Notes under the pieces: generated by a model
What the model was told of the DNA's origin: nothing
Databases searched by the model: none
What the model saw: only the letters and a program-made list of their open reading frames with translations
Made by a program: the position numbers and the translations under genes
Part shown: one piece after another, positions 1-64,000 of the stretch
How the letters are laid out: every line of letters starts with the position of its first letter
Position numbering within the stretch: the stretch's first letter is position 1
Assembly (NCBI GenBank): GCA_964645795.1
Contig: CAZYCL010000001.1
Location: forward strand, 159,194-223,193
Direction: 5' to 3'
DNA: 64,000 nucleotides
From: an uncultured Planctomycetales bacterium
GTDB lineage: Bacteria; Omnitrophota; Gorgyraeia; Gygaellales; Profunditerraquicolaceae

Positions 1-398
1 ATGACCTTATCCTTTAACACAACGGTCCCTGCCGCATCATTACTCTCATCCGTTGCGACATTGACCTCTTCGGACAAAAGCTGCCCTGAGGAATCAAGCT
101 TCGAAAGAAAAGCGGAAAGCACAAGGTACAACAGCTCTTCGGCGGATTTAGCTTCGGTATCAGACTCCGATACCTCCAGCATCAACTTCTCCAAACCCGC
201 GCCAGAATCATCCTTTGCCTTGATCTTCAGGGAAATGACGCTCTTTAACAAAGATGCAAAATCCTGTTTCATCGCACCATCTGTCAAGGATAATCCCCTA
301 AGACCAAGCCCTGCTTCCGCCAGCTTAACGCCTTCGGCTTGACCGAAAAGCTTTTCTGCCGTAATCGAGCCCAACGAAAACAAACTGCTCGCGTTCAT
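1..398 (-). CDS. Partial CDS (N-terminal part; extends off left edge), hypothetical protein immediately downstream of fliJ; possibly flagellar (FliK-like or other)
   Basis: Minus-strand frame is open from the ATG at 398 to position 1 (manually translated: MNASSLFSLGSITAEKLFGQAEGVKLAEAG...). A GGAGGTG Shine-Dalgarno lies 11 nt upstream and the start is 2 nt after the fliJ stop. The plus-strand ORF 1..342 is probably its shadow. Confidence 0.5.
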   Translation of the reverse strand, partial: MNASSLFSLGSITAEKLFGQAEGVKLAEAGLGLRGLSLTDGAMKQDFASLLKSVISLKIKAKDDSGAGLEKLMLEVSESDTEAKSAEELLYLVLSAFLSKLDSSGQLLSEEVNVATDESNDAAGTVVLKDKV

Positions 399-400
399 AG

Positions 401-859
401 TTAGTTTTTCACCTCCTTCCTGTGCGTGTAGCCACTAGTGGCTAACTCATCTATTATTTTTGTTTCCCAGCTATCCATCAATTGTTTGTACTCCTGGTAC
501 TGGTTGTCTTTAAGCTTCTCCATGATCTTTCTTTCCTTGGAAGCCGAAACCAGGTCTTCGCGCTTCTTCTCCACGCTTTCTATGAGACTCTCGATAAGCG
601 TAATCTGCTCTCTTGCCCTCTCCTTGCAGGAGATAAAATATCGATAGTAGTTAAGTATGCGCTCCAGATCGAAGATCTTGCCGCTCTGAGACTCTCTCAT
701 CTTCTCCTGGGCCGAATAAATTTTGGCTTCAAGCTCCTTAAGGAAATCCTGCTCTTTGAGCAAAAGTTCTTTTAGATAGGCCAACTCGCGCTTACGCTGG
801 TCCTCTATCTTCTTGCGGAATTCCAATACGCTCTCGAGCCTGAATTTAAAATTTGCCAT
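401..859 (-). CDS. fliJ: Flagellar export protein FliJ
   Basis: 152-aa coiled-coil protein directly downstream of fliI in a fliE-F-G-H-I-J gene order. Confidence 0.7.
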   Translation of the reverse strand: MANFKFRLESVLEFRKKIEDQRKRELAYLKELLLKEQDFLKELEAKIYSAQEKMRESQSGKIFDLERILNYYRYFISCKERAREQITLIESLIESVEKKREDLVSASKERKIMEKLKDNQYQEYKQLMDSWETKIIDELATSGYTHRKEVKN

Positions 860-867
860 GGTCCTTG

Positions 868-2187
868 CTAGTTGAACATACCGATAAGCCTGGATACGGT
901 CTCTTCGTAGCCGGCCTTATCGGCTATCTCCTGCCTTAAGAACGCATTTATCTGCTCAAGCATATTGCAGGCATAATCTATCTTTTCGTTGCTGCCCTTA
1001 ACGTAGGCGCCTATGTTTATGAGGTCGCGGGCATCGCGGTAAGTAACCAGAATATCCCGTATCTTATTGGCCGCCAGAACATGCTCTCGGCACGCCACCT
1101 CGATCATCAACCTGCTTATGCTCATAAGCACATCAATCGGGGGGTAATGGCCGCTGGCAGCCAGCTCCCGCGAAAGCACGATGTGGCCGTCAAGGATACT
1201 CCTTACCGTATCGGCAATCGGCTCGTTCATGTCGTCAGCCTCTACGAGTACCGTATATATTCCGGTAATGCTTCCATTGCTGGAGGTGCCGGTTCTTTCA
1301 AGCAGACGCGGCAGCAGCGCGAACACCGAAGGGGTATAGCCTTTGGTTGCCGGAGGCTCGCCTATCGCCAGGCCCACTTCTCTTTGCGCCATGGCAAACC
1401 GCGTCACCGAATCCATCATGAACATGACGTTTTTACCCTTATCCCTAAAATACTCCGCTATGGCGGTGGCGACTTGCGCGCCTTTGATGCGGATAAGAGC
1501 CGGCTGATCGCTGGTAGATACCACCACTACCGAGCGCCTTAAGCCTTCTTGCCCAAGGTCCTTCTCGATAAAATCCCTGACCTCTCTTCCGCGCTCCCCT
1601 ATCAGGGCGATTACATTTATATCGGCGCTGGTGTAGCGGGCGATCATGCCCATTAAGACGCTTTTACCGATGCCGCTGCCTGAAAATATCCCAATCCTTT
1701 GTCCTCGCCCCAGTGTCAGCATACCGTCGATCGCCCGCACGCCTACGGACAAATGCTCTTTGATGCGAATCCTCTCGAGGGGGTTGGGCGGGTTATTGTG
1801 CACCGGATACTCCTTTTCACTGATTATGGCCGGCTTTGAATCAAGCGGTGAACCAAGACCGTCTATGACCCTGCCCAACAGCTCATCGCTCACCTTTACG
1901 CTAAGACAATGTCCGCTGGCGACGACCTCGGAGCCGGAACAGATATTACCCATCTCGCCCAAAGGCATAAGCAACACTTTGTTATCCCGGAAACCAACAA
2001 CTTCAGACTGCACAGGGACAGAATTTTTCTTCGGATATATATAGCAAAGTTCTCCGATCGAAACAGCCGGGCCTTCGCTCTCGATAACCAGGCCTACTAC
2101 CTGTTTGACGCGGCCATTGAGCTTGACCGGGTCAGAGGCATTCAGAACCCTTGCGTATTTGTCAAAATCAAGTGTTTCCGGAAACAT
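868..2187 (-). CDS. fliI: Flagellum-specific ATPase FliI
   Basis: Walker A motif GSGIGKS and F1-ATPase beta-like sequence throughout; position between fliH and fliJ. Confidence 0.9.
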   Translation of the reverse strand: MFPETLDFDKYARVLNASDPVKLNGRVKQVVGLVIESEGPAVSIGELCYIYPKKNSVPVQSEVVGFRDNKVLLMPLGEMGNICSGSEVVASGHCLSVKVSDELLGRVIDGLGSPLDSKPAIISEKEYPVHNNPPNPLERIRIKEHLSVGVRAIDGMLTLGRGQRIGIFSGSGIGKSVLMGMIARYTSADINVIALIGERGREVRDFIEKDLGQEGLRRSVVVVSTSDQPALIRIKGAQVATAIAEYFRDKGKNVMFMMDSVTRFAMAQREVGLAIGEPPATKGYTPSVFALLPRLLERTGTSSNGSITGIYTVLVEADDMNEPIADTVRSILDGHIVLSRELAASGHYPPIDVLMSISRLMIEVACREHVLAANKIRDILVTYRDARDLINIGAYVKGSNEKIDYACNMLEQINAFLRQEIADKAGYEETVSRLIGMFN

Positions 2188-3019
2188 CGCTTTCCTCTTT
2201 GTCCTGGATCCCGGTTATCTTTTTAAGTTCGCTTATCTGCTTTTCAATGCGCGCCTCAACGCTGCCTGAAGGGGTCTCTATGACGCAGCCGCCCTTATCC
2301 ACTTTTGAATCAGGCTTAAGCTCAAAGCTGTCGATGCCCTCAACAAAGCTGCAAAGCTTTTTTTTGCTCTCTTCTACCAGGTCAAACTGATCGGGATTGA
2401 CCCTTACTACAATAGAGGCCTTGGCGCTAACCCTGGAAAGGGCATCCCTGATGTTGTTCAAAACGACTTGGCTGTTCTTCTCTGCTTCGCTCTTTATAAC
2501 CTTCTCGGCTATATCCATAGCCAGCTTTACCAGCGGGCTCTCGGCAGTCTTGATGACGTCCTTATAAGAGTTCTTCAGCGCTTCCAGAAAAACCCGCAGT
2601 TGTTCGGCCTCGGCCTGGAAAAGCTTTGAATACTTCTCTTCCATCTCGGCCTCGGCTTTTTTGAGCCCTTCTTCGTATCCCTGCCTCAGGCCTTCTTTGC
2701 GGAAATCTTCCACTTTTTTTTCCGCCAGCACTATAAGGGTCCGGGCCTCTTCTTCCGCGTCTTTGAGGATCTTGGCGGCTTGAACCTCCGACTCGCTTAC
2801 AAAGTGGCTGGCTTCATCTTTTAACCTGCGGGAATCTTCCTCGGTAAAAAGCTTTACCTTGTTGACATCCGCGGTAAAATCCTTCAAAGGAAGATTCTGG
2901 ATATCGTATGGGGAAACCTTTGTCTGTCTGTATTTGATTATCTCAGACAACCCTCTCCTCCTCGCCGCGCTTGGGTATGGTGATCTCTCCCGCCTGCTCC
3001 AGCCTTCGAATGACCTCAA
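2168..3019 (-). CDS. fliH: Flagellar assembly protein FliH. True start is probably the TTG near 2950, overlapping the fliG stop.
   Basis: Helical, charged protein between fliG and fliI. The track ORF overlaps fliG by 77 nt; the sequence GTTGTCTGAG at 2943-2951 suggests coupled TTG initiation. Confidence 0.65.
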   Translation of the reverse strand: MRSFEGWSRRERSPYPSAARRRGLSEIIKYRQTKVSPYDIQNLPLKDFTADVNKVKLFTEEDSRRLKDEASHFVSESEVQAAKILKDAEEEARTLIVLAEKKVEDFRKEGLRQGYEEGLKKAEAEMEEKYSKLFQAEAEQLRVFLEALKNSYKDVIKTAESPLVKLAMDIAEKVIKSEAEKNSQVVLNNIRDALSRVSAKASIVVRVNPDQFDLVEESKKKLCSFVEGIDSFELKPDSKVDKGGCVIETPSGSVEARIEKQISELKKITGIQDKEESDVSGNT

Positions 3020-3947
3020 GGACAGCCTGCTGAGCTTCTTCCGCCTGCTTGACCTTGACCGGGCCCAAATACGACATTTCCTCTTTTAAGAGGTCTTTGG
3101 CGCGGTCGGACATATTCTTAAAGATCTTCAGCTTTACCTGATCGTCCGAAAGCTTCAATGCAAGAGTCAACTGTTTGGAATCGACTTCGCGGATGATCCT
3201 CTGGACCGCTTTATCATCAAGGATCACTATATCGGTGAATACGAACATGAACTTCTTGACTTCATCGGCAAGCTGATTATTGATGCTGTTAAGCTTATCC
3301 AGCACCTGGCTTTCGGTATCGTGGTCGGCGCGGTTTAAGATCTCAGCCAAAACCTTCTTTCCGGAAGACTGGCCGGAGAACGGACTGGTGACGGTCTGGT
3401 AGCTCTGGGAAACAACGACTTTCTCCAGGGCGCGGTTGATATCCTTGACGGTATCTTCCTGGACATATTTGGCGTTGGCGATACGCAAGGCTACCTCGCC
3501 TTTGACGTCTTCGGGTAGACGCGTTAACACCGCGGCTGCCTGCTCCGGAGAAATATAAGAAAGCACGGTGGATATCGTCTGCGGATGCTCTTTATAGAGG
3601 ATACCCACGAGCCTGTCTACGGGCATATCTTTAAGGTAGCGGAACGGATGGACGTCGCTTAAGCGGTTGATAATGCTCATTGCGCGGGCCGAACCCAAGG
3701 TTCTGACCAGGACGTCTTTTAAAAAACCCATGCCTCCGCGGGAGCTGGTTTCGTTAAGCAGGAACTCATGGAATTCGTTGACTACTTCGTTAATCACCTC
3801 GGATTTTACCACGCCCAGACGCGCGATCTCCAAAGAGACCTCTTCCACCTGGTGCTCCTCCATAAACTTAAATATCTGACTGCTTAATTCAGGACCGAAG
3901 TAAATAAGTAAAACCGCTGCTTTCTGTCTGTTGGTTAGCTGTGCCAT
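2943..3947 (-). CDS. fliG: Flagellar motor switch protein FliG
   Basis: 334 aa; N-terminus MAQLTNRQKAAVLL...; position after fliF. Confidence 0.9.
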   Translation of the reverse strand: MAQLTNRQKAAVLLIYFGPELSSQIFKFMEEHQVEEVSLEIARLGVVKSEVINEVVNEFHEFLLNETSSRGGMGFLKDVLVRTLGSARAMSIINRLSDVHPFRYLKDMPVDRLVGILYKEHPQTISTVLSYISPEQAAAVLTRLPEDVKGEVALRIANAKYVQEDTVKDINRALEKVVVSQSYQTVTSPFSGQSSGKKVLAEILNRADHDTESQVLDKLNSINNQLADEVKKFMFVFTDIVILDDKAVQRIIREVDSKQLTLALKLSDDQVKLKIFKNMSDRAKDLLKEEMSYLGPVKVKQAEEAQQAVLEVIRRLEQAGEITIPKRGEEERVV

Positions 3948-3950
3948 GGC

Positions 3951-5555
3951 TTATGTCCCCGATATCCAGTTCTTCAGTGCTTCTGCTACTTCCTTAGGTT
4001 TCTCTCTTGCTAATACCTCCAGCTGTTTATTTAACTCCGGCTCCTTGGAGCCCGCGGCCAGCCCCGTCGAAGTTATGACGTCGGCAAGCCTGGTCTGGCC
4101 CGGTACGGGTATAGCGGCGACTTCTTTTGCCCGCTTTACCTCCTCGGCGGCTTTTCTAACCACCGTCTGGTGCCTGATCATGGAAACAGCAAACAACAAT
4201 ATTATGATGGTAACGAATATTACGCTTGCGGTCTTTACGGAGCTGGATATAAGCTCTTTGGTAGCCAGCTTGTCCATCTCCTTCTTTTCCTGCTCCAGGT
4301 ATGTCTTATCGAAATCTACGGTCTCTACTACTATCTGATCGCCTCTCTGCTGGTTAAGGCCGATGCCGGATGAGACCGCCTGTTTAATAGTGTTTATCTT
4401 TTCTGCGGGGAGGTTGCCATCAAGCAGCACCGCCACAGACAACCTTTTTATCTCACCCGGAGTGGAAATGGAGTGCGCGACTTTCTTGTTGATCTCGTAA
4501 TTGGCTACGGACTCATCCTTTGTATAATCGGAGCTGCCGCCGCTTGAGGATGTCTGCTGGTAACCCGGGACATTACCTATATTAGTAGTGGCGCCTGGCA
4601 CGCCTACCCCGGCGGTTGAGCCCGTGCCCTTGAAGTATTCGCTCTTTTTCTGCTGACTTCGCAAGATTCCGCCTTCTTTCATGCCTTCGATCGGCACATA
4701 CGTCTCTTCGGTAGCCTCCTTCTTGGCCAAATCAATCTCTACCGTTGCCCTGACTACCGCCCTGCCCGGGCCAAGGATCCTGGCAAGCATCGAGGCAACC
4801 TGGCTCTCGACGTGAGTCTCCAGCTGTTTTTTAAGCTCGTACTGAGAACTGACTATTTCTGAGGTAAACGCGTACTGGTCTTCGTCATAAGAACGGGATA
4901 AGAGCGTGCCGTTGGTATCGATAACCGAAATATTATTCTCCTTTAAACCTTCAACGCTGGTTTTTACCAGATTAAGGATGGCCTTGATCTGTCCTTTTTC
5001 GATTCGCGCAGACGGCTTGAGCTTTAAGATCACGCTGGCGCTAGGCTCCTTTTCTTTTTCGGTGTAAAGCTCTTTTTCGGGCAAAACCAGGTGCACCCTG
5101 GCCTGCTCGACCGCGGATATCTGGCGGATCGTACGCTCAAGCTCACCCTGCAGGGCGCGCTGGAAGTTAAGCCGCTGGGTAAACTCGGTCATCCCCAGGA
5201 AGTTCTTGTCGAATATCTCAAAACCAACCCCCCCTCCCTGCGGCAGGCCCTGGCCGGCCAGCGATATACGCGTTTCATATACGCTCTTTGCCGGAACTTT
5301 TATGGTCTTTCCGCCGTCAGCGAGCTGGAACTGTACCCGGGTTTCCCTTAATTTGACAACAATGGCGCTGGCATCTTCCGGTCCGAGATTGGTAAAAAGC
5401 GGCGCGTAATCTGTGCGGCCGGCATAAAAGGATATGGCCACTAATGAGCCGAGAATCACCAGTGAAAAGACGGCAATCAATACCCTCTGCTGCGCATTGA
5501 GCCCCTGCCAGTACTTCTGGAACTGTCCCTGCAGTCTCAAGATTAGATCCTTCAT
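3951..5555 (-). CDS. fliF: Flagellar M-ring protein FliF
   Basis: 534 aa; N-terminal TM segment, typical FliF N-terminus (LNAQQRVLIAVF...), C-terminal TM segment. Confidence 0.9.
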   Translation of the reverse strand: MKDLILRLQGQFQKYWQGLNAQQRVLIAVFSLVILGSLVAISFYAGRTDYAPLFTNLGPEDASAIVVKLRETRVQFQLADGGKTIKVPAKSVYETRISLAGQGLPQGGGVGFEIFDKNFLGMTEFTQRLNFQRALQGELERTIRQISAVEQARVHLVLPEKELYTEKEKEPSASVILKLKPSARIEKGQIKAILNLVKTSVEGLKENNISVIDTNGTLLSRSYDEDQYAFTSEIVSSQYELKKQLETHVESQVASMLARILGPGRAVVRATVEIDLAKKEATEETYVPIEGMKEGGILRSQQKKSEYFKGTGSTAGVGVPGATTNIGNVPGYQQTSSSGGSSDYTKDESVANYEINKKVAHSISTPGEIKRLSVAVLLDGNLPAEKINTIKQAVSSGIGLNQQRGDQIVVETVDFDKTYLEQEKKEMDKLATKELISSSVKTASVIFVTIIILLFAVSMIRHQTVVRKAAEEVKRAKEVAAIPVPGQTRLADVITSTGLAAGSKEPELNKQLEVLAREKPKEVAEALKNWISGT

Positions 5556-5629
5556 TTTTCTTCCCTCTGATTATTCGCGGCTGGCCCCTGCGCCTGGATC
5601 GCCGCAAAAGCCCTAAAAGCCGGTTAATG

Positions 5630-5932
5630 TTAGACCTGCATGCGCATGATCTCTTGATAAGCGTCAATGACCTTATTGCGCAATTGCATCGCAAGATTGA
5701 GCGTAAGCTCTGCCTTCTGTATCGAAACCATGACACTGTGAACGTCGATGCTTTCGCCCCTTAAAAAACTGGTGATGGCGCCATCCGCTTCCAGTTGCGA
5801 GCTGTTTAACTTCCCCAAGGCGTCCTTGAGAAAACTGCCGAAGGATTCCGTAGCTGAGTTTTGCTCTTTGGTATTTCCGACCTGAATGTCGTAAAGCTGT
5901 CTTATGGGACTGGCATAGATCTTTTCTATCAT
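5630..5932 (-). CDS. fliE: Flagellar hook-basal body protein FliE
   Basis: 100 aa; C-terminal MQVRNKVIDAYQEIMRMQV-like motif. Confidence 0.85.
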   Translation of the reverse strand: MIEKIYASPIRQLYDIQVGNTKEQNSATESFGSFLKDALGKLNSSQLEADGAITSFLRGESIDVHSVMVSIQKAELTLNLAMQLRNKVIDAYQEIMRMQV

Positions 5933-5951
5933 CTTTAGACCTCTTTGTAGT

Positions 5952-6395
5952 TTAAACCCGGCCGATATCCAGGGCGCGGTTAAATATGGACTTGGAAGCG
6001 CTTAAGGCCATGAGATTGGCCTCATACGCGCGCGTTGCCGACATCATATCCACCATTTCGCTGACGATGTTGATGTTAGGCATCGCGACATAACCTTCTG
6101 CGTTGGCATCAGGGTGGCTCGGATTAAAGATCATCTGAAAAGGAGAGTTGTCTTCGACTATTGCGGCGACCCTCACGCCGTCACCCAGCGCCTGATTCTC
6201 TCTTGGGACAGGGAGGTTTAACATCAACTCCCTAAGCCTTGATTCGAATATGGGCATCTGCCTTCTATAGGGCGTGCCCTGGGCAGTGCGAGTGGTGTTT
6301 ATATTAGCGATGTTGTTGGAGATGATGTCCATGCGCAGCCGCTGCGCAGTCAAACCGCTGGCAGAAATATCGAAACCGGAGTGTCCGTCATACAT
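5952..6395 (-). CDS. flgC: Flagellar basal-body rod protein FlgC
   Basis: 147 aa; the N-terminal SGLTAQRLRMDIISNNIANINTT motif is the rod-family signature. Confidence 0.9.
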   Translation of the reverse strand: MYDGHSGFDISASGLTAQRLRMDIISNNIANINTTRTAQGTPYRRQMPIFESRLRELMLNLPVPRENQALGDGVRVAAIVEDNSPFQMIFNPSHPDANAEGYVAMPNINIVSEMVDMMSATRAYEANLMALSASKSIFNRALDIGRV

Positions 6396-6396
6396 T

Positions 6397-6825
6397 TTAC
6401 TTTCCCTCCCTTATCGCGCCCTTGATCATGCTCAGCTTTGAAATGAGCATTTGGACATAGGCACTGTAATAAGAATTGTTCTTGGTCAATTCGACCATTT
6501 CTTTGTCTATATCAACATTGTTGCCGTCGTTGCGGAAGGTAAGGTTGGACTCCTGGACCGTGGTGAAGTTAACTTCGTTATTACCTATTCCCTGGAGGTG
6601 TTTGGAGTCGGTGGTGGCCAGTTTCAAATTCGGCCCGCCGCTGGTCCTGTCTATGGCTTTTTTAAGCTCTTCCTGGAAAGGCACATCGGAACGCTTGAAA
6701 TTGGGCACATCGACATTGGCGATATTGTTGGAGATGACCTGCTGGCGTTTGGCAGCGCCGTCCAGGCCTTTTTCAAGGTAGTTGATCGTTTTGTCGCCCG
6801 AAATACCGAAAACCTGGTCCGCCAT
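6397..6825 (-). CDS. flgB: Flagellar basal-body rod protein FlgB
   Basis: NNIANVDVPNFKR motif. Start trimmed from the track ORF (6891) to the ATG at 6825, which has a perfect AGGAGG Shine-Dalgarno 6 nt upstream. Confidence 0.85.
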   Translation of the reverse strand: MADQVFGISGDKTINYLEKGLDGAAKRQQVISNNIANVDVPNFKRSDVPFQEELKKAIDRTSGGPNLKLATTDSKHLQGIGNNEVNFTTVQESNLTFRNDGNNVDIDKEMVELTKNNSYYSAYVQMLISKLSMIKGAIREGK

Positions 6826-7042
6826 AGCCTGGCCTCCTAAAAACAAAAAAAGCAATCCTGCGCTCCCCAAGGGAGCCAGAATTGCCCTCATGATAAATTA
6901 AAAATAGTATTTCTCTTGTCGCCTCTGTCAGTCAGCAACAGATGGCTTCCGCAAAGCGGACCAGCCATATTTACCTCTCTCTTTGTACTCGTTAAAAATC
7001 TAACACAATTTCTCATCTTTGTCAAGAGTTTTCGCTTTGCCC

Positions 7043-7660
7043 CTATGCGACTAATGATTTATATATAAAATGGCGTTTGCCCCGTTCATTCCCGGACTGC
7101 GCTATCTTCTTGACCAGCTTTAGTTTATGCAGGTTTATCAGCCTGGTACTGGCGGTATTAAGCTCGAGCTTCAACATCTGCGCCAACTCGGAAGAAGACA
7201 CCGACCCCCTCTTCATGATCACTTCCAGTGTCTTAAATAGATAATCGTTGATCACGCCGATTATCTGCCAGCCGTTATCCGGCTTGATTTCAAGGATTGC
7301 CAGATTTTTACGTTCAAGCGCTACATGGATGTTTTCCTGCTGGGTAGGCGTAAGATTGGCAAGGTAGACGTATTTGTCGCCATACTCGTTCAACTCCAAG
7401 CGTGAAACAAGCCTTGCCATTACTTCATCGGCGCATGAATAATCAATGGCGCCTACGCCCGAGAAATCAAGTATTATGGTATCGGCGCCTTCAGACCCAT
7501 TTATCTCTTTTTCAATACGGGAGAATATCTTCTGCCCCAATTGGCGGGTCATCAAATCAAAGGAGTTGGATTTGATCTCTTCTTTAATGATTGTCTTTAA
7601 TTTGATGATGAAAGTAGGGTTATCCATAATCTTCAAATGTTTCAATTGAAACTTTAGCAC
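7043..7660 (-). CDS. Hypothetical regulatory protein: STAS-like (DUF4325-like) N-terminal region plus C-terminal winged-helix-like segment. Start may be at MDNPTF (7627).
   Basis: Motif IILDFSGVGAIDYSCADEV resembles STAS/anti-sigma-antagonist-like folds; C-terminal SSSELAQMLKLELNTASTRLINLHKLKLV looks like an HTH. Recognised from memory only. Confidence 0.35.
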   Translation of the reverse strand: MLKFQLKHLKIMDNPTFIIKLKTIIKEEIKSNSFDLMTRQLGQKIFSRIEKEINGSEGADTIILDFSGVGAIDYSCADEVMARLVSRLELNEYGDKYVYLANLTPTQQENIHVALERKNLAILEIKPDNGWQIIGVINDYLFKTLEVIMKRGSVSSSELAQMLKLELNTASTRLINLHKLKLVKKIAQSGNERGKRHFIYKSLVA

Positions 7661-7759
7661 AATTTATAATCTTGTCAAGTATTTTTTTATATTTTTTAAA
7701 GAGGTGTTAGCCCGGGCAGAAAAACTCCCCCTGCCCGGCCTAATCACGGGGCAAGATGA

Positions 7760-7984
7760 CTAGAACTGGATCTGGCAGACCTTTTTGCCGCTGCCAAGGT
7801 CCTTAATGGAAAGCAGAACTTTGCTGGAACGCTGACACCAGGTGCGGATATCCTGCTCAAAAGTCGGGCAGTCAGCGGTAACTTCAAGCACATCACCGGC
7901 TTTCATCTGTGGTGCTTTCATGGAAACCTTGATTAAAGGTTGGGGGCACTTTAATCCCAAACAATCCATCTTCTCTGTAGCCAT
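7760..7984 (-). CDS. TusA-like sulfurtransferase family protein
   Basis: CPxP motif (LKCPQPLIK); about 70 aa. Confidence 0.7.
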   Translation of the reverse strand: MATEKMDCLGLKCPQPLIKVSMKAPQMKAGDVLEVTADCPTFEQDIRTWCQRSSKVLLSIKDLGSGKKVCQIQF

Positions 7985-8009
7985 TCATTCACCTCCTTTG
8001 AATAAGATT

Positions 8010-8513
8010 TTATCGGATTATTTCTTTCATGGCCAAACTGGCCAATCTATCGATGCTTTTCTTGATTAACGGCGTAACTTCGCAGCTAAACTCATCTTTT
8101 GGCTCTATCTCGACAGCATAAATCACGACTTGCGGCATATCAAGCTTTAGCCCGCCGGCCATCTCCAAGAAAGCAGGAATACCGAACTGATGCGTGGAGT
8201 ATTTGGCTATCTTCCGGGAAAACGAGCTTTTTTTCAACTTATGGATCTTCCCGGGCTTGGCCTCTTTGGTGCTGATGGAGTCGATTATAACGGCTTTTTT
8301 GTAACCGGGTAACAACTCCAGCATATTTACGCCTGAATCCTCCATTTGGCGTATGTCAACCTTATCCCTCAAAGAGCTATCGAGCTTTTCTTCCAGTGCG
8401 CGCGCTGCCAATATCCCGGCAGCATCGTCCCCGCGTATGGTATTACCTACACCCAGGATGAGCGTCTTCTTAGTCCCTGCGGATCTCTTCTTTAAGCCGG
8501 CCTTGCCTGTCAT
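8010..8513 (-). CDS. [NiFe] hydrogenase maturation endopeptidase (HycI/HyaD family)
   Basis: ILGVGNTIRGDDAAG motif; immediately downstream of the large-subunit gene. Confidence 0.85.
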   Translation of the reverse strand: MTGKAGLKKRSAGTKKTLILGVGNTIRGDDAAGILAARALEEKLDSSLRDKVDIRQMEDSGVNMLELLPGYKKAVIIDSISTKEAKPGKIHKLKKSSFSRKIAKYSTHQFGIPAFLEMAGGLKLDMPQVVIYAVEIEPKDEFSCEVTPLIKKSIDRLASLAMKEIIR

Positions 8514-9936
8514 AGATGCTCACGATCAAAGGCATCTCCCCCGGAAGGCTATGGGTGGCACAGCCGAAACACGGATCATAGGCGCGAAAAGCCATCTCTA
8601 CCATATTAAGGATCCCGTCGGAGACTACCGTGCCGGATTTGATCAACCCTTGTGCCGCCTTCAAGATGGACATGCATATGGCAGCGGAGTTATTTTGGGT
8701 AGCCACAATAAGATTCGCCTGGGTTATAATACCTTTTTTGTCGGTTTTATAGTGGTGGAAAAGCGTGCCGCGGGGAGCCTCGACCACCCCTACCCCTTCT
8801 GTCGGCTCCTGCGTCGGAATACTCCTTACCTTAGGGCTTTCAATGTCTTTATCCGCGGCTAACTCCGCGATCCTTTCCGCCGCGTACATTACCTCGACTA
8901 ATCTCGCCCAATGATAAGCCAGTGTATTGTGCAGTGGTTTGGGGCCCAACGTCTTATACATCCTTTCGTATTCAACCTGAGCCAGGGGCGTAGCCATGCC
9001 TTCGCTGGCATTAAGGCGGGCTAAGGGGGCCACCCTGAATACTCCGCTGTCAGGCCCATCGACAAGCCCCTTCCATCCGATCTTCTTAAGATACATCATC
9101 TTAAGATACGACCAGGGAACCACTGTTTCTTCAATGTGATCAAGGTAGTCCTTGGCCTCGAACTTAGCAAACTCCTTGCCGTCAGGAGAAACTACCCGGA
9201 GCTTTCCGTCGTAGAAATTAATCTTATTGCGCTCATCCACCAACCCCATGTAATAAGTCTTGTGGTAATAGATATCGCCGGCAACGATATCGACATACTT
9301 TTTATTCTTTAAGACCACGTCCTCGAATACTTTAAGGGAAAACTTGGCAAACTCAACCAGCTCAGGCGCTACTTCGCGGATCATTTTGACTTCATCCTTG
9401 GAAAGCGCTTTAGAGATCCCGCCGGGAAGGCCGCATACCGGATACAGGGAGCTGCCGCTTATGGTGCCGTTTATGGCGCGTGCCTTTTTACGAATATCGA
9501 TGACTTTCTTACCGATCTCCACCCCAACCTTATTGATAACACCCAGGATATTTCTTTCTGCTTTCGGCGCATCCGGACCAACGACAAAATCCGGGCCACC
9601 CAGGAAATAGAAGTGTAAAAGATGGTCTTCGTAGGTAAAGGCGTTGTACATGATTTCGCGGATCTTTTTTGCCGCGGGAGGCGGGTCGACATGAAATAGC
9701 GCATCTAAAGTTTTTGCGCCGCACATGTGGTGGGCGGTAGGGCAGACCCCGCAGATCTTCTGGGTAAGCGCCGGCATCTCCTCGGCTGCCCTGCCCTGGC
9801 AGAACCTCTCAAAACCACGGAACTCCGGCACCTGGAAGTAGGCATAATCGACATCGCCCTTATCGTTAAGAAAGATGTTGATCTTTCCGTGTCCTTCAAG
9901 GCGCGTAATCGGGTCAATCGTAATTACTTTTGCCAT
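8470..9936 (-). CDS. mvhA: [NiFe] hydrogenase large subunit, Mvh type (group 3c-like, MvhA)
   Basis: N-terminal RLEGHG motif and C-terminal DPCFGCATH nickel-binding motif followed by a cleavable extension; co-operonic with mvhD and hdrA. Confidence 0.9.
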   Translation of the reverse strand: MAKVITIDPITRLEGHGKINIFLNDKGDVDYAYFQVPEFRGFERFCQGRAAEEMPALTQKICGVCPTAHHMCGAKTLDALFHVDPPPAAKKIREIMYNAFTYEDHLLHFYFLGGPDFVVGPDAPKAERNILGVINKVGVEIGKKVIDIRKKARAINGTISGSSLYPVCGLPGGISKALSKDEVKMIREVAPELVEFAKFSLKVFEDVVLKNKKYVDIVAGDIYYHKTYYMGLVDERNKINFYDGKLRVVSPDGKEFAKFEAKDYLDHIEETVVPWSYLKMMYLKKIGWKGLVDGPDSGVFRVAPLARLNASEGMATPLAQVEYERMYKTLGPKPLHNTLAYHWARLVEVMYAAERIAELAADKDIESPKVRSIPTQEPTEGVGVVEAPRGTLFHHYKTDKKGIITQANLIVATQNNSAAICMSILKAAQGLIKSGTVVSDGILNMVEMAFRAYDPCFGCATHSLPGEMPLIVSIYDRQGRLKEEIRRD

Positions 9937-10146
9937 CGTCGCTCCTTTTCAATGAGCACATAACTTACACAAGTCCGCTGGAAGCGGACGACGTAAGTTA
10001 TAGCGCTACTATGAATACGCTTTTGCGTGTGCGAATTGAATCCTTGACGCTTGCCTTAAATATTTAATCAGGGTAAGCGTCAAGGATAAATTCGGACATA
10101 AACTTACGTTCGCTCGCTTTGCTCGTTTTGTAAATTTAGTCCTCAT

Positions 10147-11112
10147 TTATTTTTTCCCTTTCAAAAGCGAGCTCGCCAGGCTGTATCTATAAAATAACCC
10201 GGCCTTATCCGGTATGGTATCAACGATCTTTTTTATCTCTTCCTCGTCGTTTGTGCCGATGAGAGAGGCGATCATGGACATGGCCTTGGCCCCGAAGTCT
10301 ATGACGTTATCCAGCGGGCCGAAGCAGCCCCTGCAAGGCATGTTTGCCTTAATACAGCGCTCCCCGCACCCGCCGCGGGTTGCCGGACCCATGCAAATGA
10401 CGCCTTGCGCCAAAAAGCATTTCTCGGGATCAAGCTCTATTTCATAGACGCGCTTAAATTCGGTGATCGCCAGCTTCTCCGGCTTCGAATCCCTGCGCGA
10501 ACACGTATCGCATAGCGCCCGGGTATCGGCCAGGACCGCCCCTTTAGGAGGCAGTTTTCCGGACAAAAGCGCAGTCACGGCATTTAAAAGCAGCTGTGGG
10601 GTTGTAGGGCAACCCGGCAGGTAATAATCTACGTCGATGACCGCATCAAGGGGCTTTACGGTGTTATAGAACTCAGGTAACTGAAGCTTTCTGCCGTGAT
10701 CCTCGCAGCTTGTTTGAGGAAGAATGCCGGAGCGTTTCTCGGTAGACGGGGTATCGCGGTAGACGGCATTTATGACATCCTGCTTGTTGGAGAAGTTCGC
10801 CAGCCCCACTACTCCGCCAAGGCAAGCGCAGGCGCCGTTAGCGATGACGACTTTGGATTTCTTTCTTAAAAGCTTTGCCATATGCTCCTGCTCATCCAGG
10901 CGGATCGCCCCGTTAATCAGAGAGACGGTGATCTCAGCGTCCTGCATCTTTTCCACGTCTTCTACCTTAAAATCCATAGCGCAGGGCCAGAATACGATAT
11001 CCACAGCATCGACCACCTTCAGGATGTTCTCTTCAAGGTCAACTACCGCCTCTTCGCAACCTCCGCAGCTCGAACACCAGTAAAAAGCGACTTTTGGTTT
11101 AGCCATGTCCAC
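10147..11112 (-). CDS. mvhG: [NiFe] hydrogenase small subunit (MvhG-like)
   Basis: N-terminal CSSCGGCEE proximal-cluster motif plus further Cys clusters. Confidence 0.85.
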   Translation of the reverse strand: MDMAKPKVAFYWCSSCGGCEEAVVDLEENILKVVDAVDIVFWPCAMDFKVEDVEKMQDAEITVSLINGAIRLDEQEHMAKLLRKKSKVVIANGACACLGGVVGLANFSNKQDVINAVYRDTPSTEKRSGILPQTSCEDHGRKLQLPEFYNTVKPLDAVIDVDYYLPGCPTTPQLLLNAVTALLSGKLPPKGAVLADTRALCDTCSRRDSKPEKLAITEFKRVYEIELDPEKCFLAQGVICMGPATRGGCGERCIKANMPCRGCFGPLDNVIDFGAKAMSMIASLIGTNDEEEIKKIVDTIPDKAGLFYRYSLASSLLKGKK

Positions 11113-11118
11113 CTCGTC

Positions 11119-11565
11119 TTAGTCTTTTCTTAAATGCAGGGGGCCTAATTTCCGCACGTTCTCAACCATCTCATGGGCTACGCGCACGAACTTGTCGCCT
11201 TCGCTGGCCGAAACCCAATCAAGCATAAACCTGTTATCTTCGATGCCAAAATCCTTTAAAGCTTCCTTAAAAAGCTTATAGCGCCTCAGGGCCTTGTAAT
11301 TGCCTTCCTTGTAATGGCAATCACCGGGATGGCAGCCCAGGATTATTACCCCATCAGCGCCTTCCCTGAACGCCTCAAGGACAAATTGCGGGTCAACCCT
11401 GCCGCTGCACATGACCCTGATGATCTTGATGTTAGGAGGAAAATCCTTCTGCGACCTTCCTGCGGAATCAGCGCCAGAATAAGAACACCAGTTACACAGT
11501 ATACCTACGATTTTAGGCTCAAACTGTACCATTGTTCCTCCTTTGGCCTCAGAACAATTCTTCAT
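11119..11565 (-). CDS. mvhD: Methyl-viologen-reducing hydrogenase delta subunit MvhD
   Basis: 148 aa; GILCNWCSY...CSGRVDP...ILGCHPGDCHY motifs typical of MvhD. Confidence 0.85.
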   Translation of the reverse strand: MKNCSEAKGGTMVQFEPKIVGILCNWCSYSGADSAGRSQKDFPPNIKIIRVMCSGRVDPQFVLEAFREGADGVIILGCHPGDCHYKEGNYKALRRYKLFKEALKDFGIEDNRFMLDWVSASEGDKFVRVAHEMVENVRKLGPLHLRKD

Positions 11566-11687
11566 TGATTACACAGATTAAAAAACTGATTACATAGATT
11601 AAATCTTAAAGCCGTTTTTTGTCCCAATCTGCGTAATCCCGTTTCTAATCTGTGTAATCTCGCTTCTTATCTGTGTAATCATTCTTT

Positions 11688-13655
11688 CTAACGCAGAAGA
11701 GCTTTTATCTCTTCAAAGATCTGCTCGTCGGTAAAATGCTTGCCGACAATGGCGCCGCTCGGGCATGCTGCCACGCACACGCCGCAACCCCTGCAAAGGA
11801 TATCGTTGATGTGGGCGCGCTTCTTGGCCTCGTCAAATGTTATCGCCTTGTAAGGACACAACCCCACGCAGGACTTGCAGCCCGAACAGTTATCCTCGAT
11901 GACTTCGGAGACCCGGGGGTCAAGCTCAAGCTTCTCTCCCGGGACTAGGCGAAAGAGGATCCTGCCGGCGGCAGCCTGGCCTTGTTCGACAGACTGGCCC
12001 ATCTCCATCGGCGCCACACAGCAACCAGCCACAAATACGCCCTCTGTGGTAGTAGACACCGGCGCTAACTTGCCGTGCTCTTCAACGAAGAATCCAAACT
12101 TATCTACTCCCACATCAAAGATCTGCGCCAACTCCACAGCCCCTTTAACCCCCTGGATACCCGTACCCAGTATCACCATATCGAAACCATCGATCTCCTG
12201 GACATGGCCGGTTTTATAATCGGGGAATTTAACGCTGATCCCTGAGTCCTTCTTATGCACCTCTACGGCCTCGTGGTTAGAAGTGCGCACGAATTCTACT
12301 CCATGCTCCTTGCTTACCTTATTAAAGAACTTCTGGCCGTCCTTGCCGGTGAGGCAGAAATCAGAGTAAATGTTGACCAAATGCGCATCGTGAAGCTGAT
12401 GCTTTATCAACTCGATGAATTTAAGGTTCTCCTGACAGCAGATGCCCGAACAGTAATCCAGGTACTTTGAGCTGCGGGAACCTGCGCAATTAATAAGCGC
12501 GATCTTCTTGGGGGGCTGTCCGTTCTTAAGCAGAAGCTTGCCTTGTGTGGGGCCGGTGGTGCTTAAGATCCGCTCCATCTCGACGTTATTATAAACGTCT
12601 TCGATCGTTGGCCAGCCGTATTGAGGCGCCTTGGAGCAATCAAACGCCTCAAAACCGGTAGCCAGGATTATGGAGCCGACCTTGACCTCGATCAACTCAT
12701 CCTTGTCTTCGTAATTTATCGCGCCGAACGGACAGGCAACCTGGCAGGCAGTGCAATCCTGGCCCTTAAAACGCAAGCAGTTGGCCTTATCCAGGACCGC
12801 AAGATTGGGCAATGCCCCCGGATATGGCATGTAGATGGCGCTGCGTTGGTTAAGCCCCTCATTAAGCTCATTTTTTACTTTGACCGGGCAGGCCTCGGCA
12901 CATGCCCCGCAGCCAAGGCAGGCGTCTTTATTGACAAAGCGGGCCTTCTTGTTGATCTTAACATTGAAGTTACCAAGGAAGCCGGTGACCTCCGCTACTT
13001 CGCTGTAAGCAAACAATTGAATATGCTCGTCGTGAAGTATCTCGTCAAGCTTATGCTCGAGCATGCAAGGGGCGCACTCCATGCGCGGGAACGCCTCCCC
13101 AAAACGGTTAAAGGTGCCTCCGATACAGGGGAGCTTTTCAACGAGATAGACTTTTCTCTGTTTCTGGGCAAGGGTCAGTGCCGCATTCATGCCGGCAACG
13201 CCTGAGCCAACTACCAGGACATCGGGAATGCAATCGATCTGGCGGGGAGTAAGCGGCTGGTGCAAAGCTACGCGTTTGACCGCTGCCTTTATCATCTTTT
13301 TGGCATGTTCGCTGGCCTGGTCCTTGTCTTTCATGACCCAGGCGCAATGCTCGCGGATATTGGCTATTTGAAGGAAATACGGGTTTAAACCGGCGTCCTG
13401 CAGGACTTTTTTGAAAGTTGCTTCATGCTCGCGGGGGGAACAGGCGGCGATGACTACGCGGGTAAGCTTCTGCTCTTTTATGTCGCGGGATATCTCGTCC
13501 TTGCCTTCGGCGGAACAGAGGAGCCGGAAAGGCTTTGAAAACACAACATTCTCCAAACTCCTGGCAGATTCTACTACTTCTTCGAACTTCAGGGCATCCT
13601 TGATATTCGGTCCGCATTCGCACACATAGACACCGATTCTTTCGCTCATAGTCAT
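11688..13655 (-). CDS. hdrA: Heterodisulfide reductase subunit A-like flavoprotein (HdrA)
   Basis: 655 aa; FAD-binding GSGVAGMNAA motif and multiple 4Fe-4S ferredoxin Cys motifs. Confidence 0.85.
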   Translation of the reverse strand: MTMSERIGVYVCECGPNIKDALKFEEVVESARSLENVVFSKPFRLLCSAEGKDEISRDIKEQKLTRVVIAACSPREHEATFKKVLQDAGLNPYFLQIANIREHCAWVMKDKDQASEHAKKMIKAAVKRVALHQPLTPRQIDCIPDVLVVGSGVAGMNAALTLAQKQRKVYLVEKLPCIGGTFNRFGEAFPRMECAPCMLEHKLDEILHDEHIQLFAYSEVAEVTGFLGNFNVKINKKARFVNKDACLGCGACAEACPVKVKNELNEGLNQRSAIYMPYPGALPNLAVLDKANCLRFKGQDCTACQVACPFGAINYEDKDELIEVKVGSIILATGFEAFDCSKAPQYGWPTIEDVYNNVEMERILSTTGPTQGKLLLKNGQPPKKIALINCAGSRSSKYLDYCSGICCQENLKFIELIKHQLHDAHLVNIYSDFCLTGKDGQKFFNKVSKEHGVEFVRTSNHEAVEVHKKDSGISVKFPDYKTGHVQEIDGFDMVILGTGIQGVKGAVELAQIFDVGVDKFGFFVEEHGKLAPVSTTTEGVFVAGCCVAPMEMGQSVEQGQAAAGRILFRLVPGEKLELDPRVSEVIEDNCSGCKSCVGLCPYKAITFDEAKKRAHINDILCRGCGVCVAACPSGAIVGKHFTDEQIFEEIKALLR

Positions 13656-13692
13656 TTCCTTTGTTAAGGTTCTTAGGTTTTAGTGCCTGTCC

Positions 13693-13938
13693 TTAATCTA
13701 CTTCGAGCGAATCCACAACAAGTAACCTGCCGTCGATAAAATTTACCGAAACCTGCGTATTCTCCAGCTTTGTGCCTTTGCTAAAATGCGCAAACCAGAA
13801 TTTAAGGGATTCTTCCGATATGGCAAGGTCGCGTCCGAGATTGACCGAAACCCTGGCTACGGACTTCACATCCTCTTTGTCTTTAATCCGCTGCTGGAGG
13901 GAATCGACCAGGCCTTTTGTTATCCCCACCTCATGCAT
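13693..13938 (-). CDS. hypA: HypA-like hydrogenase nickel-insertion protein lacking the zinc-finger region
   Basis: The MHEVGIT start and SLKFWFAHFSKGT block match HypA. The protein is 81 aa and has no CxxC...CxxC zinc site. Confidence 0.55.
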   Translation of the reverse strand: MHEVGITKGLVDSLQQRIKDKEDVKSVARVSVNLGRDLAISEESLKFWFAHFSKGTKLENTQVSVNFIDGRLLVVDSLEVD

Positions 13939-13941
13939 GGC

Positions 13942-15531
13942 TTAAAACTCCTTAAGATTCTTACCGTCCTCCTCGAACGGAATAACATCCTCAGGCTTGC
14001 TTACTCTTACCCCCGAAAATGATCCCTTCATATCCTTTGAAGACGCTGCCAGCCTATGTCTTTCGAGCGACCTGCGGTCATGGCCAAGAAGCTTGGCTTT
14101 TGGGTCGATAAGGGCGTTCTTTGCCCCGCCTACGAGGTCGGTGAGTCCGGCAACAAGGCTCTTTAAAAGCTGGGCTTGGGAAGAAAGCTCCTCGGCGCTT
14201 GCCGCTGTTTCTTCGGCGGCGGAAGCGGTCTCGTGAGTTGCGGTGCTCACCTCGGCCACAGAACAGGCAACATTAGTGATGGCCTGCGACTGGTCAGAGC
14301 TGGCTTTGGCGATATCGGCTACAATATCGGCTACCTTGTTAGCATGGTCGCTTATATCGTTCAATGCCCCGCCTACTTTTTTGGCAATCTCCGAGCCGTT
14401 CTTGGCCTTAGAGATGTTATCCTCGATGAGGCTGGCTGTATCTTTGGCAGCCTCAGCGGAACGCTTGGCAAGATTTCTGACTTCCTCGGCTACTACGGCA
14501 AAGCCTTTGCCGTGCTCACCGGCCCTGGCTGCTTCAACCGCCGCATTCAAAGCCAGAAGATTGGTCTGGAAGGCGATCTCCTCGATAGTCTTAATGATCT
14601 TGGAGATCTTGTCAGAAGACTGGTTTATGGCCGACATCGCCTGTTCCATCTCTTGCATGGAGACATTTCCCTGTTCGGCGGTTCGTTTTGTATCCTGGGC
14701 GATATTGTTGGCTTTCTGGGCGTTTTCCGAATTCGAGAAGATCACCGTATTCATCTCTCCCAGTGAATCGGTAACCTGCTGAACGCCTGAAGCCTGCTCT
14801 GTAGCCCCTTGCGAAAGCTGTTGAGACGCAGAAGCGACATGAACGGAGGCGTTGGTGATCTCGTTAGCCGAGGAATCAAGGTTCTTTACCGTAGCCAGGA
14901 TCGGCTTGGCAATGGAGTTTCCCAGCAGGACGGTCACTGCTATCCCGGCTAAAATGATTATTGCCGAAAATACAAGGATGACGGAATTAATCCTGCCGGT
15001 GGTAGCCGAGACATACCCCTTGTCAAAACCGGTAAACCACATCCCGATAATCTGGTTAGCTTGATTTTTTATCGGAGAGTATTTTGACAAAACCTCTTTT
15101 CCCACGACATTGGCGATACCGATAAAATCCCTGCCTTCCCGGAGCACTTTCTGGTTGACCTCTTCCGAGACTTTCGTTCCCACGGCCCGGGAACCGTCCT
15201 CTTTGATCACGTTAGTCGCCACGCGGGTGTCAGCGGCAAAAATTGTAACCAGGGCGCCGGTGCTTGCCTTAATTTTATCCACAAACTCCCAATCACCGTT
15301 AAACAAATGCTCGCCCTTATAAAGCTCGTTACCCCTGAGGGACCACTCGCCCGGATAACTGGTTTCCAGAAAATCGCGGGAAAGCTTATGCTCAGTTTCA
15401 AGCTTAGATATGATAAGATTGTTGGAAAGCCTGCCGACTTCATGGCTTATGAAAAAATACACCCCCAGGCCGAACAATAGGAACAAAGATACGGTAGGAA
15501 TAGCAATTCTTTGCTTCATGCTGAACGCCAT
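13942..15531 (-). CDS. Methyl-accepting chemotaxis protein with periplasmic Cache-type sensor
   Basis: N-terminal TM, sensor region, second TM, then an MCP signalling domain ([38 protein letters not shown]). Confidence 0.9.
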
Positions 15532-15762
15532 CTTGGCCTCCTGTCAAAAGAAAAAGTAAATTAATTTTCTCCGGGCAAAAGCCGCTTTTATGGGGAATAA
15601 AAGCTGCCTTTCCCGAAGAGTCGGGACGGAAGGCATTTGGTGCGGCGTAGAGACAAGTTTTTTCTGCGCAAGCTCCGTTGCTTGGACCGCAAGAAAAAAC
15701 GTAAGTTGATTTACTAAATATATTATAATTTTTTCCTAACGCATTGCAAGCAAATAATTAAA

Positions 15763-16281
15763 CTAACTGCCTACCTGTTCGATAAGCCCCGCATCCTCCG
15801 TAAGCACCCTTTCGATGTTAAGCAGGATCTTTACCTTGTCGCCGACCTTTCCGATACCGGTTATGAAATCCGTATGGACGCTGGTACCAAACTTAGGAGT
15901 AGGCTCGATGCGGTCCTGAGATATGTCAAGGACCTCGGAGACCCTGTCCACGACTATGCCCATGAGCATATCTGCTACATTAAGGACTATGATGCAGGTC
16001 TCATTGGTATAGTTGATCTTCTCCATCCCGAATTTGAGACGCAAATCAATCACCGGTATTATCTTGCCCCTCAGGTTGATCACGCCTTTGACATACTCCG
16101 GGACCTTGGGGACTGCCGTGATATCCATAAGCCCGATGATCTCGCGCACCTGAAGTATCTCCAGGCCGTACTCCTCATGCCCGAGGACAAAAGTAAGATA
16201 TTTTCCTTCCTTGGCGGCTAACACCTCATCATTGATCCTTGCTCTTTCCGTCTCTCCCATCTTTGCCTCCTTTTTTCTCAA
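15763..16281 (-). CDS. cheW: Chemotaxis coupling protein CheW
   Basis: YLTFVLGHEEYGLEILQVREII...VINLRG motif. Confidence 0.9.
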   Translation of the reverse strand: MRKKEAKMGETERARINDEVLAAKEGKYLTFVLGHEEYGLEILQVREIIGLMDITAVPKVPEYVKGVINLRGKIIPVIDLRLKFGMEKINYTNETCIIVLNVADMLMGIVVDRVSEVLDISQDRIEPTPKFGTSVHTDFITGIGKVGDKVKILLNIERVLTEDAGLIEQVGS

Positions 16282-16300
16282 AATCCGTCCCTGTTCTTGG

Positions 16301-17959
16301 CTAAAACTCTTTCAGGCGATGGGCCTCATCTGCGGACAAAGCTTCATCGGGCCTGGTGATCATTGGGCCTGCATTATCCTGTTTAGCGGACCTGCCGGGT
16401 TCTGCGCTTTTCTGGGGTTTATTGGTTTGCGCGTGCCCCGCGCCATGCTTTAGCTGCTTCCTTCTTTCGCAAGCACTATCTATGCGCTCCTGGCTCTGGG
16501 CCAATGCCACCCTTAAACCGCCTATGACCTGAGCCAGCTCAACGATCAACCCCTTTAGCATCTGCGCCTGGGAAGAGAGCTCTTCGGCGCTAGATGCGCT
16601 CTCCTCGGCGGAGGCGGCGGTCTGCTGGGTAACCTGGTTCATCTGGGTGACGGCATTAGTGATCTGGTTTATGCCGCTGGACTGCTCCTTGGAAGCCGCG
16701 GCGATCTCCGCTACGAAATTAGCCACCTTGGTTGCCTGCTGGGTGATCACGTCAAAAGAAGTCTCGATATCTTTGGAGTTATCGAGGCTGGCTTTTGCCT
16801 TGGACATATTATCTTCTATGAGAGTAGCGGTATCTTTGGCCGCTTCCGCTGATCTCTTAGCCAGATTCCTTACTTCTTCGGCCACCACCGCAAAACCTTT
16901 GCCGTGCTCGCCTGCGCGCGCGGCCTCAACCGCAGCGTTCAAGGCCAGAAGGTTAGTCTGGAAGGCGATCTCCTCGATGGTCTTGATGATCCTGGATATC
17001 TTATCGGAAGACTGGCTCAACTCATGCATCGCCTCGCCCATCCTGCCCATGGCAATAGCCCCGGCTTCGGCAGAAGCCCTTGCTTCCTGGGCTATTTCAT
17101 TGGCCTTGGAGGCGTTCTCGGCATTCTGGTTGATCATGGCATTCATCTCTTCAAGAGAGCTGGATACCTCTTCAATAGACGAGGCCTGCTCGGTAGCCCC
17201 CTGGGAAAGCTCCTGGGAGGCTGCGGCAACTTCTGTAGCCGCGATAGTAGTCTGGTCTGCGCCGGAGTTAAGATTATAGGCGATGCGTTTTACGGGCCTG
17301 GCAATAGACCTGGCAAATAATACCGACACAACCGTAGTCGCCAGGAAAAGCAGAATAACTATAAACAAAGTCCAGTAGATAACCTTACCCACTTCTCTTT
17401 CGACGTCGTCTATATAAATACCACTACCCACGATCCAGCCCCACTTGGGATACAGCTTAACGAAAGAAATCTTAGGGTACTGCTTGGGATCGCCTGGTTT
17501 TCTCCAATAGTAATTTACAAACCCCTCTGCCTTCTGCCTGCAGACATTGACCATCTCTACGAAAAGCGCCTTTCCCGTAGGGTCCTTATAATCGATTAGG
17601 CTCTTGCCGTTAAGATCGGTGGTGATGGGGTGCATGATCATGCGCGGCTCAAGGTCGTTTATCCAAAAGTAATCATTATCGCCGTAACGCATGGCTCTTA
17701 TTTGCTCTATGGCCTTGCCCTGAGCTTCGGACAGAGAAAGCTCGCCCGCCTCCACCCTGTTGCCATAATCGGCGATGACGCTGAACGCCGCTTCCACCAG
17801 CTGCCGCGTCTTCAAGTATTTGGCATCATAAGCGCTGTTTCTGAACATCGGGACTATCCAAATCAGTATAAGAGAAAACGCAAGAGCGATACCGATGCAC
17901 AACAGCAGTATCTTGCTAAAAATACCCATGTTCTTGAACATCTCCCCCTCCTTTTTCAC
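16301..17959 (-). CDS. Methyl-accepting chemotaxis protein with sCache_2-type sensor
   Basis: [16 protein letters not shown] sensor motif; MCP signalling domain nearly identical to that of the other MCP. Confidence 0.9.
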
Positions 17960-18465
17960 TTACGCGCCAATACCCCGTAATCCGGCGCCCAGTCAGCCTG
18001 ACGGACCCTTCGAGTCTTAATCACTATGGCGTCGCCTGAACCGGTATTAAACATCACCTTCCTGCCCAAGCCTCCGCCGATGTCCTCGGACACGACATTG
18101 ATCCGGGATCTCCTTAAAATGCTTTTAACCGATTTTAAAACCTGCGCCGCCCTTCTCCTGGAAAAACCGCCGCAAGTATCCCCTCCTCCAAATATCTGCG
18201 CCTCCAGGGAATAGACGGAGGAGTTAAAAGACATCATCTGTTTTATCAAAGACGGTATGGCTATATCGACATGGTAGTTAGTGGCCCTCTCTCCCCACTT
18301 GACTTTCGGATAAATACAGTGGGCCATGCCTCCGGACCTTCTGATCTTATCCCAGAGCACGACAACAACGCCGTTACCGCATACGGAACACAAAAGCGTC
18401 GGCTCCTTGCAGACCACCATGTACCCCGGATTAATAATGCATTGATATTTAACCAGCGACTTCAT
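17956..18465 (-). CDS. cheD: CheD-like chemoreceptor glutamine deamidase (second paralog)
   Basis: [29 protein letters not shown] matches the CheD core. Start set at MKSLV to avoid overlap with cheR. Confidence 0.7.
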
Positions 18466-18472
18466 ATTCAGG

Positions 18473-19330
18473 TCAGTTCTTTTTAAACACTGCCGGCGCA
18501 ACGCTCTTAAGGTTAGCCCGCAGACCCAGGAGCGTTTCGGAGTGCCCGATTATAAGATAGCCGTCTTCGTCAAGGTATTTACAGAACTTATCCATCAGCT
18601 TCATCTGGGTATTAACGTCGAAGTAGATCATCACGTTCCTGCATAATATTATATCAAAAGGCCCCTGGAACGGAAAAGAATCGCTCATGAGGTTAACGCG
18701 GTAGAAGAAAGCCAGCTTTTTCACCAGATCGCTTACCTCAAAGGCGTCTTCCCCCGGAGCGCTTTTGCGGCGGAAGTAGCTCGAAAGCAGAAGCGGCGGC
18801 ACGCTTTTGATTTTGGACTCGTCATAACGGGCCTGCTTGGCGAAAGCCAGGACTTTGGTGGAAATATCGGAACCCAGGATCTTAACGTCCCAGGCATTCA
18901 AAGAGAGCTTCTGGTTCTTCATGTATTCAAGGAGGGTGATCAGAACGCTATAAACTTCCTCTCCGCTTGAGCAGCCTGCTGACCATATGCGCACCCTATG
19001 CCGTCTTCGGTTGCGCTCGAATATATCCGGGAAGATGCGCGTTGTCATAAAATCAAAATGCTGAACTTCGCGAAAGAACGAAGTAACGTTGGTAGATATT
19101 ACGTCGAGCATCTTCACAAGCTCTGCGCCGGACTTATCTTCCGTCACATACTTATAATAATCCCTGAAGCGGCTAAAGCCGTATACGCGCATACGCTTAA
19201 GCAGGCGCGCCTTAAGCAGCTCTTTTTTATTGTCGCCTAAAAAGATGCCGCTACGTTTATAGATAAGCTCGGCAAAGAGCGAATAATCCTGATCGCTGAT
19301 TTCCAAAGCGAAATCGCTGAAAAAACCCAT
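18473..19330 (-). CDS. cheR: Chemotaxis protein methyltransferase CheR
   Basis: SAM-methyltransferase motifs (TSFFRE, RIWSAGCSSGEEVYS). Confidence 0.9.
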   Translation of the reverse strand: MGFFSDFALEISDQDYSLFAELIYKRSGIFLGDNKKELLKARLLKRMRVYGFSRFRDYYKYVTEDKSGAELVKMLDVISTNVTSFFREVQHFDFMTTRIFPDIFERNRRRHRVRIWSAGCSSGEEVYSVLITLLEYMKNQKLSLNAWDVKILGSDISTKVLAFAKQARYDESKIKSVPPLLLSSYFRRKSAPGEDAFEVSDLVKKLAFFYRVNLMSDSFPFQGPFDIILCRNVMIYFDVNTQMKLMDKFCKYLDEDGYLIIGHSETLLGLRANLKSVAPAVFKKN

Positions 19331-19334
19331 ATGG

Positions 19335-19715
19335 CTATGTGAGGAAACTCTTGAGTTCTGCGCCGGTTTTAGCCGCGCTCATAAGATTGAGATCAATGAG
19401 CCTGCGTATGTGCGTAAGGTCGACATCGCGCATGCGAATAAAATAAATCCCGAAGCCTATCCCGGATTTACGCACGATCTTAGCCTGCCCCTGTACGGTT
19501 ATCCGCGGCCGCGTCCCGGGCAGGATGATCTTATACTCGATGCTGTCCCCGACCCGCAGGCCATTTCTCTTATCGGTCTTAACGTATACTCCTTTTAAAG
19601 AAATGTTATCTATAAGGCCGCTGAATCTATTCCTGCCCTTATACAGGATTATCGGATGAGCATAGGCTACGCGAGTGGTCTTTCTTTTGTTTGAATTATT
19701 TCTGCTGGTTATCAT
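19335..19715 (-). CDS. PilZ domain protein (putative c-di-GMP receptor)
   Basis: RKTTRV (RxxxR) and DNISLKG (D/NxSxxG) motifs. Confidence 0.7.
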   Translation of the reverse strand: MITSRNNSNKRKTTRVAYAHPIILYKGRNRFSGLIDNISLKGVYVKTDKRNGLRVGDSIEYKIILPGTRPRITVQGQAKIVRKSGIGFGIYFIRMRDVDLTHIRRLIDLNLMSAAKTGAELKSFLT

Positions 19716-20772
19716 TATTTACCTTTGAAAGGGCATTGATTATCTCCTTGCTCATATTCTCCAAAGACGCTACCTTTACTGCCGCGCCGAGCTTTATCGC
19801 CTCTTTAGGCATACCAAAGACGACGGAGCTAGCCTCATCCTGTGCCAATGTATAAGCCCCTTTTTGGCGCATCTGAAGCAAACCCCGCGCTCCGTCAGAG
19901 CCCATTCCCGTAAGTATCACTCCGATGACATTGGCCGAAGCGCAGGCAGCGACGGACTCAAAGAGGACGTCGACGCTTGGTCGTTGATGATGGACCTGCG
20001 GGCCGTCTTTTATCTTTACCGCGTAACTACCGTTTGCGCGGTGATGCAGGATCATATGTTTATTGCCGGGTGCGACCAGCGCCAGGCCCGCACGCACCTG
20101 ATCATTATCCTGCGCCTCCTTTACTTCCATGGCGCAGATACTATTAAGACGGTTGGCAAAAGAGGCGGTAAAGCCTGCGGGCATGTGCTGAACGATAAGG
20201 ATGCCGGGCATAAACTCGGGCAGCTCTACCAAAATATGCTCAATAGCCTGAGTGCCTCCGGTTGAGGCACCTATGGCTATGATACGGCTGTCTGTCTGAA
20301 GAGCCTGGTCAACGGCTTTCTTGGGCGGCCTTACGCTTTCAATAGGGATTTCCCTGCGCAAGGGCTCTTTTGTCTCGACGACTTTTGCCTGAGATGTGGC
20401 GCGGATTGCGTGGACCAGCCTCTTGGTCATCTCTTCCACCGGCTCACCGACCGCCGGCTTGCTGATAACCTCCATCGCGCCCAGCCCCAGCGCCATAACG
20501 GCCTTTTCGCTGTTCTGGGGGGCGACGGAGCTGACCACGATAACAGGCAGCGGATAATACTTCATAAGCTTGGCCAGGAACGATAACCCGTCCATCTTGG
20601 GCATCTCCAGGTCAAGCGTGATCACATCAGGTTTAAGCTTTAAAATCTTTTCACGGGCGACAAACGGGTCCAGGGCCGTACCGACGACCACGATATCCTC
20701 GTAGCGCGACAACTCATCGCTGAGGATCTTACGCACTACCGCGGAATCATCAATAACCAAAACCCTGATCAT
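19696..20772 (-). CDS. cheB: Chemotaxis response regulator protein-glutamate methylesterase CheB
   Basis: N-terminal REC domain (VLVIDDS...DLEMPKMDG) plus C-terminal methylesterase domain. Confidence 0.9.
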   Translation of the reverse strand: MIRVLVIDDSAVVRKILSDELSRYEDIVVVGTALDPFVAREKILKLKPDVITLDLEMPKMDGLSFLAKLMKYYPLPVIVVSSVAPQNSEKAVMALGLGAMEVISKPAVGEPVEEMTKRLVHAIRATSQAKVVETKEPLRREIPIESVRPPKKAVDQALQTDSRIIAIGASTGGTQAIEHILVELPEFMPGILIVQHMPAGFTASFANRLNSICAMEVKEAQDNDQVRAGLALVAPGNKHMILHHRANGSYAVKIKDGPQVHHQRPSVDVLFESVAACASANVIGVILTGMGSDGARGLLQMRQKGAYTLAQDEASSVVFGMPKEAIKLGAAVKVASLENMSKEIINALSKVNNDNQQK

Positions 20773-20778
20773 AGCTCT

Positions 20779-21246
20779 TTAGGCCTTTAGCTTTAATTCA
20801 CCGGGATCTTCGACAAAAAGATAAAGATCCGCCCTGCCGCCTTCGATGCCGATATGTGTTTCCCCGATACGCCCGTCAAGCGAGAAACCGTCTAACTCAA
20901 GTACCCGCGGAGGCATTATATGAAACACCTCTTTAGCTCCGCCGATCAACGGCAGGAGGTTGCCGCAAACTACGTTTGAGAGCTCTTTTATGGCATCAAG
21001 CTGCAGGTCCCTATCCGGCGGCGAGTCAGAACCAAGCATATTGGCGGTGATGCTCGGGAGCAGCCCCCCGCATATCTGCAGGATTATCTTGCCTTTGAAC
21101 GGGCCGAAAAACGAAGCTTCAACCGCGACTTCTGCCTCTGAATTCCCCTGCTCCTTTGTCATCTGTGCTTCCGGAAAAACGAAACCCATCTCCTCAAAAG
21201 CCATAAGCATGACTTTAGCCAAAGCCTCTTGCAGTTCCTTGTCCAT
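20779..21246 (-). CDS. CheX/CheC-family CheY-P phosphatase
   Basis: E-x2-N-x22-P motif (ELSNVVCGN...PP). Confidence 0.65.
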   Translation of the reverse strand: MDKELQEALAKVMLMAFEEMGFVFPEAQMTKEQGNSEAEVAVEASFFGPFKGKIILQICGGLLPSITANMLGSDSPPDRDLQLDAIKELSNVVCGNLLPLIGGAKEVFHIMPPRVLELDGFSLDGRIGETHIGIEGGRADLYLFVEDPGELKLKA

Positions 21247-21249
21247 ATA

Positions 21250-21624
21250 TCAGACCTCGATAACGTTGAGTATCGCCTCCCGCAGAGACTCGGGGGAAAA
21301 CGGTTTATGCACGAATCCATCGCTTTTTTTAGTCAACAGGTCGATCCGGGTCTCGCTGCTTTCAGTCGAGACGATGATCACCGGCAGATCCGCGGTAGCG
21401 GGGTTCTGCCTGATCTTATCGATCATCTCCTCGCCGTTCATCACCGGCATGTTTATGTCGGCCAGGACCAGGTCCAGCCAATGTTTATTTATCAACTCCA
21501 GCCCTTCCGCGCCGTTTGAGGCCTGATAGATCTCGCCAAGCGGGATATTGGAAAGGCGCAGCGTGCGGATGATCATCTCGCGCATGACCGCGCTGTCTTC
21601 TACGATAAGGATATTGAGCGCCAT
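21250..21624 (-). CDS. cheY: Chemotaxis response regulator CheY
   Basis: 124-aa single REC domain. Confidence 0.9.
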   Translation of the reverse strand: MALNILIVEDSAVMREMIIRTLRLSNIPLGEIYQASNGAEGLELINKHWLDLVLADINMPVMNGEEMIDKIRQNPATADLPVIIVSTESSETRIDLLTKKSDGFVHKPFSPESLREAILNVIEV

Positions 21625-21638
21625 AGCCCTGCCTCCTA

Positions 21639-22160
21639 TTAGCCCACGGCCATTCTGCCGTTTTTTAAAGATGGAACAAGGGTAGTTTCAACGCCTTGAG
21701 TCTTTATGACTACTTCTCCGTTAGAATTATTCAAAGCCATTGTCCGGGAAATGCTGCCCCCCACATCGTGCGACTTAAGAAGCAAACCATTCTTCCATAG
21801 CAGCTTCCTGAGCATGACAAAATTACGCTTGCCTATCTGAAAATAATCGTCTCCTCCTGCTGCTGAATGGAAAAAGGCGCCTCCGGCTGCAGCAATCACC
21901 ATGCGCTGTTTCTGTGCGCCCAGCTTATAGCACTCCGTAAACAAAAGCGGCACACCCGTATCAACGAACATATAGGGATTATTATCGGCTTTCTTGGCAT
22001 CCATCGTCGAAAGAGGCAGCATCACGTGTAGCAGCCCCCCGACGCCGGAAACCGGGTCATAAACACTGATCCCCAGGCAGCTGCCCAGGGCATAAGTGAT
22101 AAGTGTGTCGTCGGGATTGGATGAAACCTTAAGATCCGCTATTCCTACGATCTGCAGCAT
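21639..22160 (-). CDS. cheD: Chemoreceptor glutamine deamidase CheD
   Basis: ITYALGSCLGISVYDPVSGVGGLLHVMLP, the classic CheD motif. Confidence 0.85.
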   Translation of the reverse strand: MLQIVGIADLKVSSNPDDTLITYALGSCLGISVYDPVSGVGGLLHVMLPLSTMDAKKADNNPYMFVDTGVPLLFTECYKLGAQKQRMVIAAAGGAFFHSAAGGDDYFQIGKRNFVMLRKLLWKNGLLLKSHDVGGSISRTMALNNSNGEVVIKTQGVETTLVPSLKNGRMAVG

Positions 22161-22175
22161 GTTATTTTATCGGTA

Positions 22176-24764
22176 TTATAATTTAACAGTGTCGCCTCGC
22201 GAAAGAGCGATTATCCCCTGCACGTCCAGTATAAGCCCGACACGGCCGTCTCCCATTATCGCGCCCCCCGAAACGCCTTTTGCCTTGCGCACGAACGTCC
22301 CACCCAAAGACTTTACCACTACCTGCTGCTGGGTTATCAAATCATCGACAAGTAAAGCACAACGATCCTCCCTGTCTTCTACCACCACAAGCAATGCCTG
22401 GCTTATATCTTCGGCGGCATCGGTTATGCCGAATATCCTGTGCAACCTGACTATCGGTATAAGCCTGCCGCGGAACATTACCATCTCAGCGCTATTGGCA
22501 ACCGTTGAGACCGCCTCTTTGGCCGGCCGAAAGCTCATTGAGATGTTCACGGTAGGCAGTACGTAGCGCTGACTGCCAACCTTAAGGAGCATCCCATCGG
22601 TAATGGCCATGGTGAGGGGGAATTTTACGATAAAAGTGGAGCCCATCCCCGGCCTGGATATTATTTCTATCCTGCCATGCAAAGCCTCTATGTTCTTCTT
22701 GACCACATCCATGCCCACGCCCCTGCCCGAGACATCGGTGATCTTATCGGCGGTAGAAAAGCCGGGGAGAAAGATCAGGTTATAGATCTCGTTATCAACA
22801 AGCTCCTTGCCCGCCTCAAGCAAACCTTTTTCAACGGCCTTATCCAGGATCTTCTGGCGATCAAGGCCTCTACCGTCATCCTGGATCTCAACGATGATGT
22901 TGCCGCTCTGATGATAGGCCGAAAGTTTGACGCTGCCTGCCGAAGGCTTTCCGGCTTTTTCCCTTTCATCCGGATACTCAATACCGTGGTCAATGGCGTT
23001 ACGCATCATGTGCACCAGGGGGTCATTGATAATATCGACCATATTGCGGTCGATCTCGGTCTCTTCCCCTTCCGAAATGAAGTTAACAACCTTTCCGTTC
23101 TTCTGGGACAGGTCCCTGACCAGGCGCGCCATCTTCTGGAAAGTGCTTTTTAGCGGCACCATGCGCATAAGCATGCTTAGGTCCTGCAGCTCCCGGACGA
23201 ATTTAGCGGTATGCTGCACCTTTTTCAAAAGCGCGTCATTCTCGCTGGAAAGCATGGTTTTGTCCTGCGCAACCATAGAGTGGGCAATAACCAACTCGCC
23301 GATCATGTCGATGAGCCTGTCGAGACGATCGGTCCTTACCCTGACCGAAGAATCGATAAAAGTTTCGCCGCCCTTTATCTGCTGTTGGGTCCTCAAGGCC
23401 CTGCCTACGTCGGAAAGGCTGGCGGCTTTGGATTTTATCAGGGCCATGCCCAGAGGCTCGTTGCCCTGTTGCGCAACGGCATCCTCTATATCCTGGCGCG
23501 AGACCTTGCCTTCGGAAACCAGGATGTCTCCGATCCTCACCGACACCCCCGAATCCTCGGCTCCTTTTTCGCTCACGCCGCTTGAATGCGGGTCGCCGAG
23601 AGCGCTCAAAAGCTGGTCGTAATTTCCGGGTTTGATGATCGGCTCGCCGCCCAGAGAGTTTCGAACGCCTTCCAAAAGCAGCTTCAACATATCCACCGAA
23701 CGCAGTGCCAGGTCGGCGTAGCCTCCGGAATACTGTATTTTTTTATCGCGAATTTTGCTAAGCAGGTTTTCGGCCTTGTGAGCTAACTCCGCTATCAAGG
23801 TATAACCCAAAAACGATGAAGTGCCTTTTATGGTATGGAAAGCCCTGAATACGATATTAACGGCCTCTGCGTTAGAGGCATCCGTCTCAAGGGCCAGAAG
23901 GGCTGCCTCGGCTTTCTCTATGTAATCAAAGCTCTCGGTTACATAATCCGCAATAAGACTGGCGTCGCTCTGGGCAGGCTGGGATTTCTGCGGTTCCGGA
24001 CTTGAGTCGGTCGTTTCCGCCGGCTTAGATGAGGTATCAGCCGCCTTTGACTTGATTTTTTTGCTCTGCGCATTTTGAGCGTCCGGCAAAGACGCTTCTT
24101 TTAAGACCTTGTTTCCCTCTTTTCCCTGATCCACGAAGCTCATGGCGGTCTCGATCAGCGCGCCGGTGGAAGTCAATATCTCCTGGCTGCAGACGCCGGC
24201 CTCAAGGCTCGCATCCAGCTTCTTTAAAATCTGCCCAAGGACCTGATTCGCCCCGGCAGGAGACCTGCTGGATTCATACAGGGATCTGACCATCTCCCTT
24301 ATTGCCGACAGCCCCAGCAGATCCTGCGCCTCCAGGCGTATCAGGCTTGCAGCTATTTCGTCAAGCGTAGCTATTTTTTTCTGATTAAGGGCGTCGTCAC
24401 GATAAGGGCACTCTTCGGGAGAACGGCCGAGGGTTATCCACAGCGCTCTGCCGGCATCATTGAGCCGTTCGTTCTTGTTGGGGGCATCCGAAAGGAAATC
24501 GCCGACTGCCACAAGCGACATCTCGATTGCGTTAACAAGACAGAACGGATCGTCGCTGGTCTTTTCATAAACGGCCTGAAGCGCGTTTAAGGCGAGGTTT
24601 AATACGGAAGATAATTTATAGAGCTCTGAGGGGAGACAGCCGGCGAGCTCTTCCAATTGGCTGCCTATCCGGACAATAAGCTCCTTGTTGTCCGGGGTCA
24701 AATCCTTGAAAGAGGCTGAGAGCTTCCTTAATTTCTCAACAAGGGTTTTGCCTGTTTCTGGCAT
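22176..24764 (-). CDS. cheA: Chemotaxis histidine kinase CheA with about 270-aa N-terminal extension
   Basis: Hpt (FHTIKGTSSFLG), HATPase (DDGRGLD...GRGVGMD) and C-terminal CheW-like domain. Confidence 0.9.
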   Translation of the reverse strand: MPETGKTLVEKLRKLSASFKDLTPDNKELIVRIGSQLEELAGCLPSELYKLSSVLNLALNALQAVYEKTSDDPFCLVNAIEMSLVAVGDFLSDAPNKNERLNDAGRALWITLGRSPEECPYRDDALNQKKIATLDEIAASLIRLEAQDLLGLSAIREMVRSLYESSRSPAGANQVLGQILKKLDASLEAGVCSQEILTSTGALIETAMSFVDQGKEGNKVLKEASLPDAQNAQSKKIKSKAADTSSKPAETTDSSPEPQKSQPAQSDASLIADYVTESFDYIEKAEAALLALETDASNAEAVNIVFRAFHTIKGTSSFLGYTLIAELAHKAENLLSKIRDKKIQYSGGYADLALRSVDMLKLLLEGVRNSLGGEPIIKPGNYDQLLSALGDPHSSGVSEKGAEDSGVSVRIGDILVSEGKVSRQDIEDAVAQQGNEPLGMALIKSKAASLSDVGRALRTQQQIKGGETFIDSSVRVRTDRLDRLIDMIGELVIAHSMVAQDKTMLSSENDALLKKVQHTAKFVRELQDLSMLMRMVPLKSTFQKMARLVRDLSQKNGKVVNFISEGEETEIDRNMVDIINDPLVHMMRNAIDHGIEYPDEREKAGKPSAGSVKLSAYHQSGNIIVEIQDDGRGLDRQKILDKAVEKGLLEAGKELVDNEIYNLIFLPGFSTADKITDVSGRGVGMDVVKKNIEALHGRIEIISRPGMGSTFIVKFPLTMAITDGMLLKVGSQRYVLPTVNISMSFRPAKEAVSTVANSAEMVMFRGRLIPIVRLHRIFGITDAAEDISQALLVVVEDREDRCALLVDDLITQQQVVVKSLGGTFVRKAKGVSGGAIMGDGRVGLILDVQGIIALSRGDTVKL

Positions 24765-24788
24765 TATGTTATTGTTTTAAAACGAAAG

Positions 24789-25307
24789 CTACTTGTTAGG
24801 CTCGGGTCTGCCTATGCCGATCTTAACCCAGAATTGCCCAAAGCTGAACTTGAACAACAGACATACCGCTGGAGACTTGGCAGGCAGCAACAGCTCCAAC
24901 TCTTTGCCTCTGGCTACGGTAGGAATGGATAGATCGCTCTTGATGCCCCAGACCTCAAGACGTCCGGAAATGTCCCCGGTAAAGATATTAGTAAGCTCGC
25001 CGATAACGTCATTCATATCGGAGCTGGCAAACGGGATATCGCAGCGCGCAAACCTCTTTGCAACAACGACGGCTGCATCCTGAGAAAAACCCAGATGAAG
25101 GGAAAGCGCCAGCTCCTTACTTACCAAAGACATGATGCCCACGATTACGTCTTCAAGCGCGCCGTTTTCCTTCATGCCCACATACTGCGGTTTTTCGTTA
25201 CAGATAAGGCCAAGGGCCGATATGGTCGCTTGCTTTACATCTTCCAATAATTCTGGCGAAAGCCCGCTTCCGCTGAAAAGCTTACTTACAAGAATCGACT
25301 CCTCCAA
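24789..25307 (-). CDS. CheX/CheC-like phosphatase (second copy)
   Basis: GELTNIFTG motif containing E-x2-N. Confidence 0.55.
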   Translation of the reverse strand: MEESILVSKLFSGSGLSPELLEDVKQATISALGLICNEKPQYVGMKENGALEDVIVGIMSLVSKELALSLHLGFSQDAAVVVAKRFARCDIPFASSDMNDVIGELTNIFTGDISGRLEVWGIKSDLSIPTVARGKELELLLPAKSPAVCLLFKFSFGQFWVKIGIGRPEPNK

Positions 25308-25312
25308 AGCAG

Positions 25313-25753
25313 TTAACCTCCTCCCAAAAGCTTGCCGAAAAAGCCGCCTTTGCCTTTCTGTTTTCTCTGATTTATCTCCTCTATGAACTTGCTCAGCGCC
25401 CGGACAACATCATCGGTAGTAAAAGGCTTGCAGATATAGGCGTTGGCCCCGGCCTCATCAAGGGCCACTTCCATTTTACCCATCGCCTTTTCGCTGGTGA
25501 CCATTATAATAGGGGTAACATCTCCTCCGGGCCTCTTGCGTACTTCCTTCACGAAATCTACGCCGCTCATCTTGGGCATGTTCCAATCGGTAAAGACGAT
25601 ATCAATGGCAGCCGGATCAAACTTTGCCAGCGCATCCTCACCGCTGTCGGCCTCGATAAACTCAAACTCCGCCAGCTGGCTGCTGTTAACCGTAGATACG
25701 ATGATACCCCGCATTACTTTAGAGTCATCTACGACTAAAGCTTGAATCTTCAT
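25313..25753 (-). CDS. CheY-like response regulator with Gly-rich C-terminal tail
   Basis: REC domain (VVDDS...DWNMPKMSG...KP). Confidence 0.85.
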   Translation of the reverse strand: MKIQALVVDDSKVMRGIIVSTVNSSQLAEFEFIEADSGEDALAKFDPAAIDIVFTDWNMPKMSGVDFVKEVRKRPGGDVTPIIMVTSEKAMGKMEVALDEAGANAYICKPFTTDDVVRALSKFIEEINQRKQKGKGGFFGKLLGGG

Positions 25754-25858
25754 TTTTTCCCCTTTTTTTGATTATAGCAGCAAAATTATAACATATCCCA
25801 TAAGAATGTCAATAGGTTAGAATAAATCCGGGACAAATGGCAGCTTCAGCCCTCACCC

Positions 25859-25887
25859 TTGAATTACCTGCCAAAACGTGTTATAAT
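25859..25887 (+). promoter_or_regulatory. Sigma70-type promoter (TTGAAT-17-TATAAT) driving riboswitch 1
   Basis: -35 TTGAAT at 25859-25864, exact 17-bp spacer, consensus -10 TATAAT at 25882-25887. Confidence 0.6.
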
Positions 25888-25928
25888 TGTTATGTAACTT
25901 CGGACTATAATAAAAGTATATAGCCATT

Positions 25929-26005
25929 GAAAAGGCAAACTAGCAGTAATGCTGGGGCGCAAAGCTACAGCCCCGACTCTTAAGTCGGGGGGCTGAGCTG
26001 CCAAA
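25929..26005 (+). ncRNA. c-di-GMP-I (GEMM) riboswitch aptamer, copy 1
   Basis: GGCAAAC 5' element. P2 hairpin with GNRA (GUAA) tetraloop. GGGCGCAAAGC junction (Vc2 has GGACGCAAAGCC). P3 hairpin CAGCCCCGACU/AGUCGGGGGGCUG. P1 closure GGCA/UGCC. Confidence 0.7.
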
Positions 26006-26021
26006 GGTGAAGCTTGGTGCG

Positions 26022-26052
26022 ACCCCGGTTGATCTTACCGGGGTATTTTTTT
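26022..26052 (+). terminator. Intrinsic terminator (riboswitch 1 expression platform)
   Basis: CCCCGG-TTGATCTTA-CCGGGG hairpin followed by TATTTTTTT. Confidence 0.7.
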
Positions 26053-26077
26053 AGGAACCTAACGCAAGGAGGCAAAA

Positions 26078-28150
26078 ATGGGTATGGGACAGCTGAATAA
26101 ACTGGAGCATTATTTTAATCCTCTGAGGCTGCAGCTTATGCAGGCAGCCAGCAATATCATGAACCCTGCGCACATGCAGAAGATCAACGCCAAGATCCAA
26201 AGCTTGGCCAAAAACATTAATCCCCTGAAAGCAAAGGCCCATACCCAGCAGGATGTCTCGGTTAAGATGCAAGGTAGCTACACCGCCACTGCCTCCGTTC
26301 AATCTCAGCGGACGGGTAACGTGTTGAATGTCCTGGCCCAGTACAATGCCAGCGGCAATACCGCTTCCCAGCTTAACTCCAACCTATCCCAGACACAAAA
26401 TATAAAAGTAAACCAGGGTCAGCCAAAACCCGGGTATGCAAATCAAACCATACAGCTTGATCAAAGCCGCAATGTCCTGAGCAACTCTTCGTTCGATCTT
26501 GCCAGGACCGTTGACTCCACTATTGTCTCCAACGCTTACCAGAAAGTGGGCGGCTCTATAAGAGAAACCAGCATCACTACTAATACCAATCAGGATTTAA
26601 GCCGCTTGCAGAATACCAATGCCGTTACCGAAACAATGCGCAATGTAAGCAACACGGATAATAAAGGTAATGTCGTAGGCAATGCGTTTAGTCATACAAT
26701 AGTAAACCAGGAAACCAGCTCCGCCCTGAATCAAAACACGGTAAGCTCCCTCCAACGCGACGTGCTTCAGGATACCACAATCAGCAAAGCTAATATCGCA
26801 GGCGTAGCTATAACCAAAACACAGATAGATACGCAGGACACTCGCAGCGGCTCTACCAACATCCAAACCAACAGCCTGACCGATTATGCTGCCACGGTAA
26901 CCAGGCTCAACCAAGAAGGCCAGGTAATCGGCGTCCAGGATTCTAACCGGGTTAGCGAATCCAACGAAGACAGAAATATCGTCATGCAACAGAATATTAA
27001 CACGGAAAGGGAGATCCTCTCTCTTGCTAAGGGGCAGGAAAGAGTGAGCCTTGATACACAAAAGACCGAAGGCCAGCTGACCCAAAATACAAATGCCGCC
27101 GCTGCGACCGTAGTCACTAACCTCGCTCCTGACGGCTCGACCATATCGACGCAGGCCTATCTTACCAATACCGCCTCTACCCTTAATCAAAGCACCAATA
27201 CCGACATCAACCGCATCGTCAACCAGGATGCCGCAGGCGTGCGCGGAGCAGGAGAGCTAAGCAGTAAAGTAGTCACGGACATTGACACCAGGATAGAGAG
27301 CACCGCGCCCAACGGAAACGTCGCGGTGCGCGAAATCGAAAGGAATATCCAGGACCAGAACTCCGCTGCCTGGGCAGGGGCCATCGAGTTAACTAATCTC
27401 GAGGGGGGCGGCAGACTCTATAGCCTTAAGAACGTCGATGTGGGAAGCCGCGTAATCAACGACGTCACTAAGGAAGGTGTCAACGAGCTTAGGGTCAATA
27501 CCGACACCGCAACCGCCAAAATGGTTAGCGGAAGCGTCCAATACCAGCCGGCCGAACAGGTGACACCCGTCGGAAATGTCGCAGGTGCCGGGGTAGGAAT
27601 AAGCTTTGCCACCTATAGCGGTATTGCCAGCTCCTTTAAGCTGGATACGGGCGAGGTAAACTTCAGCTTCTCCTTCGCTTCTTCAGAGATCACCTCAAAA
27701 GAGACCGCTAAGTCTGTTGACGGAGAGCTGGCAAGCGAAGCCACGGCGCTTTCCGGCCAAAAGAACCAGGCGCAACTGGAAGGAAAACTCACTTCAACAG
27801 TGCTTGAAGACGGCAGCCGCCTGATCACGGTAAACGCCGCCTATGATAGAAGCGGCTTAAAGATGGTCACGGAAGGCGAAAAGAAAGGCGAGTTTGCACA
27901 AGCCGAACAAGATACCAATGTTCAATTACAGGGAACGATCCTGGTAAGTAAAAACGGGGAGGTAAAGACAGTAGAGTCTTCTTTCGACATGTTCAAGACA
28001 GAAGACTCCGAGGCCTCAGGCACAAGCGTTTCAGCGGTCAAGAACGCCCTGGCGCAGACAGACCCGTTGCGGAAAAACTTCTACTTCGATAACGGAACGC
28101 TCAGGTTCAACCTTGGCTTTGCGACGCTTAACTTCTCGGTCTACGCTTAA
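26078..28150 (+). CDS. Large Thr/Asn/Gln/Ser-rich hypothetical protein (690 aa, no Cys, no signal peptide) under riboswitch control
   Basis: AGGAGG Shine-Dalgarno 7 nt upstream of the ATG. Long polar low-complexity N-terminal part and beta-strand-like C-terminal third. No recognisable family. Confidence 0.7.
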   Translation: MGMGQLNKLEHYFNPLRLQLMQAASNIMNPAHMQKINAKIQSLAKNINPLKAKAHTQQDVSVKMQGSYTATASVQSQRTGNVLNVLAQYNASGNTASQLNSNLSQTQNIKVNQGQPKPGYANQTIQLDQSRNVLSNSSFDLARTVDSTIVSNAYQKVGGSIRETSITTNTNQDLSRLQNTNAVTETMRNVSNTDNKGNVVGNAFSHTIVNQETSSALNQNTVSSLQRDVLQDTTISKANIAGVAITKTQIDTQDTRSGSTNIQTNSLTDYAATVTRLNQEGQVIGVQDSNRVSESNEDRNIVMQQNINTEREILSLAKGQERVSLDTQKTEGQLTQNTNAAAATVVTNLAPDGSTISTQAYLTNTASTLNQSTNTDINRIVNQDAAGVRGAGELSSKVVTDIDTRIESTAPNGNVAVREIERNIQDQNSAAWAGAIELTNLEGGGRLYSLKNVDVGSRVINDVTKEGVNELRVNTDTATAKMVSGSVQYQPAEQVTPVGNVAGAGVGISFATYSGIASSFKLDTGEVNFSFSFASSEITSKETAKSVDGELASEATALSGQKNQAQLEGKLTSTVLEDGSRLITVNAAYDRSGLKMVTEGEKKGEFAQAEQDTNVQLQGTILVSKNGEVKTVESSFDMFKTEDSEASGTSVSAVKNALAQTDPLRKNFYFDNGTLRFNLGFATLNFSVYA

Positions 28151-28169
28151 AAGAGTTCCGGGCCTTGCT

Positions 28170-29132
28170 TCAAAGCTTCTTAAGCAGCTCCCTGACTTCG
28201 CCCGCAAGGGCGGAGTCGGGGTTTTTTGTTAAAAACAGCTCCCACTGCTTCTTGGCCTTATCGTTCTCTTTAAGGTTATAGAAACAGGCCCCAAGATGGT
28301 AAAGCACTATGGGATCCCCTACCCCGCATTCTATACCCCTGGAAAAAGATTCGGCTGCCGCCTTATAATCTTTCTGGTCCATGAGCACCAATCCCAGGTT
28401 ATAATGCGCCAGGCCGAAATCGGATTTCAGGCTTAGGGCCCTCTCGAATTCGCTCTTAGCTTCTACCCTCTTATTCTGATTAAGATAAACAAGGCCAAGA
28501 TTCAGGTGCGCCTCAAAATAATTATCATCGATCTCAAGCGCCCGCTTAAAAGCATCCTCGGCTTCGGCCAGCTGCTGCTTGGTAAGATAGGCCAGCCCCA
28601 GATTATAATAAGCAAACTTATAATCGCCCTTTAAGAGGATGGATTTGTTAAAACTCTCTATCGCCTGGTCGACCTTGTTCTGCTGGTAATATACTATCCC
28701 GAGGTTATTGTGGGCCATGAAATTATCGGGCTTTATCCTGGCCAGGGCCTCAAAGTAGTGCTGGGCCTGTGCGATATTGCCCCTGGAGTAATAAATGGAA
28801 CCCAGCGCCATGTGTGCTTCTTCGCTTGACGGGTTAAGCACTACCATCTTCTCCCAGTAGAATACCGCTTTTTCCTCGTTGCGTAAATTCTGATGGGCCA
28901 AAGCGAGGTTAAAAAGCGCCGCCTGGAACTGAGGGTTAAGCCTTAAGGCCTCTTCCCATTCAGCCACCGCCTTATCCCAATCCTTGGCCAGGGCATAGGT
29001 ATTACCGAGATTAAAGTGCGCGATCGCATCCCCCGGATTCTTGGCGATCACCTTCTGAAGCAGGCCTGCGGCCTCTTCGTATTTGCCTTCCTTGAATAAT
29101 TCCTCTATTTCATCGGCCATCTCTGCCTCCAA
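28170..29132 (-). CDS. TPR repeat protein
   Basis: Repeated AxxxLGxxYxxxxxxxxAxxxFxxAL units. Confidence 0.85.
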   Translation of the reverse strand: MEAEMADEIEELFKEGKYEEAAGLLQKVIAKNPGDAIAHFNLGNTYALAKDWDKAVAEWEEALRLNPQFQAALFNLALAHQNLRNEEKAVFYWEKMVVLNPSSEEAHMALGSIYYSRGNIAQAQHYFEALARIKPDNFMAHNNLGIVYYQQNKVDQAIESFNKSILLKGDYKFAYYNLGLAYLTKQQLAEAEDAFKRALEIDDNYFEAHLNLGLVYLNQNKRVEAKSEFERALSLKSDFGLAHYNLGLVLMDQKDYKAAAESFSRGIECGVGDPIVLYHLGACFYNLKENDKAKKQWELFLTKNPDSALAGEVRELLKKL

Positions 29133-29144
29133 CGGGTAAAACTG

Positions 29145-29471
29145 CTACCTTAAGCGCAGGCTAAGATCCATAAGCGTGCGCACGATAAAAGACTTCAGGA
29201 AAATAATCGCTAAAAAAGCAATTAACGGTGAGATATCGATGCCTATTCTGTAGGTAAACGGCAGGAGTTTGCGGATAGGATAAAGAATAGGATCGGTTGA
29301 ATTATACAAAAACTTGACAATAGGGTTGAAAGGATCCGGATTTACCCAGCTAATAAGGGCCCGGATAAGTATAAGCCAGTAAGCGACGGTCAACAGTATG
29401 TCCAGGATATTGGCCAGGGCCGCAAGAAAGTTTGAAAACACGAACATTTTATCCCTCCTGTTCAGGAACAA
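29145..29471 (-). CDS. yggT: YggT family membrane protein
   Basis: ISWVNPDPFNP...DISPL motif. Confidence 0.75.
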   Translation of the reverse strand: MFLNRRDKMFVFSNFLAALANILDILLTVAYWLILIRALISWVNPDPFNPIVKFLYNSTDPILYPIRKLLPFTYRIGIDISPLIAFLAIIFLKSFIVRTLMDLSLRLR

Positions 29472-29601
29472 TTATAACACGTATAACATTTAAGGCAATA
29501 TCTTTTCAAGACTGAATAAGCCCATAAAGCCGAGTTTATCTTTATTTTACATAACATCTTAGATATCATAACATTACAACAAGTCGCCTGCTGCCTGTAA
29601 C

Positions 29602-29630
29602 TTGAAAATGACCTAACTATATGGTATAAT
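29602..29630 (+). promoter_or_regulatory. Sigma70 promoter with extended -10 (TTGAAA-17-TGgTATAAT)
   Basis: -35 TTGAAA at 29602-29607, 17-bp spacer, TG at 29622-29623, TATAAT at 29625-29630. Confidence 0.55.
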
Positions 29631-29660
29631 TTATAATGCGACCAGCACAAGGAGGTGGCT

Positions 29661-29849
29661 ATGAGAATAGGCGATATGGATGCCGCAAAGTTCGCGCAGG
29701 CAGCGAATACCTCCGGAGTAAGCGGCGCTTTCTCTATCTACGCCCTGAAAAAAGCCAATCAGGCGCAGAAAGAGACCATCGTGACCATTCTTAAGAGCAT
29801 GCCGATACCGGAGAGAGAGAAACAGAGCCTGATCGATTTTCTGGCTTGA
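29661..29849 (+). CDS. Small YjfB-like (putative motility protein family) protein, paralog 1
   Basis: AAGGAGG Shine-Dalgarno. FSIYALKKANQAQKE...ILKSMP...IDFLA pattern resembles B. subtilis YjfB (VSLSVMKMAMN...LLKDM...LDVTA). Confidence 0.5.
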   Translation: MRIGDMDAAKFAQAANTSGVSGAFSIYALKKANQAQKETIVTILKSMPIPEREKQSLIDFLA

Positions 29850-29878
29850 CCTCGTTGAGTCGGCTACAGGAGGTTTAA

Positions 29879-30061
29879 ATGAGACTCGCCAACATGATGA
29901 ATATTTCCAACGTCACCAACGGCAGTAATGTCAATTCCGCCTACGGCATTTACGCCTTTAAGAAAGCGAATCAGACCCAGAAGGATCTGGCGCTCCAGCT
30001 TATAAACTCCGTGCCTCTTCCGAAACCGCTGGGCAAACATCAAATAGATATTCTCGCTTAA
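29879..30061 (+). CDS. Small YjfB-like protein, paralog 2 (tandem duplicate)
   Basis: CAGGAGG Shine-Dalgarno; shares the YAxKKANQxQK...P.P...IDxLA motif with the preceding gene. Confidence 0.5.
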   Translation: MRLANMMNISNVTNGSNVNSAYGIYAFKKANQTQKDLALQLINSVPLPKPLGKHQIDILA

Positions 30062-30073
30062 GGGCACAATTAT

Positions 30074-30112
30074 AAAAATACCCCTGTTTCTTGTGAAGCA
30101 GGGGTATTTTTA
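30074..30112. terminator. Bidirectional intrinsic terminator between convergent genes
   Basis: A-tract, hairpin ATACCCCTG...CAGGGGTAT, then T-tract. Confidence 0.65.
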
Positions 30113-30121
30113 TAATCTATT

Positions 30122-30679
30122 TTAGAAAGAGTAACCTCCGGCAGATATATTCTCAGCGGGGATATCCTTATCCCTGCTCTGCGAAGCTGCCAGAACAAGG
30201 CCGAAGCTGTTATTGTAAGAGGCCTTTTGTTGGGCATCCTTTAGCTGGCGAAGACGCTCCTCCTCCAGCAGAAAATCCGCTACCAGTTCATCTGTCTTTT
30301 TTTTGTGCCTGATCAGCTCTTGGGGGTCGATCCGGCTGTTCTCGCTAAGCTCCATTGTCTGGATAAGGTTGTACATTTGCTTGATAAAACCGTCTTCAGC
30401 CTGAAGGCCCCCTGCCCCTGACTGCGAACAGGCTTGGCTGGACTTCAAATACATAAACAAGAGCTTCAAAAGATGCTCTTTCTTTTCCCATGGCAGCCGC
30501 GCGCATTTTATGCGCTCAACCAAAGCCTTGACCGCCGGATCTTGAAAATCAAGACTACGGACTTCTACCTTGGCGGAAGGCGTCTCAAGGATGATATCCC
30601 TCTTTATCTCCTGCAGAGATTCATAACGCAGTATCCCGCCTAAATGCGGGTTTATAAGCGATACGGCGGTCTGATCCAT
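30122..30679 (-). CDS. Hypothetical protein
   Basis: 185-aa ORF, no family recognised. Confidence 0.5.
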   Translation of the reverse strand: MDQTAVSLINPHLGGILRYESLQEIKRDIILETPSAKVEVRSLDFQDPAVKALVERIKCARLPWEKKEHLLKLLFMYLKSSQACSQSGAGGLQAEDGFIKQMYNLIQTMELSENSRIDPQELIRHKKKTDELVADFLLEEERLRQLKDAQQKASYNNSFGLVLAASQSRDKDIPAENISAGGYSF

Positions 30680-30779
30680 GAAATTATAACTGTTTCTATT
30701 GATATTATCGGCTTAAATCCGGTTTACTTTAGAGGATATTCCAAATAAAAAAAGGGGGGTCTAAATTAATTCTATTGTT

Positions 30780-30835
30780 GGGGACGGTTCTCTTAAGAGA
30801 ACCGTCCCCAACACTCAGGCAAGAGAACCGTCCCC
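30780..30835. repeat. Palindromic repeat element GGGGACGGTTCTC-loop-GAGAACCGTCCCC with an extra half copy (copy A)
   Basis: Perfect 13-bp inverted repeat at 30780-30809 plus a third GAGAACCGTCCCC at 30823-30835. The same element occurs at 50976-51041. Confidence 0.7.
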
Positions 30836-30860
30836 TTTATTTTGCTTAAGGAACCAGAAT

Positions 30861-31775
30861 TCAGAAGTTATGGTAATAGTTATATACGTCCAGGGATACG
30901 TTGGAGATGAACTTTTTGGCGGATTTGTTGGACTTGAAGGGGCGCGTAAGCACGCAGATAAGATAATCCCCTTTGGGGGTAAAGACGATACCGGCATCGT
31001 GGCAGGCGTTATTCTCCAGGCCGGTCTTATGAGCCACTACTATCTCATCCGGAAGCTTGCCGGGTATGCGGTCGTTTATCGTCTGGCTCTTGAGAACAAG
31101 AAGGCACTTGGCAGAAACATCCTTATTTACCAGCATGCCGCGGTATATCTTCTCCAGTATCAGCGCCATATCTGAGGCAGTGGTATAGTTCTCTATGCCC
31201 CTGGCCCTGCTTTTGAAATCCATCATCTTGCGGGAAAGATTGGAATGCCGTAGTCCGGTATCTTTTAAAAATTCATTTATGTGATCAAAACCCAGCAGGC
31301 CAATTAATATATTGGTGGCGGTGTTGTCGCTCTCGGTTATCATCAGCTCTATAAGCTTTTGGACTGAAAAGTACGTGCCGCAAGGCACTTCTTTAAGCAG
31401 CCCGGAGCCGTTAACTTTATGCAAGCCTTTTAGCTCTATGGCATCCCCTAAGCGCAACCTCTGGTTTTGCGCGGCCTTGAAACAGGCAGCCATGATCGGT
31501 ATTTTAATAAGGCTGGCGGCGGCGTGAAGCCTGTCTTTTTCAAAAGAGACCTCCCAGCCCATCTTTAGGTCTTTTATCATTACCGAGGCCTGACCGTCAA
31601 ACCCCGCTATCCGCCCCCTTAGTTCGTCTACCAGCCCCAGCCATGCTTTTTTCCTGTTTTCCAAAAGCTGCTTCTGGTAGCTGCGGTAGAGATAAAAACC
31701 GAAAGAGAGGCCCAGGATTATGGCTAGCGATACGTAAATCCTGATACTGCTTTTTCGCTTTACTCTTCTCATCAA
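30861..31775 (-). CDS. Class A beta-lactamase-family serine hydrolase (membrane-anchored)
   Basis: SxxK (ASLIK), SDN (ESDNTA) and KTG (HKTG) motifs; N-terminal TM segment. Confidence 0.7.
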   Translation of the reverse strand: MMRRVKRKSSIRIYVSLAIILGLSFGFYLYRSYQKQLLENRKKAWLGLVDELRGRIAGFDGQASVMIKDLKMGWEVSFEKDRLHAAASLIKIPIMAACFKAAQNQRLRLGDAIELKGLHKVNGSGLLKEVPCGTYFSVQKLIELMITESDNTATNILIGLLGFDHINEFLKDTGLRHSNLSRKMMDFKSRARGIENYTTASDMALILEKIYRGMLVNKDVSAKCLLVLKSQTINDRIPGKLPDEIVVAHKTGLENNACHDAGIVFTPKGDYLICVLTRPFKSNKSAKKFISNVSLDVYNYYHNF

Positions 31776-31802
31776 TATGTTCCGGGAATAGTTATAGAAC
31801 CC

Positions 31803-32240
31803 TTAGCGCAATCCCGCCTTCAAGCCCGCGATCTTCTCCGTAAAAACCCTGCGCTTGTCGTGATCGCCCGTGGTCTCATAGAGCATGACCAGGTTTTCGT
31901 ATAGGGGAATGAGCTTGGCGCTCTTTTTGCCGAAGGCCTCTTCGGCTGACTGGGCAGCGTTGCCAAAATACACCTCGGCCCTTACCATATCATTGCGCGC
32001 ATAATAAATCGATCCCAGATTATTAAAGCAGGCCGGCATAAAGAACCTTTTCAGGAAAAACATACCCTCAGTCAAGCGCATCTGCTTTTGCACGACCTCG
32101 GCGGCTTCATCGTAGCTGTTCTGATCGAAAAGCTCTTCGTACTGGAGCGTCAGCCCCTTGTACTCCTGCGTCTTTAAGAACAAAAAGCCTGCCGACAGCA
32201 AAATGACCGCCAGGACTACCCTCGCCGCTATCGTCGCCAT
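31803..32240 (-). CDS. Hypothetical TPR-like membrane-anchored protein
   Basis: N-terminal TM plus TPR-like helices. Confidence 0.5.
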   Translation of the reverse strand: MATIAARVVLAVILLSAGFLFLKTQEYKGLTLQYEELFDQNSYDEAAEVVQKQMRLTEGMFFLKRFFMPACFNNLGSIYYARNDMVRAEVYFGNAAQSAEEAFGKKSAKLIPLYENLVMLYETTGDHDKRRVFTEKIAGLKAGLR

Positions 32241-32305
32241 AATGAAAGTTTTATCTCCCTTTAAACCTGCCGTTTGCCAATATTATACTTAAAAAATTAC
32301 CGCCT

Positions 32306-33082
32306 TCAAGTTTTTGATAAAAGAGTTTGCCATATCTCTTCCAGCGCGGCTTGAGCGCCCAGGGATAGCTTGATATCCGATAAATGCGAGACTTCGCTTG
32401 CGCCGGGATTGATCTCGACCACCGGTTTTCCCGCCCTATTGGCGGCGAGCACCGGCTGCTGGATATACGGGAAAACGCTGGTCGTGCCTATTGAGAAACA
32501 GATATCGAAGCCTTTTTGCAGCTGGCCGGCTAAAACAGAAAACTTATCTGTCGGCACCATCTCGCCAAAAAATACCACTTTCGGCCTTAGGATCCCGCGA
32601 CAGCTGTTACATCGCGGGGGGATACTTAAGGCGCCGTAATCGCTGACCCTTATCTGTGACCTGCAATCCATGCAAACCAGCTCATGCATGTCGCCGTGGA
32701 TATCTATGACGTTGCGGGAGCCTGCCTGACGGTGAAAACCGTCGATGTTCTGGGTAAGCACCCAGACCCTTTCGAAGCGGCGCTCCAGCAGGGCTATGAT
32801 CTCATGGGCGCGATTAGGCCTTGCCTTGCGGCAGTTCTTTTCAATCTCAGAAAGATACTTCCAGGTAAGCTGCGGGTTTTGCCTCAGTACGGCCCCCGAA
32901 AGCGCCGTCTCTATAGGGATACCGTCATCAGTCTGCCTGTTATTATAGAGCCCGCCAATACCGCGGTAAGTTGGCAGCCCTGACTCAGCCGAGATGCCGG
33001 CCCCGGTGATAAATAGCATGCTTTTTGCCCCAAGCATATAACCGGCTATCCGTTCAATCTTTTCCCGGGTCTTTTTATCCAT
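32306..33082 (-). CDS. cobB: NAD-dependent protein deacylase, Sir2 family (CobB-like)
   Basis: GAGISAESGLPTYRG, TQNIDGFH and the Zn ribbon CMDC...CNSC. Confidence 0.85.
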   Translation of the reverse strand: MDKKTREKIERIAGYMLGAKSMLFITGAGISAESGLPTYRGIGGLYNNRQTDDGIPIETALSGAVLRQNPQLTWKYLSEIEKNCRKARPNRAHEIIALLERRFERVWVLTQNIDGFHRQAGSRNVIDIHGDMHELVCMDCRSQIRVSDYGALSIPPRCNSCRGILRPKVVFFGEMVPTDKFSVLAGQLQKGFDICFSIGTTSVFPYIQQPVLAANRAGKPVVEINPGASEVSHLSDIKLSLGAQAALEEIWQTLLSKT

Positions 33083-33177
33083 AAAAGCTGGCAGGTCCTT
33101 CGGCAGGGATTAACTCCTGTTTATCGGCAAAACCCCTGCCGGGGCAATGATGGCGATATTATCGGCGGGAGTTGCGA

Positions 33178-33618
33178 TTAAGACGGGTTTACCGAACCCA
33201 TCTTTCTCTTCTTTATTTTCTCCAGAACCTTATCGACCTTGCGTTTAAAGTCTTCCGGCGTGAAAGGCTTTATTAGATAATCATCCACTCCCTGTTCAAG
33301 GGCTTCCTCTACCTTGCCCATGAGTGATTCGCCCGTCACCATCAGGATCGCCAGGTTTTCGCTGGCGATACCCTGCCGGACCTTGGCGACAAAATCTATC
33401 CCGCTGAGGTTAGGCATATTCCAGTCGCAGACGATGCAATCGATCTCCTTTTCGAAGAATATATCCAATGCGGCCTTTCCGTCGCTGGCCTCATGAATGA
33501 TGCCCTTATATCCTTCCTTCTTAAGCCGGCTGACCACAAGCTTGCGGATAACATCCTCATCATCGACAACCAAAAACCTCACCGTGGATTTCCATGCCTC
33601 GCTCTGTTCCGCAGCCAT
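33178..33618 (-). CDS. Response regulator receiver protein (stand-alone REC)
   Basis: LVVDDE...DWNMPNLSG...KP. Confidence 0.85.
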   Translation of the reverse strand: MAAEQSEAWKSTVRFLVVDDEDVIRKLVVSRLKKEGYKGIIHEASDGKAALDIFFEKEIDCIVCDWNMPNLSGIDFVAKVRQGIASENLAILMVTGESLMGKVEEALEQGVDDYLIKPFTPEDFKRKVDKVLEKIKKRKMGSVNPS

Positions 33619-33691
33619 ACTTACCTCCTGTGTAATTTAATATATTTTATATGAACTCGTGGCACAAAGCAATAATAAAAGAAAAATCACC

Positions 33692-33730
33692 GGGTCACCG
33701 CCGACATGGCGACTTTGTGACATGGTGACC
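33692..33730 (-). terminator. Hairpin terminator immediately after the histidine kinase gene
   Basis: CGGGTCACC...GGTGACCTG inverted repeat followed on the minus strand by a U-rich tract. Confidence 0.45.
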
Positions 33731-33734
33731 TGCT

Positions 33735-34829
33735 TTAAGAATCCGGCTTATGCTGGGCGAGGCTTAAAGGCAGGATTACCGAGAAAATCGAGCCCTTGCC
33801 GAGCTGGCTGGAGACCGTCATCGTCCCGCCGTGCGCCTCAACGATGCCCCGGGTGATCACCAAACCCAGGCCCGTACCGCTTATCCCCTTCATCTTATCG
33901 GATTTGACCCGGAAAAACTTCTCGAAAAGATGCTCCAGGGACTCTTGGGACATTCCCATACCCTGATCAATGACATCGATACGCAGGTTCTCTTCTTTTT
34001 TGTAACCAACGACTTTGATCTCGCCTCCGTCGGGCGAGTATTTGACGGCATTGCTGACCAGGTTCATGATCACGCGGGTGATAAGCTCTCCGTCCAGCCA
34101 AAGCTCAGGTAGCCCTTCTTCAATGGAGGCGCTAAACTTGTATTTGTCTTTCGCAACATTGGCAATCTTGATGACCTCATCCACTATCGGGTTTATCGAT
34201 ATCAACTCGGATTTCAGCTGAAGCCTTCCGGACTCTATCTTGGCCACATTCAATATATCGTTTATCATGCGCGTCAGGCGAGTGCCTTCCTGTTTTATGA
34301 TAGAAAGGTACTCTTTCTCTGCGTCCTCAAGCTTTTCCGATGCCGTCTCCAGGAGCAGATCGGCGTAACCGATGACGCTGGTAAGCGGGGCCTTAAGATC
34401 GTGAGTGATGCTGGAGATAAAATCGTTCTTGAGCTTCTCAAGCTGGCGCATCCTCTCTATCTCCTGCCTGGCAGTCATCTCTCTGCAGAAGACAATAATT
34501 TCCTTGCAGGGGGCATCCTCCATAAGTAAAAACGACCCGCTTAAAGACAGGAGCACCTCGGATTCCGTACCCACGGAAAGCGGGGCTTCCATATCAAGGA
34601 TAAAGCCTTGCGTGCGGATAGCCTCCAGCAGCTTATCAAATATTCCTTTTAACTTGGGGCTCAACAGGCCGGAGTAATGACTGCCCGTGGCGTCCGCGCC
34701 AAGGATATTGAGCATGAATGAGATGTTGCGGTTAAGATCCACGATCTTGCCGTGCTCATCAAGGATCATTACCCCGCCGGGCAGGCTCTCGATGAAATTA
34801 TGGAAGAACTCCCTGGAAGCCGTATCCAT
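33735..34829 (-). CDS. PAS-domain sensor histidine kinase
   Basis: HisKA (ITHDLKAPLTSVIGYADLL) plus HATPase_c (GTGLGL). Confidence 0.9.
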   Translation of the reverse strand: MDTASREFFHNFIESLPGGVMILDEHGKIVDLNRNISFMLNILGADATGSHYSGLLSPKLKGIFDKLLEAIRTQGFILDMEAPLSVGTESEVLLSLSGSFLLMEDAPCKEIIVFCREMTARQEIERMRQLEKLKNDFISSITHDLKAPLTSVIGYADLLLETASEKLEDAEKEYLSIIKQEGTRLTRMINDILNVAKIESGRLQLKSELISINPIVDEVIKIANVAKDKYKFSASIEEGLPELWLDGELITRVIMNLVSNAVKYSPDGGEIKVVGYKKEENLRIDVIDQGMGMSQESLEHLFEKFFRVKSDKMKGISGTGLGLVITRGIVEAHGGTMTVSSQLGKGSIFSVILPLSLAQHKPDS

Positions 34830-34835
34830 TGTTTT

Positions 34836-35696
34836 TCACATATTTGAACCGAAAACGTCAAAGTGCCTTACTTCTTTATCCACTTCTTTCATCACGTCTT
34901 CCAAATGGTCTATCTCTAAACCTACCTTATCCCACGCATCCATATTTAATGCGGGGATCCGGTTGTCGCCTCCCGAGCCGATTTCAAGCGCCCGGCATAG
35001 GATATCCGCGATGTGCACAATTGCGGCGCTCTTGGCCTTATCTTTGGCCAGGATCGGGTTATGATGGAAGCTGGTTGCGGCGATCAGGCCTTCAGGTATG
35101 TTCCACTCCTTTAAAAGGATCTCCCCTATCTCGGCATGGTTTATGCCCAATACTTTTTCCTCGGCCTCCCTTATCAAAAGCCTGCCGCCCGAAACTTCGC
35201 GCATTATGCTTTCGAAATCATCAGGGCAATACTTGTAAATATAGAGTTTGCCTATATCATGAAGGAGCCCCGCGGTAAACATCTCTTCAAATGCGGAAAA
35301 CTCTATTTGCTTGGCGATGAGCCTGGAGATGATTGCTGTCCCGCAGGAGTGCTGCCATAGCTTGCGTATATCGAATACTTCAAGGGCGCTCGTAGCAGCT
35401 TTGGCAAACAAGCTCATGATCGCGGTATTAAGGATGATGTAGTGTATGCCGTTAAATCCGATTATGACTATGGCATGAGGGATGGTGGTAACCCTGCTCA
35501 TCAGGCCGTAGAAGGGAGAGTTGGCTGTTCTGAGCACCCGCGAGGCAATTACCTGGTCAGAAGAAATAAGGTTGGCTATCTCGGTAGCCGAGGTGCGCGG
35601 GTCCTTCATTTTCTCTCTGAATTTACCGTAAAACTCACCCAGCGTCGGCAGGTCTTTATTTTCTTTTATGGACTTAAGCACTTCTTCGCGATTCAT
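34836..35696 (-). CDS. HDOD domain signalling protein
   Basis: HDOD-like helical domain with a LLHDIGK motif. Confidence 0.7.
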   Translation of the reverse strand: MNREEVLKSIKENKDLPTLGEFYGKFREKMKDPRTSATEIANLISSDQVIASRVLRTANSPFYGLMSRVTTIPHAIVIIGFNGIHYIILNTAIMSLFAKAATSALEVFDIRKLWQHSCGTAIISRLIAKQIEFSAFEEMFTAGLLHDIGKLYIYKYCPDDFESIMREVSGGRLLIREAEEKVLGINHAEIGEILLKEWNIPEGLIAATSFHHNPILAKDKAKSAAIVHIADILCRALEIGSGGDNRIPALNMDAWDKVGLEIDHLEDVMKEVDKEVRHFDVFGSNM

Positions 35697-35699
35697 GTC

Positions 35700-36647
35700 T
35701 TATTTTACTTTCTCGGTAATCTTATAAAGTACGCCTGCGGCTACGGCGGGCTTGGGCAGCATATACTTCCTGGCTGAAACCTTAACGTTGGTAACCCCGG
35801 GGAGAGCGCCGACCTTTACGTTGATCTTGACGCCGTTGACCTCTGCTTCGATTATACCGGACCCCCTATCATCGCTGGTCAATCTGCCCATTTTCTCTAA
35901 CGTATCTACGCACGCCTTGTATACCGCATCAAACGATGACCTAAAGTCATGCTCAACGCTATCCCTGCCGGCAAAAGTCGCCGCCACCGCCACCGGCAGC
36001 ACCGCCACCCCCGTCAAGGCGGCTACTCCGTAAATAGCCGCGCCCTGGATACCCGCGACCTTCATCGGTTCGGCTACGATAAGGGCAGCCAGCTGCTGGA
36101 CGCTGGATATATTTTTATAGGTCTTATTGATGTTGATCTCATAAACGCTTATCGCCGGCGTTGCCTCACCCGAACTGTAATCCCTGGAGACGACTTTTCC
36201 GATGATCAGGTCAAGCGAATCGATCTGAATAGGCATCTCTTTGGCGGGCTTGCCGGAGTTCTCCTGCCTTGCAATCTTAAGGGAGTCGGCGTTAAGCCTG
36301 CCGTTTTTGTTTTTCTCCACCCCCATCTCCGTAAGCTCTATGCGCGCGTAAGGCAGGTGGAGCCTGCCCCTTAAGATCGCGGCGGCATCATAAACGATCT
36401 CCATGCTCGAAAGATACACCATCTTGGAAGGGGAAAAACCTGAAGGGTTATAGAGAGAAAAACCGGATATCTTAACCTTTCGGGAAAAGAGCCCGAGAGA
36501 AAACCAGTCGATACTGGCGGGGGCCGCGGTGGCTCCGGAAACTGCCAGGATGATCAAATTCTTGATTACCAGGTCTTTAGTAATTCCGATGCCCGCAAAT
36601 ACCAGTGCCAGCGCGCAAAGGATAAGGATTATCTTTTTAAGCTCCAT
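35700..36647 (-). CDS. Hypothetical membrane-anchored protein
   Basis: Signal/TM at the N-terminus; no family recognised. Confidence 0.5.
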   Translation of the reverse strand: MELKKIILILCALALVFAGIGITKDLVIKNLIILAVSGATAAPASIDWFSLGLFSRKVKISGFSLYNPSGFSPSKMVYLSSMEIVYDAAAILRGRLHLPYARIELTEMGVEKNKNGRLNADSLKIARQENSGKPAKEMPIQIDSLDLIIGKVVSRDYSSGEATPAISVYEININKTYKNISSVQQLAALIVAEPMKVAGIQGAAIYGVAALTGVAVLPVAVAATFAGRDSVEHDFRSSFDAVYKACVDTLEKMGRLTSDDRGSGIIEAEVNGVKINVKVGALPGVTNVKVSARKYMLPKPAVAAGVLYKITEKVK

Positions 36648-36725
36648 ATGTTTAGGCCGTGCCTCGATAATGGATCGGATTATTATAACTCTTTATGCGC
36701 ACAAGTGGAATAAAAATAAAACGGG

Positions 36726-37643
36726 CTAACGGATGGTCCGCTGCAGGAATACCGCGATGATCAAAAGCAGCCCGAACTGAAGGTGGAGCCCGGCGTTTTG
36801 CACATCTATGGATGCCAGGTCCTGCGGGTAATCCTGCCTGGCCGATAATATTTTATATATATTCTTGAACGCTACCGGCGCGGATAAAAATACCAGCAGC
36901 AGATAAAAACCTGATACGCCCGTCAGGACCGTGATCAAGGCGCAAAAATAGGCCGCCGCTATCCAGAAGATGTTGAGGATCTTGGCGCGTTTAAAGCCGA
37001 GGGTGTTCTCCAGGGTCCTTATGCCTGCCAGGTTATCGAATTTGATATCCCTGAGATTATTGGAGCTGAGTATCGCCGTTACCAAAAAGCCTATCGGCAG
37101 CGAAATATAAAAGACTTCCCGGGTGTAAGAGCCGGTTAAAGATACGCAGGAACCGATGACCATAAACGGCCCCATAAGGATAAATACCATGAAATCCCCG
37201 ATCCCTATATATTTGTAGCCGAAACGGGGGGCGGTATAAAAAAGGCCGCCCAAAAACCCGGCCATGACGAGTGCCAAAAGCGGCAGCCCCCTGATCGCAA
37301 TCAGTATCCAAGCCGGTACAGAGGCAACCAGCAAAAGGGCTATACCGAAGATAAGCGCCTCTTTCGGCCGGAGTCGGCCTTCGACCAGAACACGGCTAGA
37401 GCCAAAACCCTCCTTCTTATCCACTCCCTTTTTGAAATCAGAGTAATCGTTTATGACGTTAATGGCGGCGTGCAGAATAACTGCGGCGAAAAGGACCAGA
37501 GGAAAAAGCTCCCAGCGCAAGGGATCAAAATAATAACTTGCCAGCGCCGCCCCCAGCAAAACGGGAACGATGGAAGCGGTAAAAGAAAACGGCCTGGCAA
37601 GCTTAAGGTAGACCCCTAAGCGATTTAACAAAAGCATACCCAT
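36726..37643 (-). CDS. UbiA-family prenyltransferase (MenA-like)
   Basis: NDYSDFKKGVD motif; multiple TM helices. Confidence 0.8.
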   Translation of the reverse strand: MGMLLLNRLGVYLKLARPFSFTASIVPVLLGAALASYYFDPLRWELFPLVLFAAVILHAAINVINDYSDFKKGVDKKEGFGSSRVLVEGRLRPKEALIFGIALLLVASVPAWILIAIRGLPLLALVMAGFLGGLFYTAPRFGYKYIGIGDFMVFILMGPFMVIGSCVSLTGSYTREVFYISLPIGFLVTAILSSNNLRDIKFDNLAGIRTLENTLGFKRAKILNIFWIAAAYFCALITVLTGVSGFYLLLVFLSAPVAFKNIYKILSARQDYPQDLASIDVQNAGLHLQFGLLLIIAVFLQRTIR

Positions 37644-37692
37644 TTTAAGCTATCTTACCTTTTTCAAGTTGCAATAGCAAGCACAAATAAAA

Positions 37693-37717
37693 AAGCGCGC
37701 ATTTCTGAAGCGCGCTT
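37693..37717 (-). terminator. Intrinsic terminator downstream of the nitroreductase-like gene
   Basis: AAGCGCGC-loop-GCGCGCTT stem followed on the minus strand by UUUUUUAUUUGU. Confidence 0.7.
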
Positions 37718-37744
37718 CTCTATTTAGTTTAAACAAGCCCCGGG

Positions 37745-37804
37745 CTATTTAGGCTTAGGCTTTCTGCATCCGCATGATTTACACATTGTTACCTCCTTTG
37801 TCAT
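37745..37804 (-). CDS. Tiny Cys-rich ORF (19 aa MTKEVTMCKSCGCRKPKPK; alternative 13-aa MCKSCGCRKPKPK from the internal ATG with AAGGAGG Shine-Dalgarno)
   Basis: Found by manual translation; not in the ORF track (<60 aa). A strong Shine-Dalgarno, AAGGAGG, lies 5 nt before the second ATG. Confidence 0.3.
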   Translation of the reverse strand: MTKEVTMCKSCGCRKPKPK

Positions 37805-37855
37805 CTCTCTCATATAAGGATAACACAAAAACAAAAGGATTCAATACCATGCCAG

Positions 37856-38548
37856 CTATTTAGCGGGATACCCCACGCTCTGGCAAAGCATCACCCGCTT
37901 ATCCGGACGCAACCCCATTTTCTTTTCCAGTTTTTCCCGGTCAAACCATCCGCGCACGACCGTAGCCAGCCCCTCGGAAGCGCAAAAAAGATACACGCTC
38001 TGGCTGACAAACCCCGTATCAAGACCAGCCAGCATCTCTTTGTCTTTTATCCCGCCGCCGATCCTGGAAAGATCAGCCACATAGATAAGGTTTAAGGCAG
38101 CTTTTGCCACGAAATCCTGGCTGCCGGTTGACGCGCGAACATCTTGGCGTAAAACAATCGCCAGCTCGTGTTTTAACGGCTCGTATTTATACAAACCGTC
38201 TTTCTTGGCAACATATACCTCTATCTCCCGGTAATCCATAGCCGTAGGATTGGTGCGCTTTCCGCTCTCCGGGCGGTTGACGCCGCAGGCAGCCCAGAGC
38301 AGATCCGATAATACCTGAAGGGGGACCTGCCTGCCACTAAACTGGCGCTGGCTGCATCTGTCCTTAAGCGCCTGCATCAGCGGCCTGCCGCCGGTAGTGC
38401 GCGGCTGCGGTAACTTTATGACCCCTGCTGCTGCGCCAAAGGATAAGCGAGGCAACATCAATACCATAAGCGCAGATACCGCCAAAAAACTAATGACCCT
38501 GACCGCCCTCTTATTTACTGATACCGACATCCCTGCCTCCGATCGCAT
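37856..38548 (-). CDS. Secreted nitroreductase-family (SagB-type dehydrogenase-like) protein
   Basis: N-terminal signal/TM, then the RCSQRQFSG (RxSxRxF) motif and LWAACGVN. Confidence 0.7.
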   Translation of the reverse strand: MRSEAGMSVSVNKRAVRVISFLAVSALMVLMLPRLSFGAAAGVIKLPQPRTTGGRPLMQALKDRCSQRQFSGRQVPLQVLSDLLWAACGVNRPESGKRTNPTAMDYREIEVYVAKKDGLYKYEPLKHELAIVLRQDVRASTGSQDFVAKAALNLIYVADLSRIGGGIKDKEMLAGLDTGFVSQSVYLFCASEGLATVVRGWFDREKLEKKMGLRPDKRVMLCQSVGYPAK

Positions 38549-38572
38549 TAACGATGACTAAGGCTTCAAGGT

Positions 38573-39235
38573 TTAATCCTTGACCTTTTTTATCCCTGAG
38601 GGCAGAATTACTATCTCTACCCGTCTGTTCTGCTGCTTGTTCTCAACGCTGTCATTTGGAGCTACGGGCCGGTATTGGCCGTATCCGGCTATTGAAAGCC
38701 GCCGCGGATTTACCTCGCATTTATCGATTAGAAAATGCAGGACAGCCAGGGCCCTTGCTGAGGAGAGCTCCCAGTTAGACTTCCATCCCGAGCGCTTTAT
38801 CGGATCGCTGTCGGTATGCCCTTCGACCGCCACAAAAGAACCCCCTGCCTCCCTGTTCAGCACCCCGGCGACCCGGCTGAGCGCATCTTCGCCTTTGCTA
38901 CGGATAATATCCCTGCCCGGATCGAAGAACACCTCTGAGAGAAAAGTTATCACCAGCCCCCGCTCGGTCATCTGCAGCTTGGCTTCGTATTTACCGATCT
39001 CTTCCTTTAGCTTGTTTTCTAACTCCAGCCTTGCCTGCTCTAACCCCGAAAGCTCCCTTTCCTTTTCTTCCACCTGCGAGAGGGCCGCGTTCTTCTCCTG
39101 GCCGAACTGTTTCAACCTGTTGCGCAAACTGATATTCTCCTGCTCCAGATCGTCATACCTATGCGCTTTCTTGATAAAGGAGCAGCCCGATAAAAGAACG
39201 ATCAACGCCAAAAATAAGAATAGCCGTCTTTTCAT
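38573..39235 (-). CDS. OmpA-family lipoprotein with coiled-coil region
   Basis: Lipobox LLSGC; C-terminal OmpA_C motif GHTDSDP...NWELSSARA. Confidence 0.85.
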   Translation of the reverse strand: MKRRLFLFLALIVLLSGCSFIKKAHRYDDLEQENISLRNRLKQFGQEKNAALSQVEEKERELSGLEQARLELENKLKEEIGKYEAKLQMTERGLVITFLSEVFFDPGRDIIRSKGEDALSRVAGVLNREAGGSFVAVEGHTDSDPIKRSGWKSNWELSSARALAVLHFLIDKCEVNPRRLSIAGYGQYRPVAPNDSVENKQQNRRVEIVILPSGIKKVKD

Positions 39236-41052
39236 TTTTGTTCCTCTCTCTGCGGGATCGGCACGTTAAAATCGCTGCGCTTTCTTACCACCTGCTGCTC
39301 CATAAAAGAATTCTCAAGCAGGCGCCAAATCTCGTATTGATCGCCGGCCGCCAGCAATGACTCCTGGATCTTGACATCCGACATGGCCTTGGCAATGATG
39401 CGCAGTATCTGGATCTGTATGTCATCATCCTCTTTGGGCGTAAGTATCAGGAAAATAAAATATGTAAGGCAGCCATCCGGGGAGTTCCAGTCGATGCCGG
39501 ATTTGGACCTGCCGAAAACAACCGTAGGCCTGATGAGCCTGGAGATCCTGGCGTGAGGAAGCGAGATCCCGCATTCTATTGCCGTGCCCATTTCATTCTC
39601 CCGGCGCAGCGCCTCGTTTGAAAGCATGTCGCCTACCGGCATGTTCTCCTGCTCGGCAGCCACCGCACAGAGCTCTTTTATTGCGTTATCCCGGTCCCTG
39701 GACCTTAGATCCGCCACTACCTCCCGGCGCGAGAAGAACTCCATCATACTGATGACCTTTCTCCTGCACAACGAATGTTTTAACCACGGACCCAGTATTA
39801 CGGCTGATATGACGCCGCCGATAACGATGGAAACGAACATCTGCTGGTTTATGATATTGTACTTTAGCGCAAGCAGCCCGATAACGATCTCCATTGCACC
39901 GCCCGGTATATGCGCTACCGCCACCCCCATGCGGTTGACCCTGGGCAGGTCCGTAAAAGTCACACCCAGCCAGGCGCCGGCGAACTTCCCGCATACCCCT
40001 ACAGCGACAACGAAGAAAACCAGGAACGGGTTGAAGTTCTCAAAGAAATCGATGCCCAGGCCGATGCGCGCAAAAAATAAAGGGACGAATATGGCATAGA
40101 CCATCTGAGAAATAACCTGACGCGTCCTTTCCGGAAGAGACCGCACCTCACCCGCCACTACCCCGGCAAGGAAAAATCCCAAAAGGGCGTGGATGCCGAT
40201 CTTCTGGAAAATAGCGCCGCAGAAAAGCCCTAAAAGGCATATAAAGGTAAGCGAGCTTCCGGGCTCAGGAAGATGTTTCTCGCGGATCTTGGTAATGACG
40301 AAGTTGGCGAAATCCCTGCCGGCGGTCATGAGGGCGTAGGTAATAAACAGCGCCAGGGCGAATATCGCTATGATCCCGACGATCATGATGTTTGTCTGGA
40401 CAAAGATGCCCAGGACCAGGGTAAAGACCATCCAGCCGATTATTTCGTTGACCGATAAAGCCGACATGATAAGGAACCCCAGGTCCGTCTTGGCCAGGTT
40501 AAGATCGACAAGCGCCCTGACGGTGACCGGCATGGCGCTGATAGTAAGGGCTGTCGCCATGAATAAGGAAAAGATTATCCTCCTCTGGGGGTCGACCAGG
40601 AAGCTGTCCGGCAGGAAATAACTGCAGGTAAAACCTAGGGCCATGGGTACGATAATATCGGTTATGGCAATAACAAGCGCTTTACCCCGGTGGCGCCAGG
40701 CGCTGGAAAAATCCATCTTAAGGCCTGACTCCAAAAGGAAGAACAACAGGCCCAGCCATGCGACGGTCTCCAGCATATGCTGCTGGATGATGTCAGGCGG
40801 GAATATTCTCCTATGAAGCTGGGGAAGGAAACGGCCGAAGATCGTCGGCCCCAGTAAAATCCCGGTGATGATCTCGGCGGTGATCGCAGGCTGCTTCCAG
40901 ACGCGGAATAATTCTCCCAGCAGCCGCGATATACCGAGTAAAAGAAAAACCTGGATAAGAAAAATAAGGATGTTGTGTTCGCTAAGGTTTTGCATAGACA
41001 GTGAGCTTTTCGTAGAATCTATCGATCTTTTCTTTAAGCCTTTCGGGCTCAA
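39232..41052 (-). CDS. Cation:proton antiporter (CPA family) fused to a C-terminal PTS EIIA(Ntr)-type domain
   Basis: About 400-aa Na+/H+ exchanger TM domain; C-terminal GTAIECGISLPHARI (PTS_EIIA_2-like) region. Confidence 0.75.
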   Translation of the reverse strand: MSPKGLKKRSIDSTKSSLSMQNLSEHNILIFLIQVFLLLGISRLLGELFRVWKQPAITAEIITGILLGPTIFGRFLPQLHRRIFPPDIIQQHMLETVAWLGLLFFLLESGLKMDFSSAWRHRGKALVIAITDIIVPMALGFTCSYFLPDSFLVDPQRRIIFSLFMATALTISAMPVTVRALVDLNLAKTDLGFLIMSALSVNEIIGWMVFTLVLGIFVQTNIMIVGIIAIFALALFITYALMTAGRDFANFVITKIREKHLPEPGSSLTFICLLGLFCGAIFQKIGIHALLGFFLAGVVAGEVRSLPERTRQVISQMVYAIFVPLFFARIGLGIDFFENFNPFLVFFVVAVGVCGKFAGAWLGVTFTDLPRVNRMGVAVAHIPGGAMEIVIGLLALKYNIINQQMFVSIVIGGVISAVILGPWLKHSLCRRKVISMMEFFSRREVVADLRSRDRDNAIKELCAVAAEQENMPVGDMLSNEALRRENEMGTAIECGISLPHARISRLIRPTVVFGRSKSGIDWNSPDGCLTYFIFLILTPKEDDDIQIQILRIIAKAMSDVKIQESLLAAGDQYEIWRLLENSFMEQQVVRKRSDFNVPIPQREEQK

Positions 41053-41554
41053 GCTCCTTATGCACTAAAGCAAGCCGCGGGACCCCGGCAGCATTGTCTT
41101 CAGAGATCATTCTTGCCAACCGCTCCAGGCATGCATCAATGCCGGTAAGATGCGCTGTGCCGAAAACACCGACTGTTTTTGCCTTAAAGCTGTATTTGCT
41201 TACGAAGGTCCTGACTGCCGGCGCAGGGTTAGAAAACCATGACGGCGTACCGATAAGTATGGTATCGTAATCCGCGGGCTCCTTTTTAAGCGCGGCTATT
41301 TTTGTCAGTTTCTTTGCCAGCGCGTCTTTGCCGGCTGCAGCGCTCCCGACAGCTCCGGTGCGGGATTTTTTGTCAATCAGCTCTTCGGTGTCGGCGCCGA
41401 ACTTTTTTGCCAGGGCTTCGGCGACCAGGCGGGTGTGCCCGTCGCGGGAATAATACACGATCAGGACCCGGGGCCTGTCCTGGGCAAGACATGTAGCGCA
41501 GGAAACCAACAAAAAAAGCAATGCCAATAAAAGCTTTGTATTTTTCATACGCAT
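40982..41554 (-). CDS. Flavodoxin-like protein with N-terminal signal peptide
   Basis: Signal peptide (LLLALLFLLVSCATCLA), then the VLIVYYSRDGHT flavodoxin-fold motif. Confidence 0.65.
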   Translation of the reverse strand: MRMKNTKLLLALLFLLVSCATCLAQDRPRVLIVYYSRDGHTRLVAEALAKKFGADTEELIDKKSRTGAVGSAAAGKDALAKKLTKIAALKKEPADYDTILIGTPSWFSNPAPAVRTFVSKYSFKAKTVGVFGTAHLTGIDACLERLARMISEDNAAGVPRLALVHKELEPERLKEKIDRFYEKLTVYAKP

Positions 41555-41724
41555 GCCCCTTGGTCGCGGGTAGTCCGGCGGATAGCCTTAACCATCCTAT
41601 CGTATGCCTCCTGGGGAGTCGGGCCTTCGGTCAGATGATCGTTGCATAATGCGGCGTAACCCTGGCGGTTCTTGATCTTGAATATCTCGACCTTCAGGTG
41701 CCCGATCTTGTAGATCTCGGCCAT
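41545..41724 (-). CDS. Small HicB-like (UPF0150 family) protein, 59 aa
   Basis: Manual translation: MAEIYKIGHLKVEIFKIKNRQGYAALCNDHLTEGPTPQEAYDRMVKAI... Overlaps the downstream start codon (ATGA). No HicA partner seen. Confidence 0.35.
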   Translation of the reverse strand: MAEIYKIGHLKVEIFKIKNRQGYAALCNDHLTEGPTPQEAYDRMVKAIRRTTRDQGACV

Positions 41725-41728
41725 AGGA

Positions 41729-42391
41729 TCAGCTTTGCCCCTTTACGAACTGGCAGTATGCGCATTCGTCTTTTTTATCCGGCACGGGCCCGTCCAGTAT
41801 CTTCCTGGCGCCAGTGACCGCACCATCCACCCAGGAGCTGTCGCCCTCCTGGGGCTCAATGAACAACTCAAAAGCAAGCCTGCCCTCATCGAATCCTGCC
41901 GACTTGTTGACTTTGGCAAAAAGAAAATACCCCAGGGTTGAAACCGTGAATTTATTCTGGCGCAGGAGCCACTGGTAAACCTCCATCTGCCGTTTGTAGC
42001 TGTCGTATATCTTGTGCTCGTTGGCGCCGGTGGCTTTATAATCCACCACCATAAGTTCACCCTTGGAGTTAATCCAGACGTCATCGACGGCGCCAAACAC
42101 CAGGAAATCGGTAGGTTTGTGGTGAAACTGCACTCCGGTAAAATTGTGCCTCCAGGCCTGGATCTGTTCGCATTTGTAGGGAATAGCGTCGATGCCGAAC
42201 TTCTTGATCAGGTAATGCGCGGAGCCGTCCTCGCGGTGCACATCAAACTGGCGCTTTAGCATAGCGTCGATGGCAGAGTTTATGGTGTATGGCGCGGGGG
42301 GCGGGCGTTTCAATCCTTTGTTAATATCCAGCCAGAAGCATCGGGGACAATCCAGAAAAAGCTCCAGCTTCGAACGGGAAAGCTTGGTCAT
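41729..42391 (-). CDS. PD-(D/E)xK nuclease superfamily protein (Cas4/RecB-like fold with 4 Cys)
   Basis: N-terminal CPRC, VVDYKAT (D-x-K) motif, C-terminal CAYC. Confidence 0.65.
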   Translation of the reverse strand: MTKLSRSKLELFLDCPRCFWLDINKGLKRPPPAPYTINSAIDAMLKRQFDVHREDGSAHYLIKKFGIDAIPYKCEQIQAWRHNFTGVQFHHKPTDFLVFGAVDDVWINSKGELMVVDYKATGANEHKIYDSYKRQMEVYQWLLRQNKFTVSTLGYFLFAKVNKSAGFDEGRLAFELFIEPQEGDSSWVDGAVTGARKILDGPVPDKKDECAYCQFVKGQS

Positions 42392-42493
42392 AATAAAATC
42401 CTGTTGCGCGTTGCCTGTTGCGGGTTACGCGTTACGGGTTGAGCATAACACGCTAACCCCTAACAGGTAACAAAAATTATACAACAATACCGA

Positions 42494-42976
42494 TTATTTG
42501 ACGTACCTCTCCCTCAACTTACTCAAGAAAATAAGGTGTTTTCGCTCTTCTTCAACCAGCTCTTCTATTATGCCCTTGCTGTAATCGGGGACAAAACGCG
42601 CCAGCTCGCCAAAAAAAAGTATGGCGTCCTTTTCAAACTGCATCCCGTAATCTATCGCCGAAAGCATGTCTTTGACATTCTGGCTGAATGTTGCGGGGCT
42701 TGCGTCATTGTAGAGCTTTTCTGCGACCAATGACTGCATATAGGCCATCGCCTCTCCGGGAAACGATTCAGCCGTTTCCGGTTCGACGATCTTCGCCTTT
42801 ATCTCGCCGAACTTCTTGATATGCACCTCTTCCCAATCGCGCAAACTGATAAAGAGCTTGCGCATATCCTCTTCTTTGAATCTTTCGGCAACCTGGGCGT
42901 AAAAATCCCTTCTCTTTTTCTCCTTCTCTATACCCATGCTTACCACTTCCGAAATATGAAAGATATTGTCCGCCAT
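42494..42976 (-). CDS. Ferritin-like / rubrerythrin-like diiron-domain protein
   Basis: Start trimmed to MADNIF; helical EE...H-containing ferritin-like motifs. Confidence 0.55.
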   Translation of the reverse strand: MADNIFHISEVVSMGIEKEKKRRDFYAQVAERFKEEDMRKLFISLRDWEEVHIKKFGEIKAKIVEPETAESFPGEAMAYMQSLVAEKLYNDASPATFSQNVKDMLSAIDYGMQFEKDAILFFGELARFVPDYSKGIIEELVEEERKHLIFLSKLRERYVK

Positions 42977-42995
42977 AACAGACTCCTCGATTAGT

Positions 42996-45695
42996 TCATG
43001 ACGCCTTACCGGCCTTCCCGGTAAAAAGCTTAACCGTTTCCATCGCCCACAACGGGAAAGAAGAAATAACAATAACCAATACCCAGTCGAGAACTCCCAA
43101 AGGCTCGGTCTTGAATATGGTCTGGAAGAACGGCACATACACTACCGCCATCTGCAGGCAGAATGAAAATAACGTAGCGACGATCAATTTCTTGTTAGTC
43201 AAGAACCCGATGCCAAAGATCGACTCGCGCATGCTGCGGCAATTATAGGCGTGAAAAAGCTGGCTGCAGGATAAGACTATAAAACAGGCGGTGCGCGCCC
43301 GGCCAATCCCCTCGTCCTCCACAAAAAGCACAAACCAGAACGCCAGTAAACTGCAGAAGGCGATAAAGGCTCCCTGCGTTATGATCAGCCACCCGATCTT
43401 CTTAGTCACCACCGGCTCATCCTTCGGCCGGGGAGACCTTTGCATTATCTTTTTATCAATAGGGTCAACGCCTAAAGCCAGGGCAGGAAACCCATCGGTC
43501 ACAAGATTAACCCAAAGTATGTGTATGGGCAACAGCGGAACGGGTAAGGCCACAAGCGAGGCAACGAACATTGTCAGCATCTCTCCGGCGTTGCAGGAAA
43601 GCAGGTAATGTATAAACTTCCTGATATTGTCGTATATACCCCTGCCCTCTTCGACTGCCGCTACGATGGAAGCGAAGTTGTCGTCGGTTATCACCATATC
43701 GGAGACTTCCTTGGTCACGTCCGTGCCGGTAATGCCCATAGCCACCCCTATATCGGCTTCTTTTAAGGCCGGGGCATCGTTGACCCCGTCTCCGGTCATG
43801 GCTACGATCTCACCCCTGCCCCTCCAGGCCCTGACGATGCGCAATTTATGTTCCGGAGAGACGCGGGCATATACCGCGATTCTTGCTACTTTCAGGTCCA
43901 ACTCCTGATCATCTACCTTATCCAGCTCATCTCCTGTGAGCGCCAGGGAATCCTCCTTATAAAAACCAAGTTCCCTGGCCACCGCCACTGCCGTATTCTT
44001 ATGGTCTCCGGTTATCATCACCGAACGGATGCCGGCGCTGCGGCAGCTGGCCATAGCCTGCTTTACTTCTTCGCGCGGAGGATCGATCATCGCCGCCAGT
44101 CCGCAGAAAACAAGCTCTTTCTCGATGCTCGATGAATCATGGCCGGCAGGAATGCTGTCCATTTCACGCAAGGCCAGCGCCAGGACCCGCATTGCCTGAT
44201 TGGTCAATTTCGCGTTAGCCTCCAAGACGTTTTTCCTGTCCTGTTCCCCGATCGGCCGGATCTTGCCGGCGGCATCCTGTATATGAGTGCAATTGGCAAG
44301 CATGACATCGGGCGCGCCCTTGACAAAGGCAACATACGAAGAACCTTTCCTGCGAATGATGGTCATTTGCTTGCGGTCGGAATCAAAAGGGATCTCTTCA
44401 TGGAAAGGAAATTCGCTTTCTTTATCGTCTTTGAATATGCCTGCCTTTGCCGCCATGGCAAGCAGCGCGCCTTCCGTAGGATCCCCGATGATCTTATAAG
44501 CTCCGGATTCCTTGGCAAGTCGCGCGCCGTTGCACAGGACAGAGGTAGTTAACAGCCGGGACAGCCCGGGGTACTCCGCAAGCCCAACGCTCCTGCCGTC
44601 CAGTGAAAAATCGCCTTTAGGCTCATATCCAATCCCGCTTACCCGCAAGTAAAGCTCCGGCAGATACACGGCCTGAACCGTCATTTCATTCCTGGTGAGG
44701 GTCCCGGTCTTATCCGAACAAATTACCGTAGTGCAACCCAGGGTCTCTACCGATGGCAGCTTCCTGATGAGGCAATTTCGCCTGACCATACGTTGCACGC
44801 CGAGGGCCAGGGCAATTGTAACTACTGCCGGCAGGCCTTCGGGTATCGCGGCTACCGCCAGGCTCACCGAAGTCATGAACAGGTCAAAAACCTTGCCTCC
44901 TCGGATAAATCCGAGGACAAAGACCATGGCTACCAGCGCAAAACATATATAAACAATGAATTTGCCAAACTGCTCAAGCCTCTTTTGAAGCGGGGTAGTG
45001 TCTTCTTCTACTTTCTGTATCAAGCCTGCGATCTTACCGAGTTCCGTCTGCATCCCCGTATCAATTACCAGAGCCCGGCCTTTTCCCGACACTACGGAAG
45101 TGCCCATATAAACCATATTTGCCCGGTCTCCCAAGGAAATCTCTTCTTCTTTAAGCGGAATAGAGGTCTTTAATACGGAGGTGGACTCGCCGGTAAGGCT
45201 GGCCTCGTGGCTAGAGAAGTTGCTGGTGGTATAAACAAGACGGCTGTCCGCAGGGACGTTATCTCCCGCTTCAAGCTCAACCAGGTCTCCCGGGACTATC
45301 TCAACGGAAGATATTACCTGCAAGGCATTGTCGCGGATGACCTTGGTAGTAGGCGAGGAGAGTTTTTTTAATGCCTCCAGGGATTTCTCGGCCCTAAACT
45401 CCTGTATAAAACCCAATACGGCGTTCAGGAAAATAATCCCAATAATAGCCAGGGCATCGACCCATTCTTTAAGGAAGCCCGAGACTAGGGCGGCGCCGAT
45501 AAGCACCCAGATGATAAAATCGTTGAACTGTTCGAGGAATATATGCAGGGCGCTATGCCCTTTCTTTTGCGCCAGTTGATTAGGTCCGTAGCGCTTAAGA
45601 CGGGATCCTGCCTCCTGTCCCCCCAGGCCGGCTTCAAGATGGGTAGACAGCTTTAAGGCAACTTCGTTAGGTTCTAACTGCCACCATTTTTCCAT
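42996..45695 (-). CDS. P-type ATPase, type IIA (Ca2+-transporting, SERCA/PMR1-like)
   Basis: DKTGTLT phosphorylation motif, TGDGVNDAPALK, 10 TM helices. Confidence 0.9.
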   Translation of the reverse strand: MEKWWQLEPNEVALKLSTHLEAGLGGQEAGSRLKRYGPNQLAQKKGHSALHIFLEQFNDFIIWVLIGAALVSGFLKEWVDALAIIGIIFLNAVLGFIQEFRAEKSLEALKKLSSPTTKVIRDNALQVISSVEIVPGDLVELEAGDNVPADSRLVYTTSNFSSHEASLTGESTSVLKTSIPLKEEEISLGDRANMVYMGTSVVSGKGRALVIDTGMQTELGKIAGLIQKVEEDTTPLQKRLEQFGKFIVYICFALVAMVFVLGFIRGGKVFDLFMTSVSLAVAAIPEGLPAVVTIALALGVQRMVRRNCLIRKLPSVETLGCTTVICSDKTGTLTRNEMTVQAVYLPELYLRVSGIGYEPKGDFSLDGRSVGLAEYPGLSRLLTTSVLCNGARLAKESGAYKIIGDPTEGALLAMAAKAGIFKDDKESEFPFHEEIPFDSDRKQMTIIRRKGSSYVAFVKGAPDVMLANCTHIQDAAGKIRPIGEQDRKNVLEANAKLTNQAMRVLALALREMDSIPAGHDSSSIEKELVFCGLAAMIDPPREEVKQAMASCRSAGIRSVMITGDHKNTAVAVARELGFYKEDSLALTGDELDKVDDQELDLKVARIAVYARVSPEHKLRIVRAWRGRGEIVAMTGDGVNDAPALKEADIGVAMGITGTDVTKEVSDMVITDDNFASIVAAVEEGRGIYDNIRKFIHYLLSCNAGEMLTMFVASLVALPVPLLPIHILWVNLVTDGFPALALGVDPIDKKIMQRSPRPKDEPVVTKKIGWLIITQGAFIAFCSLLAFWFVLFVEDEGIGRARTACFIVLSCSQLFHAYNCRSMRESIFGIGFLTNKKLIVATLFSFCLQMAVVYVPFFQTIFKTEPLGVLDWVLVIVISSFPLWAMETVKLFTGKAGKAS

Positions 45696-45773
45696 ATAGG
45701 ATTAATTTTAATACAAGAATCCAAATATACAATAAAAATCGGCGGTATCCGGCTTATATTAAACTTCGCGGGC

Positions 45774-45989
45774 CTAAGAACCGCAAGAAACGATTGTGAT
45801 TTGGCGAGCGCCGAACTCCACTGAATCTCCCCCGCGTAACTTACGGCGTACCCGCGACTCGGCTTGCCCGTTAACCTTTACCGAACCGGAAAGTATTTGC
45901 TGTTTAGCCTCGGCGCCGCTCGATACCAGCCGTATCGTCTTGAGCAGATTATCGAGCTCGATGAATTCGTTTCTTAGGAGAAACTCCAT
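45774..45989 (-). CDS. S4-like RNA-binding domain protein (YbcJ family)
   Basis: About 70 aa; VKVNGQAESRVRRKLRGGDSV matches the S4-like fold. Confidence 0.65.
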   Translation of the reverse strand: MEFLLRNEFIELDNLLKTIRLVSSGAEAKQQILSGSVKVNGQAESRVRRKLRGGDSVEFGARQITIVSCGS

Positions 45990-46002
45990 GTGCGAGTAAG
46001 AT

Positions 46003-46575
46003 TTAATTCTGGCCCTGGCTCAATTTTATGCTGTTAACGGAATAATTGAAATCCTGGAGGCAGGCGTCAAACTCTTCTTTTTTGGCCACACCTTCTATCT
46101 GAATAAGAACATTGTCCTTGTGGATAAAATAAAGGAGCGCCCGGCTGACGGTGCCGTCTTGCGCGGTAGTCTCATGGATGCAGGTGGCAGACGCTACTTC
46201 TCCCAAAAACACCTCCCTGGGCTCCTCTACCAACTTGAAGTATCTGCCTTTTTTTGACTGTTTTTTCTCGATGCGCGATTTCATGACAGCCAGGGCCTTA
46301 CTTGCGCTTTCGTCGGCCTTTAGAGGATCGAGCCTGACGCATAAGCCGGCAGACCGGTACTTAGAGCTCTGCTTAAAGCGCACAAGGACCCCTGAGGCAA
46401 ACCCGCCTCCCGTTTCCAGGATATCGTCCCTAACCGCTATCCGCCATTCAGGAGGCCCGTCGATGGCAAACCCGAACCTCTTATTCTTGTAGCCGGCGGC
46501 ATGACATTGAGAAAAGGGGATGACCAGGCCGACTGCCAGCGACAGGACCAGCAAAACGGATCTCTTTGGCATCAA
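46003..46575 (-). CDS. Hypothetical secreted protein
   Basis: Signal peptide; no family recognised. Confidence 0.5.
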   Translation of the reverse strand: MMPKRSVLLVLSLAVGLVIPFSQCHAAGYKNKRFGFAIDGPPEWRIAVRDDILETGGGFASGVLVRFKQSSKYRSAGLCVRLDPLKADESASKALAVMKSRIEKKQSKKGRYFKLVEEPREVFLGEVASATCIHETTAQDGTVSRALLYFIHKDNVLIQIEGVAKKEEFDACLQDFNYSVNSIKLSQGQN

Positions 46576-46588
46576 TTCTCCCCGTTTG

Positions 46589-46726
46589 TTACTTATTTAT
46601 CCCGGAACGCGACCGGGTGTCCGCTTTGAGGACCCCGTCGGTATCGCGGTAATTCTTGGCGTGCACGCAGCCGCTGATAACGCCTGCCAGCAGTACGGAT
46701 AAAATGAACAGCCTATGCTTTCCCAT
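46589..46726 (-). CDS. Small putative lipoprotein (45 aa)
   Basis: Manual translation: MGKHRLFILSVLLAGVISGC... with a lipobox. Not in the ORF track. Confidence 0.3.
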   Translation of the reverse strand: MGKHRLFILSVLLAGVISGCVHAKNYRDTDGVLKADTRSRSGINK

Positions 46727-46734
46727 ATCGACTA

Positions 46735-47178
46735 TCAATCCCCGCCGTCTTTCTTCAGGTCCTTCCTGATCCAGGTAGCCTTTCCGTCAATGATGTTCGG
46801 GCAGGTCCAGACTATACCCTCATCGGTATCCACCACAACCGCCGGCATCCTGAGATCCGCGTCCTGCCATTGCAGCATCCTGGCAATGTATCTCTTTTTA
46901 TCCTGGGCGCTGTTTGTCTGCCGCCCCAGATCGGTCTTGACCCATAACGGTCTGCCGTCCTGCAAGTTCTGACATGTCCAGATAATCCCGAGATAACTGT
47001 CAAGCACGATTGCCGGTACCCTGGTATTCGTGACGGCCCTGCCGTTCATCATTACCAGCACATAGCGGCCTTCCTGCAGCTCGTTGGTCACGGTCTGAGC
47101 AAAAACCATAGAGGTAGAAACAGCTAAAAAAACCAATCCTGCTAAAAGCGATCTCTTCATGATTCCTCCTGTCAGCAA
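46735..47178 (-). CDS. Small secreted protein with two tandem about 34-aa repeats (W-T-C-x-N-x2-DG-x2-W-x-[KR]-x-DL)
   Basis: Signal peptide. VPAIVLDSYLGIIWTCQNLQDGRPLWVKTDL and MPAVVVDTDEGIVWTCPNIIDGKATWIRKDL are internal repeats. Confidence 0.55.
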   Translation of the reverse strand: MLTGGIMKRSLLAGLVFLAVSTSMVFAQTVTNELQEGRYVLVMMNGRAVTNTRVPAIVLDSYLGIIWTCQNLQDGRPLWVKTDLGRQTNSAQDKKRYIARMLQWQDADLRMPAVVVDTDEGIVWTCPNIIDGKATWIRKDLKKDGGD

Positions 47179-47288
47179 AGAAAAAATATACCTGTTCCTT
47201 GCATGGTTAATTTTAGCCGCAAATATCCGCTATTTCAATGGAAAAATTGGGTTAGACAGCGGCTATATTCTGTGATATTAATATTGGC

Positions 47289-48530
47289 GTGAAAATACGC
47301 GAATTCAAACATCTGGTCCTGGCCATCTTTATCGCCTCTTTCATCATCCGCCTCATCGCGGGCCTGGTCATATCCTTTGACTTTGAAAGCACTAATCAGT
47401 GGTACGTGGCCAGGAATTTGGCGCGCGGGCTGGGATACGGCATCGATGCCAGCCACCCGACTGCCTTGCGCACCCCCGGATACCCGCTGATCATGGCAAT
47501 AATGATGCGGCTCTTCGGAGAAAAACAATTGCCCCTGATGGTGCTCCTGGCGCTGGCAGGAGCGGCTGACACCTGCCTGTGCGCCCTATTGGCCAAAAGG
47601 CTGTTTTTATCCCGTGCCTGCGCCCTTATCTCGGCATATATCTATGCTTTTACGCCTTACATCGTCCAGAAAGAGACCATGAGCCAGTCGGGGTTCGTGA
47701 GCCTGGGGCTGTTAGCGGGTGTTTATTTTTTCTTTGAGTCCATCTATAAACGAAAACTCATGCTTACCCTGCTTTGCGCTTTCTCGCTTTTGTTCTCTTA
47801 CCTTATCCGGCCGACCACAGGACTTATTCCGGTATTCATATTTATTACCCTGGTCCTGAAGTCCCGCAGGGACAAGGACAGAAAGATCCTGATATCGGCC
47901 CTGCTTTTTCTCTCTGTCTTTATGGCGGGACTCCTGCCCTGGGCAGTGCGTAACAGCCTTACTTTTGGCCGCCCCAGCTTCGGGCAGTCCAACTTCTGGC
48001 AGAATATTTATGTAGCCAATAATCCCCGCACTTTCGATATATATCCCACAATAGCCCTGGATAACTTCGGCCCCCATTATATGCGCCGGGATGTTGCGCC
48101 ATATGAAGACGAGTTCGCCAACGAAGAGTGGTATCGCAAAAAAGCCCTGGCAGCCCTAAAAGAAATGCCGAAGATTGCGGTAATCAAAAATGCTTTCGCC
48201 AAGCTTGCCTATCTCTGGCATTGGAGGTTAGTGCCTTACGCCGAACGCCTCGGCAACGACCCTGACACGGGCCTGACCCTTGATAGACCAAGGCCCCTAG
48301 TAAAAGAGCTCTCTTATTCTATACCTTACGCCCTCATTCTGATCCTAGCCATTAAAGGATTGTGGCTTGAACGCCGAAGGAAGCTGCTGCTTTTGTTCTT
48401 TGCGGGATTCCTTTTATTCTTTTCCCTGCCGCACATGATCACCGTTGCTTACTCCAAATACGCAGTCGCAGCTTACTTTGTTTTTATAATATTCGCGGCA
48501 AGGGCTTTGACTTACCCTAAGGTAAATTAA
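47289..48530 (+). CDS. Glycosyltransferase family 39 / ArnT-like integral membrane protein
   Basis: About 11 TM helices; GT-C-like architecture. Confidence 0.55.
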   Translation: MKIREFKHLVLAIFIASFIIRLIAGLVISFDFESTNQWYVARNLARGLGYGIDASHPTALRTPGYPLIMAIMMRLFGEKQLPLMVLLALAGAADTCLCALLAKRLFLSRACALISAYIYAFTPYIVQKETMSQSGFVSLGLLAGVYFFFESIYKRKLMLTLLCAFSLLFSYLIRPTTGLIPVFIFITLVLKSRRDKDRKILISALLFLSVFMAGLLPWAVRNSLTFGRPSFGQSNFWQNIYVANNPRTFDIYPTIALDNFGPHYMRRDVAPYEDEFANEEWYRKKALAALKEMPKIAVIKNAFAKLAYLWHWRLVPYAERLGNDPDTGLTLDRPRPLVKELSYSIPYALILILAIKGLWLERRRKLLLLFFAGFLLFFSLPHMITVAYSKYAVAAYFVFIIFAARALTYPKVN

Positions 48531-48557
48531 TTTCCATTTGCAAGCACCAGGTGAATT

Positions 48558-48586
48558 TTCGTAATTGACAGGGGTGTAGCGGCAGG
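48558..48586 (+). promoter_or_regulatory. Sigma70 promoter for tRNA-Leu (TTGACA-17-TATACT)
   Basis: Consensus -35 at 48558-48563, 17-bp spacer, -10 at 48581-48586; the tRNA starts about 21 nt downstream. Confidence 0.6.
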
Positions 48587-48607
48587 ATATACTTATACTC
48601 TAATTTT

Positions 48608-48688
48608 GCGGAGATGGCGGAATGGCAGACGCGCTGGTCTCAGAAGCCAGTGTCGAAAGACATGAGGGTTCAACTCCCTCTCTCCGCA
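48608..48688 (+). tRNA. tRNA-Leu (anticodon CAG), type II with long variable arm
   Basis: Acceptor stem GCGGAGA/TCTCCGC, anticodon loop CUCAGAA, long variable arm, T-arm GGGTTCAACTCCC. No encoded CCA. Confidence 0.8.
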
Positions 48689-48726
48689 TTTTACTTCAGT
48701 AGAGAGGGACTCTCTGCGCGCCATTA

Positions 48727-50169
48727 CTAACCCCCCTCCTGATATTCGGGGTCGATATTAATATCCCAAAGATTAAAAGGGGAACCCGGGAGCTTAAGAT
48801 AATTGCGGGCCGCAAGTATCCCGCTTATAATCGAGTGGTCCTGGTTGTTGTATTTATGCAAGCCCGCCCTGCCCATGGAAGACAGGTTAACGAACCGGCC
48901 TAAGCTTGACTTCAGCAGCTCATAATAACCCTGAAAACCCAGATAATGAACGGGGTAAGCTTGCGGCTCGCGGACAATCCGGGAGCTCAGGAGTTCGCGT
49001 TTTTTGATCAAACCCATTTTTACCAGTTCATCGACTGCCATATCTATGAGCGAGTGATCCGCCTCACTCCAAAGCTTATCTGACTTAAAGACGAAGTACT
49101 CGGCGCTCAGGGCGGTAGTATTCTCATCCTTTACCATCGCTTTTGAAAAATTATTATAATTCGCTATTCTGGCAACTTTAATATCCGGGGCATGGATATA
49201 AATCCATTGGTCCGCGAAAACTTCCTTTTTCCCTATTAACAGATCCACCGTTATATGGCCCCTGTATCTGAGCCTGCCCACGCTTTCAAGGATTCCAGGC
49301 GGCTCAGGAGGATCCAGCATACCGAAAAAATCTGCCAAGGGCATACTGCTAAAGAAATGCTTGGCGCTAATACGGGTCCTCTCTGCGCCCGGGCCCAGCA
49401 CATCCACTGAATCGATAACGTTATCTTTCCTGTTAAAAGCGATTACATCGCTTTCCGGCATCAATACAGCGCCCCGCGAAAGCGCCTTTGCGCACATCGC
49501 CTCATACATCTGGCCGGCGCCCAGCGAAGGATAATTGAATTCTGCGACAAGCGTCCTTATTTTATTATTCTTGCCTTTGAATATCCCATTTTTAATAAGT
49601 TTGAACGCATCCAGCCCCTTGATCCTTTGTGAAGCCCATTCTAATCCGATCTGGCCGCAGGGAATACCCCATATCTTCTCCGTATACGTCTTAAAAAATA
49701 TCTCGAAGAGCCTCCTGCCGAACCTCTCGACTATCCAGTCTTCGAAAGTAACGGGCTTCTTCTTGTTCAACTGGGAGATAAACAGGGAATACATGCAGGC
49801 AAAAGAATCCAGCAAACCCAGCTTCACCAATACCTCTACGGGCTCGATGGGATAGTTGAAATATTTACGTTTATAGTAGATACGGGTAAGGCGTTTTACG
49901 GGCTTGAAGTCTTCGCCCAGGAGATCATGCCAGAGCTGCATGACTTCGGTATTTTTGGTAAAGAAACGGTGCGGCCCGATGTCAAACCTTGCACCGTCCA
50001 TGATTTCGGTCCTGGCCAGGCCTCCGGGCAGCCTGTTCCTGTCAATGATCAGGATATCCCGGATACCGTTTTTAACCAGCTCATGGGCAGCGCCTAAGCC
50101 CGCTGGCCCGGCCCCCACGATGCAGCACTCGCAAGACCTTGAAATAACATTTTCGGTCATATTATTCAA
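48727..50169 (-). CDS. FAD-dependent oxidoreductase (amine-oxidase / UDP-galactopyranose-mutase-like)
   Basis: N-terminal GAGPAGLGAA Rossmann motif; TYTEKIWG motif resembling UGM. Confidence 0.55.
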   Translation of the reverse strand: MNNMTENVISRSCECCIVGAGPAGLGAAHELVKNGIRDILIIDRNRLPGGLARTEIMDGARFDIGPHRFFTKNTEVMQLWHDLLGEDFKPVKRLTRIYYKRKYFNYPIEPVEVLVKLGLLDSFACMYSLFISQLNKKKPVTFEDWIVERFGRRLFEIFFKTYTEKIWGIPCGQIGLEWASQRIKGLDAFKLIKNGIFKGKNNKIRTLVAEFNYPSLGAGQMYEAMCAKALSRGAVLMPESDVIAFNRKDNVIDSVDVLGPGAERTRISAKHFFSSMPLADFFGMLDPPEPPGILESVGRLRYRGHITVDLLIGKKEVFADQWIYIHAPDIKVARIANYNNFSKAMVKDENTTALSAEYFVFKSDKLWSEADHSLIDMAVDELVKMGLIKKRELLSSRIVREPQAYPVHYLGFQGYYELLKSSLGRFVNLSSMGRAGLHKYNNQDHSIISGILAARNYLKLPGSPFNLWDINIDPEYQEGG

Positions 50170-50189
50170 TGCTTAACAGGAGGCAGGGC

Positions 50190-50882
50190 CTACTGTTTGT
50201 CATGGTCAATCTTTACCTTGTAAACATATCCCATAAACATGGGCCAGTAGAGGCCGAAGAGCACAGACCAGATGATCTCGCCAAGCGGGATACCCCAATA
50301 AAGCCTGCCCAAAGGCGTTGATATCTTCCATTGGTTGACAAAATCCGGCCATATTAGAAATATCAGCTTGACCAGAGGAAGATAAAACAGCGGGTATTTC
50401 CAGAGGCCATCCATACCAAGCCGGCGCAGATGGGGCTGCCTGATATATAAAACTATACCCACAACCAGGCACACAAGAAGAAAGGCAAACATGCTGTCCG
50501 CTTTGCAAAAATACATGGTCAGGAAAAACAAAAGCGATCCGCCTCCTACTGTACTGCCACGCTTTAATATCTGCGAAAAGCCGGATACGCCGGCACTGAT
50601 CCTGCGGTACGGATAGCTTACGATAAACCACGCCCCTGCGGCCACGGCATAGGTACAGAGCAGATCCTCAATACCAAGCGCCATCCCCCCCAGCCTCACC
50701 GGAGCCCAGTAGTTATCCTTTAGGAGTACAACGAAAGCAAAACACGGCAAATTGGTAACGCCGCTTAAGAATACGAGCCAATGCTGGCGAGGGGTAAGCA
50801 GCTTCCTGCCTAGAAAGATAAGCAATGTAACGCTTATGAGATTACTAACTAAATAGGGGTAATCCGGGAGTATTCTTAGCAT
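50190..50882 (-). CDS. Hypothetical integral membrane protein
   Basis: Multiple TM helices; no family recognised. Confidence 0.5.
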   Translation of the reverse strand: MLRILPDYPYLVSNLISVTLLIFLGRKLLTPRQHWLVFLSGVTNLPCFAFVVLLKDNYWAPVRLGGMALGIEDLLCTYAVAAGAWFIVSYPYRRISAGVSGFSQILKRGSTVGGGSLLFFLTMYFCKADSMFAFLLVCLVVGIVLYIRQPHLRRLGMDGLWKYPLFYLPLVKLIFLIWPDFVNQWKISTPLGRLYWGIPLGEIIWSVLFGLYWPMFMGYVYKVKIDHDKQ

Positions 50883-50975
50883 TCACATGGTAGTTTTTAG
50901 TCAATCAATTATACCAAAACCTTAATGATAATTCAGCATAATTAATAAAACTCAATAAATTCGGGGCTAAAAGAA

Positions 50976-51041
50976 ACGGGGACGGTTCGAAAAAAATGGG
51001 GACAAAAAATGGGGACGGTTCTCCAAAAGAGAACCGTCCCC
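50976..51041. repeat. Palindromic repeat element GGGGACGGTTCTC-loop-GAGAACCGTCCCC with two upstream partial GGGGAC(GGTTC) copies (copy B)
   Basis: 51011-51023 and 51029-41 form a perfect 13-bp inverted repeat; partial copies at 50976-88 and 50997-51002. Same sequence as at 30780-30835. Confidence 0.7.
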
Positions 51042-51075
51042 ATTCCTATGTTTAATTCTATTCTACCTTATACCC

Positions 51076-51660
51076 TTACGGCGATAAGGTAAGCGTGACT
51101 GTGCCGGTGTAAGTACCTGAAGGCTTGGCCGGGGTTATCACTGTAACTCCCGAAGCATCGCCTGAACCGCTGGCAATGCCATAGTAGATCCTAAGCCTGG
51201 AGTTAGCCAGCTGGGTGTTGGTATACTGAATGTTGTTGCTGTTGGCGTAGCTGACGTAGCCTCCGGAAAGCGGGGTTTCGGACTGCGTGGTGTTATTAAC
51301 GCTAACAAAGGTTACATTGACGTTGTTATTCAGGTTGTTTGAAGCATCCCTCTGGAAATCACTCCTGGTATGAGTGATGTTCCAGCTGGTGTGATTCGAT
51401 GTCACCGGCGCATCTACCACAAAGTAGGTGCCGGAGCGGTACACATTGTCCCCGCCGAGCGTCAACTCACCGAAATCCATACCCACGCCGGTAAGGTTTG
51501 AGACCGTTGACCAGTTGCCGCCGCTGACCTTGCTTAAAACCACGTTCATGGTGTGCGTATCACCGATGCTGGCGGCGATGCGTATGTCGGTAGCCGCCAT
51601 TACAGGCACGGCCGCGACAAGACACAGAACCGTAATTACTGCTAAAATCCTCTTAACCAT
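51076..51660 (-). CDS. Secreted Asn/Thr-rich beta-rich protein; candidate fiber/pilin-like subunit
   Basis: Signal peptide ending AxA, mature N-terminus ATDIRIAASIG. No Cys in the mature part. Confidence 0.5.
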   Translation of the reverse strand: MVKRILAVITVLCLVAAVPVMAATDIRIAASIGDTHTMNVVLSKVSGGNWSTVSNLTGVGMDFGELTLGGDNVYRSGTYFVVDAPVTSNHTSWNITHTRSDFQRDASNNLNNNVNVTFVSVNNTTQSETPLSGGYVSYANSNNIQYTNTQLANSRLRIYYGIASGSGDASGVTVITPAKPSGTYTGTVTLTLSP

Positions 51661-51967
51661 GCTGCTCCTCCTTTTTAAATCTCCCTGATTATAGATTAAG
51701 AAAACAAAACCTTAAGCCGCCTTACTAAAGTTATCCTGCCCTCTTTGCCTCCTTTCTCATCATTATTAACCCTTTTAAAAAGTGATTAACAACCGAGCAA
51801 AAAAATTTATGATATTTATAAAAAGGGAGGAAACTGGCCAGGAAACCGTGGCAATTTCCTCCCTTAAGTATGATTTTCCCGAATTTTTCAAAGTTTAACA
51901 TATTATTTAGGGAAAGTCAAGGCTGAAAAGGTATTTTTTTCCTCCTATGCCCAATATTGGCCTTGAC

Positions 51968-51996
51968 TTGAATTCGGCAGCATAAAATGGTATACT
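51968..51996 (+). promoter_or_regulatory. Sigma70 promoter with extended -10 (TTGAAT-17-TGgTATACT) driving riboswitch 2
   Basis: -35 at 51968-51973, 17-bp spacer, TG at 51988-89, -10 at 51991-96. Confidence 0.55.
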
Positions 51997-52022
51997 TTAG
52001 TTGTAAAAATTAGGAACCACTG

Positions 52023-52180
52023 AAAAAGGCAAACTAGCAGTAATGCTGGGGCCCCGCCGACTAAGGCGGGTCCCTCCTGACGAAAGCCGGGAGGGAGCAA
52101 AGCGACAGTTCCCACAGGGGAGGCGCCCAACCTTAAAGGATAGGTTGGCGTCCGCTTGTGCGGAGGGCTGAGCTGCCAGA
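52023..52180 (+). ncRNA. c-di-GMP-I (GEMM)-like riboswitch, copy 2 (variant with about 80-nt insertion of extra hairpins)
   Basis: First 27 nt (AAAGGCAAACUAGCAGUAAUGCUGGGG) are identical to copy 1. A GGAGCAAAGCGACAG junction-like segment is present. The 3' GGGCUGAGCUGCCA is identical to copy 1. Confidence 0.5.
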
Positions 52181-52185
52181 AGTAA

Positions 52186-52219
52186 CAAACCCTAAAGCTA
52201 TGTGCCTTTAGGGTTTTTG
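52186..52219 (+). terminator. Intrinsic terminator (riboswitch 2 expression platform)
   Basis: AACCCTAAAG-loop-CTTTAGGGTT hairpin followed by TTTTGTTT. Confidence 0.65.
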
Positions 52220-52238
52220 TTTGGCTAAGGAGAACGGC

Positions 52239-52496
52239 ATGAAGCTCTTCTCTATCCTAATTTCCGCTCTAACGTTAATGGTCTGCGTGTCTGCTGCCAC
52301 AGCCCAGGATATCCGCATCGCCTGCGTCATACCCGCGGTCCCGGGACAAAACGTTGCGCTCGTAAACGAACAATCCTATAAAGAAAGCAAACCTTCCTTC
52401 AAAGACGCGCTGGTACTGCAAAAACAGGAACAACAGGCCAGGATAGCGCAGGGGGCCTCTCAGGTATTCACCATTCAAACAGTCTACAGCAGATGA
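52239..52496 (+). CDS. Small secreted protein (85-aa precursor) downstream of riboswitch 2
   Basis: AAGGAG Shine-Dalgarno 6 nt before the ATG at 52239. Signal peptide MKLFSILISALTLMVCVSAATA; mature N-terminus QDIRIACVIP. The track ORF starts at a TTG at 52221. Confidence 0.55.
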   Translation: MKLFSILISALTLMVCVSAATAQDIRIACVIPAVPGQNVALVNEQSYKESKPSFKDALVLQKQEQQARIAQGASQVFTIQTVYSR

Positions 52497-55316
52497 TTAT
52501 TCGTCGTTTCTCCTAAGCGGGATATTATAATAGTAGGCGGCCCCTTCGTTAAGGGTCACTTTCCTGGAAAGAGCTACCGTTGGCAGGTAATATACCGGCA
52601 GGCTGTTCAAATCCAGCTCCAGGACATAATCTCCGGGCCTAACGGAGCTAAACACATAACGGCCGTTCTCATCGGTCGCTCTGCCCTCTCTGTTATTCAG
52701 GGTCATCACTGCCCCCCTTACGCCGGGCTCTCCGATATTCAGCTCTCCGTTACCGTCTAAATCTTCAAATACGTACCCTGATATTTCGGAACGGCAGTTT
52801 ATGCCGAAATCAAGCCTGGAAAGCCTATGATGAAGGATGCCGGTCTTCTGGGAGGCCGGGGCGGTAAGCACGAAACCCGAAGGCAGGGTCGAGGTATCAA
52901 GGTTGACATAAGCATTCTTGCCCCTTACGGATTTAAAGCGGTAATAACCGAACAGGTCCGTGACTGCATGCTTATTCTTGCCCAACCAGACCTTGACCCC
53001 TTCAACCGGCGCTTCATCCCTGTCCATGATGCCGTCGCCGTTTAAGTCTTTGAAAACATACCCCTCGATGTCGCCGCTTGACTGCCAGTTTAACCCCGTA
53101 TCCCAGTTATAACGCATGCCGGCGTTAAGGTTAAGCTCGTAACGCTTGGAAACATCCGGGTTATCCGCCCAGACGTTACGCACCCTGACCGAGCCGTACA
53201 TCTGGGTATTCCTATCCGGGCTGTAAGTCAGCTCGGCGTAGCCTTCTATGTAATCTTCGCCGGATAGAAAGCTCAAACTCGATGCGGAATCTTCCTCGTC
53301 GCGGTAAGCCAAGCGCAGCGTCCCGGAAAAAGGCCCCTTGCCGATACGATCGCTCCAGTCCAGCCCTGTTTCAAAAACGTTGGGCGTGGAGCGCGCGCGG
53401 TTATAAGTCTCATCCAGCCAGTTAAACTCCTTGTTGGCGTAGTAATAAAGCCTGCCCAGGAGGCTCAAGCGCATCCCGGCAAACAGCCGGTCGTTGATGT
53501 AATCCGACGGCGGATTGGAGAAGCTTTGGTACTTCTGATGGTAATACGTAGCGCTGAGCTCAATATCCCTGAACAGCCGGATACTGCGCACCAGGCCTAT
53601 ATCGGAGCTTTGATAGCGAAAAGGAGATATCCTGCCCAGATCGTTTTGCAGGGTATAATCAAGCCTTAGGGTAGTCTTGGGGTCAAAACGGTAGTTGGCG
53701 CTCCAGTTAAGGTCCTCGTTCAAACGCTGCTCGTCCTCCGGGGACGGATAGAGCCGGTCGCGATAAATATCCAGGAAAGAATAGATATCCAGCTTCTCGG
53801 TCGGCCTGTAATTGGCGGTAAATGACCCCCCCACCTCACCCTGGCGCCATCCGTCGCTGGTTATGCTGGTGAACTTCTTGCTGACATCCCTGAACTCCGT
53901 TGAGAGGTTAAGCTTCTCTCCTGCAAAATATAGATTCGAAAGATGCGCAAAGGAGTCGGAGTCAAAAGCCAGTTCCTGCCTTGCCTTCCAGGCTCCGCTA
54001 CCCCACTCGCCTGAGATATCATAGGTATAAGGGTTAAGCCCCTCCTCCCTGTCCCTGCCCCAGCCATGGGCGAAGTTAAGCTCATAGCCCTGTTTTTCGC
54101 CCGGTCTAAAGCTCAGATTAAAACCGTTGATATAGGCATCTCTCTGTTTGTAGAAATCCGGGGAGATCGCCCCAAAGGGAAGGCTGTTCTCCCGGCCGTA
54201 AAAAAGGGTGTACTCGAGCTTGTTATTAAAGGCAGGAGATGAGATCAGGCCGCCGCGCAGTGGGCTGCCGGTGTAAGAAAGATTGGAGAATTTCGGGGGG
54301 AAATCAAAGATATCAAACCCCCTAAGGTTGAAATCCTTAAAAGGGCCGAGCCGGCCTTCGGTCAGGCCCATAGTATAGCGGCCCAGGTCCGTCCTGTCCG
54401 TAAAACGGTTGACTCCGACAGCCGCGTCCATCCTGCCGTAAGGAGTATCGCCGTAGAGTTCAATAAAATGATTATAATAATAATCCGTACGCTCCAGCGA
54501 CTTAAGCCTTCTGCCTGATTCAAACGAGCCCCAGTCAAGCTGGTAATTGAGCCGGAAGTTGCCTGAACGCTCTTCTTCAAGTCGCATGCGTTCTTCAAGG
54601 CTTTCACCGCTAAGCCGGCGAGGCAGGATCAGGAATTCAATGGTCTTGCGCCCATTGTCGTCCCAGACATACAGATAGGTGTAGCCGATATTATCAGCGG
54701 ATACCATAAGGATGTCCGGCGTCTTCTGCTCGACCGAAATGATGATATTCTCCGTAGCCAGGTACCGGAGTATATGCTGGCCTACAAGCGAAAGCTTGCG
54801 GCCCTGTTCGATCTCCAGCGGCTGCCTTACCAGGCTGTCAATATCGCTTATTTTTACCACGGAAGGCGACGGTGTTTCGGCCAAAAAACGCCCGCCGTCA
54901 ACCTTCTGGGCCTGGGGAAAAGACGATATATCTAAGGCGGCTGCTGGCGGGAGGACTGCTTTGCCTGAGGATTCGACAACGCCGGGTTGGATTTTTTTGG
55001 GTTTGGCTGCACGGACAGGGCCGGACGCGGGGGCTGCGGCAGCGTTGTTGCCCGAGGCCTGCGCAAATAACTCTGTTTGCGATTTTTCTATATATATTTT
55101 TGCGGTATAACAATAAGGGTCTGCCAGGAGGGCTTTTTTGAACTCAAGGATGGCTTTATCGTACTCCTTCTGCTGATAATACAAAATACCCGTATCGCAG
55201 AAGTACTCGGCGGCAAGAGGATATGTGGCAGAATATGAAAGTGACGGCGAATAAAGGAAGGCGGCCAACAGCAGGAGTATTGCTTTCAAAGACATGCGGC
55301 CCTTATTGTAATTCAC
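52497..55316 (-). CDS. Large outer-membrane protein: signal peptide, TPR-like N-terminal region, secretin-N/pilus-formation-like module, predicted beta-barrel region and two C-terminal SdrD-B/Cna-B-like Ig domains
   Basis: 939 aa. The barrel-like middle part is rich in Y/W/F/D/R. The two SdrD-B/Cna-B-like domains carry the motifs GYVFKDLNGDG...DLFGYYRF and GYVFEDLDGNG...NGRYVF. Confidence 0.55.
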   Translation of the reverse strand: MNYNKGRMSLKAILLLLAAFLYSPSLSYSATYPLAAEYFCDTGILYYQQKEYDKAILEFKKALLADPYCYTAKIYIEKSQTELFAQASGNNAAAAPASGPVRAAKPKKIQPGVVESSGKAVLPPAAALDISSFPQAQKVDGGRFLAETPSPSVVKISDIDSLVRQPLEIEQGRKLSLVGQHILRYLATENIIISVEQKTPDILMVSADNIGYTYLYVWDDNGRKTIEFLILPRRLSGESLEERMRLEEERSGNFRLNYQLDWGSFESGRRLKSLERTDYYYNHFIELYGDTPYGRMDAAVGVNRFTDRTDLGRYTMGLTEGRLGPFKDFNLRGFDIFDFPPKFSNLSYTGSPLRGGLISSPAFNNKLEYTLFYGRENSLPFGAISPDFYKQRDAYINGFNLSFRPGEKQGYELNFAHGWGRDREEGLNPYTYDISGEWGSGAWKARQELAFDSDSFAHLSNLYFAGEKLNLSTEFRDVSKKFTSITSDGWRQGEVGGSFTANYRPTEKLDIYSFLDIYRDRLYPSPEDEQRLNEDLNWSANYRFDPKTTLRLDYTLQNDLGRISPFRYQSSDIGLVRSIRLFRDIELSATYYHQKYQSFSNPPSDYINDRLFAGMRLSLLGRLYYYANKEFNWLDETYNRARSTPNVFETGLDWSDRIGKGPFSGTLRLAYRDEEDSASSLSFLSGEDYIEGYAELTYSPDRNTQMYGSVRVRNVWADNPDVSKRYELNLNAGMRYNWDTGLNWQSSGDIEGYVFKDLNGDGIMDRDEAPVEGVKVWLGKNKHAVTDLFGYYRFKSVRGKNAYVNLDTSTLPSGFVLTAPASQKTGILHHRLSRLDFGINCRSEISGYVFEDLDGNGELNIGEPGVRGAVMTLNNREGRATDENGRYVFSSVRPGDYVLELDLNSLPVYYLPTVALSRKVTLNEGAAYYYNIPLRRNDE

Positions 55317-56178
55317 CTATCCTGAGTATGGAGCTATTTTCGCCAAACTCGATCATCGCTTCTTTTGTGACCACCGGTCCGCGGCCCAACTGCGCCTCCT
55401 CCAGCGCTTTACCAAGGTCAACGGTCAATACCAGATTGTACCTGCCCTTGGGCACTTTTGCCCTGGATTGAGCGACTAACCGGGCCTTGCCTCCTGGAAA
55501 AGTATAAATATTACTGAATTCGTCGCGGGCTAATACCAAACCTTTATCGTTGATTATATGGAATGTGCCGCCGGCGGTAATATCGACATTACCGGTGTTG
55601 ACAAAATCCAGCGTCAGCTTGAAATTATAAGGCTCTTTGCCTTTGGCGTTTTCAAAACTTATGCCGGCGATCGAAGCGGACCTCTCTGTCGTACCTTTGG
55701 CCTCCACATAGAAAAGCGTAGCTACTCTTAAAGCGATATTCATGCCTGCCTGCAATCTGTCCGAACCCTCAGCTACGCTTCCCAGCAGGGTTTCAAAGAA
55801 AAGCGCGGCAAAATAACCCCCCTTGGCTTCCTTCGGTATCTTTACGGAATATCTAACGCTCTTCTTGCTGAACGGCGCCATCTCCAGCTCCGCAGGACTG
55901 AAGGTTATCCAGGAAGCGCAGGAAAGCCCGGTAGTACGGGCAGGGACAAACTCTTTGGTCCCGTCAGCTGCCGGCAGATAATACCAGTCATTAAGGTAGA
56001 GCTTGTATGTCGCTTTTTTATCGCTCTGGTTCTCAACCGTCATATCCCCGTATATGGTCTGGCCCGGCTGGGCAATGACCCTGATCTTGGATTTGCTGAT
56101 CAAGGGCAGGTCGAAAGCGCAGGCCTGCGCGAAACAAAACAACAGGATACCAAAACAGCTGATCAAGATTTTTCTCAT
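55303..56178 (-). CDS. Secreted beta-rich hypothetical protein (possible periplasmic chaperone-like component)
   Basis: Start trimmed to MRKILISCFGILLFCFAQA (signal peptide). AAGGAG Shine-Dalgarno upstream. Confidence 0.5.
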   Translation of the reverse strand: MRKILISCFGILLFCFAQACAFDLPLISKSKIRVIAQPGQTIYGDMTVENQSDKKATYKLYLNDWYYLPAADGTKEFVPARTTGLSCASWITFSPAELEMAPFSKKSVRYSVKIPKEAKGGYFAALFFETLLGSVAEGSDRLQAGMNIALRVATLFYVEAKGTTERSASIAGISFENAKGKEPYNFKLTLDFVNTGNVDITAGGTFHIINDKGLVLARDEFSNIYTFPGGKARLVAQSRAKVPKGRYNLVLTVDLGKALEEAQLGRGPVVTKEAMIEFGENSSILRIGELQ

Positions 56179-56203
56179 ATTTCGACCCTGCTCCTTAGGC
56201 CGG

Positions 56204-57613
56204 CTACATCTCCAGCAAAGAGAACGTAGCGTTAGCCGAGTAATCTCCCGCCGGCGCCTCTTTCGGACATGCCAGCTCATATATGAGCCTGAACCTGTCC
56301 GCAGAGCCCTTAGGGTCTGAAACAAACAAAATCGTATGGCCTTTTTTTACTTCCTGTTTTCCGGCAAGCCTCACGCCGCCCTTGGAATCAAGGCTTTCCG
56401 TACGCATGGTAAAATAGCTAAAAGGTATGGACTTGCCCTCCTTGTTGGTCAGCTCCATGGATATATCCTGGCTTACCTGATAAGGCCTGCCGATGTTGCT
56501 TTTTATCTCTACCAGCAATACGCTTTGTTTCGGAGGCTGAGTAGGCTTTAAGTCCGGAAAGTTTATGTAATACCTCTGGTCCTGAGGGGTGATCACCAGC
56601 TCAAATACGCGCTCGATCTGAAGCTCAAGATCTATCGTCTCCAGGCGGCTTTGCGCCCCTTCTACCTCGAGTACGTACTGGATGCGGGAGCGATACCTTC
56701 CGGCTTTCTGGCCCAAGATATCTGCGGCAATATAATCGATACTAAATAGCCAGTCAGAGCGGCCGTCAGGCTGAGAGCGATAGATCTCCTGAGGAGCACT
56801 CGATACTTCGGTCTGCCTGGAAGAAGCGCTGCCTTTAGAGGCGCCGCTGACGAAATACTGCAATACCCCTTGCGTCAGCCTCGTTCCGTCTTCGGACTCC
56901 GCGGGCCTGGCTAATGACTGCAAGATCCTGAAAGGCCTGCCAAGGTCGCCTTTTATCTTTACAACCACCTGGCCGCTTTTAAGGTCGCGCCGGCCCGGCT
57001 CCAGGAAAATACTCTTTGAACCGGAAGCTGAGCTTATCTCTATAAAAGGCCTGTTGTCTCCGGTCCGCACATTGACCTCGATTTCGATGACTTTGGTCAC
57101 CGAAGCCAACGACGAAGAGATGGGGTTCAAGGTAAGGCTGATGCGGCCGCTATATAATCCCGGCGGGATGTCTTCGATCCTTTGAATGCCGAGAAAATAA
57201 GTGAAGGTGTCGGCGTCTCCGGCAGGATCCGATACGTAGAGGACTTCGTCTGTCCTGACCTGAGTATCTCCTGATGGTATGCGCAGGTTGCCGAACTTGT
57301 TCGAACCGCGCTGCGCCCGCATCACCAGATTATCTCTGATATAAAAACCCGGCCTGTCCCTGCTGGTAAGCGGCTGTATAAGCCTCTGCACTATTTCATA
57401 ACGGCAGCCGGCATCCGTGTTTACCGCCAGCCTTATTCCTTTAAAAAGATTGGCGTTATCCAGTTGCAGCCGGTATCCGCCCTCGGTAAGCGAGTAAGAA
57501 AGGTCGAAGACCGGGGCAGGATAAGCATTTGGACATAGTTGCAGGAATAATATCAAGGCGGGAAAGAAAAATCTTAGATAGGCCCTGGAGGCTAGATCCT
57601 TCAGAAATTTCAT
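56204..57613 (-). CDS. Secreted hypothetical protein with repeated beta-rich modules (469 aa)
   Basis: Signal peptide; no family recognised. Confidence 0.5.
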   Translation of the reverse strand: MKFLKDLASRAYLRFFFPALILFLQLCPNAYPAPVFDLSYSLTEGGYRLQLDNANLFKGIRLAVNTDAGCRYEIVQRLIQPLTSRDRPGFYIRDNLVMRAQRGSNKFGNLRIPSGDTQVRTDEVLYVSDPAGDADTFTYFLGIQRIEDIPPGLYSGRISLTLNPISSSLASVTKVIEIEVNVRTGDNRPFIEISSASGSKSIFLEPGRRDLKSGQVVVKIKGDLGRPFRILQSLARPAESEDGTRLTQGVLQYFVSGASKGSASSRQTEVSSAPQEIYRSQPDGRSDWLFSIDYIAADILGQKAGRYRSRIQYVLEVEGAQSRLETIDLELQIERVFELVITPQDQRYYINFPDLKPTQPPKQSVLLVEIKSNIGRPYQVSQDISMELTNKEGKSIPFSYFTMRTESLDSKGGVRLAGKQEVKKGHTILFVSDPKGSADRFRLIYELACPKEAPAGDYSANATFSLLEM

Positions 57614-57717
57614 ATGAAAATATTATACCATATATGCGCTCATTTTCAACATCTCTCCAAAATAATCGTTTAAGCGGCTTTTTCATTGCTTTGCCCGATA
57701 ACAGCCCGGCATAAAAC

Positions 57718-58995
57718 CTATTCCCTGTCCAGGATATTTTGAGAGAACAGCCCTTCGTAAACACTGGAAGCAATGAGCTCTTGGCCGCGTTTAGTAGGAT
57801 GCTTGTCAACCGGGTAGAATAACCGATCTGCGCCTGACTTTGCCTGCGTAATAAATGCGGGTGTGGCGTCGATGTAATAAATTCCTGCTTCTTTGCAAAT
57901 GCCCTCCAGCCTATTGTTTGCGATCAAGCGGTCATACTTGGAAGGCATACTGGCGTAGGACCAGTTCCAAACATCGTCATCTATCTGGACCAGGTACGGT
58001 ATGTTTACCAGGGCCAATTTTATATCCCGGGACTGAGCCTCTTTTTTAATCTCAGCCAGGAGCCCGGCTACCATCCGCCAGCAGTATCTATCGAACTCAT
58101 CCGGCTCCTTTTTAAAAGCCACATCTGAGCCCAGGAAAAGATGCCTTCCTTTGATGCGGATACCCAGCCACATCGCCAGTTTTGAGCCCTTGAGGCGCCT
58201 GAATATCGCCAGCTCCTCCAGGTTCAAACGCAATTTCTGGATCGCCGAGGCCTGCGGCGCTGGCGCAGCGGCGCTATTCTCCTGCGCAGCCTGCACGGGA
58301 TTATAACTGAGCTGCACCAGCCGCCCATCCCCGTCCAGATCAAAATACTGCCGGGGAAGGCCTCCGCCATATATGAACCCCCCCATTCTGGGAGGCAGAA
58401 AATCGTATAGATCGGTGGCCATGGAAAAACCAATGACGATGACCCTGGGTTTCAATAATCCTTCCAACTGCCTCATCCTCAAAAGATATTGCCCCAGATT
58501 ATAGCCGCCGACCGCGCAGTTAAAGACCTCGCCCTTCCGCCTGTCTGTCCCAAAAAGTTTTTTCTCAAGTATCTGCGGCCAGGATTCGCCTTGATTAACG
58601 CAATAAGCAAGGCTGTGCGAATCACCGAGCACCATTATCCTTAATCCCTGCGTCAGTGCGGATACGTCGAGCTCATCATCATTCATCCCCAGGGAGTTAA
58701 TATTATAGGAGACGCTGTATTCCGGAGAACTGGCTTTATATTCTCCGGGAGAATGAACCCAGCCCAGCACCGGATGGCGCTGGTTGATTATGGGCGGGCC
58801 GCAGGGATAACGCGCATCCTGGCGGCGCAGGTATAGCTCCCATATTGCCAATAAACCAATAAATATGACTGTCAGATAGATTGGATACAGCGGCACCCAG
58901 GCTGGAGAGAATCTTCTTTTTGGCAAACTGCCGTCCTCTTTTATTTTGAGCCGGAAGGCTGCGTTGCTGCTTCGCTGGCTTCCGGGACCGGGCAA
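57718..58995 (-). CDS. Membrane-anchored SGNH/GDSL-family hydrolase
   Basis: N-terminal TM; VLGDSHS block-I motif. Confidence 0.6.
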   Translation of the reverse strand: MPGPGSQRSSNAAFRLKIKEDGSLPKRRFSPAWVPLYPIYLTVIFIGLLAIWELYLRRQDARYPCGPPIINQRHPVLGWVHSPGEYKASSPEYSVSYNINSLGMNDDELDVSALTQGLRIMVLGDSHSLAYCVNQGESWPQILEKKLFGTDRRKGEVFNCAVGGYNLGQYLLRMRQLEGLLKPRVIVIGFSMATDLYDFLPPRMGGFIYGGGLPRQYFDLDGDGRLVQLSYNPVQAAQENSAAAPAPQASAIQKLRLNLEELAIFRRLKGSKLAMWLGIRIKGRHLFLGSDVAFKKEPDEFDRYCWRMVAGLLAEIKKEAQSRDIKLALVNIPYLVQIDDDVWNWSYASMPSKYDRLIANNRLEGICKEAGIYYIDATPAFITQAKSGADRLFYPVDKHPTKRGQELIASSVYEGLFSQNILDRE

Positions 58996-60761
58996 AGGAA
59001 AATCAACTGGTCGTACTTATGCATCTGCGGACACCCCTCGCTGCTGAAGATCGCCAGCCTTCGCTCAGGCGAAACGGTAAAAAGCGGCAACAGGCGCTTG
59101 CCAAGCTTTTCTTCAAGCCCGGCCTGTCCCATATCCTCTTCGAGAGTGATACTTTTTACTGTCGCGCCACTCTTAACCGCATCGCCCAAATAATCAAAGT
59201 TTGCATAATCGGCAAAAAGAAACCTGCCCACCAAGTGCTGCGCAAACTGCTGGTCCTCTTCCTTGCTTTTAAGGGGAAGCTGGAAAAGGTGCGTCTTGGG
59301 GAATAATTCGCGAAAGTGCAGCAGGCCCAGCGCATTGGCCTCGTCGTTTGAAGTCATGGCAAGGCAATAGCCTATCCCTTCAAAATCAATGCTGTCTAGT
59401 ATATCCGGCGAGAGGATATTAGACTGATAGGCATAAAGTGCCTGCCGGTGAGAGTACCTGATATTTGCGCCGTTGGAATCTATAAGTAAAACCCTGATCC
59501 CCTTGACGGATAATTCTTTGGCTATTGACCTCACCAGCTGGTGGGCTCCTAAAAAAAGCACGCCCTGGGGGTTTGCGTCTGAGAGCTTGAGCCATCGCGC
59601 CAATGGGGCAGAAAACAGGCTATAGAAAAGCACGGTGCCCAGTATCATAAAGAAGGTCAGCGACACCAGGACCCGGCTGGCCGGATAGCCCCTTAACGCC
59701 AGCTCCTGGGCAAAGATACTGGCAACCGCTGCCGCGACTATCCCGCGAGGGGCCATGAAAGACAAAAACAGCTTCTCCGCGGCAGAAAGCCCTGACCGGG
59801 CAGTGGCTATATAGACGGTCGCGGGCCGGACCACAAAAACCGCGATAATCAAAAAAAGCGTGTTGCGCAGATTAAAGAAGCTCAGGTCTTCAAGCCTGAC
59901 CGCTGAAGCCAGGAGTATAAACAGGGAAGGCAGTATGATCGAACCCAGCTCCTCCTTAAAACGGAATATATGCCTTACCGATACGAACCTCTGGTTTGCC
60001 AGGACTATGCCCATAACGATAACGGCCAGAAACCCGCTTGCCTCATTTTGCAGATGCCTGCCTGCGATAAAAATAAATCCTACCGCAGAAAACACCAGGG
60101 GATTGTCCAGGTATTCGGGAATAGCGTGCCTGCGAAGCAGCATGGTGATCAGCGCCGCGCCTGACCCGCCCAGCACGACCCCGATAAACAGGTATTTAAG
60201 GAAGCCGACTATTACCAGCAAAAAAGCCTTATTTGCGCTGCCGACCAGCAGCCCTTCAAACACCAATAGCGCCAAAAGCGCGCCTGCCGGATCGATAATT
60301 ATGCCTTCCCACTTGAGTACCGAAGCCACTCTCCCCTTCAGGTTGATATGCCTTAAAAGCGGCAGGATCACCGTCGGTCCGGTAACTACCAATATCGCCC
60401 CAAGCAAAAGCGAGATCCGCAGGTCTTGCTTCAGAACAAAAAAAGCGGCTGTTGCCAGAAGCGCCCAGCTGATCAAAACGCCCCAAAAGGTAAGCCTCCA
60501 GACTATCGTTGCCTCCGACCAGATCTCCTTGTTCTTAAGCCTGAGGCTGCCTTCAAAAAGTATATAAGCCACGGAAAGCGAGACTAACGGAAAGAAGAAT
60601 TCGGGAGGAAGCTTGTGCGCCTTGACCAGTCCGAATACCGGACCTACGCATATGCCGCCTATCAACAGCAAAAGAATCAGGGGCATCCTGAAGCGCCAGG
60701 CCAGCCACTGCGCGGTTATCCCAATGATAAGCACTACGGCTAAAGCAGACAGGGTTTCCAT
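58941..60761 (-). CDS. CPA1-family Na+/H+ antiporter with C-terminal RCK/TrkA-N-like domain
   Basis: 10-12 TM exchanger domain; C-terminal GIRVLLIDSN Rossmann-like segment. Confidence 0.75.
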   Translation of the reverse strand: METLSALAVVLIIGITAQWLAWRFRMPLILLLLIGGICVGPVFGLVKAHKLPPEFFFPLVSLSVAYILFEGSLRLKNKEIWSEATIVWRLTFWGVLISWALLATAAFFVLKQDLRISLLLGAILVVTGPTVILPLLRHINLKGRVASVLKWEGIIIDPAGALLALLVFEGLLVGSANKAFLLVIVGFLKYLFIGVVLGGSGAALITMLLRRHAIPEYLDNPLVFSAVGFIFIAGRHLQNEASGFLAVIVMGIVLANQRFVSVRHIFRFKEELGSIILPSLFILLASAVRLEDLSFFNLRNTLFLIIAVFVVRPATVYIATARSGLSAAEKLFLSFMAPRGIVAAAVASIFAQELALRGYPASRVLVSLTFFMILGTVLFYSLFSAPLARWLKLSDANPQGVLFLGAHQLVRSIAKELSVKGIRVLLIDSNGANIRYSHRQALYAYQSNILSPDILDSIDFEGIGYCLAMTSNDEANALGLLHFRELFPKTHLFQLPLKSKEEDQQFAQHLVGRFLFADYANFDYLGDAVKSGATVKSITLEEDMGQAGLEEKLGKRLLPLFTVSPERRLAIFSSEGCPQMHKYDQLIFLCPVPEASEAATQPSGSK

Positions 60762-60783
60762 GCTTTACTCTTAAGTTTTTACT

Positions 60784-62913
60784 TCATTTGCCCGTCAGGA
60801 CCACTACGGACCTGGGGTTGGCGATATACTGATATGAAGGATGTATGACTGGCTCGCCCCCCTCTTCCATGAAGTCATCCGGGCTTTTAAGGGAGGTATC
60901 GATAAGCCGGTGCCAGTTTTTCTTGCCTCTTAGCGCCGGTATGCTTACCCACTGCGGGCGGTAATCCGCGTTGAATATGAAAAAATAATCCTCGGTCTTT
61001 TCCTTGTTATCCTGGGGAAGCCAGAAACACAGCGTGCGGTTGTCGGGATTATCCCAACCGGGGTCATTGAGGTTGGTGCCGAACCAGCGCACATTGGTCG
61101 GCAGGAGGTTGCCGTCGGAGTGGGTGCCGCGCCTTAATTTCCTGTTCTTGATGACAAAACGAATGAGCTTTTTGAAGAACATGTGCAGGTCTTTGTTGCG
61201 CTTCAGGAATCCCCAATCAAACCAGCTGATCTCGTTATCCTGGCAATAAGCGTTGTTGTTGCCCTGCTGGGTGCGCAGGAACTCATCGCCTCCCAGCATC
61301 ATCGGCGTGCCTCCGGCCATAAAGAGGTAACAGGCAAAGTTCTTGGCCTGCTGCTTGCGAAGGGCAATGATCTTTCTGCTGGAGGTATCGCCCTCTTTCC
61401 CGCAGTTCCAGGAGTTGTTGTCATCGGAACCGTCCCTGTTGTTCTCGCCGTTTGATTCATTGTGTTTTTGGTTATACGATACCAGGTCGTTCAGGGTGAA
61501 GCCGTCGTGACAGGTCACAAAATTGATGCTGCTAAACGTTGACCTGCCGTCCTTCTGGTATATGTCGCAGGAACCGAACATCCTCCTGCCCAGCTCCGCC
61601 AGCTGCCCGGGATCCCCTTTTACATACTTTCTTACCGTATCCCGGAAGCGGCCGTTCCATTCACACCAGTCCACGGGAAAATTTCCTACTTCATAGGTCC
61701 CCAGGTCCCATGGTTCGGCGATAAGCTTAACGCGGCTTAACACCGGGTCCTGAGATATGGCATCGAAAAAGGAAGAGCCTTTGGCAAAACCCTCTTTCTC
61801 CCTGCCCAGGACCGAGGCAAGATCGAACCTGAAGCCGTCCACATGCATGACCTCCACCCAGTAACGCAGGGAATCCATGATAAGTTTTAGCGCCGGCTGG
61901 CTGGAAGCATTGATGGAGTTGCCGCAGCCGGTATAATCCATATAGTACCTGCCCGGCTCCCTCTCGGGATGCTTTTCGCCGCCCTTAAGATGATAATAAG
62001 TCGGGTTATCTATGCCCTTAAAGCATACCGTAAGCCCAAGATGGTTGCCTTCGCAGGTATGGTTAAACACCACATCCAGTATCACCTCTATACCTGCCTT
62101 ATGAAGCTGGCGCACCAGGGTCTTGAATTCGTTTACCTGGCAGCCGGGATAACTTAGAGAGCTGTAGGATAACTCGGGGGCGAAGTAGCAAAGCGTATTA
62201 TAACCCCAGAAATTAGTCAAACCCTTATGCACCAGGTAATCATCGATGTAATACTCGTGCACCGGCAAAAACTCCACTGCCGTTACCCCCAGGTCTTTTA
62301 AATAAGGTATCTTTTCGATAAAGCCCAGGAATGTCCCCGGCCGCTTGGCCCGGCAAGAGGGATGGGCGGTGAAGCTTTTAATATGCACTTCATAGATTAT
62401 CGTCTCATTAGCCGGGATATCGGGGTTAGCGTCATCCTGCCAGTCGAAGCCGCGGTCATCGACTACTATGCACTTGGGGACGATATGGGTGTTGTCGCGT
62501 ATATCGAAAGATAAATCAGGGACGCGCGCATAAGGGTCGTAACCGAGCAGAAGGTTATCTTTATTAAAAAGCTTGTGGGTTATCGCCTTAGCGTATGGGT
62601 CAAGCAGAAGCTTGTTATCGTTGAACCTCAGGCCGTTGAATGGGTCATAATCTCCGCTCACCTTATAAGCGTATAGCTGGCCGGCTTTTACGCCGTGCAC
62701 GAAAGCATGCCAGATATTCTTGGTCTTTGACTTTAACTCGATCACATCCGTGGGCTCTTCCCATTGCGACTTGAAAAGCAGCAAAAACAGCGCCTTGGCA
62801 TTCTGGGAGTATATGGCAAAGTTTACTCCCCCGTCCTTGGGAGTAGCCCCCAACGGATAGAATTTTCCCTCTGATATTTCCCTGTTGGTCTTATGTCTTA
62901 ATTTGTATGCCAT
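60784..62913 (-). CDS. glgX: Glycogen debranching enzyme GlgX (GH13, isoamylase type)
   Basis: CBM48-like N-terminus; GH13 motifs (GFRFDLASVL, EPWDLG). Confidence 0.9.
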   Translation of the reverse strand: MAYKLRHKTNREISEGKFYPLGATPKDGGVNFAIYSQNAKALFLLLFKSQWEEPTDVIELKSKTKNIWHAFVHGVKAGQLYAYKVSGDYDPFNGLRFNDNKLLLDPYAKAITHKLFNKDNLLLGYDPYARVPDLSFDIRDNTHIVPKCIVVDDRGFDWQDDANPDIPANETIIYEVHIKSFTAHPSCRAKRPGTFLGFIEKIPYLKDLGVTAVEFLPVHEYYIDDYLVHKGLTNFWGYNTLCYFAPELSYSSLSYPGCQVNEFKTLVRQLHKAGIEVILDVVFNHTCEGNHLGLTVCFKGIDNPTYYHLKGGEKHPEREPGRYYMDYTGCGNSINASSQPALKLIMDSLRYWVEVMHVDGFRFDLASVLGREKEGFAKGSSFFDAISQDPVLSRVKLIAEPWDLGTYEVGNFPVDWCEWNGRFRDTVRKYVKGDPGQLAELGRRMFGSCDIYQKDGRSTFSSINFVTCHDGFTLNDLVSYNQKHNESNGENNRDGSDDNNSWNCGKEGDTSSRKIIALRKQQAKNFACYLFMAGGTPMMLGGDEFLRTQQGNNNAYCQDNEISWFDWGFLKRNKDLHMFFKKLIRFVIKNRKLRRGTHSDGNLLPTNVRWFGTNLNDPGWDNPDNRTLCFWLPQDNKEKTEDYFFIFNADYRPQWVSIPALRGKKNWHRLIDTSLKSPDDFMEEGGEPVIHPSYQYIANPRSVVVLTGK

Positions 62914-62931
62914 GGCATGTCCTCTAATTGT

Positions 62932-63999
62932 CTATTTCTTCCGGCCCCTATTATACTCCTGGGCCGCGCGTTTATAAGCCATAAAGGAGGGCTTTTTGGA
63001 AAAATCCCAGCGCACCAGGCCGAAATGATCCACGCCGTTCTTCCAGTGCTGGTGGCAATCCCGAAAAAATGCCCAAAAGACTCTTTCAACGTTAGGGTCG
63101 GCGAGCAGTTGTGAATAGACTTCTTTTACCCACCTGGCCTGAATTTTCTCATCGGGATTTGCGCCTAGCCACCAGTTATCGACATTCTCGCCAGTCCTTA
63201 CCCCGGGCGAACCGATTTCGGTTATCCATATCTTCTTATGTCCGTCACCGTTACGGCACATTACCTTGTAAGCAAGCTTCGGATACGCCTCGACCGCCTT
63301 GGCTGCGCCCTCTTGCAGAGGGGATACGAAGAAATGCAGGTTTAAAATATCGAAGTAATCCTTTGCCCCGTTATCATAAAGACGGTGGACGCTGCCCAGC
63401 CCGTTGGCAATGCCGCCGTTGAGTATCTTGCAATCAGGGTCAATTTTTTTGGCTGCCAGATAAACGTCTTTTAACAAAAGGCAGTAAGTTTTCAATCCGT
63501 CCTGCGGCTGCCAGTAATCGGGTGAGTCCGGCTCGTTCCAAACCTCCCAGTATTTAACATTATTCTTGTAGCGCCGGATCACCTCGGATGCATAGTTGAC
63601 AAATAAAGAGTTGTCCCTAAGCGGGCAGTTCCACTTGCCGCAGGAAGAAGCCCACTCCACGCTGTAATTAAATATGCCCAGGATCCCGATACCTTCCTTA
63701 TTAAGCATGCCCACTAACAGGTCGTATTTATCAAAATGGAACTGGCCGGGGCTGGGTTCAATATCGCTCCAGAGGAAATCAATTCGCACCATGCCGACCC
63801 CGGCATCCTTCAGGAGGCGCATGACCTTGCGATAATCATCCGTGGAGCCGTATTTATGGTTATTCCAGTCGTGGTCCCAATGCAGGAACTCTAGCACTCC
63901 GAAAGGATTTGCGCGCTCGGACATACCCCTCTCCCTATCGTTATCCGCTGCCAACAGTATTGCCGGCATGGCCAAGATCAAAATAAGCCGGGAAAACAA
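62932..63999 (-). CDS. Secreted glycoside hydrolase (GH5-like TIM-barrel)
   Basis: Signal peptide; WEVWNEPD catalytic-acid motif. Confidence 0.65.
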   Translation of the reverse strand: MFSRLILILAMPAILLAADNDRERGMSERANPFGVLEFLHWDHDWNNHKYGSTDDYRKVMRLLKDAGVGMVRIDFLWSDIEPSPGQFHFDKYDLLVGMLNKEGIGILGIFNYSVEWASSCGKWNCPLRDNSLFVNYASEVIRRYKNNVKYWEVWNEPDSPDYWQPQDGLKTYCLLLKDVYLAAKKIDPDCKILNGGIANGLGSVHRLYDNGAKDYFDILNLHFFVSPLQEGAAKAVEAYPKLAYKVMCRNGDGHKKIWITEIGSPGVRTGENVDNWWLGANPDEKIQARWVKEVYSQLLADPNVERVFWAFFRDCHQHWKNGVDHFGLVRWDFSKKPSFMAYKRAAQEYNRGRKK

Positions 64000-64000
64000 T

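Follow-up and report, generated by a model that had tools for sequence, protein, structure and literature searches.

Introduction

Transposon ends that carry several subterminal transposase sites are known from Tn7 (the TnsB sites), Mu (L1-L3 and R1-R3), IS21 and Tn402/Tn5053, and MITEs are derived from such elements. Operator arrays may likewise show two-turn phasing, as do the tandem ARG boxes for ArgR, and genuine operators recur at orthologous promoters and stay within one regulon. I-Ssp6803I is an example of a homing endonuclease with the PD-(D/E)XK fold; to our knowledge, homing endonuclease genes are neither bracketed by phased inverted arrays nor accompanied by gene-less palindromic derivatives. 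REPIN/RAYT systems combine REP doublets with REP-associated tyrosine transposases (PMC3116915, PMC3337134).

The array analysed here lies in the spacer between hdrA and mvhD, within a 64-kb stretch of DNA that will be referred to as the window. We consider it rather likely that this array is a non-autonomous derivative of a selfish element built on a GxxExxY gene, and one copy of a dispersed palindromic family. The family resembles REPIN/RAYT systems in that extragenic spacers contain gene-less, hairpin-capable modules made of inverted short repeats, one small gene is flanked by these inverted repeats as well, several copies occur per genome, and vertical inheritance at fixed sites accounts for some of the copies. 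With transposon ends of the above type it shares phased direct-repeat sites at each end, ends that are mutually inverted, TG...CA tips and unequal site numbers (two and three in the window), which are typical there. Similar to free-standing homing endonuclease genes, the small nuclease-fold gene of the GxxExxY family sits in tight spacers between conserved co-transcribed genes, and the presence or absence of the element varies between relatives. As in the operator arrays of multimeric repressors, the sites in the window are phased by 21 bp and thus face one side of the helix.

Results and Discussion

Layout of the array in the hdrA-mvhD spacer

Pfam searches bore out the gene context given in the preliminary description, which had placed the array between hdrA and mvhD in a hydrogenase operon. 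Both genes are encoded co-directionally on the minus strand and are separated by a spacer of 155 bp. A HypA-like gene is located upstream of hdrA, and mvhD is followed by the genes for the small and large subunits of a NiFe hydrogenase and a maturation protease. The hdrA stop codon lies 6 nt from the palindromic module that the repeats form. The features of this region are as follows.

11688..13655, minus strand: hdrA-like gene, 655 aa, HdrA-type FAD/NAD and 4Fe-4S domains (Pfam), upstream of the module
11119..11532, minus strand: mvhD, 137 aa, FlpD/MvhD domain with E = 5.7e-53 (Pfam), downstream of the module
11537-11541: GGAGG, ribosome-binding site of mvhD, seven bases upstream of mvhD and outside the predicted hairpin
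11566..11681, no strand: whole palindromic module, 5'-TGATTAC...GTAATCA-3', two copies in one arm and three in the other, gene-less member of the GATTACNNAGATT family
11567..11579, plus strand: outer 13-mer of the mvhD-proximal arm, GATTACACAGATT (pattern search, 0 mismatches)
11588..11600, plus strand: inner 13-mer of the mvhD-proximal arm, GATTACATAGATT (pattern search, 0 mismatches)
11601..11625, no strand: loop between the arms, 25 nt (region read), the position of the GxxExxY gene in full-length elements
11626..11638, minus strand: inner 13-mer of the hdrA-proximal arm, GATTACGCAGATT (pattern search, 0 mismatches)
11647..11659, minus strand: middle 13-mer of the hdrA-proximal arm, GATTACACAGATT (pattern search, 0 mismatches)
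11668..11680, minus strand: outer 13-mer of the hdrA-proximal arm, GATTACACAGATA (pattern search, 1 mismatch)

Reading of the region and a pattern search of the 64-kb window confirmed an array of five 13-bp motifs in two mutually inverted blocks, with two copies on the plus strand and three on the minus strand (order ++---) and the consensus GATTAC[A/G][C/T]AGAT[T/A]. One detail of the preliminary description needed correction. The copy at 11668-11680 had been given as AATCTG at its start; the plus strand actually reads TATCTG, which is one mismatch. Start-to-start spacing is exactly 21 bp inside each block; between the blocks it amounts to 38(39) bp and is no multiple of 21. The spacers between the copies are AAAAAACT in one arm and AGAAGCGA and AGAAACGG in the other. 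Including the flanking T (11566) and A (11681), the module comprises approximately 116 bp, and its arms of 34-36 nt are 81-82% complementary (repeat search), i.e. they constitute terminal inverted repeats. By sequence reading, GATTACACAGATT itself has no self-complementarity; it holds a direct GATT...GATT repeat instead.

Four exact matches to the 13-mer were found in the window compared to approximately 0.008 expected, as calculated by our own arithmetic from 128,000 positions / (4^11 x 2^2). With up to two mismatches, 12 matches were obtained versus 4.1 +/- 2.1 in shuffled sequences. The check for other occurrences that had been suggested gave no further copy with at most one mismatch elsewhere in the 64-kb window (pattern search), and phased pairs at no fewer than 120 loci in other genomes. 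The window contains further hydrogenase-related genes and chemotaxis genes, yet the hdrA-mvhD spacer is the only place with a copy of the array. Interpretations as an integron attC site, a CRISPR, an iteron or a DnaA-box were rejected on sequence and context (direct reading).

Comparison with related operons

Several metagenome contigs from this strain encode the exact MvhD protein, and each shows the 155-bp gap. MvhD/GlgX homologues were also compared, and the best named relatives are 62-75% identical and come from Nitrospirota, Deltaproteobacteria, Omnitrophota and Endomicrobiales MAGs. The gene order hypA-hdrA-mvhDGA-hycI-tusA is common to the window and to relatives with 75-93% MvhD identity. 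The array is absent from the orthologous hdrA-mvhD spacers of five relatives in this range of identity:

MvhD 93% identical: hdrA-mvhD gap of 11 bp
MvhD 91% identical: hdrA-mvhD gap of 15 bp
MvhD 91% identical: hdrA-mvhD gap of 57 bp, GATTAC motif absent, a small unrelated hairpin present
MvhD 83% identical: hdrA-mvhD gap of 19 bp
MvhD 75% identical: hdrA-mvhD gap of 33 bp, complete synteny MCP-hypA-hdrA-mvhD-mvhG-mvhA-hycI-tusA

The ribosome-binding site and the start of mvhD align between the window and the relatives, whereas the module does not. Since the spacers of the relatives measure only 11-57 bp and lack the motif, the array is a recent, lineage-specific insertion of about 116 bp; the relatives, with no empty site above 95% DNA identity, are too divergent for base-exact boundaries, and only the size difference is reliable. 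No target duplication was evident around the window module, either on reading the region or in the alignment with the relatives. The array does not belong to the ancestral control elements of the hdr-mvh operon.

These data bear directly on the proposal that a transcription factor of the host, responsive to hydrogen, redox state or nickel, uses the array as its operator and controls an internal promoter or blocks read-through between hdrA and mvhD. Phased, inverted and sequence-conserved sites would suit a multimeric DNA-binding protein, and a roadblock would fit the location within the operon. However, the array is missing from orthologous operons with 75-93% MvhD identity, which is unlike true operators, and a consensus scan restricted to the sigma-70 type revealed no promoter-like site between positions 11300 and 11900. 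A scan of the same interval for intrinsic terminators (G+C-rich stem followed by a T-run) was also negative, and the spacer has no U-tract. Neither an internal promoter nor a dedicated roadblock of the hdr-mvh operon is supported by these results. The occurrence of the array in many other genomes, described below, speaks against the operator still further.

A dispersed family of palindromic modules

One genome per species was scanned with the phased pair GATTACNNAGAT-N9-GATTACNNAGAT, a pattern of 20 specified bases for which approximately one match is expected by chance. At least 120 loci were obtained. The matches listed came from Omnitrophota, Planctomycetota, Elusimicrobiota, Deltaproteobacteria, Nitrospirota, WOR-3, Aerophobetes, Ratteibacteria and others. 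A GATTACNNAGATT module was defined by the order '++--', with two or more copies of GATTACNNAGAT(T) at a distance of 21 +/- 2 bp and, after them, two or more reverse-complement copies. Among the matches listed, 55 compact cases had this order, and the order '--++' never occurred. The recurring architecture consists of two 13-mers approximately 21 bp apart, a loop most commonly of about 15-16 nt (25 nt in the window) and two inverted 13-mers. According to the spacing histogram, same-strand copies are mainly spaced by 21 bp, with 20, 22 and 23 bp as minor classes.

In the family profile the outer copy is preceded by a T in 87% of cases. Conservation is seen in the 13-mers but not in the loop, and the spacers vary apart from being A-rich. 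Modules without a gene measure 80-120 bp, those with the nuclease gene described below approximately 500 bp. Compact modules lie between co-directional genes in 39 of 44 cases, with 0-50 bp to each neighbour, and some occupy orthologous positions in related genomes. The ordinary neighbours of the arrays are housekeeping genes (prs, pth, rpsF, glmU) and promiscuous sensor kinases. The window array displays the same characteristics, namely the order ++---, T and A at its tips, A-rich spacers and a location between co-directional genes, and it belongs to this dispersed, multi-phylum family of palindromic repeats.

The presence of the same array beside unrelated housekeeping genes in many phyla, with no coherent regulon, is a further difference from true operators, and the operator model is additionally weakened by the lack of another copy in the window despite its other hydrogenase-related and chemotaxis genes. 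Hydrogen-, redox- or nickel-responsive regulation, as originally suggested, does not agree with an array found in at least 120 unrelated contexts and linked to a single gene family, that of a small nuclease-fold protein. We consider the operator model to be largely refuted by the comparative data and a host operator at this site to be very improbable. For the hdr-mvh operon this means that the array carries no information on hydrogen, redox or nickel control and should be regarded as an inserted repeat with a possible disturbing effect on the polycistronic transcript.

Conservation of sites or of a hairpin

The window module was also considered at the RNA level, as a hairpin for processing, stability or decoupling of transcripts (REP/BIME-like) that is selected in operon spacers including that of hdrA-mvhD. 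The RNA of the spacer is predicted to fold with -40.3 kcal/mol (z = -6.4), leaving the Shine-Dalgarno sequence of mvhD unpaired. This fold, the frequent position of compact modules in narrow gaps between co-directional genes and their persistence at orthologous sites in some related genomes would all fit such a role. The covariation test, in contrast, gave no indication of selection for pairing. In this test the arms of 18 modules with strict 21/21 spacing were compared with shuffled partners. Complementarity from arm to arm was 0.36 for the spacers versus 0.46 for shuffled partners, and 0.63 versus 0.59 at the variable positions of the 13-mers, and copies within the same arm were more alike (0.74). 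No pairing signal between the arms beyond the 13-mers exceeded that of shuffled partners in these modules. What is conserved is the sequence of the 13-mer and its helical phase, not base pairing.

Further arguments against an RNA function come from the conservation of the 13-mer across phyla without covariation, the empty site in the nearest relatives of the hdr-mvh operon and the lack of a U-tract or terminator. A search of the spacer against Rfam 15 with a permissive E-value yielded no match above chance level; the only hits were to microRNA, snoRNA and lncRNA models (at most 20.5 bits, E of at least 1.5). Taken together, selection of the module as an RNA element is improbable, and such a role ranks, like the operator model, below the origin from a GxxExxY element.

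Because the 13-mers are conserved as sequence and the arms pair no better than shuffled partners, the data favour recognition of the 13-mers by a sequence-specific protein on duplex DNA, as far as this can be judged from sequence comparison. In this respect part of the preliminary description stands. It had taken the array for a multimeric transcription-factor operator, and phased inverted sites for a multimeric, sequence-specific protein are indeed suggested by 13-mers that are conserved across phyla and by spacers and loops that are neither conserved nor complementary; the assignment as an operator of the hdr-mvh operon, absent as the array is from the relatives and present in at least 120 unrelated contexts, does not hold.

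The GxxExxY gene between the arms

Open reading frames within 1.5 kb of the arrays were clustered for the at least 120 motif-selected loci. The only recurring neighbour family among the loci listed was a protein of approximately 122-126 aa, which matches TIGR04256 ('GxxExxY protein') and PF13366 (PDDEXK_3) with E = 1e-34 to 1e-39. Five out of six GxxExxY genes in the motif-selected loci listed were located between a plus arm and a minus arm. As this first set of loci had been selected by the motif, the test was repeated from the protein side with 80 metagenome loci that were picked by similarity to GxxExxY alone, ignoring the motif. Among the loci with at least 50% identity, plus copies were present just upstream and minus copies just downstream of the gene in 24 of 25 cases; the remaining one had copies on one side only. 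The gene between the arms in the 80 protein-selected loci was GxxExxY. Each arm of the gene-carrying elements has 2-6 copies, and the repeats directly adjoin the start and stop codons of the gene.

Gene-less modules were found next to gene-carrying ones on the same contigs, and motif variants appear to be common to both; at locus L152, for example, modules of either kind carry GATTACACCGATT-type copies. Two gene-carrying copies are inserted between putative rpsK and rpsD genes (read from the translated flanks only). A tblastn search detected no GxxExxY homologue in the window. With this result and a loop of only 25 nt, the window copy is classified as the gene-less form. Since neither a second module nor a GxxExxY gene was found in 76 kb of the source genome (the window plus 12 kb of flank), a cognate protein in this host would be hypothetical, and the window copy may be a relic.

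More distant GxxExxY genes have no GATTAC motif and are bracketed by other phased inverted repeats, including CACGAAT, CACGGAT, CACAGAT, CGAATGACA and ACGCAAAG, with a period of approximately 10 bp; 15 of 29 such loci exceeded the 95th percentile of mismatched controls. In Tolypothrix the GxxExxY gene is flanked by two plus two copies of an unrelated 21-mer with a 22-bp phase, and in Treponema saccharophilum a gene annotated as 'GxxExxY protein' is flanked by inverted CACACGGATTCG. Since distant GxxExxY genes are bracketed by different arrays, the inverted-array architecture is a property of the protein family, and the sequence of the repeat changes with the clade. It has to be considered that the association between gene and repeat would also arise if GxxExxY homes into pre-existing modules or is a passenger.

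Phased arrays on either side of the gene and gene-less palindromic derivatives distinguish the GxxExxY element from homing endonuclease genes. Miniature palindromic repeats tied to one small gene are already known from the REPIN-RAYT relationship, and what is new here is the gene, which encodes an uncharacterised PD-(D/E)XK nuclease.

The GxxExxY protein

The GxxExxY protein of the close clade comprises 122 aa, and the clade alignment shows an invariant D and ExK. Its AlphaFold model was obtained with a pLDDT of 91.5 and a pTM of 0.85. The best matches among solved structures were PD-(D/E)XK nucleases, i.e. lambda exonuclease, Cas4 SSO0001, the nuclease domains of AddB/AdnAB, MGME1 and Hjc, none of them close; the homing endonuclease I-Bth0305I was a weaker fold match (E = 0.036). 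According to the model, the protein is predicted to be a minimal PD-(D/E)XK nuclease fold that keeps the D...ExK catalytic motif. A sequence search of the PDB revealed no solved homologue, PADLOC gave no match, and PHROGs yielded a single marginal match to phrog_5928 of unknown function (E = 0.00039). A profile search against 1.84 billion representatives retrieved 20,536 clusters (50% identity) at E <= 1e-3. Many of these clusters are tandem two-domain fusions, which hints that the working unit may be a dimer. Keyword and full-text searches found no literature on the 13-mer or on the function or flanking repeats of GxxExxY, PDDEXK_3, PF13366 or TIGR04256.

The predicted fold is relevant to a further idea, in which a RAYT, i.e. 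a Y1 transposase of the IS200/IS605 type, would mobilise the module as a REP/REPIN element. Short inverted repeats forming a hairpin-capable doublet, the extragenic scatter of the copies and the flanking of a single small gene by the same repeats are all reminiscent of REPINs. The flanked gene, however, belongs to the PD-(D/E)XK fold (PF13366/TIGR04256) and not to the HUH Y1 transposases, to which RAYTs belong. Differences are also evident in the repeats, since an arm of the module consists of 2-6 13-mers with 21-bp phase that are not themselves palindromic (sequence reading), whereas a REPIN arm is one palindromic REP, and REP families are lineage-specific while the 13-mer is common to several phyla. 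Mobilisation by a RAYT is thus scarcely credible.

Outer shells and signs of mobility

Three near-identical copies of the module, including spacers and loop, were detected on three contigs of a single deltaproteobacterial MAG. In this deltaproteobacterial subfamily the core is centred within an outer shell of approximately 55 bp. The shell is bounded by terminal inverted repeats, (G/C)AGCTTGTTGAAAAA, and its ends show a 4-bp YTAN duplication (CTAA, TTAA, TTAG, TTAC), the signature of an IS5-like MITE. With an IS5-like shell and 4-bp YTAN duplications in one subfamily, at least some copies are moved by an ordinary transposase. Other lineages have different shells around the same core, and the window copy is devoid of a shell.

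The main rival to a GxxExxY element is accordingly a MITE of a conventional DDE transposon, with the 13-mers as subterminal transposase sites and GxxExxY as a frequent passenger. Apart from the IS5-like shell with its YTAN duplication in the deltaproteobacterial subfamily, it draws on several copies per genome, several inverted sites per end and conserved 5'-TG...CA-3' tips (with the T in 87% of outer copies). In contrast to transposon ends with subterminal sites, the modules span only 80-120 bp (about 500 bp with the nuclease gene) and contain no transposase gene between the arms in about 200 loci, in which GxxExxY was the only recurrent gene. No target-site duplication above the control rate was found at the core boundaries of 64 modules (offsets 0-2, lengths 2-9). 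The same core within different shells across lineages suggests that the core is the unit, and a window copy without an outer shell also disagrees with a MITE. No family other than GxxExxY recurred near the arrays in the at least 120 motif-selected loci listed, and in the 80 protein-selected loci the arms enclosed GxxExxY. For a passenger it would be unusual to be flanked by arrays on one or both sides in 25/25 loci of the close clade, and on both in 24/25. We therefore regard the MITE with a GxxExxY passenger as unlikely, though it is less so than the RNA-level and operator readings.

Proposed nature of the element

In the reading that we prefer, the window array derives from a GxxExxY element. 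The arms of the full-length element tightly bracket the GxxExxY gene of approximately 122 aa, and the gene-less form has a short loop in its place. The 13-mers are candidate sites for the cognate GxxExxY protein, a multimer of which may bind to one face of the double-stranded DNA and bring the arms together, by analogy with transposon ends and with the REPs around a RAYT gene. In this way GxxExxY might maintain or spread gene-carrying as well as gene-less modules. The module of the window entered the short spacer between hdrA and mvhD in this lineage alone. Within the hdr-mvh operon it would be a passenger that is transcribed as part of the polycistronic RNA, in which the arms are predicted to fold (about -40 kcal/mol) with the mvhD ribosome-binding site remaining free. 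Any effect on the expression of hdrA relative to mvhDGA would be incidental; a side effect on the operon is conceivable by way of the RNA hairpin, or of bound protein if the host makes one.

More tentatively, GxxExxY proteins and their clade-specific phased inverted arrays might constitute an unrecognised class of prokaryotic selfish elements, based on a minimal PD-(D/E)XK nuclease in place of a transposase, that colonises tight operon spacers in many phyla and spawns gene-less REPIN-like derivatives such as the hdrA-mvhD array. This wider proposal is a possibility to which we commit ourselves less than to the origin of the window array from a GxxExxY element. The association with arrays provides the first concrete, testable functional context for the very large GxxExxY family, which has no assigned function, and uncultured anaerobes have gene-less copies of these arrays scattered through their operon spacers. 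Should the nuclease recognise the repeats that flank it, the system would represent a nuclease-based counterpart of the REPIN-RAYT relationship, and it would also cause assembly breaks and false 'operator' calls in metagenome-assembled genomes.

In a collection of plasmids no DNA match to the module was detected, and matches to GxxExxY were limited to two. Among viral contigs, 10 matches to the pattern were obtained (pattern count alone).

Nested and flanking sequences of the GATTAC elements

In the deltaproteobacterial and Nitrospirota subfamily, the GATTAC core, consisting of the inverted 13-mer arms and their loop, was found centrally placed within an outer shell of surrounding sequence. 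This arrangement was observed in the following retrieved loci.

Loci with a core enclosed in a shell
L001, 1424-1600; L012; L077 (all three from the same MAG)
L023, L025, L036, L068, L093, L112 and L114

In this subfamily the shell carries (G/C)AGCTTGTTGAAAAA as terminal inverted repeats, and a 4-bp YTAN is duplicated at its ends, a combination that is the signature of an IS5-like MITE. Since the GATTAC core sits inside a shell of this type, the shelled elements are nested or composite.

The module loops seem to tolerate further insertions. In L114 (~4258-4393) the module loop has taken up a different palindromic sequence of ~90 bp, and in L048 the left arm of the module is followed by an unrelated, hairpin-rich insert. 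Additional hairpins were detected next to the elements in one subclade of GxxExxY, the small PD-(D/E)XK-fold protein family encoded between the arms of full-length elements. At five loci of this subclade (L143, L145, L146, L149 and L130), a hairpin GACATCC-loop-GGATGTC lies directly 5′ of the TGATTAC of the element, and another hairpin, AGGTATAATC...GATTATACCT, follows the gene-carrying element. These flanking hairpins could reflect a target preference or represent extra parts of the element.

GxxExxY genes with other repeats

The inverted repeats that bracket two further GxxExxY genes, one from a cultured spirochaete and one cyanobacterial, have a very different sequence.

GxxExxY genes and their bracketing inverted repeats
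L037, 3420-3455 and 3835-3870: Tolypothrix brevis MAG
L227, 1431-1446 and 1876-1891: Treponema saccharophilum pTS1

The cyanobacterial repeats are present as 2+2 copies with a 22-bp phase, and the Treponema record makes a cultured organism available for experiments. Regarding domain architecture, many of the family representatives retrieved by the profile search are two-domain tandem fusions of ~250-280 aa (e.g., P0242, P0246 and P0249), and a few GxxExxY domains are embedded in proteins of ~900 aa.

Assembly break and viral matches

Contig ERR4524290_53177 (L122 and L225), assembled independently from the same strain, ends in the middle of the array within the module, with the two mvhD-proximal 13-mer copies present and no others. 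If the assembler is misled by the repeat or by its palindromic structure, a break of this kind is to be expected. Four successive matches to the module pattern, all on one strand, were obtained on a giant-virus MAG contig (L215, 6256-6423); these probably form a simple tandem repeat and not a module.

Other features of the window

The mvhG-mvhA spacer of the hydrogenase operon (9937-10146) comprises 210 bp compared to 8-24 bp in relatives. It contains long inverted repeats, with a predicted fold of -76.6 kcal/mol (z = -6.9), and is possibly the second lineage-specific insertion that the hdr-mvh operon carries. It has no relation to the GATTAC module. Neither the window nor any retrieved locus contains a further copy.

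Rfam searches yielded two matches to the c-di-GMP-I (GGC type) riboswitch.

Riboswitch candidates
25925-26006, + strand: aptamer, 63.8 bits, exceeding the gathering score; upstream of the ORF 26078-28150
52019-52181, + strand: second match, 27.7 bits, E = 1e-4, under threshold

Both share an identical 29-nt stretch (25930-25958 and 52024-52052). Two adjacent methyl-accepting chemotaxis protein genes have a 418-bp stretch of 72% identity in common (14402-14819 and 16794-17211), which indicates paralogous signalling domains.

Follow-up and report, generated by a model that had tools for sequence, protein, structure and literature searches.

Organization of the riboswitch leader and its surroundings

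The window, a stretch of 64,000 nucleotides on one contig of an uncultured bacterium, contains a promoter, an aptamer, a terminator and a Shine-Dalgarno sequence in front of a gene for a 690-residue protein, which is followed by a convergent gene for a protein composed of TPRs (Table 1). The 690-residue gene is divergent to an operon with the gene order cheY, cheX, cheA, cheD, cheY, cheX, cheB, PilZ and cheR, by gene content the PilZ-encoding chemotaxis operon described in the initial annotation of this DNA. The taxonomic placement was based on the similarity of FliI. Chemotaxis and flagellar genes surround the two-gene module both in the window and at locus L003, and Che-type or two-component signaling genes lie near it at L004, L010, L012 and L014. 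At L008, no motility genes were found within 18 kb of the module, which also has no consistent link to any secretion-system gene across the loci.

Table 1 Features of the riboswitch leader and the two-gene module (positions in the window)
Feature	Position	Strand	Details and basis
Sigma70-like promoter	25859..25887	+	-35 TTGAAT, 17-nt spacer, extended -10 TGTTATAAT; 10/12 positions, TG present
c-di-GMP-I (GEMM-I clan) aptamer	25923..26008	+	Covariance model, covariation, constrained fold
P1	25923-25929 / 26002-26008		Read by eye; forms in constrained fold
G20 equivalent	25934	+	Model alignment; AAAAGGCAAAC
P1a	25935-36 / 25958-59	+	GC paired with GC; aptamer part
P2		+	CUAGCA-GUAA-UGCUGG, GUAA tetraloop cap; aptamer part
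Proposed antiterminator 5' strand	25951..25959	+	CUGGGGCGC (P2 3' strand and junction); complementary to 26019-26029, start of terminator 5' arm
A47 equivalent	25960	+	Model alignment
P3	25962-25999	+	Aptamer part
C92 equivalent	26001	+	Model alignment
Intrinsic terminator	26021..26052	+	Stem ACCCCGGU / ACCGGGGU, 7-nt loop, then AUUUUUUU; hairpin -14.8 kcal/mol
Shine-Dalgarno sequence	26066..26072	+	AAGGAGG, 5 nt before ATG at 26078; sequence
CDS of 690-residue orphan protein	26078..28150	+	ORF list, composition, predicted structure
CDS of TPR-only protein	28170..29132	-	~316 aa, no signal peptide, likely start ATG 29120; convergent to 690-residue gene
Terminator-like hairpin	28190..28231	+	14 bp (10 G-C) and T-run; 3' of the 690-residue CDS, overlapping the TPR gene within its 3' end

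Transcription is predicted to start near 25894 and would yield a leader of ~184 nt, with the aptamer as its first structured element. Promoter-like sites are frequent in the 3-kb region (nine, with 2.8 expected); the arrangement TTGAAT-17-TGGTATAAT recurs upstream of the L003 aptamer, as in the window promoter. A divergent consensus sigma70 promoter (TTGACA-16-TATAAT, 12/12 positions, TG present) is located at 25785..25812 (-); it serves the cheY-led chemotaxis operon and thus belongs to the context, outside the switch. The terminator hairpin proper (26022-26044) has 8 bp, six of these G-C. A sigma70 promoter, a GEMM-I aptamer near 25929-26005, a Rho-independent terminator and a perfect Shine-Dalgarno sequence had all been proposed beforehand and are all present at or close to the positions given, the aptamer being substantiated by its covariance score, the conservation of the leader and compensatory base changes. 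Its previously listed hallmarks can all be read in the window: GGCAAAC, the GUAA loop on P2, GGGGCGCAAAGC and a P1-closing UGCC, here as part of GCUGCC.

The best Rfam model for the window, determined with cmscan, is RF03167 (c-di-GMP-I-GGC; 25925-26006 (+); E 9.9e-13 over the whole window) with 63.8 bits at a gathering threshold of 59, a score that belongs to RF03167 and not to RF01051, as cmscan lists the best-scoring model of a clan. One further, lower-scoring match of the same clan (CL00126) reaches the gathering level in the window. The initial annotation had named RF01051; an above-threshold clan match is indeed obtained, but the best model is a different one.

The same succession of aptamer, terminator and Shine-Dalgarno sequence precedes divergent homologs at four other metagenomic loci. 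The orthologous L003 leader scores best on RF01051 (65.2 bits, threshold 35), and above-threshold aptamer scores were likewise obtained for L004/L006 (60.5 bits), L008/L009 (64.4 bits) and L014 (62.3 bits). Across four of the five leaders, 9/18 aptamer base pairs carry compensatory changes and 98.6% of cells are paired, a test that took in P1a, P2 and P3, with P1 assessed by eye and constrained folding only. Sliding the 3' partner by 1-3 columns lowered the paired share to 26-46%, and 0/500 shuffles were as good. The riboswitch is absent from 8 of the 13 scanned loci of the protein family; control by c-di-GMP is therefore not intrinsic to the gene-pair module.

A very rare protein family

The regulated gene is monocistronic, and the protein it encodes founds a very rare family, whose members have ~690 residues and lack Cys and a signal peptide. 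This protein contains a single Trp and consists to 38% of T+S+N+Q. The N-terminus (MGMGQLNKLEHYFNPLRLQL...) is devoid of a hydrophobic core and, as judged by eye, of a signal peptide, and the same applies to 16 relatives; since each listed ORF opens with the first start codon that follows a stop, there is no in-frame start upstream of ATG 26078. Length, absence of Cys and absence of a signal peptide had been stated in the initial annotation and hold.

Searches of Pfam, NCBIfam, PHROG, PADLOC and PDB returned no sequence match, for Pfam at E <= 10, in accordance with the earlier failure to recognize a family. Among 1.84 billion proteins, 23 representatives were found at E<=1e-3, with about 20 real relatives, full-length or fragmentary. 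Two giant proteins, the subtilisin-containing P0021 and P0022, matched the first profile weakly and were dropped as compositional, because the 16-sequence family HMM did not recover them. In a word-indexed homology search, whether started from one sequence or from a profile of 16, the candidate list was swamped by low-complexity words, and the sole matches were the protein and one 56% relative. A scan of genome contigs yielded only a fragment from an Armatimonadetes MAG. No relatives were detected on viral contigs, and PADLOC and PHROGs gave no link to defence or phages. An assignment as flagellin or flagellar axial protein was rejected on the lack of a Pfam match at E <= 10 (Flagellin_N/C, Flg_bb_rod) and on a C-terminus predicted to be beta, in line with the flagellin-type signature having been reported missing. 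An RHS/YD-repeat shell was likewise discarded, as the combination of YD repeats (Pfam RHS_repeat) and a cocoon fold was not found.

Predicted fold of the 690-residue protein

An AF2 model based on an alignment of 16 sequences (pLDDT 84.4, pTM 0.71) displays residues 1-51 as a disordered N-terminus that includes a helix at 30-46; about 22 long beta strands in antiparallel arrangement make up what follows. The strands are predicted to be 20-42 residues long with short loops throughout, and all of residues 52-650 are predicted as beta. The protein had previously been described as polar and T/N/Q/S-rich, which its composition bears out, and as beta-strand-like in its C-terminal third, to which the predicted beta structure is not confined. 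According to family-mean hydropathy, residues 52-384 (strands 1-9) are polar on both faces, and alternation sets in only after 387. The predicted fold is a giant antiparallel beta-meander resembling a ~22-stranded barrel. Foldseek comparisons with PDB and BFVD gave no close structural match, only low-TM local matches with TM-scores <= 0.2.

There is an appreciable chance, well short of even, that the barrel-like shape is an artefact of the shallow alignment and that the protein instead forms a polar beta fibre or sheet of extended, repeat-like build, such as an S-layer- or adhesin-type substrate of a T1SS or flagellar T3SS, or else an intracellular scaffold. The model rests on 16 sequences, and AF2 with two sequences reached a pLDDT of 33; weak internal hairpin repeats, a global structural similarity that is low for all PDB and BFVD entries and a composition matching that of non-Sec secreted proteins point the same way. 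This alternative bears only on shape and does not conflict with what is proposed below for the riboswitch.

Direction of the switch

The initial annotation had left open whether the switch is ON or OFF. The terminator lies apart from P1 in all four leaders that were folded, out of five, with spacers of 12, 17, 3 and 19 nt, and in the full-length minimum-energy folds of the four leaders analyzed it coexists with the aptamer. When the window transcript was cut before the terminator 3' arm, antiterminator pairing was favored by 9.6 kcal/mol over the native fold of the aptamer. Across four cut leaders, pairing of the 5' arm with the aptamer strand gained -9.6, -5.0, -1.2 and -0.7 kcal/mol over the native aptamer fold; the antiterminator is strong only in the window and L008, and marginal in L003 and L004. 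Its duplex energies beat those of shuffled arms weakly (fractions 0.15, 0.78, 0.08 and 0.03 in four leaders). A terminator separate from P1, together with a 5' arm able to pair with an aptamer strand, favors an OFF switch, and the modeled folds suggest that the riboswitch probably operates in this direction.

At low c-di-GMP, the aptamer would be unlocked. Before the polymerase reaches the terminator 3' arm, the C-rich 5' arm GCGACCCCGG would then pair with the G-rich strand formed by the P2 3' side and the junction. This pairing would block the terminator hairpin, and the mRNA would be completed. At high c-di-GMP, the ligand would clamp P1, P2 and P3 via G20, A47 and C92 and leave the terminator 5' arm free, such that the terminator would form and transcription end before the Shine-Dalgarno sequence.

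In C. difficile, all seven functional class-I switches are terminator-based OFF switches (PMC6366702). According to the same source, the direction observed for class-I switches in one species does not allow conclusions about another. The opposite polarity, in which c-di-GMP favors read-through and the protein serves as a biofilm, matrix or adhesion component of the sessile state, appears unlikely here without being far-fetched. Class-I switches can be ON switches, such as Bc2 of B. thuringiensis (PMC6366702), the composition of the protein resembles that of adhesins and surface-layer proteins, and the weak antiterminators of L003 and L004 also speak for it. However, in the four leaders analyzed the terminator shares no overlap with P1 and is present alongside the folded aptamer in the minimum-energy structure, which leaves the bound aptamer no evident way to block it; nor does the terminator arm find another pairing partner in the spacers.

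Ligand specificity of the aptamer

In Vc2, the ligand is contacted by G20, A47 and C92, and C44 and G83 form an interhelical pair (PMC4744006). All five aptamers (window, L003, L004, L008 and L014) carry GG(C/U)AAAC, CGCAAA and (G/A)CC, and hence G20, A47 and C92. The model alignment also retains the interhelical pair in the window, with C44 corresponding to C 25957 (loop GGC) and G83 lying in the GG bulge 25991-25992. Given these canonical contact bases, the window aptamer should bind c-di-GMP and not be a G47 variant. At the A47-equivalent position, the consensus of RF03167 reads CGCGAA and that of RF01051 CGCAAA; judged from these two consensus lines, the name "GGC" seems to refer to positions 20/47/92. 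The GGC specificity variant was accordingly rejected on the CGCAAA of all five aptamers, and a c-AMP-GMP (GEMM-Ib) riboswitch on G instead of A20, at 25934 and in the other four.

That the aptamer senses something other than c-di-GMP, either as an RF03167 "GGC" variant or as a cGAMP-type GEMM-Ib, is improbable. RF03167 is the best Rfam model in 4/5 distinct leaders, and the window and L008 aptamers carry an unusual A43G (G 25956 in the window), where the GAC internal loop has a G that departs from the consensus. Against this, all five aptamers have A at the base separating the two consensus sequences, G20 and C92 are likewise canonical and the A20 of cGAMP sensors hence missing, the L003 ortholog scores best on RF01051, and these related covariance models are known to recognize the same RNAs (PMC9943018). 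The type 1 architecture with tetraloop docking is lacking: P2 ends in a GUAA loop, but a CUAAG...UAUG receptor is missing from P3. The preference for RF03167 is attributable to this short, receptor-less P3. The GUAA-capped P2 and the short P3 without the 11-nt tetraloop receptor define a sub-type, not a class.

The TPR partner and a combined interpretation

The TPR gene at 28170-29132 (-) was not mentioned in the initial annotation. Its product is all-TPR, with about nine near-consensus repeats. An orthologous TPR protein adjoins the large gene in 10/11 loci with DNA checked, its divergence paralleling that of the large protein. The partner shares with TPR chaperones of secretion substrates a TPR fold, cytosolic location and a gene beside that of its putative client. 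In the proposed arrangement, the dedicated cytosolic TPR protein would bind the disordered, motif-bearing N-terminus of the beta protein, with residues 8-28 (YFNPLRL) as the candidate interface. Composition, lack of signal peptides and gene adjacency suggest that the partner is a chaperone or targeting adaptor; these same features underlie the export and biological role that we ascribe to the beta protein, which would be an exported, extracellular or envelope-associated structural component of the low-c-di-GMP (motile) state. As export routes, the initial annotation had considered the flagellar T3SS and T1SS, with a role inside the cell as the other option. Our best guess is a TPR-chaperoned structural protein exported independently of Sec.

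Least probable among the alternatives is an outer-membrane beta-barrel channel acting with the TPR protein, as in the AlgK/AlgE, BcsC, PgaA and PelB exopolysaccharide exporters: signal peptides and lipoboxes are missing from both proteins, an earlier start codon is not possible for the large one, residues 52-384 are polar on both faces without a hydrophobic belt or aromatic girdle, all loops are short with strands of 20-42 residues, synthase or glycosyltransferase genes are not linked, and Foldseek TM-scores stay <= 0.2. An OMP, porin or TonB-dependent receptor was rejected for want of a Sec signal peptide and of a lipid-facing hydrophobic belt.

Taken as a whole, the explanation by a c-di-GMP OFF switch, a beta protein with a TPR chaperone, export and a role in the motile state has, in our estimate, a probability of roughly 55%. 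More tentatively, and with the odds against so specific a picture, the locus might represent a new two-gene module of Omnitrophota- and Armatimonadota-like bacteria, in which a dedicated TPR chaperone accompanies a signal-less protein that folds into a giant, fully polar barrel or tube of about 22 beta strands with <=42 residues each. This fold would have no solved counterpart, and the protein would leave by a non-Sec route and be assembled on the cell or outside it when c-di-GMP is low and the cells are motile.

Taken by itself, the RNA is a class-I c-di-GMP riboswitch of the ordinary kind, although one not recorded before, and its main value is that of a label: it places an uncharacterized gene pair in the c-di-GMP regulon of uncultured candidate-phylum bacteria. 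To our knowledge, almost nothing is known about lifestyle switching in such bacteria. If the OFF direction holds, the 690-residue protein would be a new envelope or extracellular component of the motile phase. With only about 20 metagenomic relatives and a confidently predicted all-beta architecture that has no close PDB match, the protein is a small and well-defined object for structural and functional studies. Moreover, the Rfam "GGC" model can outscore its parent on aptamers that keep the canonical contact bases, so automated annotation may mislabel ligand specificity.

Comparison with known systems

From large outer-membrane barrels (TonB-dependent receptors, MtrB, CymA, BcsC), the beta protein stands apart by lacking a signal peptide, plug domain and hydrophobic belt; identity is 4-9%, Foldseek TM <= 0.2, and there is no sequence-profile relationship. 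The gene pair recalls the class II chaperone/translocator pairs of T3SS, in that a cytosolic TPR-only protein is encoded beside a signal-less, probably exported protein with a disordered N-terminus. However, the partner has ~316 aa and about nine TPRs, whereas class II chaperones have ~160 aa and three TPRs, and the putative substrate is all-beta and not helical or transmembrane like the translocators, with no injectisome genes present here.

The RF03167 variant resembles the aptamer in overall architecture and length, and its threshold is exceeded, but the separating base is A and not G. From the RF01051 aptamers Vc2 of Vibrio cholerae and Cd1 of Clostridioides difficile, the RNA differs in its short P3 without tetraloop receptor, in the G at A43 of the window and L008 aptamers and in its higher score on the sister model RF03167; its host is an uncultured candidate-phylum bacterium, unlike those of Vc2 and Cd1, and we know of no described GEMM target that resembles the regulated gene. 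With both it shares the three-helix aptamer, GGCAAAC, the GNRA-capped P2, the CGCAAAGC junction and the bases G20, A47 and C92, and with Cd1 in addition the downstream intrinsic terminator and the adjoining motility genes.

A c-di-GMP-I riboswitch precedes the 690-aa gene

All elements that the initial annotation had described around the 690-aa gene are present in the sequence between 25600 and 28400. At gathering thresholds, cmscan of the whole window returned two matches, a riboswitch aptamer and a tRNA-Leu(CAG), the latter (48607–48689, +) being the sole other Rfam or ARAGORN match. The aptamer had been assigned to GEMM-I: its presence was confirmed above threshold, and the top model is RF03167 (c-di-GMP-I-GGC, threshold 59), not RF01051. 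Only the best member of a clan is kept by cmscan, which counts one more match from this clan at gathering level. The Rfam consensus sequences of the two models differ at the counterpart of residue A47 in the Vibrio cholerae aptamer Vc2, reading CGCGAA in RF03167 versus CGCAAA in RF01051, and P3 of RF03167 is without the CUAAG/UAUG tetraloop receptor. The window aptamer reads CGCAAA and thus keeps A47, together with G20 (25934), C92 (26001) and the C of the interhelical C44-G83 pair. G20, A47 and C92 contact c-di-GMP in Vc2 (PMC4744006). Since all three are kept, we read the RNA as a c-di-GMP-I aptamer of canonical specificity and receptor-less sub-type, whose ligand, judging by these residues, is probably c-di-GMP. 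The higher RF03167 score is accordingly attributed to the short P3, not to a variant base; related c-di-GMP-I models tend to pick up the same RNAs (PMC9943018). The “GGC” of the model name presumably denotes positions 20/47/92. An A43G change turns the GAC internal loop into GGC in the window (25956) and in homologue locus L008 (7863), while L003, L004 and L014 read GAC; in both A43G leaders the predicted partner of the terminator 5' arm is this G-run. The window riboswitch is a real, new member of a well-known class.

Features of the riboswitch-controlled locus and its surroundings in the window
Feature	Position	Strand	Basis or remark
Chemotaxis operon	17956-25753	-	duplicated modules: 2 CheY, 2 CheX, 2 CheD; CheA, CheB, CheR
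Stand-alone PilZ protein, 126 aa	19335-19715	-	in chemotaxis operon
Perfect sigma70 promoter facing cheY-led operon	25785-25812	-	TTGACA-16-TATAAT + TG, 12/12 positions
Sigma70-like promoter	25859-25887	+	consensus scan
Riboswitch aptamer	25925-26006	+	cmscan RF03167, 63.8 bits, E 9.9e-13
Intrinsic terminator hairpin	26022-26044	+	consensus scan
Shine-Dalgarno AAGGAGG	26066-26072	+	sequence
CDS, 690-aa protein	26078-28150	+	ORF list
N-terminal motif region (protein residues 8-28)	26099-26161	+	family comparison
TPR partner gene	28170-29132	-	~316 aa, near-consensus TPRs, convergent with 690-aa gene

The sigma70 promoter claimed for this leader was recovered by consensus scan as TTGAAT-17-TATAAT with a TG extension, and the Rho-independent terminator as an 8-bp G+C-rich hairpin followed by AUUUUUUU; the Shine-Dalgarno lies 5 nt 5' of the ATG. 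An in-frame stop precedes the start codon of the reading frame with no other start codon between them, so a longer N-terminus is impossible. Its product is Cys-free, as annotated, contains a single Trp and is rich in T (10.3%), S (10.0%), N (9.9%) and Q (7.8%). A strong terminator hairpin of the gene (28190–28231, +) falls within the last ~20 codons of the convergent TPR gene, where the overlapping stretch encodes a conserved C-terminal NPDS-LA--(V/I)R motif.

The leader is conserved in a sub-clade of the family

The only close relative of the 690-aa protein (P0002, 56% identity) is encoded in L003, a metagenomic contig syntenic with the window, behind the same promoter, then an aptamer (65.2 bits on RF01051), terminator and Shine-Dalgarno. 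The aptamer-terminator-Shine-Dalgarno order recurs in three remoter homologue loci (30–36% identity), namely L004 (=L006), L008 (=L009) and L014. Covariation was counted in four of the five leaders, over 18 pairs from P1a, P2 and P3: 98.6% of cells hold standard pairs, and 9 of the 18 pairs changed on both sides, which none of 500 shuffles matched. Sliding the 3' partners by 1–3 columns as a control lowers pairing to 26–46%. P1, which MAFFT aligned one column out of register, shows 4–7 pairs per leader with covariation by eye and is also recovered by constrained folding; in L003, L004 and L008 the aptamer alone, folded without constraints, takes the GEMM-I fold as its minimum-energy structure. 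No riboswitch was found in 8 of the 13 family loci scanned, so c-di-GMP control is a trait of one sub-clade and not of the whole module.

An orphan protein, all-beta by prediction, and its dedicated TPR partner

The initial annotation recognised no family for the protein, and profile searches agree: nothing significant was obtained in Pfam or NCBIfam, in Pfam with all 16 aligned family members, in PADLOC and PHROGs, or with the family profile against PDB sequences. HMMER, run exhaustively over 1.84 billion representatives, yielded 23 proteins at E<=1e-3, ~20 of them true relatives, mostly of 645–748 aa and aligned over their full length. Two giant proteins among the weak matches were dropped, as they were lost on re-test with the 16-sequence HMM. 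Viral contigs held no relatives, and those relatives that carry a name come from Armatimonadota MAGs. The window FliI shares 74–76% identity with FliI of ‘Candidatus Omnitrophica’ MAGs, suggesting that the host is probably an Omnitrophota-like diderm. A 314-aa window protein (35700–36647, -) has a sub-threshold match to DUF748 (AsmA/TamB-like; 45 bits, cut-off 50), which together with LpxA-like genes in L008 hints at diderm hosts.

AlphaFold2 gave a pLDDT of 33 from two sequences and of 84.4 (pTM 0.71) from the 16-sequence alignment. In the latter model residues 1–51 are disordered apart from a helix at 30–46, and residues 52–689 form ~22 antiparallel strands of 20–42 residues each, with 2-residue turns and 5-residue D/N-x-x-G loops alternating between them. 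The beta structure expected in the C-terminal third is thus predicted, but the strands span all of 52–689. Foldseek TM-scores reach at most 0.16 against PDB and 0.20 against BFVD, and the most fitting description of the predicted fold is a giant barrel-like beta-meander without a close solved counterpart. Weak internal hairpin repeats occur, e.g. FKLDTGEVNF resembling FYFDNGTLRFNLGF. By family-averaged hydropathy, both strand faces are polar in residues 52–384, with hydrophobic residues only near hairpin ends, and strands of the classical alternating kind begin only beyond residue 387. These polar faces and the absence of a signal peptide from every family member, as annotated for the window protein, argue against a lipid-embedded porin. 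Most members carry within their first 25 residues a loose motif found almost nowhere else in the proteins, a hydrophobic residue followed by F/L/M, N and P/L/A (YFNP in the window; YLNP, YMNP, FFNL, LFNL, IFNA), which may serve as a TPR-binding or export signal.

The strongest functional clue is linkage to the TPR gene, whose product has no signal peptide. A same-family gene adjoins the large gene in L003, L004, L005, L008, L010, L012, L013, L014 and L016, hence, window included, in 10 of 11 DNA-checked loci. L015 (10107–16439) is the sole exception, its neighbours being a SEC-C-motif/DUF7986 protein and then two Omp85-family genes, one of them fused to peptidase and Tricorn-like domains. One further locus, outside the 11, has a 303-aa gene without recorded Pfam match in the partner position. 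Orthology is indicated by family HMM matches in L014 (E 1e-146) and L016 (E 1e-95), and identity to the window partner (72% in L003, 50% in L004, 30% in L010) falls in step with divergence of the large protein. From this pattern, joint action of the two proteins is almost certain; most simply, the TPR protein would bind the disordered N-terminus, as chaperone or adaptor.

The pair lies between chemotaxis and flagellar clusters

The initial annotation had the gene divergent to a chemotaxis operon encoding a PilZ protein, and such a CheY-led operon was found beside it. In both window and L003 the pair is located between this operon (CheY, CheX, CheA, CheD, CheY, CheX, CheB, PilZ, CheR, CheD, two MCPs, CheW) and a flagellar cluster (FlgB, FlgC, FliE, FliF, FliG, FliH, FliI, FliJ). 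The operon promoter and the riboswitch promoter are arranged back to back, 47 nt apart, and the PilZ protein provides the locus with a second c-di-GMP input. Genes for Che-type or two-component signalling also occur near the module in L004, L010, L012 and L014; none was found within 18 kb in L008. Between the flagellar and chemotaxis clusters, the window (8470–13655, -) encodes a NiFe-hydrogenase large subunit, a small-subunit-like protein (Oxidored_q6) and an HdrA-like Fe-S flavoprotein. In L007, a secretin-family ORF (228–1127; Secretin_N + Secretin, 299 aa) is the immediate upstream neighbour of the Armatimonadetes homologue.

A probable OFF switch

Across the four leaders analysed, the terminator hairpin stands apart from P1, 3–19 nt downstream of it, and the full-length minimum-energy structure holds terminator and folded aptamer together; the bound aptamer is therefore unable to block the terminator. 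Control would need an antiterminator that forms while the aptamer is not locked. When the four transcripts were folded after truncation just before the terminator 3' arm, the 5' arm paired with an aptamer strand in every case: in the window with P2-3'/junction (CUGGGGCGC with GCG-ACCCCGG; -9.6 kcal/mol versus the native aptamer fold), in L008 with P3-3' (-5.0 kcal/mol), and in L004 and L003 with P1-3' (-1.2 and -0.7 kcal/mol). Compared with shuffled arms these duplexes are no more than mildly unusual (fractions 0.15 for window, 0.03 for L008, 0.08 for L004 and 0.78 for L003). From these models we give a probability of roughly 0.6–0.65 that the window leader is an OFF switch, in which ligand lowers read-through.

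The 690-aa protein is an orphan: rare, Cys-free, signal-less, all-beta by prediction and equipped with a dedicated TPR partner. What we say beyond the anatomy of riboswitch and protein is what we infer from it; most plausibly, the protein would be a structural component of the low-c-di-GMP state, either exported or associated with the envelope. The direction of class-I switches is not to be extrapolated between species (PMC6366702). The leader architecture points to OFF, a likeness to Clostridioides difficile, in which Cd1 and the remaining functional class-I switches are OFF switches (PMC6366702).

Follow-up and report, generated by a model that had tools for sequence, protein, structure and literature searches.

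The leader of a small gene in the window, that is the whole stretch of 64,000 nucleotides analysed here, probably contains a functional c-di-GMP-I riboswitch with insertions, which would set the transcription of the gene immediately downstream; the product of this gene, a small secreted protein (p85), would be accessory to a putative fibre system, dependent on a chaperone and encoded by the adjoining genes. The probability of this reading as a whole is estimated at about 65%.

The riboswitch, named element 2 to distinguish it from another copy in the window (riboswitch 1), spans positions 52020-52182 of the forward strand, and its assignment as an insertion variant of the c-di-GMP-I (GEMM-I) aptamer is based on an Rfam match, on covariation and on R1, a covariance model made from 27 riboswitch orthologs. 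The Rfam model RF03167 aligns to 52019-52181 over its full length (model positions 1-80), with 27.7 bits and an E-value of 1.4e-4 in a 401-nt search, while R1 gives 35.7 bits, corresponding to an E-value of about 1e-8 in the 64-kb window. The sequence-only reading of this DNA had proposed a GEMM-like riboswitch with an insertion, and this is confirmed by the full-length alignment, the core helices, the ligand-contact bases and the R1 score; the covariance-model search which it had suggested as a check stands only in part, since the score is below the Rfam gathering threshold (27.7 vs 59 bits for RF03167) and a gathering-threshold Rfam scan of the window does not pick up element 2. The low score is due to two insertions: orthologs that do not contain them reach 59.6-70 bits, above the Rfam gathering scores. 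The R1 search finds the riboswitch in 49 related Omnitrophota loci, with a tally of about 52 of 56 informative loci, in the same place.

In the full-model alignments, element 2 forms the three-way junction of P1, P2 (internal loop and hairpin) and P3 in the register of the family. P1 pairs 52020-22 with 52177-79, the base of P2 pairs 52029-30 with 52097-98, the P2 hairpin (52034-39 with 52044-49) closes a GUAA loop at 52040-52043, and P3 pairs 52101-08 with 52168-74; all defined core pairs form in the window copy with the exception of one in P3, a G52104-A52171 mismatch at a pair that covaries in orthologs. The ligand-contact bases (G20, A47 and C92 in Vc2 numbering) correspond to G52028, A52099 and C52176, and they are intact in the window and in 38 of 38 parsed orthologs. 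Among the 27 orthologs, 96% of the cells in P1, P2 and P3 are paired, 13 of the 22 pairs display compensatory (double) changes, and none of 500 shuffles is as high. Judged by architecture and core bases, element 2 is an authentic, insertion-bearing aptamer of the c-di-GMP-I type, and it very probably binds c-di-GMP. It shares with Vc2 from Vibrio cholerae (c-di-GMP-I, RF01051, which belongs to clan CL00126 together with RF03167) the position in a 5' leader, the P1/P2/P3 junction, the J1/2 AAAGGCAAAC, the GNRA-type P2 loop, the GC-AAAG junction and the equivalents of G20, A47 and C92. Unlike the Vc2-type aptamers, it carries a 44-nt two-hairpin module in P2 and a branched P3 extension of about 59 nt, which remodels distal P3, besides the P3 mismatch and the sub-gathering score. 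In type 1 GEMM-I aptamers the GNRA loop of P2 docks into a receptor located in P3.

RF03167 (c-di-GMP-I-GGC) is the best Rfam model for both window riboswitches and for the orthologs. The position setting this family apart, which was read off the model consensus and is not a documented definition, is a G, the first unpaired base after the closing pair of P2 (CGC-G-AAG); in both window riboswitches and in all parsed orthologs an A is found instead (GC-AAAG). Thus RF03167 is merely the best-scoring model, and the classification of element 2 as a c-di-GMP-I-GGC variant was rejected. The same position bears on the idea that the element senses another ligand, for instance 3'3'-cGAMP, pGpG or another dinucleotide, comparable to GEMM-Ib and to the 'variant' subclasses of Rfam. 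The best model is indeed a variant family and an insertion adjoins the junction from which the binding pocket is built, but A47 is canonical in the window and in all parsed orthologs, G20 is a G, unlike the A of the cGAMP-sensing GEMM-Ib, and C92 is a C; a change of ligand is therefore very improbable.

Insertion 1 (44 nt, 52053-52096, forward strand) lies in P2, where it separates the GGC of the internal loop (3' strand) from the GC that closes the helix, and is predicted to fold into two adjacent hairpins, 52053-52070 and 52071-52096 (-29.4 kcal/mol, z -5.5). A two-hairpin insertion is found at the same site in nine loci from several lineages (L073, L057/58, L011, L039, L040, L053, L072 and L067), and its second hairpin has compensatory changes in three of six pairs when the window, L073 and L057 are compared; L073, with the same type of insertion, is barely above the RF01051 gathering score (35.1 vs 35). 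Insertion 2 (about 59 nt, 52109-52167, forward strand) is, according to the folds, a branched distal extension of P3 that replaces the short apical stem-loop of the orthologs (about 10-35 nt); the length of distal P3 is variable among orthologs and is extended also in L006 and L067. A further riboswitch insertion site is located in J1/2. Literature searches did not return insertion variants of c-di-GMP-I, nor, in a limited search, a description of insertions at the P2 site. The window aptamer is a member of an Omnitrophota c-di-GMP-I lineage that tolerates large peripheral insertions.

Two large insertions in one element could also be the mark of a decaying riboswitch that binds no ligand, leaving the level of p85 to the promoter and to a constitutive, leaky terminator. 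Element 2 has the lowest R1 score among the intact copies of the set, in P3 a covarying pair is mismatched as G-A, and the riboswitch has been wholly lost in four lineages, whose loci retain p85. On the other hand, no invariant core position and none of the three bases that contact the ligand has been lost, the insertion hairpins are well formed and of an architecture that other genomes share, there with compensatory changes, the complementarity to the core described below is kept together with promoter and terminator, and the sequence is identical in five of five separate metagenome contigs examined. Decay is thus improbable, and a functional riboswitch is the preferred reading.

Riboswitch 1, at 25925-26006, is an above-threshold match to RF03167 (63.8 bits). 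The two copies had been described as starting with the same 27 nt, ending with the same 3' strand of P1 and differing by about 80 nt folded in GC-rich hairpins, and the comparison bears this out: the exact 28-nt sequence AAAGGCAAACTAGCAGTAATGCTGGGGC is repeated at 25931-25958 and 52025-52052 (0 in 100 shuffles), both elements close with GGGCTGAGCTGCCA, and element 2 exceeds riboswitch 1 by about 82 nt between the common ends, the difference residing in the hairpins of insertion 1 and in the branched P3 extension. A recent duplication within the genome was considered for the 28-nt identity and rejected, since the P2 hairpin sequence recurs in more than 15 other genomes; the identity largely reflects an Omnitrophota-wide riboswitch consensus and is therefore no evidence of such an event. 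A third, weak model match on the reverse strand (14441-14519) is inside an MCP gene and was taken as chance.

The sequence-only reading had also assigned to element 2 a promoter with an extended -10 and a terminator of its own; both were found, and both are conserved in orthologs. A consensus scan locates the -35 box TTGAAT at 51968-51973 and, after a 17-nt spacer, the extended -10 TG-n-TATACT at 51988-51996 (promoter 51968-51996, forward strand). Of 48 orthologs, 36 have an extended -10 pattern in the 76 nt preceding the aptamer; the usual form is CTTGAAA-17-TGnTATACT, about 33 nt upstream. Between the -10 and the aptamer, the upstream regions of most of the 48 orthologs contain the box TTGACAATTAGG, a candidate operator or transcript start, whose window copy is degenerate (GTTGTAAAAATTAGG, 52000-52014, forward strand). 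Downstream of the aptamer, the scan identifies an intrinsic terminator on the forward strand (52187-52222), consisting of the hairpin AAACCCUAAAG-loop-CUUUAGGGUUU (52187-52216) and a U-run. This CCCTAA..TTAGGG hairpin has a single copy in the window and a single copy per locus in 49 related loci, and in the leaders examined it always follows the riboswitch directly; since it is confined to this one position, the reading as a generic terminator or repeat was rejected. Promoter and dedicated terminator belong to the element itself, and thus the element would set the level of transcription that arrives at the p85 gene.

The direction of the switch is suggested by a complementarity between the two structures: UGCCUUU (52203-52209), at the end of the terminator loop and the start of its 3' strand, can pair with AAAGGCA (52025-52031) in the aptamer core, and GTTTGCC is enriched 20-fold downstream of the orthologous aptamers. 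Transcription would start at the extended -10 promoter and proceed through the aptamer to the terminator; the core GGCAAAC, free only when the ligand is absent, would then pair with the terminator loop and 3' strand as antiterminator, whereas in the bound aptamer termination would occur before p85. c-di-GMP therefore probably favours termination (an OFF switch), a direction taken solely from the conserved complementarity, with the thermodynamic test not in its favour: the minimum free energy fold, which contains the terminator, is more stable than the proposed antiterminator by a mean of 7.6 kcal/mol. A precedent is Cd1, a c-di-GMP-I riboswitch that precedes flgB in Clostridioides difficile and acts as a transcription-terminating OFF switch. 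As in Cd1, an intrinsic terminator comes after a class I aptamer, and the ligand is proposed to favour termination; differently from it, the antiterminator proposed here joins the 5' core GGCAAAC of the aptamer to the terminator loop and 3' strand and is weaker than the terminator, and what is regulated is the gene of a small secreted protein and not a flagellar operon.

The predicted 85-aa precursor of a small secreted protein downstream of the element is a real gene product to judge by its conserved family, its Shine-Dalgarno sequence, its predicted signal peptide and its mode of selection. The open reading frame (52239-52496, forward strand) is preceded by AAGGAG at 52227-52232, 6 nt before the ATG. 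The signal peptide would comprise approximately residues 1-22 and end with ...SAATA|QDIRIACVIP (cleavage sites of p85 and of p194, the secreted protein described below, were assigned by the A-x-A rule), leaving a predicted mature protein of about 63 residues, QDIRIACVIPAVPGQN...FTIQTVYSR. Members of the family share the signal peptide, followed by the N-terminal motif [ST]-[IV]-x-[IV]-x-C-x-IP-x-IPG-x-N and the C-terminal motif h-x-T-[VIL]-[YV]-x-[RK], with a variable, charged linker between the two; the window protein matches the family HMM with an E-value of 1.7e-29. Apart from the window, this HMM detects homologs in 20 genome loci, and 42 more came from a metagenome scan; they emerged only from the related loci gathered via p194, and a word-indexed protein search with p85 returned p85 itself only. 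The pN/pS ratios of 0.38-0.56 between close orthologs show purifying selection on p85.

In more than 50 Omnitrophota loci p85 is found beside a conserved cluster of four genes, p469, p194, p340 and p939. Searches of Pfam and NCBIfam gave no match for p85, p194, p340 and p469, and PDB sequence searches of the cluster proteins were uninformative except for a weak EcpB match of p340. p194 (51076-51660, reverse strand; 78 Omnitrophota homologs) is a 194-aa secreted beta-sandwich protein and a candidate fibre subunit. Its AlphaFold2 model (pLDDT 92) has no strand before residue 36, and the 13-residue N-terminal segment ATDIRIAASIGDT is outside the predicted fold; the top Foldseek matches are donor-strand fibre subunits, and among the weak structural matches are CfaE, CfaB, the cannulae protein CanX, TasA, FimA-type proteins, EcpA and Caf1, so that the model weakly resembles such subunits. 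p469 (56204-57613, reverse strand), the first gene of the cluster, is identified by translation and synteny as a secreted protein with no Pfam or PDB match; it has three repeats that all finish with a G-x-Y-x-x-x-h-x-h-x-h strand, similar to the C-terminus of p194, and the G-x-Y-x-G-x-V-x-L-x-L strand of the two proteins presumably recalls Csu and SCPU pilins. p340 (55303-56178, reverse strand; 291 aa from Met50) is the periplasmic two-domain protein of the cluster with the fold of a PapD-like chaperone; this fold matches CfaA, CsuC, PapD and FimC across both domains, with an about equal likeness to the WxL-interacting proteins of Gram-positive bacteria. p939 (52497-55316, reverse strand), a 939-aa outer-membrane protein, has according to Pfam a TPR, a weak secretin-N-like domain (T2SS-T3SS_pil_N), a large central region and two SdrD_B-like domains, and neither Pfam nor PDB sequence searches reveal homology to ushers of the PF00577 type.

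The four proteins may thus form a chaperone-dependent, donor-strand-type surface fibre system. The likeness to class 5 (CFA/I: CfaA, CfaE, CfaB) and archaic (Csu) chaperone-usher pili lies in the fold of p340 and, weakly, in the resemblance of p194 to CfaE and CfaB; unlike in those pili, no Pfam matches to the PapD_N/C, usher, fimbrial or SCPU families are found, and p939 is TPR-bearing and unrelated in sequence to ushers. No report of chaperone-usher systems in Omnitrophota was found in literature searches. The role in a surface structure that had been attributed to p85 is therefore reasonable by its synteny with p340, p194 and p939; p85 would be an accessory component of the cluster, and may be the minor subunit or assembly factor that had been proposed. 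The association with the riboswitch suggests that c-di-GMP may help control the surface fibre.

The orientation of the genes offers a further output for the riboswitch. p85 and the 3' end of p939 are convergent wherever both genes were located, with stop codons that abut in the window and are 5-68 nt apart in orthologs. No convincing plus-strand terminator is found for more than 1.3 kb after p85, and on the minus strand a terminator-like hairpin, GGGAGGAAA..UUUCCUCCC with a U-run, is read from the sequence only beyond the riboswitch promoter, between it and p194 (51865-51826), where its role is putative. The main output could accordingly be convergent, antisense transcription through p85 into the 3' end of p939, interfering with or destabilising the p469-p340-p939 operon mRNA, and maybe also the reverse, with p85 translation secondary or additional. 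In a published survey, no riboswitch family tends more strongly than the c-di-GMP riboswitches to be located antisense to genes (PMC9943018). A riboswitch transcript that converges on an adjacent operon, with which it would overlap, is a feature in common with antisense-acting riboswitches such as the cobalamin riboswitch of Listeria AspocR. Unlike in AspocR, a conserved open reading frame follows the riboswitch directly, so antisense action would be additional and not the sole output; p85 is conserved, selected and provided with a good Shine-Dalgarno sequence and a predicted signal peptide, and therefore its control in cis is certainly one output. The convergent layout could moreover reflect compact genomes alone. 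Antisense transcription as the main output is thus conceivable but on the unlikely side, and control of p85 remains the preferred reading.

The claim that p85 and p194 share A-x-DIRIA directly after the cleavage site is correct for the window (...SAATA|QDIRIACVIP in p85, ...PVMA|ATDIRIAASIG in p194), but the exact motif is not kept in the orthologs of p85: IRIA is found in the window and L006 only, and the others have IKVSC, VRISC, ITVGC and similar sequences. What survives of the proposed conserved assembly-type segment is a family consensus, [ST]-[IV]-x-[IV]-x-[AC]-x-[IV]-[PG], in matching register at the start of the mature proteins of both families, and a modest co-variation within genomes; the N-terminal 9-mers share 3.57 identities within a genome and 3.02 between genomes (permutation p 0.005, uncorrected for phylogeny), with 7/9 in L030 and 6/9 in the window and L006, and the p85 HMM cross-matches some p194 paralogs. 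Conversely, hhalign of the mature families is marginal (P 0.042, probability 1.2%), and the 92% probability obtained with full-length proteins was rejected, the match being driven by the signal peptides. At the family level, a 'DIRIA' N-terminus common to p85 and p194 is thus statistically marginal. The likeness could be the coincidence of two generic amphipathic beta-strands, and p85 could then be, for example, a matrix peptide, a regulator in the periplasm, or a protein that plugs or partners the barrel of p939; besides the hhalign result and the restricted distribution of IRIA, C-x-IP-x-IPG-x-N and the C-terminal QTVYSR are specific to p85, with no counterpart in p194. Given the common register and consensus, the within-genome likeness and the HMM cross-matches, coincidence has a substantial chance, although less than an even one.

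If p85 is instead an accessory factor of the fibre, as in the preferred reading, the exported protein would consist of an N-terminal beta-strand with IPxIPGxN, a disordered charged linker and a C-terminal strand (QTVYSR). Its N-terminal strand might enter the groove of a subunit and cap, terminate or prime fibre growth, a tentative proposal. PapH and FimI are terminator or adaptor subunits of chaperone-usher pili, and a FimI-bound platform (PDB 9fx8) is among the p340 structural matches listed. As proposed for p85, the last subunit would receive an N-terminal donor strand in its groove, and polymerisation would thereby be stopped or anchored; unlike PapH and FimI, p85 has no pilin domain, its approximately 63 mature residues comprising two terminal strands and a disordered linker, and a recognisable usher is absent. 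In its most extended form, which is rather unlikely, the proposal describes a hitherto undescribed, usher-less, chaperone-dependent fibre system (p469, p194, p340 and p939) whose growth is gated by a 'donor-strand-only' p85, with p85 and antisense transcription both switched off by c-di-GMP through an expanded class I subclass in which a multi-helix junction has taken the place of the P2 internal loop.

A subclass of c-di-GMP-I riboswitches with a recurrent, structured insertion, present in at least nine loci at one defined P2 site by the binding pocket, escapes the curated thresholds of covariance models, which matters for counts of riboswitches in uncultivated phyla and for the peripheral architecture that the aptamer fold tolerates. 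The riboswitch also gives a functional handle on a conserved and wholly unannotated Omnitrophota cluster with a PapD-like fold and no usher. Should p85 indeed act via its N-terminal strand, it would represent a minimal type of regulator for the assembly of donor-strand fibres. Finally, the finding points to a c-di-GMP-controlled surface fibre in Omnitrophota, a phylum of ultra-small, possibly host-dependent bacteria.

The aptamer ahead of the gene for p85, a small secreted protein with an 85-aa precursor, is best interpreted as a putative c-di-GMP-I riboswitch, an insertion variant controlling transcription into p85. At Rfam gathering thresholds a single riboswitch match was obtained in the window, RF03167 (c-di-GMP-I-GGC) at 25925-26006 (63.8 bits; riboswitch 1, plus strand), and the region of this second aptamer (element 2, 52020-52182, plus strand) was not reported; a sensitive scan of 51900-52300, however, aligned 52019-52181 to all 80 positions of RF03167 (27.7 bits, E 1.4e-4), with two long insertions interrupting the alignment. 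Thus, the covariance-model similarity proposed in the sequence-only reading was recovered over its full length, but not at the gathering threshold. Against a model built from 27 insertion-free orthologs (R1), element 2 scores 35.7 bits (E ~1e-8 for the window), the lowest value among intact ortholog copies, since it is the only one carrying both insertions. The two riboswitches share an exact 28-nt repeat, AAAGGCAAACTAGCAGTAATGCTGGGGC, at 25931 and 52025, absent from all shuffles, and GGGCTGAGCTGCCA closes both, in agreement with the common start and end originally described; this 28-nt identity is largely a phylum-wide P2 consensus, because CUAGCAGUAAUGCUGG (P2) is present in more than 15 genomes. 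The promoter-like extended -10 site (TTGAAT-17-TG-n-TATACT, 51968-51996), the terminator (52187-52216 and U-run), the extra GC-rich hairpins (two insertions, 52053-52096 and 52109-52167, both of which fold) and the 85-codon ORF (ATG 52239, end 52496, SD AAGGAG 6 nt before the ATG) were likewise located. Since promoter, terminator, SD, ORF and repeat are all in place, the earlier observation is correct in every particular; the finding is real and its interpretation largely right in outline. Element 2 adds a new structural variant to a known riboswitch class, and the regulatory position it occupies is conserved.

Riboswitch 1 precedes a 690-aa ORF (26078-28150, plus strand) that matches nothing in Pfam or NCBIfam and lacks an obvious signal peptide; a chemotaxis cluster lies a short way upstream on the opposite strand (CheX 24789-25307; CheA 22176-24764; MCPs 13942-15531 and 16301-17959). 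R1 also matched 14441-14519 on the minus strand (11.2 bits, E 0.79); this candidate third riboswitch was set aside as chance, given its weak score and its location within MCP coding sequence.

The anatomy of element 2 was read by alignment to the family structure, all on the plus strand. P1 is formed by CUG 52020-22 and CAG 52177-79; J1/2 is AAAAAG, whose last base is the unpaired G52028 (G20 of Vc2); the base of P2 pairs GC 52029-30 with GC 52097-98, and its distal hairpin (52034-39/52044-49) carries a GUAA loop. A52099 is the first base left unpaired after P2 (A47), P3 pairs 52101-08 with 52168-74, and the unpaired GC ahead of the P1 3' strand contains C52176 (C92). We take G52028, A52099 and C52176 to play the roles of the ligand-contact bases G20, A47 and C92 in the Vc2 crystal structures. 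A rival explanation would assign element 2 an altered ligand; the equivalents of these three bases are kept in all 38 parsed leaders. Where RF03167 has a consensus G (CGC-G-AAG), both window riboswitches have an A, and are therefore canonical at A47; RF03167 is simply the best-scoring clan member for both, and its assignment by score is misleading for this lineage of Omnitrophota riboswitches. RF03167 is also the best model for the orthologs of L007, L009, L012-L014, L045, L048 and L062, where the canonical A is found too.

Insertion 1 (52053-52096) is placed exactly where, in P2, the 3' strand of the internal loop (GGC) would otherwise run into the closing pair, and its fold is a pair of neighbouring hairpins (-29.4 kcal/mol, z -5.5); insertion 2 (52109-52167) is predicted by folding to form a branched structure replacing the short P3 apical stem-loop. 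P3 contains one mismatch, G52104-A52171, whose ortholog counterpart covaries (CG 11, GC 8, UG 7). One substitution sets the 3' strand of element 2 apart from GGCUGCGYUGCC, the consensus of the orthologs; it creates the G-A mismatch and also makes this strand the same as in riboswitch 1, and may have arisen by point mutation or by gene conversion.

The window belongs to an Omnitrophota genome, and database homologs of the flanking genes carry Candidatus Omnitrophota or Omnitrophica annotation. A word-indexed protein search gave no match for p85, and the neighbouring secreted protein p194, a candidate fibre subunit, has 78 Omnitrophota homologs, by way of which 33 genome loci were fetched; scanning metagenomes with the alignment of the p85 family added 42 loci. 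The fetched loci share a same-strand cluster encoding p469 (repeat-bearing secreted protein), p194 (1-3 copies), p340 (periplasmic, PapD-like fold) and p939 (outer-membrane protein), in this order; a small gene converging on the 3' end of p939 encodes the p85 homolog and is preceded by a c-di-GMP-I riboswitch. In the structure of the 27 orthologs 96% of cells are paired and compensatory changes occur at 13 of 22 pairs, and none of 500 shuffles scores as high. R1 recovers this riboswitch in 49 related loci; a tally puts the figure at about 52 of the 56 informative ones. In four loci, L008 (10503-10900, minus strand), L010, L027 and L051, ample sequence is available ahead of a p85 homolog, but no riboswitch was found in it even with filters off; some lineages have thus lost or replaced it. 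Insertion-free orthologs exceed Rfam thresholds (59.6-70 bits); L073, with a P2 insertion of the same kind, barely passes (35.1 bits versus the RF01051 threshold of 35), and L011, L039, L053, L057 and L072 fall below.

The P2 insertion is found at an identical site, between GGGRC and GC-AAAG, in nine loci (the window, L073, L057/58, L011, L039, L040, L053, L072 and a truncated L067), and all complete copies fold as a pair of neighbouring hairpins, with z from -2.4 to -7.2. Hairpin 1 is common to the window, L073 and L057; in hairpin 2 (respectively UCCCUCC/GGAGGGA, UCCGCCA/UGGCGGA and CCCGCC/GGCGGG) compensatory changes affect 3 of 6 pairs. The remaining lineages have unrelated sequences with the same architecture. 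This recurrence argues against aptamer decay, the rival account of the insertions, and the P2 insertion is a recurrent module. A second insertion site, J1/2, was observed in L042 (290-350), L047 (about 1810-1885), L043, L065 and L066, where a structured insert of ~50 nt between CUGAUAAA and GGCAAAC holds the 5' strand of P1 apart from the core; in the last three loci it sits upstream of the covariance-model match.

In 36 of 48 orthologs the 76 nt ahead of the aptamer contain an extended -10 pattern, most commonly CTTGAAA-17-TGnTATACT, ~33 nt upstream. Most orthologs also have a TTGACAATTAGG box between the -10 and the aptamer (GTTGTAAAAATTAGG in the window, 52000-52014), which could serve as an operator or belong to the first stretch of the transcript. 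On the 3' side, a CCCUAA(A)G-loop-C(U)UUAGGG hairpin with a U-run is present once in the window and once per locus in 49 related loci, and immediately follows the riboswitch in all leaders examined; its single copy and its position rule out a generic terminator, and it is a dedicated switch component. In many loci a second terminator follows. The end of the terminator loop and the start of its 3' strand very often read (GUU)UGCC. Over the 150 nt that follow the aptamer, GTTTGCC occurs 19 times where 0.95 would be expected, a 20-fold enrichment; its reverse complement is GGCAAAC, the invariant core of the aptamer. In the window, UGCCUUU is complementary to AAAGGCA. This conserved complementarity suggests an antiterminator model: with no ligand, the free 5' aptamer core would pair with the terminator's 3' half, while c-di-GMP would lock the core in the aptamer, allowing the terminator to form. 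The forced antiterminator costs on average 7.6 kcal/mol versus the MFE fold, which counts against the model; the model draws on the conserved complementarity, and a switch that is OFF with c-di-GMP is somewhat more likely than not.

In the p85 family (alignment A2) the signal peptide precedes a strand of the form [ST]-[IV]-x-[IV]-x-C-x-IP, continued by x-IPG-x-N; next come a linker that is variable, charged and probably disordered, and a conserved C-terminal strand ending in T-[VIL]-[YV]-x-[RK]. The protein of the window matches this family with E 1.7e-29. Among close orthologs pN/pS is 0.38-0.56; p85 is therefore a protein on which purifying selection acts, and a mere leader peptide or spacer is ruled out. 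In about 40 related loci (L013, L014, L023, L024, L030 at 10996-10739 on the minus strand, L037, L042, L044-L047, L049, L052-L057, L059-L062, L064, L065, L067, L069-L080) an extra cytoplasmic gene of 75-95 aa (about 80), absent from the window, lies between riboswitch and p85; its product (QRVVTFLNREEVDFLDK..., ...QRVVTFLNREEVDFLDKLGKDALFS...) matches no Pfam family and could be a regulator of ribbon-helix-helix-like type.

The DIRIA segment, proposed from the sequence to be shared by mature p85 and p194, stood in part. Close p194 homologs have AT-x-IRIAA-x-IG right after the signal peptide; in distant homologs the segment loosens to x-[IV]-x-V-x-A-x-[IV]-P. When signal peptides are included, the profile-profile probability is 92%; with mature sequences only, residues 3-23 of both proteins align in exact register, but P is 0.042 and the probability 1.2%, and IRIAC itself is confined to the window and L006 among p85 orthologs (VRISC, IKVSC, ITVGC and similar elsewhere), as chance similarity would predict. 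Conversely, p85 and p194 9-mers of the same genome share 3.57 identities versus 3.02 for other genomes (permutation p 0.005; p 0.002 under BLOSUM scoring), and 7 of 9 residues in L030, a similarity that is suggestive only, because the permutation test ignores phylogeny.

AF2 models of p194 and p340 are confident (pLDDT 92 and 91.6); p194 forms a beta-sandwich from about residue 36, leaving the ATDIRIAASIGDT segment outside the fold, and its structural matches are weak, the list being topped by donor-strand fibre subunits (top matches CfaE, cannulae CanX, TasA, FimA-type, EcpA, Caf1). p939 has TPR and SdrD_B-like domains, with no usher homology by Pfam or PDB sequence search. The cluster thus looks like a candidate chaperone-dependent donor-strand fibre system that, having no usher homolog, stays outside the chaperone-usher family. 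p469 (56204-57613, minus strand) has three repeats, each closing with a p194-like strand G-x-Y-x-x-x-h-x-h-x-h (GLYSGRISLTLNP, AGRYRSRIQYVLEV, AGDYSANATFSLLEM; p194 C-terminus, SGTYTGTVTLTLSP), and is a candidate multi-domain subunit of tip or adhesin type. The p194 gene lies between p469 and p340 in most of the related loci compared (L006-L037); in the window (51076-51660, minus strand) it has left the operon for the far side of the riboswitch/p85 module, from which it diverges as a separate unit that has a strong terminator (51008-51044). Two copies of a short direct repeat, AAAAATGGGGAC, are present at 50985-51010, adjoining this p194 terminator hairpin.

Antisense transcription could be a second output of element 2, not exclusive with p85 control: the p85 and p939 stop codons abut in the window (5-68 nt apart in other loci), no plus-strand terminator is found within >1.3 kb after p85 in the window, and in a published survey c-di-GMP riboswitches are, of all families, most often antisense to genes (PMC9943018). 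On the minus strand, a terminator-like hairpin at 51826-51865 (GGGAGGAAA...UUUCCUCCC and U-run), between the riboswitch promoter and p194, could end the p469-p340-p939 transcript after an antisense run through p85 and the riboswitch. As the target of the riboswitch, p85 would serve as an accessory protein of the fibre cluster; that its N-terminal strand acts as cap, terminator or primer of the fibre is attractive but doubtful. The variant riboswitch stands beside an uncharacterised fibre-like gene cluster.
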